DNA from: Asterias rubens
Taxonomy: Eukaryota
Length of the DNA: 64,000 bases
Assembly (NCBI RefSeq): GCF_902459465.1
Contig: NC_047082.1
Coordinates: 868,001 to 932,000, forward strand
Reading direction: 5' to 3'
The number at the start of each line of letters is the position of its first letter. Positions within the stretch are counted from its first letter, which is position 1. Below the pieces are notes generated by a model. That model was given only the letters and a program-made list of their open reading frames with translations, searched no databases and was not told where the DNA came from. The translations under genes and the position numbers were made by a program. Shown here piece by piece: positions 1 through 64,000 of this stretch.

Positions 1-1109
1 GCGTTAGTTTGGTGTACGTTTAGACCATGCTAAGACTAAAAGGACATTATTCCCGGCTCAATGGTGTACGCAAAGCTTGCCACCTTATTTATATTATTCC
101 GAGTTGTTAAAGCACAATTTTTACTAACACAATTTTGTATTATAATAAGTCTAATTAAAGTGTTGCATTCAAGGTACTAACAAAAGCCAAAAGCTGATGT
201 CATCAACGGGTACTTTCCGGGTACGTTCCCGGAACCAAAATACAAGTTGAGTTATTGTGAATTTGTACTCATGGCTGGCCAGTGGCCTATGCGCAGGCGC
301 GTTAGGGGTGCCTTTATTGCTGTAATCCACTGTTTTGTGTTACCTGGCAACTGATGCGTGTCCAGTAGGCGGCACAGTCATGGGCAAGGGCTGATTGACC
401 TCGAGTGATGGTGTGTTGTTACAGAGAATTATCCCCAAAAGGAAGGAATGTGATTAATTGTGAAAATGTTTAAAACTAAAGCCCTTGTGGTGTGCACCTT
501 ATAACGAAGCCAGTATGAATTGGGGTGTTTAGCTATCATGATTAATTTTGAGACTTTTTGTTTCCATTCCAACTCGATCCGCTTCATGTATGGGCCGTTG
601 AGGGCGTATGGTATGGTATTTATATGTGACCAGGGTTATAATATTAATTTGGCGAGGAAACGGCGTCTGCTTTTTTACCCCGTTAAAATTGTACAATGAT
701 CTCTGTCAATATGGCAGCACTCTTATTTTGTATTCAAAATATATTTATTAAACTTTAGATTGTTACTTTATTATTTAGAGTATATTTATTAACGTTTCTG
801 TCCAACAGTTTATTTAGAGACTTTTTTCTCTATTCCTACTCGAACCACTTCTTGCATGGGCCGTTGGGGGCGTGTATATATATTTATAAAACGGGGAATT
901 AGTGCTGAAAGTGTGCTCATAAAACGTATGATGCTTCTGCTGTTGCTGCCGCATGCTGTGGCTCAGCAGTTGCTTCTGTTTTTTATAATTTGTTGTTGTT
1001 TTGTTTTTTTGTTGGTTTTGTTTTAAGCGACGTCCCCGTTTGTGTTGTCTTATTTTTATTCAAAATTTGTTTATTCAGCTTTCGATTAAGATTTCTTTAG
1101 ATTTCTTTA

Positions 1110-1146
<37 letters not shown>

Positions 1147-1647
1147 TTATTACTATTTTTTAGACGTAGGGAACCCATTGGTACTTTTCAGAGACTTGAC
1201 TTTGTTATCTTTTTGGCCCTAAAGGGTAACTGGATACAATTGAAAGTACTATAACAACAAACAGCAAAAAAGCAAGATTTAATTAAACACAGATGGGCAC
1301 GAATATAGATTACGTCAACACAAGCAGATGTGGCAGAGCGTTTTGTGTGTGTCTAGATCGATGGGGTATAAAATGTAAAAAAAAGAAAAAAATATAAATG
1401 CTCCTGTGCTTCATCCCCCCCCCCCCCCAATCTCTGACCGAGTTATGGGTCTTTGGATGAAATTGTTGAGTTAATTTCTTCATTTATTCGTGTCCACATT
1501 TTATTCAAAACACAAATCTCATTCAAATTCACGCATCCCCCCCATTCCGCTCAAACCAGGCCATCTGTTTATCTTTTAATGCATTCAATTTCATGGACAT
1601 ATGATTTTGTTTTGTTCGGTCGGCTTCGTTTTGGTAATTCTGTTTCG

Positions 1648-2017
1648 TTAAAGCCATTATACACTTTCGGTAAACAGTATTGTCCAAGTCCCACACTTCG
1701 TGTATCACAACTTATATATAAAATAACAATCCTGTGGAAATTTAGGCTCAATCGGACATCGGAGTCGGGAGAAAATAACGGGAAAACCCACTCCTGTTTT
1801 CGCGCGTTTCGCCGTGTCATGACATGTGTTTATAACAAATCCGTAATTCTCGTTAACGAGAATTTATATTGTTTTACCGTTTTCTCAAAAAGTAAAGCAT
1901 TTCATGGACTAATATTTCAAGAGAAGTCTTTCACCATTACCTTCTGTAAACCCTATAAATTATTTGTAAATCTGTGAACTTTTTTTTTTCTGTACCGAAA
2001 GGGTCCAATGGCTTTAG
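1648..2017. mobile_element. Related TTAA-type MITE (different family)
   Basis: TTAA|AGCCATTATACACTTTCGG ... CCGAAAGGGTCCAATGGCT|TTAG; imperfect TIR; shares the internal GCTCAATCGG motif with the main family. Confidence 0.7.
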
Positions 2018-2199
2018 AAGGGCATTCAAGACTACACTTGGACAATGCTTTAATAGGTTGAATCTCTACTACATATTTGATGACATTGAATGGTTGTCCA
2101 GCCATTGGTGCTGGCTTTCGCGAAATAGAGTATCGCATCCTAATGAAATTGAATAATCTTATATTTTGACCAGAAAATGGCAATACTGGTGAAATTGAA

Positions 2200-2571
2200 T
2201 TAAAGACAGTGGACACTATTGGTAATTGTCAAAGATTTGTCTTCACAGTTGGTGTATCTCAACATATGCATAAAATAACAAACCTGTGAATAATTCAGCT
2301 CAATCGGTCGTCGAAGTTGCGAGATAATAATGAAAGCAAAAAACACCCTTGTCACACGAAGCTGTGTGCTTTCAGATGGTTGATTACGAGACCTCAAATT
2401 CTAAATCTGAGGTCTCGAAATCAAATTCGTGGAAAACTACTTCTTTCTCGGAAACTACGTCACTTCAGAGGGAGCTGTTTCATTTATAGTATCAACCTCT
2501 TCCCATTACTCGTTACCAAGTAAGGTTTTATGATAATTGTTTTGAGTAATTACCAATAGTGTACCATGCCT
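2200..2571. mobile_element. Same MITE family as 31126-31512
   Basis: TTAA|AGACAGTGGACACTATTGGTAATTGTCAAAG... with a collinear internal body; right TIR degenerate. Confidence 0.8.
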
Positions 2572-3379
2572 ATTTTATCGATAATTGTTTTTACCCTGCA
2601 AACCCGGAACATCTGCTCAACCAGAATCCACACTCACTAAGGCCAACATAAAATAATTCATTCTTACTCCAATCATCCGGCTGACAGGAGGCGTATTCTC
2701 AGGTAGGAATAATTCTGCTATTTTAGTATTTCAAAAAAAAATTCTAGGACAAGTTATATAGTTTCAGGTCTTGAACTTCGCTCTTGAAGGGGCACAGAAA
2801 TTTTCCGGTGGTAAGGGGCACTTCGGATTTGTATCGGAACTGTGCAAAGGGCACCACGGCAAAAGCACTTACCGGAGAGAAATGTATGTGCTGTTCTAAG
2901 AGAGAAGATGGAAGGCATGTACTGTTGTGTATGAGTCTGCCTAATATATTATATTTAAATAAAAAATTAAATAAAACAACTTTCAGACGCAGTATAGGCC
3001 TAGACCTTTAGGATTTGAAACTTTGCATGGTGGAAATACGATATGGGAAGGTTCGCGGTACGACCATGTAATGACTATAATCTCTAATGAATTGGGCAGG
3101 GTAGTTATGAATGCTCTGACTCCAGAAGACTCTCATTATCCATTCCAAATTATCAAGTTTTTGTAAATTCCTAAATAATGTTCTGTTAATTTTCCTTTTT
3201 GTTATCAACTCTCAATGTGTATTTATGGCTGCATAGCAAACGAATTTTTTAAAAACAGTTTAATTACAAACAATCATTGTTTTGTGTTATTTTTGCTGTA
3301 TGCACTATACCTTTCACCGTACCTTAATTTAAATAATCAATATTGTTATTGTTATAAACTAAAACCTATTAATTTACAT

Positions 3380-3525
3380 TATAAAGGGTCCAGGCTCTGT
3401 ATAAGCCCAGGCTTTTTCCTGGTGCCCTCCTCTTATCACTCGTTGTTCTTATTTCGTGTATGTTTCATGATTATTTATTGTGATATTTGGAAATAAAAAA
3501 CAAACAAACAAACAAACAAACAAAC
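3380..3525 (+). mobile_element. Probable LINE 3' tail ending in AATAAA-(CAAA)n
   Basis: TATAAGCCCAGGCTTTTT hairpin-like motif followed by a T-rich tract, AATAAA and a (CAAA)7 tail, typical of non-LTR retrotransposon 3' ends. Confidence 0.45.
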
Positions 3526-4362
3526 GATCAGAGCATACTGATCGAAACGTCGAGGTAAGGCCTAGACCTTTAATATATATATTTGCTTCGTTTTACTGCT
3601 GTGTGTTTTTGTTCATGTCGTCGTATTATATTAGGTTAACTAGTTGAAATAGGAAACTAAAGTATTATGGCCTTGAACTTATTGAAAATGTTTTTAACTT
3701 TCTTGTGACAGGATTTGAGCGCTATTTAAGAAGCCATTGTTACTATTTTAGTGAGTCGTATGCAAACAAAGCTTTTGGGAAAAATTCCGTTCCAATGCCC
3801 TCTATCGTTTGTAACCCCCGCCCCCCCCCCCCTAACTCGTATTGAGTGCCTTGGGGCGGATTGTGCCCGTACGGCGTTTATTATTGGCATTATATAGTTT
3901 TTTTTTTTTTTACGATTTCAGAAAATGTACTAGATATAAGAAAAAGCTGTTCCGTGTTTTTTGGTTTTTTTTATAAACTCTAGATCTTTAACGGGAGCTT
4001 CACTTCGAAGATACTTCACTATTAGTGCTATTCACACGACAGCAATTTAACTGAGGTCCCTTGCTTAATTTTAGCATGGTTGTAAAATGTAGCAGTGTTT
4101 GGAAAGATTTAAAAGAAAATTGTTGTCCTTTCACACGAGGCCAATTGTGTAAAAAATTTCCAACATGTTATAATTTAGCGTGGGACACTTGCTAAATTGC
4201 CCTTGTGTGAAAGGGGCATTTGGCCCGCCCTTCTTTTCTAATTTACCTTAACTCCACAAACCTAAAACCGGATCTTCATTCTGATATCCTGACTCTAAAA
4301 CAATTACATTTTCTCCTCAACCTCTTTCCCAGATAGAGTCAAGCTGTACATGTGGAGTAAAC

Positions 4363-5568
4363 ATGAGTTTGAGGTTGCGGAAACTTTGCTCTAAGCAGAG
4401 GTTATCCTTATTGGCCTGCTTACATGTGGCGCTGTTCATACTTTGTTACCTAAGTCTTTGGAGGACAGCTAAACCAGATGTGTGTGGAATCGTTTGTGCG
4501 ACGTCAGAGAAAGGTTCGTTAAAAAAAAACAGCCTTAAAGGAACACGTTGCCTTGGATCGGTCGAGTTGGTCTTTGAAAAGCATTTGTAACCGTTTGTTA
4601 TGAAATGCATATTGGTGGAAAGATGTTGTAAAAGTAGAATACAATGATCCACACAACCATGCCTCGAAATTGCGCGGTTTTCTTTTTACCTCGTCGACTA
4701 ACACGGTCAGCCATTTATGGGAGTCAACTTTTTGACTCCCATAAATGGCCGACCATGTTAGTTCGCAAAGTAACAGGAAAACCACGCAATTTCATTGTGT
4801 GGATCATTGTATTCTACTTTTAAAACATCTTTCTAACCATATACATTTTATAACAAACGGTTACAAATGCTTTTTATAGACCAACTCGTCCGATCCAAGG
4901 CAACGTGTAAGCACTTTATGTAATCCACCATATACATAAACTGACAAACCTGACGAGGTTTGAGATCGATCGGCCATCTGGGTCACGAGAATACATTACA
5001 TATTTTGCATGACATTGATGCAAAAAAAATTAGTAAAACGCCCACTGAGTGATAAACTCCAAAACGCAAAATTAAATTATTTATTCTCATCAAATATGAC
5101 ATTTCAGGCAGAAATATTTCAAGGGATGTTTTCTACTGTCATCATCATTAGACCGTGTAAGTTTAATGTAAATCTGTGATCTTCACGATTTTGTTGCTGA
5201 CCAACTCTGTAACGTTCCTTTAGGCCCGGTTCATATTTCACTGCAAAACTGGGGGTATTAAAACTGACTCTATGGGTGTTGTCACTCATAGATAAAGCAC
5301 TGACTATCAAAATTAACATCGTAGGGTGTTAAAAAAACACCAATGTAAGTTTTGTCTCAAGAATTTGTGTTACCTTAGCATCCTATGTGTACTTTTGTTA
5401 GTATTTATACGTGTGCTAATTTTGGCCCAAATAATATTTTGGTATAATGTGATTTTGTGGGGAATTCCGACCATTTAAGAGAACCAACTGCACATTTTCT
5501 CCTTTGCAGATACAAAGAAATCGCCTACAGATCAAGCGACTGGAGTGAAGGCTAAGCTGATTCCACAG
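4363..5568 (+). CDS. Probable N-terminal exons (type II signal anchor) of the sulfotransferase
   Basis: Exon 4363-4513 encodes MSLRLRKLCSKQRLSLLACLHVALFILCYLSLWRTAKPD... (basic cytosolic stretch then hydrophobic anchor) and ends AAAG|GTTCGT (phase 1). Exon 5510-5568 (tttgcag|...CAG|GTACTG, phase 1 to 0) encodes DTKKSPTDQATGVKAKLIPQ. Phase 0 fits the acceptor at 16478. Confidence 0.6.
4535..5223. mobile_element. Composite element: ~365-bp foldback palindrome fused to the 46268-type MITE body
   Basis: 4542-4907 is self-complementary around GGGAGTCAA-CTTTT-TTGACTCCC; 4905-5222 matches ~46315-46600; ends are TTAA and TTAG. Confidence 0.75.
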
Positions 5569-7072
5569 GTACTGTAACTATTCAACAATAATTTGTAACT
5601 TGCTTTCAAACATAAGTTGCCGCCGAACGTTGTCAACATTGCAACCAACCATGGGTTAATTTAACAAATGTCAATAATTTAGGAATGAAAACTGAACTTG
5701 CAGGATAAAATACATGCAATAGTATAATATTTATTTCATAAATAAATTTTTTGTCTGAGTAGTATATAACAATGCCACAATTAAGTTTAAATTTGTAATT
5801 CATCAAACGCACATTAGCTTTATAACAGATATAACATTTTAATTTGATTAATATTTATTTAACACAAAGCTTTTCCGTGTTGTTCACTTTAATTAATCGC
5901 TTCGGGTTTTTTCAGGTCAGCCCTAAATGTCGGAACAGCTTTTACATTGTTGACGCAAACAATAGATGTTCCGATTTATATGTCGGAACAGCTAAAACAC
6001 CTTAAAAGTATCATCCAGGATTCATAAATCAAAAGAGGTTGTTCAACTAAAGTGTGAAAGTTCACTGATAATGAGGTTCATTCTAACCCTGAATCCTGTT
6101 TTCTGAGAAATATTTCCCTTTAAAATGAAGTCACAATCGAGAAAACAATACAGAAAACCTCTAACAAAATGAATACCCGCAAGAGCTAGTAGTAGTTCGG
6201 CGAATTTTACAAGCTGTAAATTGTGTAAGATATTTCGCTATGTTTTTCCCGACTCGCATAACGGTTTGAGCCCAAATTTCCTCAGGTTTGGTCATGTATT
6301 TTAAAATATCTTTGAACAATCCGGAGAGAATAATTATGTCCATGAATATCTCCGAAAAATCCGAAGAGAATTATGTCAATACAGATTAATTCCTGACTCG
6401 ATAACACAATCTGAGTAACGTCACTGACAGTAACGCTTCTCAGATTCAAATTGTTAGAGCGCATGTAAAAGCTGATATGTGCATATGTACATAGGGTGCG
6501 TTCGATAAGCTTTCCTGGGTCGACCCCGGTCTGCCCCCGGTACGTTCCAATAACTTTGACGTCAATCCAGGGGCTCACCCGGGTCAGCCCCCAGTGCCCT
6601 GCTTGTAGAGTGGGTCACTTGGGGGCATGACGTCATCACGAGAGGGCGAGTGTGATAGTTCGATTAACTCTTGTCAGGGGCTCACCCGAGTGAGCACCGC
6701 GGGGTCGACCCAGGGAAGCTTATGGGATGCAACCATAGATACATAACTTCGGAGTAAAATGTTTCTCAAATTGCTTTTATCGAAAGCTGCTTTATATAGG
6801 CTTTTAACCAACATGTTGTATTGCCGATAACTTTAAGAGTGGTTACCAAACATGTACATTCCATTTATGCACAAAGAGTAGTTCAACACAAAAATAATTT
6901 CGCTTACTACAATAGGGTAAAGGTACCACGTCACACGTGCAGTTCAGACTGATTTCCTGCTAACTTTGGCTTAGCAGTTAACTATTTACCCTCATCCGAG
7001 TTTCAGCTCAGGTACGACTGTGGTTTAAAACATAAACTTGCATACAAGTCCAATCATTAAGTTGTGTATCCA

Positions 7073-10000
7073 CTATCGCACGCTTGGTCTTGGTAGGCTT
7101 TGATGAGAGGACTGAGGCAAGCGGTCAAAGTCTACCACAGAGTTAAGTGTGTAAACTTGATTAAAGTTTGGTGCGCCAGCGTAGATGTTTTCATGCGAGG
7201 CGTGTCTTTGGATTGCCCCGTTTGGTGACCCACGGGCCAGTGCTCTTTGGTTTGACCCATGCACTACTGACTCACGGGCCATTGTTCTGTGGTTCGCCCC
7301 ATTTGGTACTACTGACCCGTTAGGCACTACTGACCGGCGGTCCACTGCTCTTTGGTTGTGACCAAGAGATCCATATCTGTCATATTGTTCCCGGGTCACA
7401 TGGTTATCGTGTGGCCAAAGGGAGCCGGATGTTCTCCTGTGACCCTGAGGTGTGGACCTGTTACGATGGCTGGTGCGAGGTTCTGGAACACCGTACTGCC
7501 CGGTAGGGATATGACCATTGGTTTGAGTTTTGTTGTTCTGCACAAGAAAAACAGATCCCTCTAGAGGAGCAGCATCGACAAGACCCCTACTGATAGTCTG
7601 GACTCTTTCTTCAGTGACAATATGTCTTGCAAGTGGGTTATCATGACTCTGAGTAACGGCGGACCTATGGGCCGGTTTGACCTTAATAGCTTTCTTGGGC
7701 TTCTCGCCCAGCCTGCAGCATTCACAGCATGGCAGGCAAGGTACGTCGCCACAACTCCCTTGCGGACCAATTGTAATGCAAAGAGTTTGAAAGAAGAAAG
7801 TTCCATGACTCCAGCTGACACTGACTACGAGCATTAGGAAGACTCCGAACTGGTAGTAGATGAGTACCGTAGCGGGCAGCACCAGAGCCCCTGCAATGAA
7901 GGTTGATAGAGCGGCTATTGTGATAGCAGCCGTCATGGTTGTTAATGAGTAGCGAGTACGTTGGTCACGATCCGAGCTAGGAGAGAGCTTGAATGCCACA
8001 CCGTAGTGAATGGTGAAATCAACTGATAACCCAACAGCCAACGTGATGATAGTCGCTTCGATGATATTCAACTCCCATCCAAGAAGAACGAGGCTAGCTA
8101 CTGTTACAAAAACAGCACTTGTTATTGTAACCATAGCGCAAATTGTTATCAAGACATTCTGGATGGTCAGGAGTAGGATTCCGGATGCTATCGCCAACGT
8201 AATGACCATAGAGATTTGTGTTCCGGATGCAAGACTCTGCTGAAGATCGTAGAATAAAAGTCCGTAGTTGAGTTTGGAAATAAACCATCCATTCTGTAAT
8301 GGATCCGGGGCTGAGCTGATCTTCTCTTCCATCCAGGGATTTACGGACTGCCAGAATTCATCATTTGATTCATACAGAAAAGTATAAGGATATTGTGTGG
8401 TGAATGTGACTCCAATAACTGCGAGTTCCGAGTTATTTCTCCGGAAGTAAAGATCCGGGAAAAGGCCATTGGTTGCGAACGCGTTGAGACAGACGTCAAA
8501 GAGAGCGGGGTCATACGGGAAATCAACTTGGTTGCAGCAGGGGGATACGTCTTGGTTTGTACAGCTCAATTCCATGTAGTATTTGAAATTTTCAATGAAG
8601 CATCTCACTGGTTCATCCGGATTGACAAAGCTTTGGTTACGGAGCTCTGCGCAGAAGTTCAGCATCCACGTTTGGTGTTCCGGCTCGTAGAACTGGAAAC
8701 TATCGTCTAGAGCTAAAGTTCCAGAATCGCCAGGTTTCCAGTGATTCCCGTTATCCACAGCCTGGACGCCCCAGATGATGGTACCATCGGCATCAGGAAA
8801 ATTCTCCTCACTGAACGAGAACTGATCTTTGTAAACAAAATCGTACAGTTCAAAAGGGTGGGAGCTTGCAAAGAACTGAAATTCAGCTTGGGAAGGAAGT
8901 TGAAACCCTGGTTGGAAGAATATTACAACAGCGCCACCTATCATCAACAGTGTGAAAATGGTTATCCATAGATATCTAAGTTTACTCACTAAGAATGGGA
9001 TAACGCGCTCAAAAATTACTGTGATCGGTTTGAACAAAATGTTTAGACAACTCGTGCATTTCGTTTCAGTGTTGGGTGTTGAACGCTGCGATTTTGATCC
9101 ACAGCAGCAGACGGCTATTTTATGTTGCATAACGATGACGGCAGGCAACAGCGTCAGAGTCAAGACCAGGTTCATCATGATCGAGGTACCAGCGAAAACA
9201 GCGAAGCATTTGACCACTGTGATGTCACTGATGACGGTAGCAAAGAGTGCAGCTGCTGTAGTCACACTTGTAACGAACATCGTGACCGAAGCATGACGTA
9301 ACGTCTCATAGACAAGTAGTGGCAGGTCCTCGATACCAAGCTTTGCCCTCGACTGCTTCCATAAGTCCATAAACACAAAGGTGTCGTCAGCACCGACGCC
9401 TATAATCAAGATCACGGTCATGAAGTTCCCAAACGGAAAGAAGGGTCTGCTGAAGACAACAGTGAAGAAAAAATACCCAAGGACCAATGAGAATATCATG
9501 TTGAAAAGTGCCGCAAGGGTAACCAAAAACGACCCGGTGTACACCCAGATTAAGAGGAAGATGAGGCCTATCCCAATGCCCATGTACAGACTATCTGCGA
9601 AGAGGTTCGAGGAAAACAGTCTGAATTTGATGAAGAACTCCACAGCCTTGATTGTTGTGATCCCATCTTCGTATGCAACTGGCATAATGTTCTCCGTAAA
9701 GATGGTCTCTAAGGTGTCTCTCTGGTGGCTGTATATCGGGTAAAACACGGCAGTGATTTGACTCTCTAATGGTGTCACGCCGTCTAGTATACCCTTGGTG
9801 AAAACTGCCGGTAGAAGATAATACAGCACAGTGTGGACAGCAAAGTTATGTTGACTGCATTCAGCAGGGATCGAACCGGGTACGGCATACTCAAACTCAC
9901 GCTCTGACCGCGTTCCGTTGTGCACAAACTTTGCGCATCGTTGAAGTAAAGCCATAGTGGATGCAACATCCTCGTCCGATATATCCGCACACGATGACTT

Positions 10001-13000
10001 GTTAGAGAACAGTGCTATGTAGTTACCTAAAGACCATGTGCTAGGGCATGCTCTGTCCGTGTAGGTACCGACACAGAGGCAGTTCGCCGTGAACGAGGGA
10101 TGGGTCGTGACGAGCCGTTCCCCGGTAGTGCAAACCGATTTGATTGCCGACGTTGTGAGCATGTTTCCGCCGTCTACTGTCTCAAACACAATGACGGGAA
10201 CAAACTCGCCCCAATATTCTGTACACACAAAAGAAGCACAAACAAAATGCAATTATTGTGATAATTCCACTGTCTCCTTGGAAACTATTCAAACAGTGAC
10301 GTAGGGGCGCAATGGATTGATTGGCAGAAAAGAAGTTTCTTATAGACCTTATCGCAAATACCAATGCGCAAGCGCAGACTATTGAATGAGGTGCATTGTG
10401 GGATAGATATGGATAAAATTTTGATACCAGCTGGACCACAATGCACCTAATTCCAAGCTTTACGCGCGCGCCCCAGTATTTGCGAAAAGGTCTATGTCGA
10501 GTTGTGACGAGTTACTACTCATAACTTTTGGACTATTTTTGTGCTATCGACCCCAGAATTTGTTTAATTTTTATTATTGTGTTAAGCTTCTTTGAGTGGA
10601 CACTTTCAGATCGTGCACTTTTTTAATGCTACAAAAATAACATGTGGTTGGAGATATTGGTTACTGTGAACTTACCAATGGAATAACAAAACTGGACACC
10701 AGCATCGGCTCCGATCTGTCGTTTCACTCTTGTTTGGCTCTTGTCTACCGCTAGAGGGCGAGACATCACTAGGTCTTCATCATCCACAAGGTTTCCGAGA
10801 CTTACAAAACGTGATGTTATTATGGTACCACGCGTCTCGAAGCCCTGTGGAGAACATAGTATAAAGAATTAATCAAAAGTGTTATTGAAGAGAAACCAAC
10901 AAGTGAATAACCTGAGGAACTTAGCATGGTTTATGTCAGTGTCCGTGCAATATTATGACCACGAACACCTCTTGTTATTGTCATGGGTGGTTTTTGTTTT
11001 CGTCTCCATCTTCTTCTTCTTCCCTGGAAATCTTATCTAAATTGAACCTTGAAACTCATTAGACAATTGTACCTCTAAGACTCCTCAAATTCCTAAGCCA
11101 CATAGGACAAATTTTAATGCATGAATTTATCAAGTCTCCCCATTAGTTGACGCACAGAGGCCCAATGTTCGGGTTGTTATATTATTGTATATTCAAGAGT
11201 ATAACTTTAGGTTTACAATATTTCAAAACCATAGATGTGATTATAATTTTATAAGATGTGTTGATCGTTGCCAGTTGTGCGTTTATATTCTCTTTTGAGA
11301 GCTTTGCCGAGTTTCATTGTTAAGAAATCATAACAATAAACAAACAAACAAACAAACAAACAAACAAACAGACAAAAATCCAATAACACAATTTACCTCC
11401 GAGGGGTTTGAAAAGTCCGGAAGCTCGTACGCTGTCAACGACAAAGCGGTGTACGCCCCCACCGTCAGGAAAACGAGCAGGCAGATCACGTACCAGAAAC
11501 GGGCCAGGATCCTCGAATACCTGCACGTGATCGAAATCAATAACAAAGTCTTGGTCATGTTACATCAAAAAGAACCCCCTCTACGTTACACCATAAATCA
11601 TGTTCTACAGTCTTAAAGTAACTGTATTCCCTACGGATTGAGAAAAACCTTGTTTTGTTTTAATGGAGGCGGTCATTAAAATGATTTACGAGGAAGACAA
11701 TGCGTTACTTTGTAATTTGATTCCGGTTAGACGCACTCAATATTATTGCGAAGAACATAAACATAGGTTTGCAAAACCCACAAATCAATTTAAGAGAATG
11801 CTTTAGTCAATAAATAAATAATAAAATAAGTAATCAGGTGATCAATACTGTTTCTTTTGATAACAAATAATCGGTTTTCTTAAGTAGGAGCCACTGTTTC
11901 AAGTTTTGCATTGACGGTTTTGTGGTTTTGGTTTTGGTAATCAATTTAATAGATGTTTAATGTTCACCGGGGATAAAGAATATTATCAAATCGTTACAAT
12001 ACTCGCTGCTAAAACTGAGGATTCGAACTGCCTCTATACTATAGCTACCGGGCAATCTCGGTGGTCTAGTTGGTTTGACACTGCTCTAGAACTTTGCAAA
12101 GGTCGTGGGTTCGAATCCCATCCGAGTAATATATACGCCTGTGATTTTGCTCACAGAACTTGGGAAAGAACTGAGTTTACAATGCCACACATCGGTGTAT
12201 TATGGATAACACCAAAATGAATGTTGAGTATCAATTTACAAGGTATTTTGTTTATTAATACGCGTAATTTGATGTGAATTTCCTTGGTGTGATCGATTTG
12301 AAATTCTGGGTCTTGAATATTATTTTTTTTCGCCTAAAAGTTGTTGTTTTCTTTATTATTGAATAGATAAAGAAAGAATATTAATTTTGTATTATTAATT
12401 TTGATTTTACCCCTATACACATTGGTGTTTATGGGTAAAACTACATAATAAAAATACATTTGAGCTTTAATATCCAAAGGTATTATTTTAACTGTGACAG
12501 ATTGGATAAAAGGTTTGAGGTCGTGACGGTAGTTGACAATATCTTAGTCCCATACAATGTTTCATCCAGGGTAGTGGAATGTTCTTGCATCCGGGTACCA
12601 CCCACGAGCTAAATGTAGGATTGGTAATGTTCGAAAACAACTTAAAGGGAAGGTATAGACCTTTATCACGGTGTGGCCATCTTGACTTTACTCCAATCCA
12701 ACTCATTATAACCAAACTGAGGCTGGACGAAATATTAGTCTGGTGCCATGTTTGCGCAAAGAATGTTAGCATTCATTACTGTGATAGAAACAGGGAATAT
12801 GACCAAGATGGTGACAGCGTGAAAAAGGTCTATACCATTGGTAAGCACACTAAAAATGAACGGCAAACAAATTAACTTTGTTTAAAAGCCTAGTACAGGA
12901 GATTTCGATAGTATAAAGCATTTTGAGAAACATTTCACTTCGTAAGTAATTTCACTTCGTAAACCTGACGAAGACTAGAGCAAGCTAGTCCAAACGTTGA

Positions 13001-15499
13001 GACCAATTCAAGAACTGACTCCGCGGACGTGCAGTTATTTACGACCCTGAAAGCTATTGAAGTAGTAGTCCCATCCAACCTTCCGCCCAGGTAATAGTTA
13101 ACCAGCAGGACAGTTCTTTTCACAACTGAGAAGTCTCCCGAACATCCGATAAATCTACTCCGCGGTAGTAGAATAAAGAAAGACAGTTCTCTAAGAACAA
13201 ACTCTACCTGACATGAGTTACCACAAACCAGTAATTAATGTGGTTATGCAAAAATAATTGTAAAGAATTTGAAACTGAGAAGCGTTACTGTCAGTGACGT
13301 TTCTCAGTTTGTGTATTCCTATGGGGGATAATTCTTCCAGCCTGGACTTATTTGCACCGGATTTTCAAAGGTTTGCCTTTAGACAGCCCACTCATTACAA
13401 AGTCTATATACAAAAACTCGTCCTTAACAACAACATCGCCCCCAACAAAGTTGCCTTCTGCGACACTGGCGGGAGGGGGGGGGGGGGGGCGGGCGACTTT
13501 GTAGGGGCGAGCTTGTACATGGAGGAGCGAGCTTGCTGGGGGCGACTTCGCAGGGGGCGACTTTGTAGGGGGCGACTTTGCCGGGGGCGAGATGACTGAC
13601 AATCAATACAACCACCCAAAGAAAAAACTTCTGTCTGAGAAAACTCGGACCCAGATCTGCGAAGTGTTTGGCAACACAATGGGAATAATTTCCCATGGTC
13701 TAAACAGAGCAGGTGCTATATTTCAACGGTTTTGCCGTAAATCTCCGTGGAATTAAGTTAGTGCGTCCACTTCACAGCGAGGGCCTACAAATTATAACAA
13801 CCATGTTGACAATCTGGTTTATGGAAATGAGGTACGATGCATAGCCTGGGGTGTTTAAATTCACACCATGGATGCAGATACATATATATACAGAAAAGAT
13901 ACAAAACATAAGGTGTTGAAATAGAATTTCTGCCAGAAACAAATTCATTATTTTTGTGTTTTTTGCACACCCTCTTTGTTAATATTTTGCTTTTGTCTTC
14001 GGTATCTTAATGTAACAACACCAGGAGCAAGTTCGATCAAGGGACTATAGTTGACTTTTGTTGACCATTGGGCGATTTTGCCTGGTACCCAGGATGTATT
14101 TCATGCAAAGGTAATCATGGAACATTGACTATGACGATTGCTGATCGAACTTGCCCATGGTGTCAATTTGAACTCGGTTTTTGCATTTTATATTCGACTT
14201 TTTATGCAAGCTTTCATATCTTTTCTTTTTCACATGGAAATACCAGTTACGTCAATCAGCAAAGCTATTTTTGTCGGCTTCCCTATTTATCTTAGACCCC
14301 TGAATAATATGGCGCTGGTTGCTGCGACTTCTTGCTGTTTTTTGTATTTGTGTGTGTTGACTGACACGTTGTAAGGGGCGCCTGTTTGGGTATTCTTGCG
14401 GGATTCCCCTCAAAACTACCTCATAGCGGGATAGAAAATGAATTTGCTCAAACAATTTATGGTGATACAAATTTACTTGGTAAGAACATGAATAAAAGAA
14501 GAAGTATAGCAGTGTGAGGTAGTATATCTTTGAGAAATTGTTCACTTCGAAGTAGTGTTGTTATGGAAAAAGATATCTTTTTGTTCTACCCCGTCCCCCA
14601 AATTTTGAATCTGAGAAGCGTTACTGACAGTGGCGCTTTTCAGAGTGTGGTTAACGGATAGTTGTTATCGCACAGCTAGTGTTGTTAATGGTCAAAGGTC
14701 AGTGGCCACACTTTGTGTGGCTCTAAGTTATACATGAAATAAACACCTGTTGAAGTTTTAGCTCAATCGGTCATCAGCGTCAGAAGAACATAGCGAAGAA
14801 AATAAATCAACGTTTTCACTGTTTTCAAAGATAATGTTCATACACATGTTCATACACACCTAGAGCGTTAAAGGCAAACATACTTCTAGGAAAGTTTGCC
14901 TATGCCCATCTTTATACCAAGTTATGATCAAATAATTGTGTGCATATTTTCAAGCTCAAGTTACAAGGTGTAGAGGGAAAATCATAATATGCTTGAATTT
15001 TAAATATAGTATTTGGGAAAACGTTCCGTATCCTGCCAGCACCTTTTCACTCATTCTTACGAAAAGGAATATCTCATTTGATTGAGTTAGATACAATTTA
15101 AATTCATAACGAATAAAATAATGGTGGCAGGATCCGGAAGTGTGTCCAGTATTTGTAGCAACAACAAAACGCTTGCAATTCAATTAAATCACACATGGAT
15201 GCGCCCACACTTGAATCAACAAAGCGATATTAGTCACCAATGATTCATATCGATTTATGGTAAAACATGTATTTTCCTTCCTCCTTGGGTAAACATTACT
15301 GAACCGCACTATCTAATACACGGTTGACCCACTAAATCGTTAACAAACTATTGATCATCGCAAATACTTACATAAAGCAAACACCACCAGGTCGTGGCCG
15401 TTCATCCATGCCGTCACTTTGACGTTTCACACGGCGTGGATCTCCGTGCGAATCCCGCAAACGATCACTGTTCCCGGAAGCTCTACGTACACTCGTCAT
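7073..15499 (-). CDS. DISP1: Protein dispatched homolog (RND/sterol-sensing-domain Hedgehog release protein), 4 coding exons, ~1188 aa
   Basis: Exons (-): 15499-15372, 11520-11397, 10844-10676, 10218-7073. All introns are GT-AG and phases are consistent (128+124+169+3146=3567 nt). Contains ELPDFSNP/GFETRGT after TM1, RVKR before the conserved FC, TWSLGNYIAL, SSD TM4 GVGADDTFVF and TM10 GLSVDFTIHY, matching vertebrate DISP1/2 landmarks as I recall them. Confidence 0.93.
12042..12230 (+). mobile_element. tRNA-derived SINE family 1; copies at 27316-27645 (+, dimeric), 35995-36172 (-), 51170-51322 (-) and 56310-56465 (-)
   Basis: Pol III A box TGGTCTAGTTGG and B box GGTTCGAATCC, followed by a conserved non-tRNA body (GTGATTTTGTTCACAGAACTCGG...CCAAAATTAATATT). 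Confidence 0.8.
12681..12842 (+). repeat. Dispersed repeat shared with ~48980-49142
   Basis: CCAACTCATT...TCTGGTGCCATGTTTGCGCAA..ATGTTAGCATTCATTACTG...CCAAGATGGTGACAGCGTGA occurs at both sites. Confidence 0.75.
12963..13230 (+). mobile_element. Penelope-like non-autonomous remnant with degenerate hammerhead head; related copies at ~30904-31060, ~41240-41400 and ~62670-62860
   Basis: CUGACGA-A-GACUAG(AGCAAG)CUAGUC-CAAA-CGUU at 12965-12998, followed by a shared body (ctactccgcggtagtagaataaag..acagttctctaagaacaa) found in four places in both orientations. Confidence 0.55.
13490..13597. repeat. ~15-bp GC-rich tandem array (GGGGGCGACTTTGT)n; short related copies at ~38409 and ~39421
   Basis: Read directly. 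Confidence 0.8.
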
Positions 15500-16477
15500 G
15501 TTATCAATATCTTATTTTGTTAAAGACACTGTCTCTTGAATCATGGAGGAAGAAAACTAACACTGCACGCAAAAGTACACCGACTATCAGGGTATAACGT
15601 GTGTGAACATGCACATCAATATCATAAGTCATGATATTAATGATGCCACCGAACCCCTGTTGTTTCAAAATGAAGACTACATTATTTCTGAGCAGGATAT
15701 ACAGTTATTCAATACCAGACTTATTTCCGTAATGTTGGTGTTAGTTATTGCTCCATGCATAGAGCAAACTCTAGACGTTAGACAAGTACCAGTGCGTACC
15801 GCCGTACTGCAGTCGTACACGCACTTTATGTGTACACCTGTGTCATACAGTTCCAGTACACGTGAGACGCACCCAGGTGGAACGGTTGTGCAAGCAGACG
15901 TGGAATAAGTGAAAGTAGAAGGAAATGACTGGACATTATTTTGTTCGTCGAGGGTCTTTTGTAACCTATTATTTGACGAGAACATACATGTTGTATTATA
16001 AAGAAAGGACATCTTTGTAACCTAACAAATACTAAGCCGGGCTGATGGTTTTTTTCAAGGGGCATAATCCTAAATTAATTGCCTCGCTTTCATATCGAAT
16101 GAGCATGCTACAAAAAGTAATGAGCAGTTTTCCGTCATCGAAGTACGCTCATTTATATAGTTGTAAACAGCTTGACATTTTCATAACAATAATAATAGCC
16201 CCTCTAGCACAAAGCGCTTCACAGAAGCTAGACAGAAATAGAATAGTCATTTGTTGGCTTTGAGTTCAGCAACCCGTAAGCCAACTGTTAACGGGACCGA
16301 TTATTTGTCTGTTTGCTTAGGATTTTCAATTATGACTGGTGCTGGTCTAGGGTATTTTGGCAATTTCATGGTAAACACGTCTACGTTTGATACTGACTGA
16401 ATCTGATTTTGTAAATATTTTTTTTAATAAAATTGTAGTTTATTTATTCATGATTGTTATTATTTTTTATTTTGCAG

Positions 16478-17956
16478 GTTGATGTAACCAGTGGCCGGGA
16501 CCAGTCTTTGACACTGCGTCACCACAATGACCTCAAAGCAGACGATATGAGGTATACTAACAAACAGGCATCGCTAAACGAATTGAGGTACAACCGAGGG
16601 ACTGTATCTAACGAGAAGAGGTACGAGAATGCAAAAACCTCACCAGCTGAGTCTGATACTAGACCAAAACTGGAGAGAGATAGAACCTCTCCAACTGGAT
16701 CTAGACAGGGTGAAGATGATACCTCTAGGAGTAGACCTCTGCCGGAACACATCCAAGGTGCCACCACAACTTTACCTAAGCAAGAAAGTGCAACCACAAC
16801 TAGACCTAAGCACGACCAAGGTGCTACCACAACTAGACCTAAGCACGACCAAGGTGCTAACCCAACTAGACCTAAGCACGACCAAGGTGCTAACCCAACT
16901 AGACCTAAGCACGACCAAGGTGCTAACCCAACTAGACCTAAGCACGACCAAGGTGCTACCCGAACTAGACCTAACAGTACCTCTCTACCAGTAGCCTCAC
17001 AAGACAAAAACTCAACAATGAACTCCTCGACAAAAAAGCAGAACAAAAGCACCAATATCGTAAACAATGAGGGTTACATGCAATTAAATTCGTCTCTGTA
17101 TGAAAAGTGGACGCAAGAGCAAGAGTTGAAAAAGAAACACGTCCAAGATACATGTAAGTCCCTCCGGAGTGATTCCAGGTCAGCCAACCTCAAATATGAC
17201 CTAACTGAAGCGGTACTCAAAACACTCAACCATCTCCTAGTAGTGGACTCGCACAAAATCATTTACTGCTACGTTCCGAAAATCGGATGTACAAGCTGGA
17301 AGCGGATTCTTCTGGTGTTACTTGAGAAAATTAAAAGAGTCGAGGATGTTTCCCACATGGGTGCACACTACACACCAATTCCAAACCTATCAAAGTTCAC
17401 TCTAGACGAAGTAAAACAGCGATTAAGAAACTACACCACTTTCATGATCACAAGGGATCCGGTCGAGAGGGTGGTTTCATGTTTCAGGGACAAATTTGAG
17501 AAGGACAATCCGGACAACCGTGCCTTACAACGGAACGTCATGCCGGGCATCCAGGGTAAATCCGGTAACTATAACAAATCCGACAAGATCCTGCCCAAGG
17601 TTGACTTTCCACAGTTTGCACGGTACGTCTCTGACTCCCAGAACATTTTCGGTAACTACGGACCGACGGAACACTGGAACGAGGTGTATAAAATGTGCCA
17701 TCCCTGCTTGGTGAGGTACGACTTCATTGGGGAGTTCGATAAGCTGACCCGGGACTCGGAACTCATTTTGAAGGCAACGGGACTCGAAAACACCGTGAGG
17801 TTTCCGAAGGCAACGAACCCTACCAATAGCTCCGGCGATTCCGTAACGAATAAATATTTATCGTTATTGAATAAGACAGAGATCACTGCTCTTAATAAGA
17901 GATATGAAATTGATGCCGAGTTATTTGGGTATTCCGATCAACCAGTGCCGCTTTAA
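16478..17956 (+). CDS. Carbohydrate sulfotransferase (HNK-1ST/C4ST, CHST8-14-like Sulfotransfer_2 family): stem plus catalytic exon
   Basis: Strong acceptor ttttgcag|GTT at 16477/16478 (phase 0). 5'-PAPS-binding CYVPKIGCTSWKR, 3'-phosphate-binding ITRDPVERVVSCFRDK and C-terminal CHPCLVRYDFIG. No signal anchor in this exon, so upstream exons are required. Confidence 0.9.
   Translation, partial: VDVTSGRDQSLTLRHHNDLKADDMRYTNKQASLNELRYNRGTVSNEKRYENAKTSPAESDTRPKLERDRTSPTGSRQGEDDTSRSRPLPEHIQGATTTLPKQESATTTRPKHDQGATTTRPKHDQGANPTRPKHDQGANPTRPKHDQGANPTRPKHDQGATRTRPNSTSLPVASQDKNSTMNSSTKKQNKSTNIVNNEGYMQLNSSLYEKWTQEQELKKKHVQDTCKSLRSDSRSANLKYDLTEAVLKTLNHLLVVDSHKIIYCYVPKIGCTSWKRILLVLLEKIKRVEDVSHMGAHYTPIPNLSKFTLDEVKQRLRNYTTFMITRDPVERVVSCFRDKFEKDNPDNRALQRNVMPGIQGKSGNYNKSDKILPKVDFPQFARYVSDSQNIFGNYGPTEHWNEVYKMCHPCLVRYDFIGEFDKLTRDSELILKATGLENTVRFPKATNPTNSSGDSVTNKYLSLLNKTEITALNKRYEIDAELFGYSDQPVPL
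16754..16974 (+). repeat. Coding 33-bp tandem repeat (TRPKHDQGANP, ~6.5 copies) in the sulfotransferase stem
   Basis: Unit ACTAGACCTAAGCACGACCAAGGTGCTAACCCA is read directly; central copies are identical and 5' copies degenerate. Confidence 0.92.
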
Positions 17957-20589
17957 GTGAATACTTATGAACGCTAGGTGGCAGCAGACTTTCCAATTTC
18001 CATCGAGTACGTCGTTCTGAACATGCGCACATTTCCAAGAACAATGGACCTGTTAAGTCTGCTGTCCCTAGAAGTCTTCTATTTGAACATCCCACCATGT
18101 CGAACCGCGAACTCTAACACACAGGTATGGGTACAAGTGAACATCACCAGAAGCACACACTGCCATTAACATTTATTTGCTGCAATATTAATGATACGGT
18201 AAAAAATAACCGTTATTTTGGAAATGTTAATCTGATTCCTAGTTTGGGGTGCAAAGTAAGTGGCTCTGAAAAGAGCCAGTTTTTCCTCGACGTTTCGATC
18301 AGTGGGCTCTGACTGTCTTCTTAAGTCAGTGATGCATCTATATTATAAATGTGAATCCTTCTTGAAGAAGGTTAAAAGACCTAGGTCAAAATGACTAGGG
18401 TGGATATTTATGTGGTACATAAGCCTAGGGCCTACACGAGCGGTAATGTCCTCACAATTTTCGACCTAATCGAATTCTCAAAATCAGTAGCAGAACGTCT
18501 GTTCGGGTCAAAAAGTGATGCCTTATTATAATAATATCACGGGACATTTTTGGTTAGCTAGCAGTTTGCAGCGGTTTGTGTTGCTCTTTTTGTTTCTCTG
18601 CGTACCTGTCATTGTTTCACACATTGTAGAGGTCTCGAGCTAGGTCGTGGGACCTGGCAACGTGCCCTAGTAGGGTGCCTGGTAGGGGGGTTGGCTCGCT
18701 TTGACCCAATTACCATTGTGTCAAAACGCAGCCCTTGGACCCAGACGTTTTGTTCAAGGGCAGGATCCGGTTTTTAGGGGAGGAAGACTGAAAGCCCCTT
18801 TTAATTTGTTGTAGGCCTGTTTTGGTGAATGATGTTTATTGTTGTGTTTATTGGTTTGATTTTTAACATTTATTGATTATTATTTTGATATTTTACTTTT
18901 ATAATCGGCTATTATTTATTTGATGTTTATTATTTGCAGGGAAAGGGATGGGATATGGCATCAGATTAAATATTTGTTATCTTTAATTCTTTTCAAATTA
19001 TGTAATAAAATCTCAAACTAGATGATCGATTTCATTAGTAAAATAGTAAGTTAAAATTCGCTAATCTTGGTGCTACCCGCTTCCATTTTATTAAACATTC
19101 ACTTAGAATGTAGCTTTTAAAACCGTTGTACTTGTATGTGAGAGAATAATAACTTGGTTTTATCAGGGCTGACCTAGCCACTGTTATAAATACAAGCTCG
19201 TCATTTTTTAAAGCTAAAGGCCAAGGACTACCCCAAGGACTACCCGCACCTCGCCAACACCTTCAATCATGACCACCAGCAGCTGCAGTGTGTGTCCTTA
19301 TTAGCTTCGGTACTACCAGGCTTCTTTAGGCAGAAAAAAATATCAAAGTTTCACCTGTATTGTTTACCCTAAAAATGGTGTACTAATGGTTTTTTTTTGT
19401 AAACGGTTATGATTGGCCCATGTATCGTTTGCCACTCTCGCAAGTTGACAACCGTAGTTATTTTTTTATTTTTTTCAAACCACTCCGAAAATTACCCCAG
19501 TCCACGACGAGGACGTACAACTGTCCAGAAATTGCTATAAGTTCCATAAATATTGCGGATACACAAGGCCGCTTTGAACAAATTCCTACTGAAACATCGG
19601 GGTCGCAAACAACACACACTCGCCCTCTTGCAAAGTTGGTCAAAATTATAAAAGAGAATTACAGCTGTAACTAAAATCCTTACCACCCACACCAAAAAAC
19701 TTGCTATACGCGTTTGTTGTTTGCCAAGACACCTAAGCTTTGTTTACAGTGCTGAACCCAAATGGTTTTAGACCTTAATGAAATCCACGTTTACCCAAGA
19801 CTGTGGCTGTTGAAGACAGTTTGGTCTTGTCCCGTTCGATAGAAACTAACCAAGTTATAGCACAATGGCTCACGGGAAGCTACTGTGTCAGCAGATCACA
19901 AACTATAAACTCAAATCAAGTTTCAATTCGGTTACTGTCAATTCCAAAGCTGTGTTGTACTAGACTCTAGTTAACCTGTATTGACCCTATAAATCAGAAC
20001 TGTATCCCCCGGCCTCGCGCCCCCGCCCCCTGTGAACAATTATTATTGACTCACCAAAACAATGATATTGTAACAATGTGAGGAGGACTTCATGGTTTGC
20101 TGTGGATTGTGCCGCCTCCGGGATCGACCAAGGAGCGAGGTTGGGGAATGAACAACATTGGTAAACTCTGTGTGAACAGTCGTTATTTTTTGTTCGAATT
20201 GGGATCTGGTGTCCCCGGGAATTTCGTCCGCCGGAGATCATTCTGTCCTCTTTATGAGATTTGATGGGCTGGAGGAGGAGCATTCAGAAGAGGGCGCTGT
20301 CAGAAGACGTTTGTACACAGAATCTCAGACGGGGACTGAATCTCATCCCACAGCATGGCATTTGCTTAAAAAATTAGGCGAATGAAAAAAACGAGATCGA
20401 CACCCTCTCAAGTCCGGTGATGAAGCAAAGTTCTAGATTTGAACTTAATTTAAAACAGACAAAAAGTAAAAGTAAATAACTTACAGAATTAACACTCGTA
20501 TTATTATACTGAACTTTGTATCTTACGTCGTTACAATTCGACTGACGATATCAAAATTAATACGGACTTGAGTGAAAACTTTATTATTA

Positions 20590-20718
20590 GGCCGTGTCCG
20601 AAACGACGACTTCGGCTACAGCTACGTCTAGATCAGCGCGTCTACCAGGGTTGAAGAATAGGCAGACGCGCGCGATCTAGCCGTAGCTGTAGCCGAAGTC
20701 GCCGTTTCGGACACGGCC
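20590..20718. mobile_element. 129-bp hairpin MITE with TTA target duplication (PIF/Harbinger-like)
   Basis: TTA|GGCCGTGTCCGAAACGACGACTTCGGCTACAGCTAC...GTAGCTGTAGCCGAAGTCGCCGTTTCGGACACGGCC|TTA. Confidence 0.85.
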
Positions 20719-21871
20719 TTATACTCACTTATTATTTATTGTAACGACAGAGGGCGACAGTCAAAACCAGCTCCAAAAAGGGAAAGCGCCCTCAATATTT
20801 TAGTGAAGTTCATTCGGCGTTACCGTTCAACACGGAAGTACGCAAGACATGCAAGAAGCTGCAAACGAATGTGAAAGTTTTAAACTTGAAGTAGATTGCA
20901 GAAATTAAAAGATGTGAAATTTCATAGACTGTGTATTACATGTAAGCCATTGTCGTTGATTAGCAGAGTCAGAGGTAGGAGTAATGATTCAAATAGATGA
21001 AAATGTCACTGTCAGGTTTTCGTGTCTTGCAGGAGGAGGAACTCACTCTTTCTTTCTTTTTTATTTGAGTATTGTTTTACTGTTGAGTTGAGTCTTGATT
21101 GTTGGTTACCGTTATGTTGGTTGTTTGGGCTTCGCTTCAGCAGTTCCTTCTACCTCCATGGTAGCACTCAGTACATGCTCATTGTCACTCACTACTGCAC
21201 CGGTCTGACTGTTGACAGTTTATCCAGGGGAAAATAGGGAATGGGAAATATTAATCGACACTTTTTAGTGTGCTGTTTTAGTGTGCTGTTTTAGTGTTTA
21301 CTTTAGTTTTACTTTTAACACTGAACTTAGTGATAGTGCCGCTCAGAGGAGCATTGCCGTTTTATTCATTTACATTGAACATTATAGCTGCCATTCCATT
21401 GTTTGCCGGTGGAAAACTTTCTGTATCCTGCAATCACTTTTTCAACCATTTTTACAAAAAAGGAATGTCTCATTTTTATAGGTAAATATTTTAGATTTGA
21501 TAACGAAAGAAAAAGTGCTGGCAGGATACTACAAACTTTCTCAAAATAGATATTATTTAGTTGAATTGGTGGGCAAGCGAGGGCCTCAGATAGGGGAAAA
21601 AGCATGTAGATTCTAACTATTGCCATCGATGTTGTATTGTGACATTCGCACTTTGCTTAGCAATTGTCTTTCCGAAATCTGTGTATTTTGTTTAGTCTTT
21701 ACTCTTTGTCATTTCATGCTGTCTGTGTGCGTAGTAGGACTATCTGTTATTGATATTGATTTAATGCCTTTTTATTGTTGCACATTTCCCCAGGAAGAAA
21801 CACTTCTAATACAGATCAAGTGCAAGTGATCAGCCTGCTCGTATGAGGCCCTTCAGCCACTTTCACCCTTT

Positions 21872-24715
21872 ATGTTCCGCAAGAAGAAGAAACAGCGCTC
21901 GGACCCTGAAGAAGTAGCCATTGCAGCTGCATTACAAGCAGCCGCCAGTGTCCATACAGGTCATCTGCCGCATCGTCAAGGCAGTCGGGAATCCGCAGTG
22001 CAGACGTCACATCGAGGTCTACAACAAGCAGCTAGTAATCATACTCAGGTATGCTTAGCGAAGTTTCTCCTCAAGGCACATTTGGGATTGACCCCAACAC
22101 AAATCATTGATGTTTGAATACGGGGTGAATATTGCCAAAGTTCAAGCTTCAGGCCTTTTGACCGTGTTCTTCTTTGTGACATTTGATACTCCTTATCATT
22201 AGCTGTGTCTCATATCAGTGCACAGTGGACAATATTTTGATTAATTCTAGGGGAAATCTGTTCTGGGCAGCACAATGTGGTTTTATTCAGAGTGCTAGTC
22301 AAAAATTGTGAGTTGTGGGCATGCCCGCCCGGCACCAACCACCGTGGCTACAGGTTACTGTTTGTAAATGCTTTGTGTAATTTGACGTCTTAATTTTTGT
22401 GTTTGTAGGAAAGTGCCAACATGGTTCATCAGAGTCTTCCAGATAACCACTTGGTGATGAGCAGTCAACACATCACTGACCCTACCTCTGGATTACCAGG
22501 TAACTAATTGTATAATAGTAGTTAGGTTTTTTTATCTCGCTTTACACACGCTTCCAACATTATTACCCCTGGTCACTGGGCCATTTGATTCATTCCATAA
22601 ACCATCTCAGCTCCCTGGGGAGTATACAGCCTGTGCAACAAATATGCGCTATCTACTAAGCTTAATCAATCACAAGAACCATCTCTGCCCTCAAATGTAC
22701 CCAGTTTACCCTAAGTGGGGAGAAGCAATTATAGTTAAAGTGTCTTAAAGTGTTAAAGGAACACAAACCCACACTGTGCTGAACAGAAACACCAGAGCTT
22801 GAGTTCGGTGTTCTTATCCGCTCAGCCACGCCAGGTACAGCATCTTGCAGAAAGTAGTTGTTTACAAACATGACAGCAAAGCTGTCTTGTTAATCACATT
22901 TATGCTAATAATATGTTAATGATATGCTAATACCTTGCAACCACAGGTCAGTTGGTGTCAGTGGATCTGAGTGTGGACTTCTCTGTGCGATACGTTGGAA
23001 TGATTTACAATGCACAGGGACTGCAACATTTCCAGGAAGATGAGGTGGATCTGATTAATGCACTTGATCAAGCTCAGGTATGGACACCCCTCCCCCCCCC
23101 CCACTCCATATTAACCTCCCCACCCCCTAAGGGTTTTAATTACACAGGGGTCACGGAGGCCATGTATTTGTAGACTGGTCTCCTGTCCGTATCCTCTAGA
23201 CTGGTATTGGTTTATGTGAACCGATTACATGTATGTTGGATTTAACTGCGAATCTCCAGAACCATGACAAAGGCCATTAGGGACATGGGCTCAAGGCGGA
23301 TCTCTGGCGTTATACACAAGCCTCGAAGTGTGGCGTCAGATGTTCAGGCTATTGCCTCTGTTGCCCTATTGCCCTAAGGTGAACAATTTGTCATTGTCAT
23401 TGTCACTGTCATTGTCCTATCCGTAGATGGAGAACCAGTTCAAGCATGCAGAAACACAAAGGGACTTTGTTTACCTGAATCTCTCTAAACATGGCGTCAA
23501 GGTCATTGAGTCATATGCCCAAGCACCAAAGGTAAGCTGCAGGTACATTAAAGATCATGTGCACTTTGATTGCCTGTCACGGCTTAGGGATCTAGCGCAC
23601 TGGACTCAAGCTCTGGTATTTTCGATCAGTAGACTGTAGATTTGACTCATCCAGGGCCTAATTCCATAAAGCCTGTAAACTCAAAAACCTGCTAAGCACA
23701 GGAAAATCTTGCTTAGCAAAAACAGATTACCAAACTACATTCCATAAAGTATTCATTGTTGCGACTGGTGCCCCTTCCCATTTTATGCTTAGAAAATAAA
23801 TTTGTTAAAAAAGCAGTACATTTTGTTCAACAGTTTTAGGAAATTGGGCCCTGGGTTTCACTTAGTTTTGATTGACCGTTTGAAACTTTTCTGACGTGGT
23901 TTACAAAATGACCTTAAAATTAATATACTAACAATTTTGAATTAAGATTTTGATTGTAATTTTTTCTCAGATTGTAAGATGGCGATACGGCATGATCGAG
24001 GTCGTTCGCCTCGTTCATTTCGAAGACTCGACAGGAAGTCAACTACTAGCTTTAAAGATATGCAAGGAAGGCGATGATGTCTACGACTGTTTACTGTTCC
24101 ATTGTGAAGACCAGGTAAGAGAATCACAATATATAACACTTCAACATGAAAGAGTTGTAGGTTTCTTTCCCGACTGTTTACAGTTCATAAATACTGTTCC
24201 TGGGAGACAGAATCCCCTGCCATTGTTTGCATTATGATTAAGGCCTGGGTGACTAGTGAAATTTAGTACTGGACTGGTTGCGCTTCAAACAGTTGCAACT
24301 TCGACACTGGTCTTGCGTAATTCCCAAGATGCATTGTGGCATAATGGTTGACGCAGGTGCAATAGTAAAGTGCATAAGAAAAAACTATAAACAAATAGTA
24401 AAGTGTATGCTGAAAGGATTGAAGGATCGTGTCAATTGTCGTGAATATTTGTGAGCGATAATATTTGTTCACCAAGCAGGAAGTCGTGACTGTTTTTGAA
24501 GTAGTCGTGGCGGCACTATTAACCGAGCAGTTTGAAAACGGTAGTCGCTACTCAACTAAGCAATCTATAGCCGCGACTACGACACTAGTCGCACTAGTCG
24601 CCAAGGCTTATTATTGATGTTGCATTTTCTCTTTTAGGCTCAGGCTAGACAGATCTGCCAGCTGCTGGGTGTCCTCTTTGACGCTGTCTGCCAAGATCCA
24701 AGTCTTCAACCTTGA
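21872..24715 (+). CDS. ITGB1BP1: Integrin beta-1-binding protein 1 (ICAP-1), PTB-domain adaptor, 6 coding exons, ~241 aa
   Basis: Exons 21872-22048, 22409-22499, 22947-23077, 23427-23531, 23971-24114, 24638-24715; GT-AG, phases consistent (726 nt). MFRKKKKQR, DFSVRYVG, DLINALDQAQ, LSKHGVKV, VVRLVHFED..LLALK and QARQICQLLGVLFDAV align with human MFRKGKKRH, EFRIKYVG, DLINYIDVAQ, VSKYGIKV, IIRMVCYDD..LLALK and QAQAICKVLSTAFDSV (recalled). Confidence 0.9.
24239..24610. mobile_element. TIR MITE in ICAP-1 intron 5
   Basis: TAAGGCCTGGGTGACTAGTG ... CACTAGTCGCCAAGGCTTA inverted ends. Confidence 0.6.
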
Positions 24716-24960
24716 ACAACCTCCGGGTCAAAGGTCATTCCTCAAAGGTCATTCCTCCAAGGTCATTCCTCTCTGCTCTTCCACAGGTATTTACAGCAGA
24801 CGGTGCTGGCGTTACCTTATCACAGGTAAACTCTGCGCTTGTAGGGAGCTTAGAATGTGTAGTGTTGCAAGAACCTTAACTTCTAGATGGGCAAACTTAG
24901 GTATTTCTTGGGATGAAAACCCACTTCATTTTGTTCAGTACTACTTCTTTTCTTTGCTTC

Positions 24961-25334
24961 TTAAAGGCAGTGGATAACTTTGGTAATTGTCAAAGACCAG
25001 TCTTCTCACTTGGTGTATCCCACCAATGCATAACACAACAAGCCTGTGAAAATTTTGACTCAATTGGTCATCAAAGTTGCAAGAGAATAATGAAAGAAAA
25101 ACACCCTTGTGGTTCTATCAGATGACTAGAAAGGCTTTTAAGCCTTAAGGCTTTTAAAAGGCCTGAAGTCTTTTAATATTTGAGTGAGAAATTACCTCTT
25201 TCTCAAAAACTATCAGAGGGAGCCGTTTCTCACAATGTGTTATACTATCAACAGCTCTCCATTGCCCGTTACCAAGTAAAACTTTATGCTAACAATTGTT
25301 TTGAGTAATTACCAATAGTGTCCTGTGCCTTTAA
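24961..25334. mobile_element. Same MITE family as 31126-31512
   Basis: TTAA|AGGCAGTGG...CCAATAGTGTCCTGTGCCT|TTAA. Confidence 0.8.
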
Positions 25335-26377
25335 GAAATCCATCAGTGCTGCACTCCTTTATGAATTATGTGCAAGACTGGCATGGTCTGTAGTGAGTTT
25401 TATTTTGTACATGTTTTAGCCCAACAACCCTTTCCTGTATTGACCCATTTTTAAACCACAGGTGTGGTTTTGAAAGATATTTTGAAAATGTGCACTTTAA
25501 ACAGGCAGACGGGGCCGTAGCAGATTTTGTGTTTTGTGAAAGTTCCCGTTGTTTCCGAACTGAGGCTTGAAGGGATATAGTCTGTACCCTTGATATGAGT
25601 TGTAATTAGCACACTTGTAGGGTATTGTTAACACAGGGAGCCAGGCCCTAGTTGCTACACCATGCAAAAAGTTCAAACCAAGATGTTGTACATGTATGAT
25701 ATACAATATCATAATTCACGGAATCGCAATACATGTAATTTGTTTTTTTATGCAATTAGACATAAAGCAGTACTGAGTCATTTACACCAGGTACTCTTCA
25801 AATCTGACTGTCTTAATATGTGATTGAAAAAAAAATAAAAATGTAGGGTCAAAACACACAACAACAAACCTGGGTGCTGAATGAGTTAAGATTTTGTTTT
25901 GTTTTTTTGTGATGTACTGTAGTTTATTGAAACAGCAAATGTATATTTTAAATGTGTCTTCCAGTATTATATTTTGGAAAATATTGTTTCTATTTTTGAT
26001 GATGATAATGCACACCGTGAACGGCACTGTCTCTCCATACGGTAGAGTTTAAAATAATTTGGGGTTTGATAAGTATTGAAGAGAGGAGGATTTGAACCAA
26101 TGAACTCCCGATAACTAACCGCCACTCTAATAACTGAACTATCTAGCCCTATGTAGGCCGTCTCCCACACTACTTCCCATGGAGTCAAACCCACACTGTG
26201 TGGTGATATAGATCCCTTGCAATAGTATGCACAGCGTACTCACATGTGCCTATCCCGAGTGTCATTTTGGGTCTCAAAATCGTATACAAATATGCACAAA
26301 AGAGAGTTGACACCCAAAATTACGCGCATTGTTCGGAGCCGTGCTCTGTATTGTGTAAGAAATCAATAGCTCCCCCT

Positions 26378-26760
26378 TAAAGTGACACGTTGCCTTGGAT
26401 CAGGCGAGTTGGTCTATGAAAAGCGTTTGAAACTGTTTTTATTGAAATGGATTGTGGTTAGAAAGGTGTTTTCAAAGCAGAATACAGTGATCAATACAAA
26501 TATGGTTTGAAATTGCACTTCTTTCCTTTTACGTTGTGAATTAACACGGCCCCATATTTTGTGGAGCCCAATTTTCGACTGCAGAAAATGGCCGACTGTG
26601 TTAGTTCGTAAAGTAAAAGGAAACCGTGCAATTTCAAGGCATATTTGTGTGGATCATTGTGTTCTACTTTCACACCTTTCTGTTAAAATGTTAAAAAAGG
26701 TAGTTATTTTCTTGAAAGTTGTCTTCCAAACTACTATCAAAACAGATGCGGCCTTTGAAC
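26378..26760. mobile_element. Degenerate second copy of the foldback element
   Basis: Begins TTAAAGTGACACGTTGCCTTGGATC..GAGTTGGTCT and is collinear with 4535-4900. Confidence 0.65.
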
Positions 26761-27148
26761 AAAAAATTTCTTCTGCGTAAAAAAAAAAACTAATTTTTTT
26801 CTCATAAATTCCATGGTACTATTCGTCTCAGTTGAGCTAGATTAAGCTCATCGAGAACAAGTTATAACAATTTTATTTGTGTGAGTTTATAAATCCAAAG
26901 TTACTTATTACACGTTTGATCATAAGTGTAGATATGTTTTTGATAAAATACTCTTTGAAGTTGTAAATTATTAAATGCCTGCTAGTAGGTTTTTCTTTTT
27001 GAATAAACTATTTTTGTAAACCTTATTCTTAAGGTAATTTGAAGTATGTTTTCATTGCATTGTTCACTATTTTGTTTATAGAATTAATTTCAGTTTCACA
27101 ACCAGTATGTTGTTCTCTTGAGATTGATCAACAGTAGACTCTTATTAA

Positions 27149-27295
27149 GGCCGAGTTATAGTCGGTCGCGCGATGGTCGCGCGATGGTCGGGCGTCAGAA
27201 ATCTAGATGCGCGATCATAAAAAGACACGTTTTTTAGGCCTCAGTCTTAGGATTGCGCGCAAGATTTCCGTCGCGCGACCGACTATAAACCGGCC
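27149..27295. mobile_element. Short TIR MITE
   Basis: TTAA|GGCCGAGTTATAGTCGGTCGCGCGA ... TCGCGCGACCGACTATAAACCGGCC|TTAA. Confidence 0.75.
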
Positions 27296-27930
27296 TTAAT
27301 ACAAACAAGAGGGACCTGGATTGGCTAGTTGGTAAGACACTGCTCTAGAATTGCAAAGACAGTGGATTCGAATCCCACCCGAGTACTTAGTAACTATGCC
27401 TGTGATTTTTTTGTTCACAGAACTCAGGAAACTACCGAGTATACAGTGCTAACACACATTGGTCTATATGGGTACAACCAAAACTTAAATTCCTTATCCC
27501 TATTAATGCAAAGGTCGTGGGTTCGAATCTCACCCTAGTGACAAGTGATTTTGTTCACAGAACTCGGAAAGTCCTGAATATAGAGTGCTAACACACATCG
27601 GTGTATATGGGTCAAACCAAAATTAATATTCCTTATCCCTGATACAAATTTCCATCGTTTTTTTTTACAATTTATTTTAGAACTGAAATGATTCTAACAA
27701 TGCATTTTTTCTGATCCAAATAAGTACATGAACACTTCAACTTGTATGTAGAGGAGACTTCTCTTTGCAGCGACACTATCTGATGAACAAGTTTGAAGAT
27801 TTTTTGGACATGCTGTGTGTATATCAATGGAATAATGGACAGGAACACAAAAAGCTGATGGAGACTTGTGGTAAGTGAAAATCTAATGTAATCCCCATAC
27901 TATATTTTCCATATGGAGTTTTGATATGAG

Positions 27931-28530
27931 GCATGGTGTACCCGTCCCCACCCCAATGTGAATTCATTTTGTACTTGGAATCTCACAATTTTTTTTACAG
28001 GATTTGAGGGATGCGTTTATTTCAATCTGACGTCTATATTAACTTCACTTCAGAATCTGCGGTGGACTTGAATGATATGGCGCATGGTGTACCCGTCCCC
28101 ACCCTAATGTGAATTCATTTTGTACTTGGAATCTCACAATTTTTTTACAGGATTTGAGGGATGCGTTTATTTCAATCTGACGTCTATATTAACTTCACTT
28201 CAGAATCTGCGGTGGACTTGAATGATATGGCGCATGGTGTACCCGTCCCCACCCTAATGTGAATTCATTTTGTACTTGGAATCTCACAATATTTTTACAG
28301 GATTTGAGGGATGCGTTTATTTCAATCTGACGTCTATATTTACTTCACTTCAGAATCTGCGGTGGACTTGAATGATATGGCGCATGCTGTACCCGTCCCC
28401 ACCCTAATGTGAATTCATTTTGTACTTGGAATTTCAGATTTTTTTTACAGGATTTTAGGGATGCGTTTATTTCAAACTGACGTTGATTATGAATCAACTT
28501 CACTTCCGAATCTGCGGTGGATTTGAATGG
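27931..28530 (+). repeat. 150-bp tandem repeat, ~4 copies
   Basis: Unit starts GCATGGTGTACCCGTCCCCACC at 27931, 28082, 28232 and 28382; each unit contains TTTTTACAG|GA. Confidence 0.92.
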
Positions 28531-29911
28531 TTTAAGGGGTGTTTTTTTTTCTTTTTTCTCCGAGTCTCTAACTTCTCGTAAAAAAATCAAACTGAGAAAC
28601 GTGTGAATTAAATAGCTCTCTGTACTTTAATGACTTTATAAACTGATAAACTGATTCCTTATTCAGAATTCTACACAAATAACTGTATATACACCAACAT
28701 GACTAACTTGATGTTTGTGGACGGATTCACACATATTTACATGGAGATTTGATAAAAAAAAACAGAAATATGAAAACGCTATTCAAACGATTTATTTACA
28801 GTTATTACAACTTGTGAATACTTTTGCATGCATGAAGTATATTAAAGTATTTATTTCGATGTGACATAAGTTTGATCTGATTGGTATAACCCCCAAACCC
28901 TTCTTAGTTATACTTCGGAAGGGCAAGGGCACCAAGGCATTTCCTCCTTGGTAAAGGACACTCTATGAGGAAATTTATACATTTCTACTGGAGCATTAAA
29001 AGGGCACCAAGGCAATTACCAGTGGGCACAGAGGCAATCTCCTATATTTGTGGAGGGGATTGGGTAGGCTAGAGCCAATAAGTACATCAAAATCTGAACT
29101 TTTTGTGTCAATTCACTTTCAAGATCTATATTTGTTGTTGGATGACCATTGGCTGCTGCTTGAAGCGACAAGAAATGTTTCTTGAATACTTTTAAATGGT
29201 TGAATGTTTTCCCAAAATGTCTTTTGATTCATCTTTTTAACCCCTTAATATTTTGTTTCCTCAGCAAAATGTCAAATCCTACTTTAATACATTTAACATA
29301 ACCTGCACCCACTGATTTTTTTTATTTATTTAACGAAGTATTTTGTAGACCCTTGTCGTTACGCACCACTCCTGTGTAACCAAGGTCTCTCAATGTGGGA
29401 GTCAGTTGCACAAAAATAAAACGAGAACACACTCAAAAATACCAAAGAAGACATTTTATGATAACTATCTCCTTTTTCTCCACGGTTGCTACTTAATCTT
29501 TCTCTTCTTCAGGACCATCTTGCAGCAAAGTTGGTTTGTAAAAAAGTCAACAATTCTATATTCAGGGGAACAGTTTTTCAGGGTCAATGGTTGGATTATG
29601 CTAGAGTTCATAGGTCAATGTTCTTATCTTCCTTTGGTTGGTGATGCTAAAAAAGAACTGTAGACGATTTCACAAAACGCTAGGATTAATCTCGAGTTCG
29701 GACGAGTAACCCGTCTTACCTTAGAATGGATTCAATGCGTCCTTATGTATTCGGATAAATTAACTAGTCCTATGACTAATCCTAAGTTGGGAAGAGTTTG
29801 GTGAAATCGACGGATGGACACCTTTGGATTGTCAAAGACCAGTATTCTCACTTGGTGTATCTCAACATATGCATAACAATTGGTCCAAATGGTCAAAGGC
29901 CAACTTTCTTC

Positions 29912-40548
<10,637 letters not shown>

Positions 40549-41021
40549 TTTGTTTATTTGGCGCAGACGATATTGACCTATTTTAACAGCGCCCTCAACG
40601 GTGTCCTGTTGTAAGGGTAAAAAGCGTTTACTTAGCAACTTGCTGTTGCTAGGATTAATTACAGCCAAAAGCGTGCGCCGTTAAAACAAATAGTGCCATT
40701 AAAAAATTTATATTTTACGCATTTTCCACAAGTAATTTCACTAAAATTTGATTTTGTTTCTCTCTTAAAACTAATTTGTTTACTTTAACTTGATATAAGC
40801 ATTTGGGTTACTTCTTTTATTTTGAGCGGAAGAATATTTTACATGTTGTTTAGGTGATGAGTTGTAAACAAATCCATGTGTACATTTTGTGCAAAGTGTT
40901 TCATTCGCAGACGACAAGTTAGCAACGTCGTGTGTCTTCGGTTGCAGTGTGAAGAAGTGGATTTTTCAGCAAAAGTTAGTTACTTTTAACAGTTTTTTAA
41001 GCAAACTATCTGAAAATAAAC
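40549..41021. promoter_or_regulatory. Bidirectional promoter of RSPH10B/CIMIP2C with RFX X-box-like and forkhead motifs
   Basis: GTTTACTTAGCAAC 40626-40639, GTTGCTAGG 40645-40653, GTTGTTTAGGTGAT 40845-40858, GTAAACAAA 40864-40872, GTTAGCAAC 40918-40926. Confidence 0.6.
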
Positions 41022-44000
41022 ATGTCGAACAGTGCAGGAACACTCCAGACGACACACCAGGCGACTTATATTCCGCCTAGGATGATGCCAGGGTAAGTTT
41101 TATATATATGGTTTTATTTATTATTTGTTTACCATATTATTACCCAAAAACAAAAATAAGGTTGGTTAAAAACACTTACATTCAAAAAGTAAGTAAACTT
41201 TTACAAGAACAAAATAAATAGGATTGAGCATGATTTGAGGCATTGCGTGGTGAGGTATCGATATATATTTGTTTTGCGGTAACACCATCTTGCCAGGTAC
41301 AGTTTGTTCTTAGAGAACTGTCTTGCTTAATTCCACTACCGCGGAGTAGATTGTTCGTGTGTTCGGGAGACTTCTCAATTCTGAAAAAGAACTGTAAATA
41401 TTATTATTAACTTACACGCACGAAATAGTACCAATAAAATAATGTTTAAAAAGTTAAATTTGGTCGAAGGACCGAGTTGACTTGGGACCGAGTTGACCTG
41501 GGACCGAGATGACTTGGGACCGAGTTGACCTGGGACCGAGATGACTTGGGACCGAGATGACTTGGGACCGAGTTGACTTGGGACAGAGTTGACTTGGGAC
41601 CGAGTTGACTTGGGACCGAATTGACTGGGACCGAGTTGACTTGGGACCGAGTTGACCGGTACCCTTACTTTTACCCCTTTAACCCCCGCCCCTCCCTAAA
41701 AAAGATAGTAATTTAAATGTTTTGGTATCAAACTGACTACTGAGTCAGGTAGGCAAATAATTTTAGTAAGCCTATCTTTCTCCAAGAGTCCTTGACCATG
41801 GTAAACTGAATAAGTCTCTATTTTTTAAGGCCATACATTGTGCCAATGATTACCATCCTTCACCATGTTCATTTCTTTGACTGAGGCCGAGGGGAACGAT
41901 CTGGGTCCGTTGAGGTTCACCTGACCGGCTTTGCAGGGGGGGGGGGGGGGGGGGGGAATGGCATGGCAATTTGAGGGATTCATGACTTTTATGTTTATCA
42001 GCTTCAGTTAAATAATCTGAAGAAAGAAGAAAAGAAAACATTATCTGGTTGGCAACCAAAAGCCTACTCCTTATTTTTATACAGTAGTGGCAAGTGAGAT
42101 GACAGCAGAATGAACCTCATTATACATTGTAGCTGTGGATTTCCCTTCCAAAAATAGGCCCTGGGATATGAAGTTTACAGTAAATATTACAAGTAAACTT
42201 GAAGGTGCAACCATTTTAATAGTGGCAAGTGAGACGAAAGCAAAATGAACCTCGTAGTCTATATAGGTGCATCTCCATTCAGAACCCTTGTTTTTTTCTT
42301 TCAAAACATATATTTTTTTTATTTTGTCCGCATAGGTATAAAGGCCATTGCCCGACAGCAAAGTTTGACTACGGTGAAACTTATGGTAATGCTACCGCGA
42401 AATACTTCCAGGACTACAGATCGGAAACACTTAATCAGAGCAAGAGTAGCTACGCCAAAGGAGGACAGTTCCCGACAGTCTACACCCACAACCCTGACCT
42501 TGTCATTCATGCCAGAGACAGGTCAAGAGAACAGTGGAGAACAGCGCCTAAATATGAGCTGACGAATGTTAATCATGACCGTAGAGAAGAAATCAACAAA
42601 TTTGATACAGTGAGCCTTTTTTTGTAATATTTTGTTATTTAAGAAGCTGTATGCAGACCAATTATTAAATGACATCTTAAAGATGAGTAACCTTTGTTTC
42701 ATGAAGAAAACCTAAACATGGTAGAGTGTGCATGCCAACAAGTGGCTTGTTGTGGCCAAGTGGTGAGAATACCGGAATCAAGCTCTGGTATTTCTCATCA
42801 GCAAAGTGCGGGTTCGAGTCCTGGGCGTGACACTTGTCTTAAGCAAGACACTTAACTATTATTGCTGCGTCCTTTGGATGGGATGTAAAGCTGTACGTCT
42901 TGTCTTGTGTAATGCGTGCAGAAGAAGAACTCAAGTGATCTTAGTAAAGAGAACAGGTTCGCCTCGGTATTTATTCGTGCTTGTATTGGCTAGCCTATTG
43001 CACCAAAGCACCTTGTAAACTTTCACATGGTGCTATGAAAAGAAACATGTATCATAATTCAAAAGCAAACGTAGTTCTGTAAAAGATCGTTGATGAAACA
43101 ATTTATATGAACTGCTGCAGCAATGGCGTTCTACTTGGCTTGAAAGCTGTTTGCTAAACACTTGTGTCATATCTGTAGCAAGTTGTTTTCCTTCTTTCAC
43201 ACGTCTATGTACCAGTAAGTTGAAAAGAGAATTTTCTGGTAAGTTGAAAAAAGAATTTTATATTTTGAACTTCATTTCAAATTTCTAATCCACAGCTTGC
43301 CCAAGGTCACCGCCAATTTTATAAGGATCGGACAGGAACTGTGCCACGTGTGGATGATTTTCTGATCCCAAAGAGTGCCGAGGATATGTACAGACAAGAT
43401 ATCAAATCGTAAGTACACCAAGTGCCTGTTTGAGGTGTGGAACTGATCTGCTTCCTTTCTGTGGTGTGTTGAATTTCTTCACTTGAGCTTGTTGTGTGGA
43501 TTGAAATATTAATATGCACATTTGATATTGGTGTGGGATAACTCGACCTGGTGCTGGGTGTGGTACTAATAAAACAATTCTACTGCCAAGAAATAGTGTC
43601 AACTACAGACTTTAAAATCTGTGGATCTGAGGATCTGTACACTTTGATTGGATTGACCATTAAACGAGTACGACATGCTGAATTGGACACGTTTTATACA
43701 GACATGTTTATCAACATTGAGATGTTACCAGCACCCAAATAGATGAGTACTAATACAACAATGCTACTGCCAAATAGTGTGATCTACGTGTACAGGGGAT
43801 TAATTTTAACATCTGCGTGAGGATCAGTACACTTTGATCAGATTGACCATTGGACTGGAGTACAAAGCTGAACTGGACATTTGTTATGAATACAGACATG
43901 TTTATAAACATAATATGATACTAGCATCCAACAGAACTACATCTGTGCTGCAGTCCATGTGTAAATGAAAATAAAGCATACAGTTCTAGATACTGTCACA

Positions 44001-45916
44001 AATCAAAGCCATCCAAACCCTAACCTAAAAACAATATTGCAGTTGGATTATTCTTTTATTGGGTATGAACACGGCATTCGACAGCATCAACACTGAACCT
44101 GTAATAATATTACTAAAAAAAATAATCCTTGTTGGTTTATGAAACATGCACTGTGGAAGTTTAAAGCAGTAGTGTGTACATAGTGAATGCTTTTAATTGA
44201 GTTAAGCCGCCTGGGATAGGAAAGACCTGAGATGAGGTTTAGTTTGATTTGATATTGGTAGTGTCACAGAAAGCTACATTTGTCTAAATCAACGCTGAAC
44301 TCAAAACAATGCTCCTTTTTAAGGTTTTAAGGGTTATCTGTAGACAGTTAAAGTAGCGCGTACCATATAAATTCTAAATGAGTTAATTGTTGAAGCCTTA
44401 AGAGAAATAAAACTAGGATTATGTTTTAAAAACATACGCTGACCATCAGTTGGTTGTAGTACTACCGTTTTATTGTATTCTCCATAACTTCAAAAACTAA
44501 TGAAAAATCAGCGAACATTCTGGAGGGAGCAGTACGGTTATATCCAAGGAAAAAGAAACTTAAGAACTGTATACTGTACAATAGATGGTTTGTTATGTCA
44601 ACAAGTTATGTCTTAGAACATTGTATGTATTTAATCAGGGCCCATTTTCATGGCTCTGCTTACCGTATGCACGGCTCTGCCTACCGTAAGCAAATAATTG
44701 GTGCTTGCAGAAGCATGGAAATTTGATCATACATCAAGCGTATATATCCCCTGAATAGTTACACAATAGTTTGGAAACTATAAATAATATAAATAATATC
44801 TGTAACGGTAATGGTGAGTAATATAAATGGCATTCACTATCTAATGAACAGTTCCAAATGCATGCAGTTATTGCTACTTGCACCTGAAATGGTTATTTCA
44901 TAATAAATGTTTCATTTATAATAATGTCATTACAGTACACTAAAGAAATACTTTTGCCCTTTTTTATGACGACTTTTACAAAGTTTGCAGTGCGTGCACA
45001 GACTACGGTCTAAATTAACACTTCTATGCTAACTCTTCTCCCAAAAAAGTAAGTATTGTTAACCATAAGTCTATTTATCTCACTTTCATTTTTGTGTGGT
45101 TTGGGTAAAGGGTTGTGAGCAAATACAATTAATCAGATATTAACACTTCTAATTCACAGAATACTTTATATCCTGTCTTCACGAATATTTAGCTTTTACT
45201 TGAATGTTCCACAGGGCTAGGTTTTATATTGCAGGGTCATGGGAGGGCTAGGACTTCAACCTAACTGTTTTGTTGGTTTGTTTGATTGTCATTGTTCCTA
45301 GATCAGGCCTACATATTTCTTTTAGCCAGGGGGAAGTTCTTATCCATTCCAGCCAGTCCTAACTCTTAACCAGTTTTCTTTATGTTTTATTGCAAGAACA
45401 CTTTAATTTGGAATTAATTAAATCACAGATGCTTCCTTTTTATTAACTATAAAAACTTTTTTTTAACACCTTTTCTATATTACTACTGTATTGTACAGTT
45501 TATCTTCAATTTTGAAGCATTATTTGAACTTCTTATGTTCTGAAAGTTGTGGGAGAATTTTGTTTTAAATTACATCACAGCAAGTAAATGTAGGATGGGT
45601 TTTAGCATTAATTCCTTGTGGTAGTTTAAATGCACCTTTAATTGCAAGAGAGGCAGAACTCTTATATTCTTGAGGAGATATTAAAAGTTAGTCATCCTAG
45701 ATATTACTTTGTTCAATGCAAACATGTTATAACTATGTGTGTGTGTAATTTACTCTTTACAGAGGTGAGGAGCAAGTCAGCATAGCATCTCAAGCTAAGA
45801 TGACCAAGATGCTCAACAAGCCTGTAATGAGAACCCCAAAGACAGCATCTTCAACAAGCCGTAGTTCCACTGTGAGAGACCGTGCAATGAGAGATGTCGT
45901 CTTCGAATCAAGATAA
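41022..45916 (+). CDS. CIMIP2C: Ciliary microtubule inner protein 2C (FAM166C/C2orf70), 4 exons, ~203 aa
   Basis: Exons 41022-41092, 42336-42609, 43296-43408, 45763-45916 (612 nt, phases consistent). SAGTL..TYIPPRMMPGYKGHCPT..YGETYG..KYFQDYR..KGGQFPT..NPDL..YKDRTGTVPRV..RDVVFESR parallels human SAGTL..YVPPGLMPGYQGHVPT..KYFQDHR..QGGHFPT..YQDKTGTVPRV..RDCYFEFRA (recalled). Confidence 0.88.
41469..41657. repeat. 16-bp minisatellite (GGGACCGAGTTGACTT)n, ~11-12 copies
   Basis: Read directly; ends in GACCGGTACCC. Confidence 0.9.
42750..43060 (+). mobile_element. tRNA-derived SINE family 2; copies at 22545-22832 (-), 34975-35280 (+), 36555-36740 (-), 38480-38628 (-) and 61855-62172 (-)
   Basis: GTGGCCAAGTGG A box, GGTTCGAGTCC B box and a CORE-like GACACTTGT..C(T/C)TGAGCAAGACACTT box shared among copies. 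Confidence 0.75.
43563..43935. repeat. Diverged ~185-bp tandem duplication in CIMIP2C intron 3
   Basis: TACTAATA.AACAAT.CTACTGCCAA...GTACACTTTGAT..GATTGACCATT...ATACAGACATGTTTAT occurs twice in tandem. Confidence 0.8.
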
Positions 45917-46267
45917 CAACTGAATTTAAATAAAACCTTTCCAGCAAGTATACAGCAGTGAATACTTTCTGTGGAACTGAAAATCCAGGCATTTGATGAA
46001 CTTGCATTAAACAACTGTTTACTTTCACTAAACTTGAAGATAATCAGGAGAAACACACATCACAAAATTCCAAACCAAAACTTCGAAATACAATTGTTCA
46101 CTCAGTTTTATTTTTAATCATGTTTTTTTTACCAAAATTTTATTCATAAGGAAAAGGTTTAATTTTTGTATTAACTTGTAAAAAAGAGTTATTATTTTAA
46201 CATCAATTACAAGTATTCACTGCTTTATTATTGCTGAAAAGTACTTTTTATCTTCATCACAAGTATA

Positions 46268-46602
46268 TTAAAGGAACATTACAGAATTGGTTTTTGCAAA
46301 CATCAGTTGCTGGCAGTGTAAGCACTTTATGTAATCCACCATATACATGTACTTAAACTGACAAACCCATCTGGGTCACGAGAGAATAGTGAAAAACCGA
46401 TTACAAATTTTGCATTGCATCGATGCCAAAATAACTCCGAACGCGAAGTTAGATTATTTATTTCTCATCAAATATGACATTTTAGACAGAAATATTTCAA
46501 GGGATGTTTTCTACTGTCATCATCATTAGACCATGTAAGTTTAATGTAAATCTGTGATCTTCACGATTTTTGTTTCTTACCAATTTTGTAACGTTCCTTT
46601 AA
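46268..46602. mobile_element. TTAA-type MITE, third family
   Basis: TTAA|AGGAACATTACAGAATTGG ... CCAATTTTGTAACGTTCCT|TTAA; its body also occurs at ~4905-5222. Confidence 0.8.
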
Positions 46603-47640
46603 TGTACAAATTATGCACTTTTTGTAAATATTTTGCAATTCTAAGTTTGATATTTTAACATTTGGAAGAAAGTATTTTGTTTACACAAAAGAATATTTTG
46701 GTTTTTAGGGAAAATACAACAAGAGGCTTATTTCTTCAAATTTTCACAATAAATTACTGCTGTATCTATTTCAAAGAGGCCATGTTTCTTTGTTACATCA
46801 ATCAGAAAGTTTCTACAGAGGGTGCTCCATTAAAACCAACTTCTCGTACATAGCATTCAGTGTAAAAAGATAGAAACTTGAAAACACATGAAAAAAATAC
46901 TTATAAGTAACAACTTCTCAGTGCAAAAAGATAAAAAACTTTTAAAAACTTGATACTTGATTTGTTATCCTCTGCTCAGTATAGAATATTTGGAGGACCT
47001 ACAAAACAGTCTTCACCTCTTCGAGTCACATGTTTTTGCATTAAGTCATCAGGATTACTGTCAAATTTTCTGTAAAAATAGTCAACCATTGATGAAATAT
47101 AACAAATTATTTTGAATGCCATTCATTGTAACTACTTTGACATTAAACATGCAGTTTACAAAATCCATCTTACAAAATATTGTGTCTGTATTGTATATTT
47201 ATTGTTTATTAATTTTTATTATTATTTTATTCTGTAATTTCATAAAGTGTTCATCACCATCAACTTATTGAAATTTTACACCGGTATACATGTATGTATG
47301 ATTCTTGTGAAATCTGACTATCAATTGTGCACTCAATTAATAATGAAAAACTGGAATTATATATACATATGCGCCTATCGTATAGAGAACTTATTCTGTC
47401 CTCTTTTGGAAGCAGTTGATATCACATGAGCGATTGACCTTTCCCCCTACTTGGTTTTTATTTGTGAAAGTATTTTGTACATATATAATTACTGGCTGAC
47501 TTAATAAACGCATTGAGGTGTCCTATCGAAACAAAGTGTTAATCCATAATTGATAACCAATCCCCTGGCGGGCGGTCAACACCCTTATCCAGCGAAAAAA
47601 AGTGTTAACTTGACAAACCAATCCATAGTCAGTCATCACT

Positions 47641-48013
47641 CGGTGTCGAATGCAATTATGTCCTCTGTGCAATACTATCCGGAGGATATTATTGCATATG
47701 CAATAATGTCTGCCGGATTGTTTTGCATACATGTACATGTACATTGTATATGCAATCGTGTCCGCCCGGACGCTGCTGCACAATGCAATTGTGTCTGCCC
47801 GGACACATTTGCATATGCAGTTGTGTCCGCCCCCGTGCAAAACCGTCCTTGCAGTATTCATGCTGTATATACTTTGGTTCAGTGCATGCACGCTCGCTTA
47901 TACGCGCGCACATACATGTACAGTCATGTACATAGCCCCAGACACGATTGCATATGCAAAAGTGGCCGGAGCGAACAGTCTTGCATGGCGGACACAATTG
48001 GATCTGACGCCGG
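47641..48013. mobile_element. TIR element with internal TGCATATGCAAT..GTGTCCG subrepeats
   Basis: CGGTGTCGAATGCAATTATGTCC ... GGACACAATTGGATCTGACGCCG imperfect TIR, with several internal direct subrepeats. Confidence 0.65.
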
Positions 48014-48015
48014 CC

Positions 48016-51000
48016 CTATTCATAAATTGTGTTATCCACCCATCCGTCTTCCCCGTTTGTATCAATTTCTAATGAGAGTGGAAGCTCATCAGTGCTCGTA
48101 CTCCCATACAAACTATTGTCAACCCATTCAGTATCTGATTGCCCGTTTGGTTCTTCGTACTGTTTACCATCATACGCTGATGACACAGACACGTAATCGG
48201 GTATCGATTTCACGTCATCAGGTTCCGTGTTAACGTCACCAGGTGTCGTGTACACGTCATCTGGTGTCGTGTTTACGTCATCGTACACGTCATCGTATAC
48301 GTCATCTATACTTGGCTTTTGAAGAACGACTTCGGAGTATGTTTGAATATCCGGCGAGTCTTTAGCATTTTCATATATATTGTTTTTGAAAGTTGACTCC
48401 GTCTTGTCATTGGCAACTGCTGTAGATTTCTTGTCCATGGTGTTTCCTCTGCATATAAAATTGGAGACCAGAAATGTTGCGTTAGTCATTGATATGGTCC
48501 TACTGCTCATCTTTTGGAGATAACTTTTGTAAAGCATGTAAAGCTGATTTGGTTGACTTCGATATAGAAAAGCAGAATACTTGTCTAGTGGCTTTATTAC
48601 CCCAAATATACAGGTACATGTGCTTCTTAAAGTGGTTTCAAGGTTGAATTACTTGATGGAAAGATTACCTTTTCCTCTTCCAGAAAAATATGAGCATTAG
48701 GAGCAAGGCTATTGTGACGCTGAGCACAACCGCAACTGTTATTCCCGCGATCTGCCCTGGAAGACATAATTAGTGAATAATATAAAAAGGACAGATATAT
48801 TAAAAGTCTCGTGTTTTTTTTTGTTTTTTTTTTGGGGGGGCACAATATTTTACATTTACTTAACAAATTCAGATGGCCAACACCCGTCTATGACGTGCAG
48901 CGCATTAGGATGGACCAATGAGTGACCTTCCTTTGTCCTCTAGATGAGAGCGCCAAGTCTTTAGACATCACGGTGTGGGCTACTTGATTTTGCTCAATTC
49001 CAACTCATTGTAAACAAACTGGATGAGGTTGGACGAAATAATAATCTGGTGCCATGTTTGCGCAATGCATGTTAGCATTCATTACTGTTATGGAAACAGG
49101 AAACATGACCAAGATGGTGACAGCGTGATAAAGGTATATTGGCAGCATAACTCTATGGGTGCATTCGATTAGCTTCCCATGGTCGACCCCGATGTGGCGT
49201 ATTTTATTTTTATCCAGGACGAACGGTGGCACACAATTACCCCTCGTTCGTCGTGGAAAAGTCGCATACTTTGTTTTTTTTTTAGTACGAACGTGTGCAG
49301 ATGTTTACCCACGCCCCACCTGAAAAAAACCCCAGACGCATCATCACGTGAGCCTTCTCGTCGTGACTTCAGTGTACCTCGAGTCAGCCCCAAGTGACCC
49401 TATCCACAAGCGGGGCTCCTGGGGCTGGCCCGAGGTGCACTGACGTCACCACGGGAATGCTCATGTGATGACATGTCTGGGTTTTTTTTCCAGGTTCAAG
49501 GACGAACGTGGGGTAATTGTGTGCCCACGTTCGTCCTAGAAAAAAAAACCGCCACATCGGGGTAGACCCAGGGAAGCTAATCGAATGCACCCTTTGATTG
49601 GCAGTTGTTTTAATACCTAAATTTCCAGTTGATGGGAGTTGTAATGCAGTTGTTGCTTTGACTGTAGTGACCTCCATTGTCGGTGAAGTTTCACCACGTG
49701 TTATGCCATCAGTGTCGTGGCTGGTGGTAGCCTCTTCCGTGATCTCGGGAATACTTGATGTCACTACAGTTGTCATTGTCGTTGTCATTGTCGTTGTCAT
49801 TGTGGGTGCACTTGTCATTGTCGTCATTTCCATTGTAGTGACGGGCAGAGGCGTTGTCGTACCAGAAGTGGTTGTTTGAGCTGAACAAGACAAAATAGAA
49901 AGTGAAACCGATAGTGTGATTTTTCCCACTACCGCTTTAAGAGTTCCATAATGTATTTTGCTTTGTATACGACGATGTTCTGTAAACTGGGTTTATTATA
50001 ATGACTAACTGATACTTAGTGGCAAATTTGACCGTTGGCGTTGCCAATTTAATCATTGCATTGTTTTATAGCAATGAAAATTGATCACCTTATCGTTTTA
50101 AATCGTGGAGGTTTATGCCAGCATGTAAAGACGATGACCTATGTTTACATTCAAACCGTCTCTGTTGACAAAACACTGTATACGTCATGTTTCGCCGGGC
50201 AAAAAGACGCGTAGTCATGGTAAGATTGCATACACTTTCTAGCTGGTTGCCTAAACACAAAGGTTTTGCCCGGAGGTATGCACGCGAATCATGTTATGGT
50301 TTTCAAGTGACGTCAGAGGTCACATCGTCTATAGCAATGGAGGACGCAAGTTCAATGCAAACAAGGTTTCGATACTGATTACAAAGTTTACAAGTGTCCA
50401 GTGCTGATAAATATTTCCGTCTGAACTGATATATAATCCATGTAAAGGCACTGGATACGTTATGGTTATTGTCAAAGACCAGTATTCTCACTTGTTGTAC
50501 CCCAACATGCATAAAACAAAAACAACTGCGAAAATTTTGCCTCAATTCGAATTTGCAACAACACAATGAAAGAGAACAAAAAACACTTTGTTGCATTACT
50601 TTGTGTGCTTTAATTCATAAGCCTAAAAGGGCTTCATGGCTATAATTTGAATGAGAACCTACCTCTTTCTCAAAAACTACATTTACTTCAGAGGGAGCCG
50701 TTTCTCAATGTGTTATACTATCAACAGCTCTCCATTACTCATTGCCAAGTAAGTTTTCTAATGCTTACAAGTATTTTGAGTAATTACCAATAGTGTTCAG
50801 TGCCTTTAAAACCAGAAAGCGAAACTGGAAAGATGTTTCCGTTTCTAGGGGCTAAAATATTGACAATGTTGATATAGAAATAGTGTAACTCATTGTTCAA
50901 TAAATCATACCTTCACATGTTGGTACATCGTCACTCCACGTGGCAATATTGTCTACATTCCCACATGTTATATTTGCTGCACCTTGTAGACGAAACCCGG

Positions 51001-52192
51001 TGTCACAGTAGAAGTGGACAGTTGTCCCGAAGAACTTGTAGTTATTCAAGTTATAAGACAATTCCCATGGATTTGTGATTGATTGGTTTCCGTTTGCAGG
51101 GTCAACTGTATTAGTGCAGACTCCTTTTCTAACTATTTGAAAGATTTAATAGATTAAAATTAACATCTTTAATCGGTGATAAAGAATATTAATTTTGGTT
51201 TTACTTATTTAACACTGTATACTATACTTTCCCAGGCATATTACTCGGGTGGGATTCGAACCCACGACCCATTTGTAATTCTAGAGCAGTGTCAAACAAA
51301 CTAGACCACTGAGATTGCCCTGTATTTGAAAGATGCAGAAAATAATTGATGGTTCTAACAAAAATGACACGGGTCAACGTGAGGCAGAATACAGTGCATG
51401 TTTCTTTTGTTTGTTTTAACACTTCCCGGGTCATTCTAACCCGGGAACTGGGTCAGGTCCAACTTAATAGCCTTAATTTCACAGCCAACTTACTTTCATA
51501 GATAGATATCCGTTCGGAGTCTCCGCACAACTGGTCTTTATTTCCCGTACAAGGATCTTCACATTCTCCAGGCCTTTCACCATGTCTGCCATAATCATCA
51601 TTACTTCCACAGAAACATTCATATTCAAATTCCAGACCGGCGTATTTGTCTTTACGGATACCTTGCTGCCAATCCAGACATTGTTTGAAACATCTTTCCA
51701 CGGACTGTTTATCATATGAGTCGAAAGGGCCATAATTTAGCGCACGATTCCATACTACGTCTCTAAAACATTCCAGAAAGCCAGGGCCTATATGAAACAA
51801 ATCAAACAAACAAACAAACATAAAACAAATGAAAACAATATATTTGAATGGAGGGAGATGTTGAAAGTGTTAATAAATTGAGAAAATAATACATGTATAT
51901 ACGTTAAGTGAGTTATTGTCCCGTTGTATTGCGACAACTAATTACAAAATTAACTTGTTTTATTAGGCCTTCTGTCTGCGAATCGGAGGTGCTCCTCCTC
52001 TCATTCCATATAATTCATTTTTAGTGGACACTCTCCCAGACAAAATTCATTAAAATTTGTTATAGTGTGATTGGGTGTAGATGATGAATGACCGAAGACA
52101 TAAACTCACCGTTTTGGGCCATCGATAACACAAGTTGGAAAGATAGAACCAACACCAATACCTTTACATACAGAGAAACAAAAGATCCCATC
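48016..52192 (-). CDS. Type-I membrane receptor B (paralog of A); 6 exons, ~460 aa if a 1-nt frameshift in exon 1 is corrected
   Basis: Exons (-): 52192-52110 (leader, 83 nt instead of the 82 needed), 51787-51494 (WSC), 51132-50911 (CCP), 49880-49617 (Thr-rich), 48756-48669 (TM GQIAGITVAVVLSVTIALLLMLIFFWKRKR), 48448-48016 (tail ending WVDNTIYE). Same exon order and phases as receptor A. Confidence 0.83.
49157..49592. mobile_element. Near-palindromic TIR MITE; related copy at ~6494-6735
   Basis: GGGTGCATTCGATTAGCTTCCC..GGTCGACCCCGATGTGGCG ... CGCCACATCGGGGTAGACCCAGGGAAGCTAATCGAATGCACCC; the 6494 copy has the same TIR. Confidence 0.8.
50442..50809. mobile_element. Same MITE family as 31126-31512 (in an intron of receptor B)
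   Basis: AAAGGCACTGG...TTGTCAAAGACCAG ... GTAATTACCAATAGTGTTCAGTGCCT|TTAA. Confidence 0.8.
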
Positions 52193-54025
52193 GTCCTTTT
52201 TTTAAAGATGAGCCGCCAGTTGAGAAGAAAATGAGACGAGTCTTTATTCGATGTGCTGTCACATTATACAAAAAACAACATCTGTTCAAGCATGTGCATC
52301 ACTGCATCAGAGGGCTTTATATTGTGCACCATCATATTTTTTAATTTTATTTTGTTGGCTGCTACCGCAGTACACTTCTAGACAAAAAATGGTCTGATAT
52401 GATATTTAAGGCTACATTTTGTTTCCGGGTTCAACAGTTGTTTACATAAAATATTGCTTGGTGAATCTTATCTCGCCTTACATAACATATTCCAAGATAT
52501 GCTTTGTGAAGCCATCTGAGCGTTTCTCGTGTTTTCACACGAGAAACGTCATTAAAGGCTTCACCATACCAACAGCGTCGTCGTGGTAAAGTTGAAAGTC
52601 CAAGGGTAATGATAACCAACAGTCCCATGATTCCTTATGGAACAAAACAAACGCATGTGATGGATGAAATTTGTGGTAGCTAAAGCCCTAAGTTTGTATC
52701 AATATAACATTGTGTGTGACACTTGCACACTAACCTGAGCCCAATTTCAAAGAGCTGCGAAAAGTAACCTTAGCAAAAACAAAACTGCTTACCAGAATAA
52801 GGCTACCAGCCAAACTACCATGTTACATGTAAAAATTTGTGACTGGTATCATGCTAAATTCTGCTAAGCAGAATTGATTCAAGCAATTATTTAAGCAGGT
52901 CTATGAAATTTGGCCCGGGCATTATAGACAAGAATCAGTTTAAACACATTTTCATTTGAAAGTTGTTCCCTAATAATAATACAAACTTTGTTGTCAATTA
53001 AGTTAATATGTTAGTAAAAGCATGAGCTTTATTTTCGTATGAAGCGTTTTCTTTGCACAATTACGTTGACACAAAGTGTAGAGTACATACAAATAATAAC
53101 AACGTGTTACTTGTGTAAAATAACCAACTTGTTCTTTACAATAAAACTCGAAGAAAAAAACCCAGATCAACTTCACTGTCGTGTAGTGGCTTATGCAATT
53201 TGTTTAAAGCAATATTATGCAAACAAAAATCAAATCATATAAACATGTTGTGATTATACAATGGGCTTTTTATATAGCGCCATTCCATTATAGACCTCAT
53301 TATAATTCGATAATGAAGCAGAAATTAAGCAGTAATACCAATTCAAAACAACTAGCATTTTCTTGAAGACATAGTTTGAAATTCAGATAAAATTTGGCAG
53401 GCGTTCTTTCAGTTCCAATAGCTTTAACATTGCAATGCTGTTGTACAATGTATACACGGTGGCGGGTAAAATAATTTATCAGTTCAACTCTTTGTTAAAT
53501 CTCCCCCCCCCCCAACCCCAATCCCTTATAATGTAGACTTTTTTATTTTAAGTACAACTGATTTGTTGTATAATGTACCCTTTTTTAAGAAGGTGACTGA
53601 CAATTAAATGTACCCAAACACTAATTTTGTATTTCCAAATCGAAGTTTGCCAAATTGAAGTACAAACGCATGAAGTGTTATAATCTATTTCAACCTTAAC
53701 ACCGACTAAGCACTGTATACTCAGTGCTTGAAAAGTGTGTGTGTGATTGTCAAACCTTTCAGTAATTAAATACAATATTTTATGGTTACATGTTTCACTC
53801 TCGGTTTCACTCTAATTGACTTTATTTACAAAGGATATGATGATTACAGATGTTGAACTCTCTGAACGCATCCGACAGAAGAATTGAGGTAAGCTTGCAG
53901 ATACAATTGTTACAACAACAATATTGATTCAAACTGAAGCCCGCATAGACTCAAGGGTAAACAAATATGATTTTGTTCAAACATAATTATTTCTCTCTTA
54001 CTTTGTTAGGTCGAACGAACAAAAC

Positions 54026-54398
54026 CTAACAGACCCACACTAGTGTAATAACAGGCACGCCATTGCCTTGTACTCTAAAGCATTCACTGTCCTTATTGTT
54101 CATTGTTGGTGTCGATGTCGTCGTTGTCAATGTCGTTGTCGGTGTCTCTGTCGCTGTTGTTGTCGCTGTTGATGTTGTTGCTGTCGATGTTGTTGCTGTC
54201 GATGTTGTTGCTGTCGATGTCGTTGTCGCAGTCGATGTTGTCGCTGTCGATGTTGTTACTGCCGATGTTGTTGCTGTCGATGTTGTGGTTGCTGTCGTTT
54301 TCATTGTCGATGTCGTTGTCGATTGCATTGTCGCTGTTGTTGTCGTTGTCGATGTAAGTGTCAATGTTTTTGTTGTTCTTGTTTTGGAATTATGGTAA
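54026..54398 (-). other. Orphan Thr-rich (TTSTA)n reading frame / 15-bp GTC-GTT-rich tandem repeat between receptors A and B
   Basis: The ORF track gives a ~112-aa almost pure Thr/Ser/Ala frame on the same strand as the receptors; no convincing splice acceptor found. Confidence 0.4.
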
Positions 54399-54512
54399 AC
54401 TCATTTGCCGACTCGTCTATAGATCAATCCCAGCTTTTAGTGAAATTTACCGCAGGATTTAAATCCAATGCCCATAATATTTTGATATACATAGCTATAT
54501 AAGTATTGCATA

Positions 54513-57500
54513 TTATTCGTAAATAATATTTTCAACCCATCCTGGCTGTTCTTCCATGGTTGTTAAGGCCCCAACATGCTCGTCGTTTAGATCATTGTTC
54601 CTCATCTCTGACTCGTCTTTCAATGCTGAACTATCATACAGGATATTGTCAACCAATCCGGTTTCATTTTCGTCTTCATTTGAAGAAGGCTGGATATCTA
54701 AGTTAACTTCATACGCCGACTCCGCTGCTAAATTAGTGACGTCATCGGGATTCGCGTACACGTTTTCGTTTTTAGTCCGGTTCTTGATAACTTGACTGTA
54801 TACTGGTATAGTTGAGGCTTGGTTTGGTTCTGTGCTGACGACGTCAGAGTCTCTTTGGGTCTGGTTGATGGTGGATGTAACTTCAGCCATTGCCACGTCA
54901 GAGCTTGCGTTTCTCTTGTTGTCTCTGACAGATAAACAAAAATGCACACAGTTATAACTGCGTTTTACAGGTTCATGTTGGAGCACTTCTAGCCCCGTAT
55001 ATACGTGGCAGGTGGCATAATAGGGAAGTTTCGCACGCGAACGGATACGTATACGCATACGTTTACTCCGTAACCTACTTACGTGTAGCAAGCAGGATAT
55101 CAGTGTCGTCTACACGTATAGCAGATAGCGAGTAGCGTATGACATCATAATGATAACGTATCTGACGCACTAACCGTATCCGTTCGCATGCGAAACCTCC
55201 CTAATTTGAAGTTGCTCAACACCATTAGTTGAAAGTAATTAGAATTGCCTATATTTGACATCTCTTTCACCAAAAGGAAATACAGTGCATTGAGCCATCG
55301 TTGAAACTCCCAAATTACCCATACTAAAGCTTTCGAAGGTTACGGGTTGAGATAATGGATGGTTTCGATTTAAAAACGAAACGAAGTGTTTTACCTGGTG
55401 TCCCTGTTAATATTTAGGAGCATTGGTTGATATGTCATGACATTTAACTTGCTATATGACAATGTCAAACACACGGAAATAACCACTCATATAGGAAGTT
55501 ATTCGCTTCCTTTAACCCTTTCGAGGAAGTGTACCAATCACCCTTTATGTTTTTTTTTAATTGTGTTAATAAATTGGATTATTGATGTAGACCTACATTG
55601 TTTAAATACATGAACGTATTCATTTATGTATATTGAAGATTTTCTAACAATACAAGTAAAACAAATTTGAAATTAGAATTAGTTGTTGTAAACTGCTAAC
55701 CAGCCAAAAGGATGGTATAAATACAAAACTAGTTAGTGGTGAGACGTTTCGAACCTGGCAGAATCATGGCCTTTTCGAAACGACGGCTTCGTCTTTGGAT
55801 TCGGCTAGCTCAGGCTTGCTTAGCCCGCAGGTTGTTCTGAAGTGCGTACGCGCCCAGGGCTTCAGACGAGAGAACGGAGCCTCAAACCGAAGCCGTAGTT
55901 TCGAAAAGGGCCTATCTTGAAGGCCTAAACCAAGATATGGTTACATGTTACGTTTCCTCAGATATTGAGTGTTCTATTTACCTCCTTCGGAAAAGAATTA
56001 TGACAACTACCGGAAGAATAACCAAAGCTGAGATCACTCCAACACTTGTTCCTATAATAGTCCCTGTGGGATAGTATAGAAGAAAAAACATTCAAACGTA
56101 CCGATGCAACTCTTTGGAATCCCAAATCAACACTTTCCTAAATTCATTTCTTTCTTTCGAAATTGTTTATTTTATTTTATTTTGAAAGATATAGACATCG
56201 TTGTTATTTTGTTTTGCTTCTCCTTAAACTTGCCATTGAGTAAATTCATTCCCATCCTCAGGATTTTAATGAAAATGAACGGTATTCTTGTTCTATTAGA
56301 TGTTAAATTTGCATCGTGGATAAAGAATATTAATTTTGGTTTTCCTCATATAGACACCAATGCGTGTTAGCACTGTAATAGGCCTACTCAGAACTTTGCC
56401 GAGTTCTGTGAATTTTTTTCTTTTTACTCGGGTATGATTCCAACCAACGACCTTTGCGATTCTATAGAGGGGTTGTACAGTAAAAAAATAAATAATAATG
56501 GTCCAGTAATAATGTATTCTAAAAAATGAGATATCAAGAGAGGGCCTGGAAACACGGTTTGTGGACTAAATGTATGTCAGTGATTTGATGAAAGAACATT
56601 GATATTTGTTTGAAGCTTTGCATGGTCTGGATAAATTGGAAGCAACTATAAATAAATAGTAAACTTGCGGGTACAACCATATGAAATATCGTTAGTAGGC
56701 CTAAGAGTGTTGACTTTGAAAAGATACGGTGTGGTCTCGACGTTTCGAACAGATCTCTGCTCATCTTCAGGAGAAATCAGGACTACTGGGCCCAAGTTCA
56801 TAGAGATGCCTAAGCAAAATATTTTGCTAAAACCATTTTCTGCTCAGCAAAAATGAGCAGGATACGAATCACAAACTTTACATGCGATATATAAGTTTGG
56901 CTGGTAACCATATTCTGGTAAGCAACATTTTATTGTGCTTAGCTACTTGTTGTGCTTAAGCAGCTCTATGAAATTGGGCCATGGTGGTGATTGAACATTG
57001 TTATGATGATATTTACAACGATTGCTCGGTAGATTTCTCTGCAACATTGGAACAGCTGTGGTATGTGGAATTTAGTAAACGTATACCTGTTTTGGATGCT
57101 TGTGGGTTATTGGGTATCTCTCGCCCATCAGTGGTGTCACCAGGGTTACTCGATGGCCCTCCCGACGAGGCGGTCACTACCATGTTGTTAGTCTGGTTCG
57201 TAGTCGTGGGCACTACACTTGTAACTGTGTGTGAAACAGTTGTCATTGCCATGGGTGTGTTATTAGTCTGGGTCGTTGTCGGGGGCGATGCTGTGTATGA
57301 AAAAGTTGTCGGTGGTACAACTATAATATGGAAAAGGACGGATACTTAATGTCACTCATTTATATTAATAGGATTTGATTGTTTTTGTTTTCAAGCCCTA
57401 TACTTCACGGATCCAACAAATGTGATTGACTCCATGCCCCCTGGTCATTGCATGCCTTGTGCCCTTGAAATGCTCCAGTAAAAAATTACAATTTCATCAA

Positions 57501-59127
57501 TAGGGTGCCCTTTATACCAATGGAAAAAATGCCTTGGTGCCCCTGCCCTTTCAAAAACCAATGACACAGGCCCGTGTTTTACTATTAGCGATTAAGTACA
57601 CCCCATTGAATTTCCTAACATCCATACTGTAAGTCTTTGGTTTTGTAAACCACACTGAAAGTAGTCGTAGTGAAGTTAAGAGTAATGTAAGTGACAGTTT
57701 CATGCTATTTTGAACTTTACCTGCTGTACATGTTGGTACAGAGTTGCTCCATTCTGCAGTGTTACCACTCCGTGTGCATTCGATAGAATCTTCACCTTGA
57801 ATAACGTGTCCAGGGTCACACTCGAAGCGTACACAGGTACCAAAGAACTTGTAGTTTGCTAAACTATAAGAGACGTGGGTAGGATTTGTGACTTCATGGC
57901 TCCCGTGGGCTGGTGGGCCAATTACATTATTGCAAACTCCTTGGGAAACTGAAATTCAAACACACATGATGTTGTCCTAGTAATACCGGTTATTCTGATT
58001 AAACATGCTTGTGTCGCTGCAGCAATCATTATTTTGTACATTCACTTTTGCTTTTTAAAATCAGCCTAAATCATTCAAACAAGCATTTAAATGGACTTCA
58101 TACAAAACAGACAATATTTTAAAAGTGTTGTGTGATCTACAATACACTTGCAATGATTATGCATTAGATGTCCCATTTCCCTTTAACTTCTCCTGGGTTG
58201 GTACTTGAATTTGTCAGCGCTCAATCGGCCCGGGCAGAATTAACAAAGTAAAACACCTTTGCTGTATAGTTGAGTTTTTAACTCAAGAACTTTCAACGAG
58301 CAGTTTCCTCTTGCATCCAATTCAACCAGCTATCCGATTATAAGTAAGTGGAACTTACTTTGGTAGATCGCTATTCGCCAAGTATCACCGCAGTATTGGT
58401 TGGAGTTGCCTGGACAAATATTCCGGCACTCTGAATCTGCTGCTGTCCCACGTCTTCCATAATCCTCGTTGTTTCCGCAGTAACATTCACGCGTATATTC
58501 GACACCAGCATATTTATTTGATCTACTGCCACAGTAATTGAAACACCACTCCACGGACAAGCTGTCGGAGGTTGTTGAATCCCCTCTCAAATTCCGACCA
58601 CCATTCAATAACCTACCATCTTCAAAGCACCCCAAATATCCGGGACCTATAAAACGACACAAAACGTAGATAACCACAAATTGTTGTGCAATATTATCGC
58701 AATGATCCAAAAGAGATTATTTCACATAGGAGATAAACGTACTACATTTCAATCATGCTATTGAGAGTGATGGGGGAAATGCTTTATTTTTGTTGGGGAA
58801 AAAAAAATCATTATTTCGCGGTGCACTGTTTTACAGAGCACATGAGTAAGGCACGTTATTTTTGATAACACGAATACGGATTACTAGAAAAAAATATAAT
58901 AGCAGTGAGTTTATACCTTACCATAGACCACACAAGTTATCGGTTTATTTATAAATGGCACAAGTTGTGTACTGTGAAGGCAATATTATTATTTTAATAA
59001 ACACTGATTTTCAAACTGTGTATTAAAGAGAGATTTGCTTACCGGTAGCCTGCGCATTTGATGACGTCATTAGTTGATAAACCAACGCCGTCCAAATTAG
59101 TGCAGCTCCATACGATGTATGAAGCAT
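54513..59127 (-). CDS. Type-I membrane receptor A: signal peptide, WSC, Sushi/CCP, Thr-rich stalk, TM, Tyr-motif tail; 6 exons, ~442 aa
   Basis: Exons (-): 59127-59043 (MLHTSYGAALIWTALVYQLMTSSNAQAT), 58646-58359 (WSC, 8 Cys, YAGVEYTRECYCG), 57948-57721 (CCP, C..P..FFGT.V.F.C.PG...C...W....P.C), 57320-57087 (Thr/Pro-rich), 56063-55982 (TM GTIIGTSVGVISALVILPVVVIILFRR), 54924-54513 (tail). 1329 nt, open, all GT-AG. Confidence 0.87.
55023..55201. mobile_element. Short TIR MITE in the last intron of receptor A
   Basis: TA|GGGAAGTTTCGCACGCGAACGGATACG ... CCGTATCCGTTCGCATGCGAAACCTCCC|TA. Confidence 0.75.
55768..55912. mobile_element. Short TIR MITE inserted into a Penelope-like terminal motif
   Basis: GGCCTTTTCGAAACGACGGCTTCG ... 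CCGAAGCCGTAGTTTCGAAAAGGGCC. Confidence 0.75.
56735..56774 (-). ncRNA. Minimal type-I hammerhead ribozyme motif (Penelope-like element pLTR type)
   Basis: Minus strand reads UCUC-CUGAAGA-U-GAGCAG(AGAU)CUGUUC-GAAA-CGUC-GAGA: conserved core, 6-bp stem II, palindromic ACGU in place of helix III and a 4-bp stem I. Confidence 0.65.
56788..56982. mobile_element. ~190-bp MITE family (GGCCCAATTTCATAGAGCTGC TIR); other copies at ~23647-23855, ~32620-32812, ~37745-37905 and ~52738-52918
   Basis: Shared body GAGCAGGATACCAGTCACAAATTGTACATGTGACATGGTAGTTTGGCTGGTAACC and terminal CTCTATGAAATTGGGCC in five places. Confidence 0.75.
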
Positions 59128-59279
59128 TGTTTTGGATCCAAATGCCTGAAATCAAGTTGTACAAATAACTGGCTTGAATATTTGTATCTGTGAGTTTTGT
59201 ATTGTACTGGGAGTGATTTACTTCAATCCTTGTGTCGGACTACACTTGCAAAGTTTCTATTGTATTATAAGTCATGCAA

Positions 59280-60837
59280 TTAAAGACTCTGGACACTATT
59301 GGTAATTGTCAAAGACCAGTCTTCTCACTTGGTGTTTTCTCAACATAATGCATAAAATAAAAAACCTGTGAAAATTTGAGCTCAAATTGATGGTCGTCGA
59401 AGTTGCGAGATAATATTGAAAGAAAAAACACCCTTGTCACACGAAGCTGTGTGCTTTCAGATGTTTGATTTCGTGACCTCAAAAGCTAATTCTGAGGTCT
59501 CGAAATCAAGTTCGTGAAAAATTACTTCTTTCTCGAAAACTACGTTACATCAGAGCCGTTTCTCACAATGTTTTATACTATCAGCATTTACTTCCTTGTG
59601 TCCGACCACTCTTTCCAAGTGCTCCAATAATGGCATGGCTATAGTGCCTCCATCGCCAGATTATGTCCCTAGTCGACACTATACTAAAAACCCATTATTA
59701 TTTTTCGACCAATATCCACGTCTGGGTTGTGTATACAACTCGGACACTTCTCAATGTAACAATTCCTCAAGCATTCACCCGTTATTTTCAAATCTGTTTC
59801 ACTTTTAGTTTTCCTTTCAGTCTTTTGATGTTATTTGTCATAAATAAGCTATTAGTTTGTACAAGAAATGCTTACCTTTAAAGGGTGGTTCTATATGCAC
59901 GGGATTCAAGATACAGGCCACAACCGCTACCAATCAGTAAGAGTTAGAAAAGAAGAACATGATTTCCTTCATACGGTAGGCCTACACCACTTCGTTTTAG
60001 CGAAAATATCATCCAATGCAGTCTGTGTACTTTGCAAAACCAGCTTTGTGCGTTCTTTCCAGTCAGTGATCAGAAGTACAGTCACAGTGCAATGTTCGGA
60101 AGATGTTGTTTTCATTTTAAGTTCATAGTGTATAAGGTTTAGGCTATTGCAAAACGTACAGGATATATTTTCTTTAGTTCCGCATTCCATGGTGTAAAAC
60201 CACGGTATACATAGGTTTTGAGTGGGTGACAATGAATAACAGAGCCTAAAGAGCCCTCGCTAGTTCAAATCCGTGTTTGGCATATTATTGTACACTTTGG
60301 CCTTTTTTATTTGAGTACATTAGAATGCCTGCCATGGCAAATATTATATCCTCCTTTGTAACGAGTTTAAAGGAGGATAATTAGAAATGGTGATTTTCAC
60401 GAGTTGCTTCAGCTCTTAGTTTAAGTAACGAAATAATTTGTCAAATTATTTCCGAAAATATGAAATATAAACTCTACCTCCACAAGACAGTAGCATCTTG
60501 TTCATCCAGCCATCTTATTCATTCATTCAGGTTCTTATACTGAGAGTGGATGTTTCATCAAGGGTGCTCTCGTGTTCTCATCTCATTATTTTATCCCCGA
60601 TGCAAATTTAAGATCTCTTTCTATAAATAAAAGTCAGATACTGCTCTTTCAGTTTTACATGACAAGTTTTATTTTATTGTTGTTAACATGGAACACTTTT
60701 TATCTCAAATCTACGTAAATTTGTAAGACATTTCGTTATAAACTGTTCTTTCAGCATTTCCCCATTACTCGTTACCGAGTGAGGGTTTATGATAATAATT
60801 ATGGTGAGTAATTACCAATAGTGTCCACTGCCTTTAA
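59280..60837. mobile_element. Same MITE family, split by a 1.17-kb insertion
   Basis: Left ~300 bp at 59280-59589; missing right ~80 bp at ~60760-60837 ending GTGTCCACTGCCT|TTAA; TCAGCATTT is present at both junctions. Confidence 0.8.
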
Positions 60838-61049
60838 GCCGTGTTTCATAGTGTGCCCCCCCCCCCCCATAAACAAATTCTGTCCCCAGTCAACACTAAA
60901 CTCAAAATCATATCCTATTTAGCGAGGCATTATTTTTCAAAACATCCCTGGAATCGTTGCATCTCCCACGATGACACTGTATAAACATGTATATTTAAAC
61001 GCATTGTTATTCAAGCAGTATTGTTCAGGAAGGCATTATGTTTATTTGT

Positions 61050-62610
61050 ATGAATTTTAAGCATTGTTTTGGGTTCCAAATGCCTGAAATCAAATACTGT
61101 TCAATTTTAAAACTTTTTTGAATATTTGTATTACGAATAGAGAGTTTTGTTCTGCTGGATGACATTTACTTCCTTGTGTCGGACCACTATTTCCAATTGT
61201 GACTGGCTATATATAGTCTGGACTGGCTATAGTGCCTCCATCGCCAGATTTTGTCCCTATTCGACACTATACTCAAACCCATGATTCTGTTTCGATCAAT
61301 ATCCACGTCTGGGTTGTGTATAAAACCTTTTTAGTTGACACTTCTCAATGTAACAATTCCTCAAGCATTCACCCGTTATTTTCAAATCTGTTCAACTTTT
61401 ACTTTTCCTTTTGTAGTCTTTTGATGTTATTGTCATAAATAGGCTATTATAATTTGTACAAGAAATGCTTACCTTTATAAAGAGAGGTTCTATATGCACG
61501 GGATTCAAGATACAGGCCACAACCGCTACCAATCAGTAAGAGTTAGAAAAGAAGAACATGGTTCACTTCATACGGAAGGCCTACACCACTTCGTTTTAGC
61601 GAAAATGTCATACATTGCAGTCTAGCTGTGTACTTGGCAAAACCTGCTTTGTGCATTCGTTCCAGTCAGTGATCAGGAGTACAAGTGCATGTATAGTTTA
61701 CTTGTTGCAAAACGTACAGGATGTAGGCCTACTCTCTTTAGTTCCGTGTTCCATGGTAAAGCCACGATTATTAGAATAACATAACAATATTATAGTCGAT
61801 ATTTATATAGTGCTTTATACACCCGAAGGGCGTCTCAAAGTGCTGAAACATACAGTATTTCCTGCAAGGTATGTGGGAATAGGTTTTTGAATTATGATCT
61901 ACTCCTTTTACATAGCACCGTGTAATGGTTTACAAGGTGCTGTGGCGCAATATGCCGCCAATCCAGCCAGGAACGCCGGGGCGAACCCCTTCTCTTTTCG
62001 ATCAAGTGCACTGGGTTCTTTTACGTGCGTTACAACACACGGGACCAACGGCTTTACGTCCCATCCAAAGGACGAAGTAATGTTTTAGTGTCTTGCTTAA
62101 GGACAATAGTGTCACGGCTGGGGACACACTCTGCTGATCAGAAACACCAGAGTTTGAATCCGGTGCTCTTATTCATGGAATGCCTTCCATGGCAAATAAT
62201 ATATCCTCCTTTGTTACGAATTTAAAGTAATGTTTGAGGATCATATACCCATTATGTTGCTTTTCATGAGTTGCTTCTGCTCTTAATTTAAGTAGCCACA
62301 AACTATTCCCTTATATGAAAATATAAATTCTCCCACAAGACAGTAGCATCTTATTCATCCAGCCATCTTATTCATTCATTCAGGTTATTATACTGAGTGG
62401 ATGCTTCATCAAGCACCAACAGGCTTATCTAGTGTTCTCATCTCATTATTTTATCCCCGATGCAAATTTAACATCCTATAAATAAAAGTCAGATACTGCT
62501 CTTTCTGTTTTACATGGCAGGTTTTATTTTATTGTTGTTAACATGGAACAATTTTGCTATACTTTATCTCGAATCTTCGTAAATTTCTAAGACATTTCGT
62601 TATAAGCTGT
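61050..62610 (-). pseudogene. Relic 5' region of a third receptor paralog (non-coding exon-like blocks and start context only)
   Basis: 61060-61190 matches 59120-59240, including CCAAAACA-ATG-CTT start context, but the frame stops after ~17 codons and no WSC exon follows. 61165-62610 matches 59587-60750 with indels. Confidence 0.55.
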
Positions 62611-64000
62611 TCGTTCGTAGATATATGTTTTAATAATGAGGCATTCGTGTTGCTTTAGAAGATGAATCAATCCAGTGATATACAGAATGTATATTTGGTT
62701 TGCGGTAACACCATGTGTGTATCTACTTGCCAGGTAGAGTTGTTCTTAGGGAACTGTCTTGCTTTATTCTACTGCCGTGGAGTAGATAATCGGAGGTTCG
62801 GGAGACTTCTCAGTTCTGAAAAGAACTGTCCTGCTTTTTAACTATTACCAGGGCGGATGGTATATATACAGAATGTTTGTCATAAAGTATCACTAAGAGT
62901 TCCTCATATTAGCAATACATTATTAAACGCATACCAATGCTTTATGCAATAATAATCAAAAATATTATTTAAAAAAATATTTGCTAATCTTTCAGCCCCT
63001 TGAAATAAATCAAGTTTTATTTTTGCTGGATACCCGTGGGGCCTGTTTTCTATTTGTAAAAGGGTTAACCATTGTATGTCATAGAGCTATGCGTCATATC
63101 TAGCGATCACACAAATTATGACAGTACGCCCTCTATCAATTAAGTTCCTCGTAATTATCAACACATAACTAGAAATGCATCTAATGCTGAATATTCGAAA
63201 AATGCTCAACAGTGTTTGCAAATTTGTCTTCCCCTGAAATCAGATCAAACTTATTTGCTGAAAAATATACCACTGGGTCCTGTATTTATATAAGTTTAGT
63301 CGTTGAATGATAGAGCTATGCATTTATTACGAAGATCCTTGCTGCATATACTAGGGATCAAACAAACTATGATTAGTGTGTCCCCTGTATCGACTTAAAA
63401 TTGAAACAGATACAGGTCTTTAAAGTCATAAACATAGGTCAAGTACTTGAAACCACCATTAAGCAACAACTCTGGATCAGGTGTTATTTGTTGAAGTCAG
63501 AATTTTGTTTATGTACCCCCCCCCCAAAAAAAAAAAGTTTAATAAGTGTGACGTGCTCAACGAGTTCCTATTAATTTTGTCGGAGGGAGAAACACAGCCT
63601 TTATTTCCAGACCAACCCCGGATTATAAAGGAAACTTCCATCCTTTTAAAACCTTTTCCCTTCTCTAAACTTACAACATGCTTATGCAGAGAACGTTCTC
63701 AAAGCATTGACTTGTGACAACATCAAAAGGTTTTTGAAATGAGGCTAATGCGAGAAAAAACATTAGTAAAGATGTCCCCCTTTTTTAAAAGCTATTATGA
63801 TCTTTCTACATGGCATTTCCATTTAAAGTGTACTCGACAGGGCATTTTATACAAGCAATGTTGCTAGAATTATTTCTCAAATTGTCATTTTCTTGCTTTT
63901 TACAAACTCTCTGATCCGAATTGACCTTTTTTATGATTATTTATTCCACCTCAACACCTGAAAGGGGTGTGTCGATATGACTCGGAATCAAGTCATGACG

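What the first reader, a model, noticed from the sequence alone, without database searches (positions are those of the whole stretch)
4363..17956. Dispatched appears nested antisense inside an intron of a carbohydrate sulfotransferase
Seen: the sulfotransferase catalytic exon (16478) lacks a signal anchor. A classic type-II anchor exon (4363-4513) and a phase-compatible 59-nt exon (5510-5568) lie 11 kb upstream on the same strand, and the whole DISP gene (7073-15499, -) sits between them. Established: Dispatched releases lipidated Hedgehog, and sulfated glycosaminoglycans modulate Hedgehog spread. Inference: a nested gene pair that may be co-regulated or subject to transcriptional interference; any functional link is speculative.
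Basis: partly seen in the sequence, partly recalled or inferred. Interest (0 to 1): 0.72.

Follow-up and report, generated by a model that had tools for sequence, protein, structure and literature searches.

The report
Dispatched-like gene nested in sulfotransferase intron
In the starfish Asterias rubens a Dispatched-family transporter gene does sit backwards inside a 10.9-kb intron of a Golgi sulfotransferase gene, but this is an ordinary nested gene pair that the public annotation already contains, and the inner gene is not the canonical Hedgehog-releasing Dispatched.

Summary
The window is Asterias rubens. A four-exon, 1188-aa Dispatched-family gene (15499 to 7073, -) lies wholly inside intron 2.

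Spliced RNA contigs from four studies confirm two of the three inner-gene introns. RNA libraries that hold exon 3 also hold exon 1. Three of four libraries have no RNA over the proposed proximal exon (16332-16370), and its GT donor is lost in A. amurensis.

The same nesting is annotated in A. amurensis. It is probably present in Acanthaster and absent in Patiria, where the genes are convergent neighbours.

I never saw the 5568/16478 junction itself in reads.

The Hedgehog link weakens. A. rubens has six Dispatched-family loci, and vertebrate DISP1 groups with a different one, on contig C1. The window's copy belongs to a clade found here only in sea stars and a brittle star. The host enzyme is one of at least 25 Sulfotransfer_2 paralogues, and no other one sits beside a Dispatched-like gene.

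Nested genes are common in animals. Interest is low. This scan had only the same first-reader note on this stretch.

The parts
4363..4513 (+). CHST exon 1, coding part. It encodes the basic N-terminus and a type-II signal anchor (hydrophobic at residues ~12-35) and has a phase-1 donor. The exon probably begins at or before the conserved acceptor at 4332/4333.
   Evidence: It is 96% identical to A. amurensis against 86% in the flanks, with splice sites kept.
5510..5568 (+). CHST exon 2, 59 nt, which restores phase 0.
   Evidence: It is 95% identical to A. amurensis, and the AG and GT sites are conserved.
5569..16477 (+). CHST intron 2 (10,909 nt), which hosts the whole DISP-like gene on the opposite strand.
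   Evidence: The region is collinear with A. amurensis L016:40378-51293.
16478..17956 (+). CHST exon 3. It encodes a hydrophilic stem with a mucin-like repeat, then the Sulfotransfer_2 catalytic domain with the PAPS-binding motifs PKIGCTSW (residue 337) and RDPVERVVS (residue 396), then the stop.
   Evidence: Pfam PF03567, E = 6.7e-49, covering 2-252 of 252 profile positions. Motifs. Held by RNA runs at 0.8-0.93 of sampled words.
16753..16974 (+). 33-nt tandem repeat, 6.8 copies, encoding 11-aa Thr/Pro-rich stem repeats (..TRPKHDQGA..).
   Evidence: The A. amurensis stem is 102 codons shorter.
7073..10218 (-). DISP-like exon 4. It encodes most of extracellular domain 1, the sterol-sensing domain with GVGADD, extracellular domain 2, the second transmembrane bundle with GLSVDF, the C-terminal tail and the stop. 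The 3' UTR reaches about 6694.
   Evidence: It is 97.5% identical in protein to the nested A. amurensis gene. Record 22 of run X8 gives the 3' extent.
10676..10844 (-). DISP-like exon 3, which contains an R-V-K-R furin-type site in extracellular loop 1.
   Evidence: Joint 10843/11396 in four runs..
11397..11520 (-). DISP-like exon 2, encoding transmembrane helix 1.
   Evidence: Joints 10843/11396 and 11517/15369, each with CT..AC ends, in four runs. 100% protein identity to A. amurensis.
15372..15758 (-). DISP-like exon 1. The CDS is 15499-15372. The 5' UTR reaches at least 15598, 15662 and 15758 in X1, X7 and X6. In X8 one contig runs on to 16526.
   Evidence: table 8..
16332..16370 (+). The rival 'proximal first exon' (ATG ... 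ATG|GTAAAC). It is not supported.
   Evidence: Depth in the bin 16270-16469 is 0, 0 and 0.66 in X1, X6 and X7. Only unspliced continuous cover is seen in X8. The GT donor is replaced by AT in A. amurensis. It encodes no hydrophobic anchor.

Best explanation
This is an ordinary nested (host/guest) pair of protein-coding genes in Asterias rubens.

The host is a three-exon gene for a type-II Golgi carbohydrate sulfotransferase of the Sulfotransfer_2 family (PF03567). I recall this as the CHST8-14/HNK-1ST group, which I did not test. Exon 1 supplies the membrane anchor, a 59-nt exon 2 restores the reading frame, and exon 3 supplies a repeat-rich stem and the catalytic domain. To make the mRNA, polymerase must cross a 10.9-kb intron 2 (inferred, not observed).

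That intron contains, on the other strand, a complete four-exon gene with its own promoter region (about 15.6-16.4 kb). It encodes a 1188-aa Dispatched-family RND/sterol-sensing-domain transporter. Both genes are intact, transcribed, spliced and under purifying selection.

The guest is not the orthologue of DISP1. It is one of several DISP-like paralogues that tend to occur in tandem arrays in the sea stars and the brittle star sampled.

The CHST/DISP-like neighbourhood is old within sea stars. I infer that the nesting arose by local rearrangement or by duplication and loss around a tandem DISP-like array, not by selection for a shared function.
For: Shown:
- The gene model equals RefSeq XP_033644685.1.
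- A. amurensis has the same annotated structure. Its CHST isoforms X1 and X2 both join exon 2 to exon 3 across a 1188-aa antisense gene at L016:41882-50259.
- CHST exons 1 and 2 are 95-96% identical between the two species against 86% in the flanks, and all splice sites are kept.
- RNA contigs from four studies are spliced at two DISP-like introns.
- Exon 1 and exon 3 of CHST are held by the same RNA libraries X1, X6 and X7.
- There is no RNA over 15870-16469 in three of four libraries.
- The donor of the proximal rival exon is lost in A. amurensis.
- dN/dS is 0.23 for DISP-like and 0.41 for CHST exon 3.
- The DISP-like protein aligns to solved DISP1 over residues 9-836 at E = 1.7e-198, with GVGADD and GLSVDF conserved.
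- Vertebrate DISP1 groups with A. rubens C1:10.18 Mb at 100/99 support, not with the window's gene.
- Synteny: Patiria has three tandem DISP-like genes, then a convergent CHST. Acanthaster has the catalytic exon, then a DISP-like gene, then a homologue of CHST exon 1 in the same phase.

Established knowledge: nested genes are the commonest protein-coding overlap in animals, involving nearly 10% of Drosophila genes (PMC3814207, PMC5174743).
Against: - No read or contig crossing the 5568/16478 junction was displayed.
- A search for transcript-derived protein fragments spanning the junction found nothing.
- Run X8 holds exon 3 but was not listed as holding exon 1. It also has one contig running unspliced from DISP-like exon 1 across the CHST acceptor to 16526, so some exon-3 RNA may not come from the distal promoter.
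- The RefSeq models are predictions, and I could not inspect their supporting evidence.
- The DISP tree puts the Asterias and valvatid copies in order-specific clades. This does not prove a single ancient origin of the nesting.
Confidence: 0.85

Rival explanations
1. The genes are head-to-head neighbours, not nested. The catalytic exon would be transcribed from a proximal promoter or first exon just upstream (about 16270-16370) or from within exon 3. Exons 4363-4513 and 5510-5568 would then be a separate short transcript or a false extension of the prediction.
For: A short ORF with a GT donor exists at 16332-16370 in phase 0. Run X8 shows continuous unspliced cover from 15369 to 16526 and was not listed as holding exon 1. 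Exon-3 contigs in all four runs begin at 16497 or 16515, not at 16478. The junction was never seen.
Against: Depth in the bin 16270-16469 is 0, 0 and 0.66 in X1, X6 and X7, while the exon-3 bin has depth 9-66. The GT donor is not conserved in A. amurensis. The 13 residues encode no anchor, so the enzyme would lack Golgi targeting. Exons 1-2 are conserved above background with intact splice sites and matching phase, and are expressed. Two independent RefSeq annotations join them to exon 3. Patiria and Acanthaster have a homologous anchor exon.
Confidence: 0.06
2. The nesting is functionally meaningful. The host and guest would be co-regulated, or mutually exclusive through transcriptional interference or antisense RNA, because the DISP-like exporter and the sulfotransferase act in one pathway of lipid-modified morphogen release and spread.
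For: The CHST/DISP-like adjacency is kept in three sea-star genera from two orders. Nesting is kept in Asterias and is probably present in Acanthaster. Both genes appear in the same RNA libraries. The guest keeps the transporter Asp motifs and a furin-type site in loop 1. That Dispatched releases lipidated Hedgehog is established (PMC9695228). That sulfated proteoglycans affect Hedgehog spread is my recollection, not checked here.
Against: The guest is not the DISP1 orthologue. The host is one of at least 25 paralogues, and no other CHST/DISP-like pair exists in the genome. Patiria has un-nested genes and the Amphiura locus has no CHST. From memory, untested here, this sulfotransferase family acts on chondroitin/dermatan and terminal GalNAc or GlcA, not on heparan sulfate. 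Contig depth cannot measure co-expression. Studies of nested genes disagree on whether nesting changes expression (PMC5174743, PMC8467205).
Confidence: 0.07

Closest known systems
Nested (host/guest) protein-coding gene pairs in metazoan introns, for example the roughly 10% of Drosophila melanogaster genes in such structures (PMC3814207, PMC5174743, PMC8467205)
   Same: A complete gene with its own promoter lies inside a long intron of another gene on the opposite strand, which I recall as the commonest orientation. The coding exons do not overlap.
   Different: The guest here is large (8.4 kb of CDS span, four exons, 1188 aa) and fills most of the intron. The commonly described case is a short, young duplicate in a long intron. 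The pair is conserved between two Asterias species and probably in Acanthaster.
Dispatched homolog 1 (DISP1; solved structures 6xe6, 7rph, 7e2g) and Drosophila Dispatched (6tbu)
   Same: It aligns end to end over both transmembrane bundles and both extracellular domains (E = 1.7e-198). The sterol-sensing domain, the TM4 GxGxDD and TM10 GxSxDF acidic motifs and a furin-type R-x-K-R site in the first extracellular loop are all present.
   Different: It is only 37% identical to zebrafish DISP1, against 47% for the A. rubens locus at C1:10.18 Mb, which is the one that groups with vertebrate DISP1. It belongs to a clade that here contains only sea-star and brittle-star sequences, often in tandem arrays. 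This resembles the extra 'Dispatched/Che-14 family' members reported in annelids (PMC9695228). No function has been tested.
CHST8-14 / HNK-1 sulfotransferase family (Pfam PF03567 Sulfotransfer_2): chondroitin and dermatan 4-O-, GalNAc-4-O- and HNK-1 sulfotransferases. These family members are named from memory.
   Same: It has the type-II topology, a full-length match to the Pfam domain and both PAPS-binding motifs. The nearest named vertebrate proteins are CHST11/12-like at 29-32% identity.
   Different: It has a long, hydrophilic, repeat-containing stem of about 200 aa that varies in length between the Asterias species and is absent from the Patiria and Acanthaster orthologues. Substrate is unknown. 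It is one of at least 25 paralogues in A. rubens.

Membership tests
Nested gene pair (guest wholly within one intron of the host) | All guest exons lie between two consecutive host exons. | tested here: met
   The DISP-like CDS is 7073-15499. Its transcript spans about 6694-15758 in three of four runs. The host intron is 5569-16477. One X8 contig reaches 16526, a possible 49-nt overlap with host exon 3.
Nested gene pair (guest wholly within one intron of the host) | The host exons on either side are joined in a mature mRNA. | tested here: inconclusive
   Supported indirectly by the RefSeq models in two species, co-presence of exon 1 and exon 3 in RNA libraries, conserved splice sites and phase and failure of the proximal rival. 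No junction-spanning read was displayed.
Dispatched family (RND/SSD transporters) | Twelve-helix RND architecture with a sterol-sensing domain and two large extracellular domains. | tested here: met
   Pfam PF12349 at 1.5e-10 and PF02460 at 4.1e-08. It aligns to DISP1 chain 6xe6_A over query residues 9-836. Hydrophobic clusters fall at the expected places.
Dispatched family (RND/SSD transporters) | Conserved acidic residues in TM4 (GxGxDD) and TM10 (GxSxDF) needed for ion-coupled transport. Their essentiality is my recollection, not checked here. | tested here: met
   GVGADD at residue 414 and GLSVDF at residue 870, aligned to GIGADD and GLSVDF of DISP1.
Orthologue of DISP1/Disp (the Hedgehog-releasing Dispatched) | It groups with DISP1/Disp to the exclusion of the other paralogues of the same genome. 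| tested here: not met
   Vertebrate DISP1 groups with A. rubens C1:10.18 Mb (100/99). The window's gene is in a separate 16-row sea-star and brittle-star clade. The zebrafish DISP1 BLAST score is 859 bits to C1 against 686 bits to the window. Caveats: midpoint root, and no DISP2, DISP3 or Drosophila sequence in the tree.
Orthologue of DISP1/Disp (the Hedgehog-releasing Dispatched) | It releases cholesterol-modified Hedgehog. | not testable with these tools
   This needs a secretion assay or a knock-down.
Sulfotransfer_2 (CHST8-14/HNK-1ST) Golgi sulfotransferases | Full catalytic domain with the 5'-phosphosulfate and 3'-phosphate PAPS-binding motifs. | tested here: met
   PF03567, E = 6.7e-49, profile positions 2-252 of 252. 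PKIGCTSW at residue 337 and RDPVERVVS at residue 396.
Sulfotransfer_2 (CHST8-14/HNK-1ST) Golgi sulfotransferases | Type-II membrane topology: short basic cytoplasmic tail and a single N-terminal anchor. | tested here: met
   The only 19-residue windows with Kyte-Doolittle mean of 1.6 or more span residues 12-35 (maximum 2.34), after the basic start MSLRLRKLCSKQR. All of this is encoded by exon 1.
Sulfotransfer_2 (CHST8-14/HNK-1ST) Golgi sulfotransferases | Substrate specificity (chondroitin or dermatan GalNAc-4-O, terminal GalNAc, or GlcA-3-O). | not testable with these tools
   The protein is only 29-32% identical to named vertebrate CHST11/12-like proteins. An enzyme assay is needed.

The most novel reading that the evidence does not exclude
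The CHST/DISP-like host-guest arrangement predates the split of Forcipulatida and Valvatida. It would have been kept because transcription of the sulfotransferase through the antisense DISP-like gene, or a shared regulatory region at 15.5-16.5 kb, couples the two. That would make a regulatory module linking a lipid-ligand exporter paralogue to matrix sulfation in sea stars.
Probability: 0.08. Interest if true: 0.5.

Novelty: new member of a known kind. Interest (0 to 1): 0.2.

Why it matters
The main value is as a check. A reader working from raw sequence alone recovered the exact RefSeq exon structure of a gene whose anchor exons lie 11 kb from its catalytic exon.

Biologically the pair is one more nested gene pair. 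Three modest points go beyond the annotation:
- The 'Dispatched' here is a lineage-specific paralogue, so Hedgehog inferences should use the C1 locus instead.
- The sulfotransferase/DISP-like neighbourhood is conserved across sea-star orders, with three different local arrangements. This gives a small natural series for studying how nesting arises and is lost.
- The Acanthaster sulfotransferase model is probably truncated, because its anchor exon lies beyond a nested DISP-like gene.

Tried and rejected
1. Direct junction evidence. The single read-laying run covered 10670-16669 with four runs. It confirmed DISP-like splicing, but printed only 24 of 331 loose-end rows, none at 16478. Exon-3 contigs begin at 16497 or 16515, probably at breaks in the assembly graph. 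The junction could not be read.

2. Transcript-derived protein fragments spanning exons 1 to 3. The query P0001:1-160 returned no hits. This says little, because candidate lengths are restricted.

3. The look-up of encoding contigs for P0001 and P0002 returned no record. Own-genome records are withheld, and only the longest isoform is indexed. Isoform X1 (P0138), found through, solved this for A. amurensis.

4. P0018 (A. amurensis, 81% identity) first looked like the orthologue of the guest, and its locus has no CHST. It proved to be the counterpart of the A. rubens C21 paralogue. The true orthologue is the 1188-aa gene in L016.

5. Relics of a second catalytic exon between the guest and CHST exons 1/2, which would support an origin by duplication and loss. 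Nothing was significant. The best match was a 17-aa stretch in Acanthaster at E = 0.08.

6. Recurrent CHST/DISP pairing elsewhere in the A. rubens genome: none found.

7. CHST next to the DISP-like array in the brittle star Amphiura: none within the 27-kb locus.

8. Literature on Dispatched in sea stars: nothing specific.

Full report
**What the window is.** A search with the large plus-strand ORF returned a 100% identical, 562-aa RefSeq protein, 'carbohydrate sulfotransferase 9-like [Asterias rubens]' (P0001, XP_033644685.1). The window is contig C22:868001-932000 of that assembly.

**Checking the observation: the host gene.**
- The sequence shows an ATG at 4363 and a donor after 4513 (AAAG|GTTCGT).
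- It shows an acceptor before 5510 (TTTGCAG|ATAC), a donor after 5568 (CACAG|GTACTG) and an acceptor before 16478 (TTTTGCAG|GTTGAT).
- The exon lengths of 151 and 59 nt sum to 210 nt, so exon 3 is entered in phase 0.
- Joining the three pieces gives exactly P0001.
- P0001 has one hydrophobic segment, at residues about 12-35, preceded by a basic tail. All of it is encoded by exon 1.
- Exon 3 carries a hydrophilic stem with a 33-nt, 6.8-copy tandem repeat. It also carries a complete Sulfotransfer_2 domain (PF03567, E = 6.7e-49) with both PAPS-binding motifs.

**Checking the observation: the guest gene.**
- A 1059-aa ORF on the minus strand matches the sterol-sensing and Patched families.
- It aligns to solved DISP1 structures at E = 1.7e-198, with the TM4 and TM10 acidic motifs conserved.
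- Homology located three upstream exons.
- RNA contigs then fixed the boundaries, giving exons 15499-15372, 11520-11397, 10844-10676 and 10218-7073. The product is 1188 aa without internal stops.
- All of it lies inside CHST intron 2 (5569-16477).

**RNA evidence.**
- Four runs from four studies were laid on 10670-16669.
- All four are spliced transcript assemblies. They carry the joints 10843/11396 and 11517/15369 with CT..AC ends, which are GT..AG on the minus strand.
- One 4973-nt contig in X8 contains the whole DISP-like mRNA down to about 6694.
- Exon 3 of the sulfotransferase is covered in all four runs.
- The 600 nt upstream of it (15870-16469) has depth of about 0-4 in X1, X6 and X7. 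Within that, the 16270-16469 bin, which holds the proposed proximal exon at 16332-16370, reads 0, 0 and 0.66.
- The junction 5568/16478 itself was not displayed.
- A search for transcript-derived protein fragments spanning the junction found none.
- In X8 a contig runs unspliced from DISP-like exon 1 to 16526, across the host acceptor. This is either a long alternative 5' UTR of the guest or host pre-mRNA merged by the assembler.

**Comparison with A. amurensis.**
- In this species (L016) the CHST gene is annotated with two isoforms. Both join the orthologous exons 1 and 2 to exon 3 across an antisense 1188-aa gene.
- The last exon of that gene is 97.5% identical in protein to the window's.
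- The two loci are collinear throughout.
- CHST exons 1 and 2 are 96% and 95% identical, against 86% for flanking non-coding sequence. All four splice sites, and the acceptor at 4332, are kept.
- The GT donor of the rival proximal exon is AT in A. amurensis.
- dN/dS is 0.23 for the DISP-like gene, 0.41 for CHST exon 3, and 0.59 for exons 1-2, where there are too few sites to interpret.

**Comparison with other echinoderms.**
- In Patiria miniata the orthologous CHST (P0003, 307 aa, two exons) lies convergent to three tandem DISP-like genes and just downstream of them. It is not nested.
- In Acanthaster planci the annotated CHST is a single 288-aa exon. It begins at what looks like an acceptor and has no anchor.
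- In Acanthaster a homologue of Patiria exon 1 lies at L018:20901-21039 on the same strand. It starts MQRFTRKK, continues with a hydrophobic stretch, and ends in a CAG|GTGAAT donor in phase 1, the same phase as Asterias exon 1.
- That exon lies beyond the 3' end of the DISP-like gene P0028, which sits between it and the catalytic exon.
- A further DISP-like 3' end lies upstream of the Acanthaster catalytic exon.
- Acanthaster therefore probably has the nested arrangement too. This rests on homology alone, with no RNA evidence.
- Patiria and Acanthaster are both Valvatida and Asterias is Forcipulatida. One loss of nesting in Patiria is therefore more parsimonious than two gains.
- The DISP tree, however, shows order-specific clades, so independent origins or gene conversion cannot be excluded.
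- I found no significant relic of a duplicated catalytic exon.
- The brittle star Amphiura has a tandem DISP-like array without a CHST in the 27-kb locus examined.

**What the guest is.**
- A. rubens has six Dispatched-family loci.
- Zebrafish DISP1 matches the C1:10.18 Mb locus best, at 47% identity and 859 bits. The window's gene scores 37% and 686 bits.
- In a maximum-likelihood tree, vertebrate DISP1 groups with the C1 locus at 100/99 support. The window's gene sits in a separate clade of sea-star and brittle-star sequences.
- Its closest paralogue, on C21, carries an in-frame stop. That paralogue's A. amurensis counterpart is flagged low quality.
- This matches reports that invertebrates have one Disp orthologue plus several Dispatched/Che-14-family members (PMC9695228).
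- The tree is midpoint-rooted and lacks DISP2 and DISP3, so its deeper placement is provisional.

**What the host is.** It is one of at least 25 Sulfotransfer_2 paralogues in the genome. None of the others lies next to a DISP-like gene. The nearest named vertebrate relatives are CHST11/12-like at about 30% identity. I know those enzymes as chondroitin 4-O-sulfotransferases, but that was not tested here. Substrate is unknown.

**Verdict.** Nested antisense genes are common in animals (PMC3814207, PMC5174743, PMC8467205). The proposed Hedgehog connection loses its main support, because the guest is not the DISP1 orthologue and the pairing is unique among many paralogues. Transcriptional interference remains possible in principle but is untested. 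Both genes are detected in the same bulk libraries, and contig depth cannot rank them.

Noticed in passing
window 15369-16526 (-): In run X8 one 4973-nt contig joins DISP-like exons 4, 3 and 2 to an exon 1 that runs on unspliced to 16526, 49 nt into CHST exon 3. This is either a long alternative 5' UTR that overlaps the host exon in antisense, or host pre-mRNA merged by the assembler. X8 was not listed among the holders of CHST exon 1.
   Followed up: partly
window 16548-16974; L016:51360-51485: The CHST stem is very variable. A. rubens has about 6.8 copies of a 33-nt repeat encoding an 11-aa Thr/Pro-rich unit, plus about 93 further residues that are missing from A. amurensis. Exon 3 differs by 102 codons, in frame.
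   Followed up: partly
window 11870-13270 and 14070-14670 (DISP-like intron 1): RNA contig word depth reaches 10^4-10^5, with many odd joints and loose ends. These look like copies of highly repeated, transcribed interspersed elements inside the guest's first intron.
   Followed up: no
G000:C21:7473316-7476165 (L005); A. amurensis L003:10001-35905: The closest paralogue of the guest (82% identity) has an in-frame TAG in A. rubens. Its A. amurensis counterpart (P0018) is flagged LOW QUALITY, with a frame shift near L003:34220 and a 22-kb first intron. This is probably a decaying duplicate shared by both species.
   Followed up: partly
L018:6602-7468 (-) and L018:20901-21039 (-), Acanthaster planci: The annotated 288-aa sulfotransferase starts at an internal Met just before a probable acceptor and lacks an anchor. 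The homologue of Patiria exon 1 lies 13 kb away, beyond the DISP-like gene P0028. The public model is probably truncated.
   Followed up: partly
L019/L002 (Patiria), L020 (Amphiura), L018:1-336 (Acanthaster): DISP-like genes of this clade occur as same-strand tandem arrays: three in Patiria, three in Amphiura and at least two in Acanthaster.
   Followed up: partly
L001:10001-10118 (Patiria CHST exon 1): Downstream of the annotated phase-0 donor, Patiria keeps a GTGAGC donor homologous to the Acanthaster one and in phase 1. This hints at an unannotated isoform with a small second exon, as in Asterias.
   Followed up: no
one search hit list: Neither A. rubens' own DISP-like protein nor the 97.5%-identical 1188-aa A. 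amurensis orthologue appeared among the hits, although both are within the length range. This is unexplained.
   Followed up: no
window 4535-4908 (CHST intron 1): This roughly 370-nt element matches the A. amurensis locus in both orientations and at several places. It is probably a short repeat with inverted symmetry.
   Followed up: no

Follow-up and report, generated by a model that had tools for sequence, protein, structure and literature searches.

A tandem pair of WSC-Sushi membrane proteins with tyrosine-motif tails in the sea star Asterias rubens

Introduction

What kind of protein is encoded by two neighbouring sea-star genes whose products look, in outline, like the cell-wall sensors of yeast? 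The genes, designated A and B, lie in the 64,000-nucleotide stretch of Asterias rubens DNA analysed here (the window), and an earlier note had described them as a tandem family of receptors resembling a fungal Wsc1-type sensor. The output of the fungal Wsc sensors is the Rho1/Pkc1 cell-wall-integrity pathway, and animal cells have no wall. The non-immunoglobulin surface receptors of echinoderms form large repertoires that are poorly understood. In the literature, we found no paper describing this sea-star WSC-Sushi family. Its NCBI automatic names follow the Wsc resemblance ("yeast cell-wall sensor-like"), and gene B is RefSeq LOC117304667, annotated "uncharacterized".

Results

Both gene models were rebuilt from the sequence (Table 1). 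The genes are on the minus strand and consist of six exons each, with the same exon order and phases. Gene A spans 52191..48016 (CDS of 1383 nt, 460 aa) and gene B spans 59127..54513 (CDS of 1329 nt, 442 aa); the gene A stop codon ends at position 48016, and the A of the gene B ATG lies at 59127. All ten introns are of the GT-AG type. The phases, shared by both genes, are 1-1 for the exons of WSC, Sushi and stalk and 1-2 for the transmembrane exon, with the tail beginning in phase 2. The stalks contain 51-53% Thr+Ser+Pro, each protein has one 19-residue hydrophobic helix, and the two ectodomains are 46-50% identical. A Pfam scan, suggested in the earlier note, detected the WSC and Sushi domains in both proteins and, together with the rebuilt models, agrees with the six-exon paralogue pair described there, with an 8-Cys WSC domain, one Sushi domain, a Thr-rich stalk, a transmembrane helix and an acidic tail. 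No domain besides WSC and Sushi was found by Pfam in the exon translations or in the precomputed Pfam record of the RefSeq product P0013, the stalk and tail exon translations gave no match, and no third gene copy was found in the window. In gene B, an alternative acceptor 30 nt downstream in exon 4 (exon start 57290) yields RefSeq isoform X2 of 432 aa; the upstream acceptor is used in the A. amurensis model of the gene. The gene B 3'UTR contains a 12/15/63-nt tandem repeat at 54120-54355 with a stop-free Thr/Ser-rich frame, but this frame lies after the stop codon.

Table 1 Exons and untranslated region of genes A and B in the window.
Feature	Position	Strand	Content
Gene A exon 1	52110..52191	-	ATG at 52191, signal peptide, hydrophobic leader, GTGAGT donor; 27 codons + 1 nt
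Gene A exon 2	51494..51787	-	WSC domain, 8 Cys, phase 1-1; Pfam WSC E 1.1e-14
Gene A exon 3	50911..51132	-	Single Sushi/CCP, 4 Cys, phase 1-1; Pfam Sushi E 7.1e-9
Gene A exon 4	49617..49880	-	Thr-rich stalk, 33 Thr in 87 aa, phase 1-1; 6/12/18-nt tandem repeat
Gene A exon 5	48669..48756	-	Transmembrane helix and KRKR stop-transfer, phase 1-2
Gene A exon 6	48016..48448	-	Acidic tail of 143 aa, 10 Tyr, stop codon
Gene B exon 1	59043..59127	-	Start codon and signal peptide; same as N-terminus of RefSeq product P0013
Gene B exon 2	58359..58646	-	WSC domain, 8 Cys, phase 1-1; Pfam WSC E 3.1e-19
Gene B exon 3	57721..57948	-	Sushi/CCP, 4 canonical Cys and one extra; Pfam Sushi E 1.9e-9
Gene B exon 4	57087..57320	-	Thr/Ser/Pro-rich stalk
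Gene B exon 5	55982..56063	-	Transmembrane helix and RRR
Gene B exon 6	54513..54924	-	Acidic tail of 136 aa, 5 Tyr, stop codon
Gene B 3'UTR	54000..54512, extends below 54000	-	RNA contigs

For gene B, the predicted exon structure has support from RNA contigs. The exon 3/4 junction was seen directly in a contig of RNA run X2, which joins 57948..57721 to 57320..57086, and contig ends match the predicted boundaries 58359, 57948/57721, 57320/57087 and 54924, another end being located at about 58644. Contigs start precisely at 54924, the beginning of exon 6, in runs X2, X6 and X9, and those ending there carry 30-132 unaligned nt, fitting exon 5 and part of exon 4. The depth in X2 was 155-277 in the exons versus 0-19 in the introns. 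A contig of X9 (54191-54924) continues unbroken across the stop codon into the 3'UTR, and positions 54000-54200 of the UTR are covered by contigs from X2, X6 and X9. For gene A, the signs of transcription are limited to word shares of 0.23-0.29 among RNA-like runs and the conservation of an intact, syntenic orthologue of 475 aa in A. amurensis. The proteins are not fragments of a longer gene: the models of RefSeq and of A. amurensis have lengths of 432-475 aa, and the 3'UTR follows the stop codon of gene B in the RNA contigs. Genes A and B are complete.

Subsequently, the identity of the WSC domain was examined. Comparison with human Kremen1 gave E values of 1.6e-10 (A) and 4.5e-18 (B), corresponding to 44-69 bits, whereas the yeast Wsc1 CRD (7PZ2) gave about 20 bits and an E value of about 3e-3 (3.9e-3 for A). 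The proposed resemblance to Wsc1-type mechanosensing was not upheld, since the WSC domain is Kremen-like and not fungal-like, a Sushi domain stands between WSC and stalk, and the animal cell is without a wall. The likeness to Wsc1 is one of layout only and is most simply explained by convergence. The tail forms a scaffold of conserved tyrosine motifs, and the proteins have their nearest relatives among receptor tyrosine kinases.

The tails have a pI of about 4.1, and Pfam found no kinase in them. The gene A tail contains NNIY, TYSEV, two copies of YDDV, YTTP, WVDNSLY and the C-terminal GWVDNTIYE; its YDDV and TPDDV units derive from 12- and 21-nt tandem repeats. The gene B tail contains PVYSQV, NVYANPDD, AYEV, LVDNILY and the C-terminal GWVENIIYE. 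When the tails of Asterias, Patiria and Acanthaster were aligned, NNxY, PxYSQV, VYA(T/N)PDD, GWV(E/D)NxxY and the C-terminal GWVENIIYE were common, and up to five Tyr motifs were kept across sea-star orders. Type 1 of the kinase-less tails is characterized by PxYS(Q/E)V, VY(A/T)(T/N)P, an internal WV(D/E)NxxY and the C-terminal GWV(D/E)NxIYE, all of which are present in A and B, although the internal copy of B reads LVDNILY. Gene B is without the first NNxY motif, and gene A adds the YDDV and TPDDV units. To our knowledge, signalling-type tyrosine motifs are absent from yeast. The gene A tail exon is 97% identical in nucleotides to that of A. amurensis with an omega of 0.25, and the gene B tail exon is 99% identical with a dN of 0.012 and a dS of 0; judged from these comparisons, the tail is under purifying selection. 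A structure model had a mean pLDDT of 43.8, a low confidence, the tail region included, that speaks neither for nor against disorder of the tail. A language-model feature search (Atlas) with the tail returned SCIMP, PAG, LIME1, ITAM and poxvirus A36R at scores of 0.55-0.62, which are leads only and not sequence homology.

The search for relatives showed at least six same-strand copies of the family in A. amurensis, in line with the lineage-restricted, tandem-expanding family of the earlier note. The cassette of five exons (signal peptide, WSC, Sushi, Thr-rich stalk and transmembrane helix) has the phases 0-1, 1-1, 1-1, 1-1 and 1-2 in A, B and their A. amurensis orthologues, and the same exon blocks were found in the Patiria kinase gene P0163. 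The exon-shuffled modularity suspected earlier is seen in this cassette, which in other sea stars is combined with another 3' end. Kinase-bearing relatives with WSC and Sushi domains are present in Patiria miniata (P0163, P0179-P0182, P0165, P0171 and P0186) and Acanthaster planci (P0183 and P0185), and the automatic names of such kinases are Cad96Ca-, FGFR-, Ret- or MuSK-like. HRDLAxRN and DFG are kept in the four kinase sequences inspected (P0163, P0165, P0171 and P0183). The kinase ectodomains are 40-50% identical to gene B. Within Patiria, members with and without the kinase have 53-61% identity over the ectodomain query and are interleaved in the tree, and genes of both kinds stand in tandem at loci L002 and L003 (Patiria, Acanthaster). 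A CMI2B-like exon (E 1e-27) is located at 42223-42624 (+) in the A. rubens window, and the CMI2B-like flank is shared by A. rubens, A. amurensis (L001) and Acanthaster (L003). By tblastn, no kinase exons were found in the window or in the A. amurensis loci L001 and L004, and the relative searches returned no WSC-Sushi kinase in Asterias; therefore, the paired kinase may be absent in this genus.

Furthermore, divergence between the two Asterias species was 3-4 times higher in the WSC exon and its flanking introns than in the remainder of each gene. In both genes, the divergence was 12-17% in the WSC exon, 19-50% in introns 1 and 2, and 1-9% elsewhere; dS was 0.30-0.41 in the WSC exon versus 0-0.16 elsewhere (0-0.11 for the Sushi, stalk and tail exons). 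The nucleotide identity to the A. amurensis orthologue was 83% for the gene A WSC exon (dS 0.41) and 88% for that of gene B (dS 0.30), and exon 1 and the Sushi exon of gene A showed 94% and 97%, respectively. The comparison of dN/dS between ectodomain and tail that had been proposed earlier gave an omega of 0.32-0.37 for the WSC exon, not above 1, beside the tail values given above.

A second form of the gene B WSC exon, about 8% different, was observed in runs X6, X9 and X4 when four runs of assembled contigs were compared at a 90% likeness threshold. Among the A. rubens-like RNA runs, X2 contained the reference form only, X6 the variant only and X9 both. The X6 variant has 24 changes and 8 gap letters in 283 nt, and the tail exon has 0-4 changes across runs. 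The WSC exon and its flanking introns appear to be dimorphic across samples of A. rubens. The second form may instead represent LOC117304668, a neighbouring paralogue, placed at the 90% threshold, as the changes shift toward its residues.

Discussion

A and B belong to a sea-star-specific tandem family of type I membrane glycoproteins with an O-glycosylation-type stalk; the receptors are real and previously unstudied. We consider the chances about even that they are recognition receptors signalling via recruited SH2/PTB adaptors, and an immune or glycan-sensing role would be plausible. The WSC-Sushi head would bind an extracellular ligand, glycan or protein, and binding or clustering would lead to phosphorylation of the tail tyrosines in trans, with either a WSC-Sushi receptor kinase or a kinase of the Src type as the enzyme. 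Once phosphorylated, the motifs would recruit SH2/PTB adaptors: YDxV is expected to be of the Nck type, YxNP/YxxP of the Grb2/Crk type and hydrophobic-x-N-x-x-Y of the PTB type, according to vertebrate consensus rules that may not hold in sea stars. The nephrin YDxV motifs are phosphorylated signalling motifs (PMC11247170), and Nck/Grb2 phosphotyrosine motifs occur in unstructured tails (PMC9333988). If the tail is phosphorylated and recruits adaptors in this manner, the kinase-less members would therefore be signalling receptors or co-receptors and not wall-type mechanosensors. The WSC exon would serve as the variable, ligand-facing cassette and the tail as the constrained output module.

The alternative that we regard as unlikely, but as the best of the others, is an endocytic or scavenger receptor, the head of which would capture microbial or self glycans or glycoproteins and the YSQV/YSEV and NxxY motifs of which would be AP-2/PTB-adaptor uptake signals of the LDLR or CED-1 type. 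Yxx-hydrophobic and NxxY motifs also act as endocytic sorting signals, and the conserved PxYSQV and the two (W)V(E/D)NxxY motifs fit such patterns. An SRCR (scavenger receptor Cys-rich) domain is an additional feature of the relatives in sea urchin and hemichordate, and a passage of PMC9024836 cites beta-glucan binding by fungal WSC domains. However, neither the two YDDV copies of gene A nor YxxP/YxNP nor the strict IYE at the C-terminus is typical of sorting signals, the Pro of the classic NPxY is missing, and the kinase-bearing paralogues favour signalling.

The divergence of the WSC block permits a bolder, tentative and rather improbable proposal: the exon and its flanking introns may be a long-lived polymorphic cassette under balancing selection. 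The cluster would then be a variable recognition system (pathogen, allo- or gamete) comparable to paired receptor families but not built from immunoglobulin domains: a single hypervariable ligand-binding module would have either a tyrosine kinase or an adaptor tail with tyrosine motifs as its output. Doubtful as an explanation of A and B themselves is a polymorphic recognition locus, where WSC diversity kept by balancing or diversifying selection would discriminate variable ligands; this overlaps with the phosphotyrosine-receptor reading but makes variability central. The greater divergence and high dS of the block from intron 1 to intron 2 and the run-dependent WSC forms of gene B, beside a nearly invariant tail exon, agree with such a locus, whereas the WSC omega is below 1 and the second form, which comes from a comparison of only four runs of assembled contigs, could be LOC117304668.

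Slightly more doubtful still, the kinase-less members might be decoys or modulators that compete for ligand or form inactive heterodimers with the WSC-Sushi kinases, tuning them like truncated receptor isoforms. The similar, interleaved ectodomains in Patiria and the tandem neighbourhood of the two kinds of genes are consistent with this idea, but a decoy needs no 140-aa tail with five motifs kept across sea-star orders under purifying selection, and no such kinase was found in Asterias. Finally, although the order of WSC, Ser/Thr-rich stalk, transmembrane helix and tail fits the Wsc family scheme (PMC9024836) and is echoed by the NCBI automatic names, a Wsc1-like mechanosensor, with the WSC-anchored glycosylated stalk as a spring on the extracellular matrix passing strain to the tail, is very unlikely in view of the Kremen1 and 7PZ2 scores, the interposed Sushi domain, the wall-less animal cell, the tyrosine-kinase paralogues and a tail without Pfam match but with signalling-type tyrosine motifs that are foreign to yeast.

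The family is a clear case of modular receptor evolution, as one phase-compatible ectodomain/transmembrane cassette is joined, within one tandem cluster, to either a tyrosine kinase or a kinase-less phosphotyrosine-type tail. The "yeast cell-wall sensor-like" database names are corrected, and an animal WSC domain outside Kremen, PKD1 and WSCD becomes available for ligand identification. Should the high divergence of the WSC cassette stem from allelic lineages that have been maintained, the locus would be a candidate recognition system with a bearing on sea-star immunity, including wasting disease, and on reproduction.

Comparison with known systems

Fungal Wsc1-3/Slg1 share with A and B an N-terminal 8-Cys WSC domain, a Ser/Thr-rich glycosylated stalk, a single transmembrane helix and a non-catalytic tail (PMC9024836). 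Unlike them, A and B have a Sushi exon between WSC and stalk, unrelated tails and no cell wall. Kremen1 has the closest solved WSC domain, which takes part in protein binding (PMC5014086), and is a type I co-receptor without catalytic activity, as proposed for A and B. Nevertheless, A and B do not belong to the Kremen family (Kremen1/2, Dickkopf co-receptors with Kringle, WSC, CUB and transmembrane segments), because they have no Kringle-WSC-CUB ectodomain but a Sushi domain, a mucin stalk and another tail. Membership of the complement-control (RCA) proteins was also rejected: each protein has a single CCP and not tandem CCP modules, and the PDB matches to CR1, CR2 and DAF span only residues of about 159-211.

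An acidic, non-catalytic tail with several short Tyr motifs is shared with nephrin, PAG, LIME1, SCIMP, LAT-type adaptors and vaccinia A36, and the two YDDV copies of gene A fit the YDxV type of nephrin (PMC11247170; PMC9333988). In contrast to the WSC-Sushi ectodomain, the transmembrane adaptors have almost no ectodomain and that of nephrin is Ig/FnIII. Lytechinus pictus P0173 and Glandiceps talaboti P0177 resemble A and B in having WSC, Sushi, a transmembrane helix and a hydrophobic-(D/E)-N-x-x-Y tail motif (IDNELYG in the urchin; GFVDNIIYE and MVENVAYE in the hemichordate), with about 29-32% identity to the sea-star proteins over part of their length. They differ in an extra N-terminal SRCR domain, plus CUB in the hemichordate, and do not keep the other tail motifs; P0177 (SRCR-WSC-CUB-Sushi) is nearer to A and B in layout than Kremen.

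A and B themselves are not receptor tyrosine kinases: Pfam matched no kinase in their tails, and neither the window nor L001/L004 yielded kinase exons by tblastn. The sea-star WSC-Sushi receptor tyrosine kinases nonetheless share with them the signal peptide, WSC, one Sushi, stalk and transmembrane helix from the same five-exon cassette, in the same tandem cluster beside a CMI2B-like gene, and differ in a multi-exon tyrosine-kinase 3' end where A and B have a single-exon tyrosine-motif tail.

Gene structure and domain composition

The minus strand from 47 to 60 kb was read, stop-free frames were listed, and splice sites were assigned by eye and with a script. Two six-exon paralogues, gene A and gene B, were rebuilt, with GT-AG at every intron. 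The exon order and phases were the same in both genes, and the WSC, Sushi, and stalk exons were all phase 1-1. When the exon translations were scanned against Pfam, a WSC domain (E 1.1e-14 in A and 3.1e-19 in B) and a Sushi domain (E 7e-9 and 1.9e-9) were detected in each product, and no match was obtained with the stalk and tail exons. Each WSC domain contained eight cysteines, Thr, Ser, and Pro made up 51-53% of the stalks, and each protein had one hydrophobic helix. The tails were acidic (pI ~4.1), with 10 tyrosines in A and five in B. Judging from the rebuilt exons, the phases, the Pfam matches, and the composition, the earlier note had described the genes correctly in each particular, including the end coordinates. 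No third WSC-Sushi copy was found within the 64-kb window, and the two-gene finding is real and complete. The AlphaFold model from an 18-row family alignment was poor (mean pLDDT 43.8, pTM 0.29).

Positions of the two receptor genes and of other features in the window
Feature	Position	Strand	Remark
Gene A, exons 1-6	52191..52110, 51787..51494, 51132..50911, 49880..49617, 48756..48669, 48448..48016	-	460 aa (rebuilt model)
Gene B, exons 1-6	59127..59043, 58646..58359, 57948..57721, 57320..57087, 56063..55982, 54924..54513	-	442 aa (rebuilt model)
Gene B, exon 4 acceptor, outer	57320	-	442 aa
Gene B, exon 4 acceptor, inner	57290	-	RefSeq isoform X2, 432 aa
Gene B, Sushi codon	57858-57860	-	Fifth, unpaired Cys (FFGTCVRF) in A. 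rubens; Arg in A. amurensis
Very high-copy repeats	59200-59600, 57400-57600, 56800-57000, 56200-56400, 55600-56000		In gene B introns and immediately upstream of its start
CMI2B-like (ciliary microtubule inner protein 2B) exon	42223-42624	+	E 1e-27
MORN-repeat exon	37416-37709	-	E 1.2e-10
Sulfotransfer_2 open frame	16454-17953	+	500 codons, E 6.7e-49; tandem PKHDQGA(T/N)xTR peptide repeats precede the domain
Sterol-sensing/Patched open frame	7076-10252	-	Single frame of 1059 codons, E 1.5e-10

Transcript evidence

Contigs assembled from four RNA runs (X2, X6, X9, and X4) were aligned to 54000-59999. One contig of run X2 joined 57948..57721 straight to 57320..57086, which is the exon 3/4 junction of gene B. 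Other contig ends fell exactly at 58359 and 54924 and at about 58644, all of them exon boundaries of gene B, and the unaligned overhangs (107, 110, 30, 132, and 125 nt) were of sizes that fit the adjoining exons. The depth of run X2 was 155-277 in the gene B exons and 0-19 in the introns away from repeats. The earlier note had proposed RNA-seq as a check on its junctions; for gene B, transcripts support the exon 3/4 joint directly and further boundaries by contig ends. At the high-copy repeats, summed contig depths rose to as much as 10^5-10^6, and joints that derived from repeats numbered in the hundreds.

The gene B contigs continued beyond the stop codon to below 54000. A Thr/Ser-rich open frame at 54029-54400 on the minus strand (124 stop-free codons with 12-, 15-, and 63-nt tandem repeats, the repeat lying at 54120-54355) was considered as a mucin exon or a separate gene, and both were rejected; since the contigs are contiguous from the stop codon into this frame, it lies in the 3' UTR of gene B.

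In the runs that carry the organism label of X2, the word shares of gene A came to 0.23-0.29, near the fraction of the stretch taken up by exons (0.33). Spliced gene B contigs were present in X6, which belongs to these runs. Transcription of gene A is thus backed indirectly by RNA word shares, and the gene itself also by interspecies conservation.

Annotation and orthologues

When the whole library was searched with HMMER using just the WSC exon, proteins with several WSC domains crowded the matches, and P0013 and P0144 were the only useful ones. P0013, of 432 aa and 100% identical over the gene B WSC exon, is A. rubens LOC117304667 isoform X2, named "uncharacterized protein". Its sole difference from the rebuilt gene B was the use of an acceptor lying 30 nt deeper in exon 4; the outer acceptor was used by the contig of run X2 and by the A. 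amurensis orthologue P0151. The paralogue LOC117304668 (P0152), which shares a 12.3-Mb contig with gene B, had a near-identical ectodomain and a different, Tyr-rich tail.

In A. amurensis, WSC-Sushi genes of 418, 443, 465, 439, 439, and 475 aa were arranged on one strand, followed by a CMI2B-like gene on the opposite strand. This flank of the cluster was conserved in the window, in A. amurensis, and in Acanthaster. The 475-aa gene, found via synteny, is the orthologue of gene A, and was intact with the same six exons and splice sites. The two 439-aa genes (1-4203 and 10001-14850 of the A. amurensis locus L001) are copies of the gene B orthologue, with tails 95-97% identical to that of gene B. 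Accordingly, A. rubens and A. amurensis differ in the copy number of the cluster, at least over this segment.

Relatives and the link to receptor tyrosine kinases

The family was searched with P0013, the 18-row family alignment, and the ectodomain of a Patiria match as queries. The architecture of signal peptide, WSC, Sushi, stalk, and transmembrane helix was found in four sea stars (A. rubens, A. amurensis, Patiria miniata, and Acanthaster planci) and in no other organism, and in this form the family is restricted to sea stars. Remoter relatives carried extra domains: SRCR-WSC-Sushi in a sea urchin, SRCR-WSC-CUB-Sushi in a hemichordate, and WSC with many Sushi domains in a crinoid.

Ten of the sea-star matches have this ectodomain and are receptor tyrosine kinases. 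All four kinase sequences read (P0163, P0165, and P0171 of Patiria and P0183 of Acanthaster) retained HRDLAxRN and DFG. Two WSC-Sushi kinases and one kinase-less member stood in tandem on the same strand in Patiria, and a kinase, a CMI2B-like gene, and a kinase-less member were neighbours in Acanthaster. Furthermore, the Patiria kinase gene started with the same exon blocks, namely signal peptide, WSC (99 codons), Sushi (76 codons), stalk, and transmembrane helix. In the ectodomain tree, the Patiria kinases were interleaved among kinase-less members, and the Asterias genes formed two long, well-supported branches, one for gene A and the other for the B-type genes. Relic kinase exons were found neither in the window, including the region behind gene A, nor in two A. 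amurensis loci.

Nothing relevant was found in the literature on the family, on the names assigned to it automatically, or on kinases with a WSC domain, and the family is unstudied. Matches on sea-cucumber and Daphnia WSC were set aside as other proteins.

Cytoplasmic tails

The tails of 14 kinase-less members were aligned, and short conserved islands were observed amid otherwise variable sequence: NNxY, PxYS(Q/E)V, (D/E)VY(A/T)(T/N)PDD, GWV(D/E)NxxY, and a C-terminal GWV(D/E)NxIYE. The tail of gene B is without the first of these, and that of gene A has in addition two YDDV units and TPDDV units derived from 12- and 21-nt tandem repeats. Among the relatives, GFVDNIIYE was present in the hemichordate protein and IDNELYG near the end of the urchin protein. 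The tail was the most constrained part between the two Asterias species, with an omega of 0.25 in gene A and, in gene B, four replacements and zero silent changes in 136 codons.

Such tyrosine motifs are classed by vertebrate consensus rules as SH2- and PTB-type docking sites. By these rules, the tail motifs are predicted docking sites of the two types. YDxV/Nck and Grb2 motifs have been described (PMC11247170, PMC9333988). A feature-based Atlas search with the tail as the query returned transmembrane adaptor families, with scores that allow them to be taken only as leads. From the motifs, the constraint, and the relatives, we infer phosphotyrosine-type docking as the putative mechanism.

The variable WSC cassette

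An unexpected feature of the locus, and the most interesting point for further work, is its variable WSC cassette. Between A. rubens and A. amurensis, exons 1 and 3-6 of both genes were 91-99% identical, introns 3-5 89-98%, and the flanking intergenic DNA ~91-93%, whereas the identity of the WSC exon was only 83% (A) and 88% (B), and that of the introns flanking it 50-81% with many gaps. Silent divergence reached 0.41 (A) and 0.30 (B) in the WSC exon. In the remaining exons it was 0-0.16, and for Sushi, stalk, and tail it stayed within 0-0.11. Omega in the WSC exon was 0.32-0.37. The cassette has a deeper history, beyond merely faster protein evolution.

The RNA runs also differed in this exon. 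Run X2 had the reference WSC form of gene B alone, X6 a second form alone (24 changes and eight gap letters in 283 nt, at a depth equal to that of the gene B tail in this run), and X9 both forms. The tail exon of gene B showed 0-4 changes across the aligned runs. The second form of the ectodomain exons, observed in X6, X9, and X4 and absent from X2, diverged by ~8% in the WSC exon (58359-58646) and ~4% in the Sushi exon (57721-57948), and its changes shifted the protein toward the residues of A. amurensis and the neighbouring paralogue. It could represent allelic dimorphism, cross-mapping of that paralogue, or gene conversion.

Comparison with yeast Wsc sensors

The earlier note had regarded the two genes as resembling a Wsc1-type sensor. 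The Wsc family is defined by a WSC/CRD domain followed by a Ser/Thr-rich region, a transmembrane segment, and a tail (PMC9024836). In genes A and B, a Sushi domain is interposed in this scheme, and the tail has a detectable relation to nothing in Pfam. Moreover, the WSC domains scored 68.6 bits (B) and 44.3 bits (A) with human Kremen1, higher than the ~20 bits with the yeast Wsc1 CRD structure 7PZ2. These results do not bear out a Wsc1-type sensor, and we read the likeness to yeast Wsc as a shared layout, not membership. In place of the yeast-sensor reading, each protein should be taken as a kinase-less member of a WSC-Sushi family linked to receptor tyrosine kinases, with a predicted phosphotyrosine-type docking tail. 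What is new in the architecture is how known modules are combined; it does not represent a system of a new kind.
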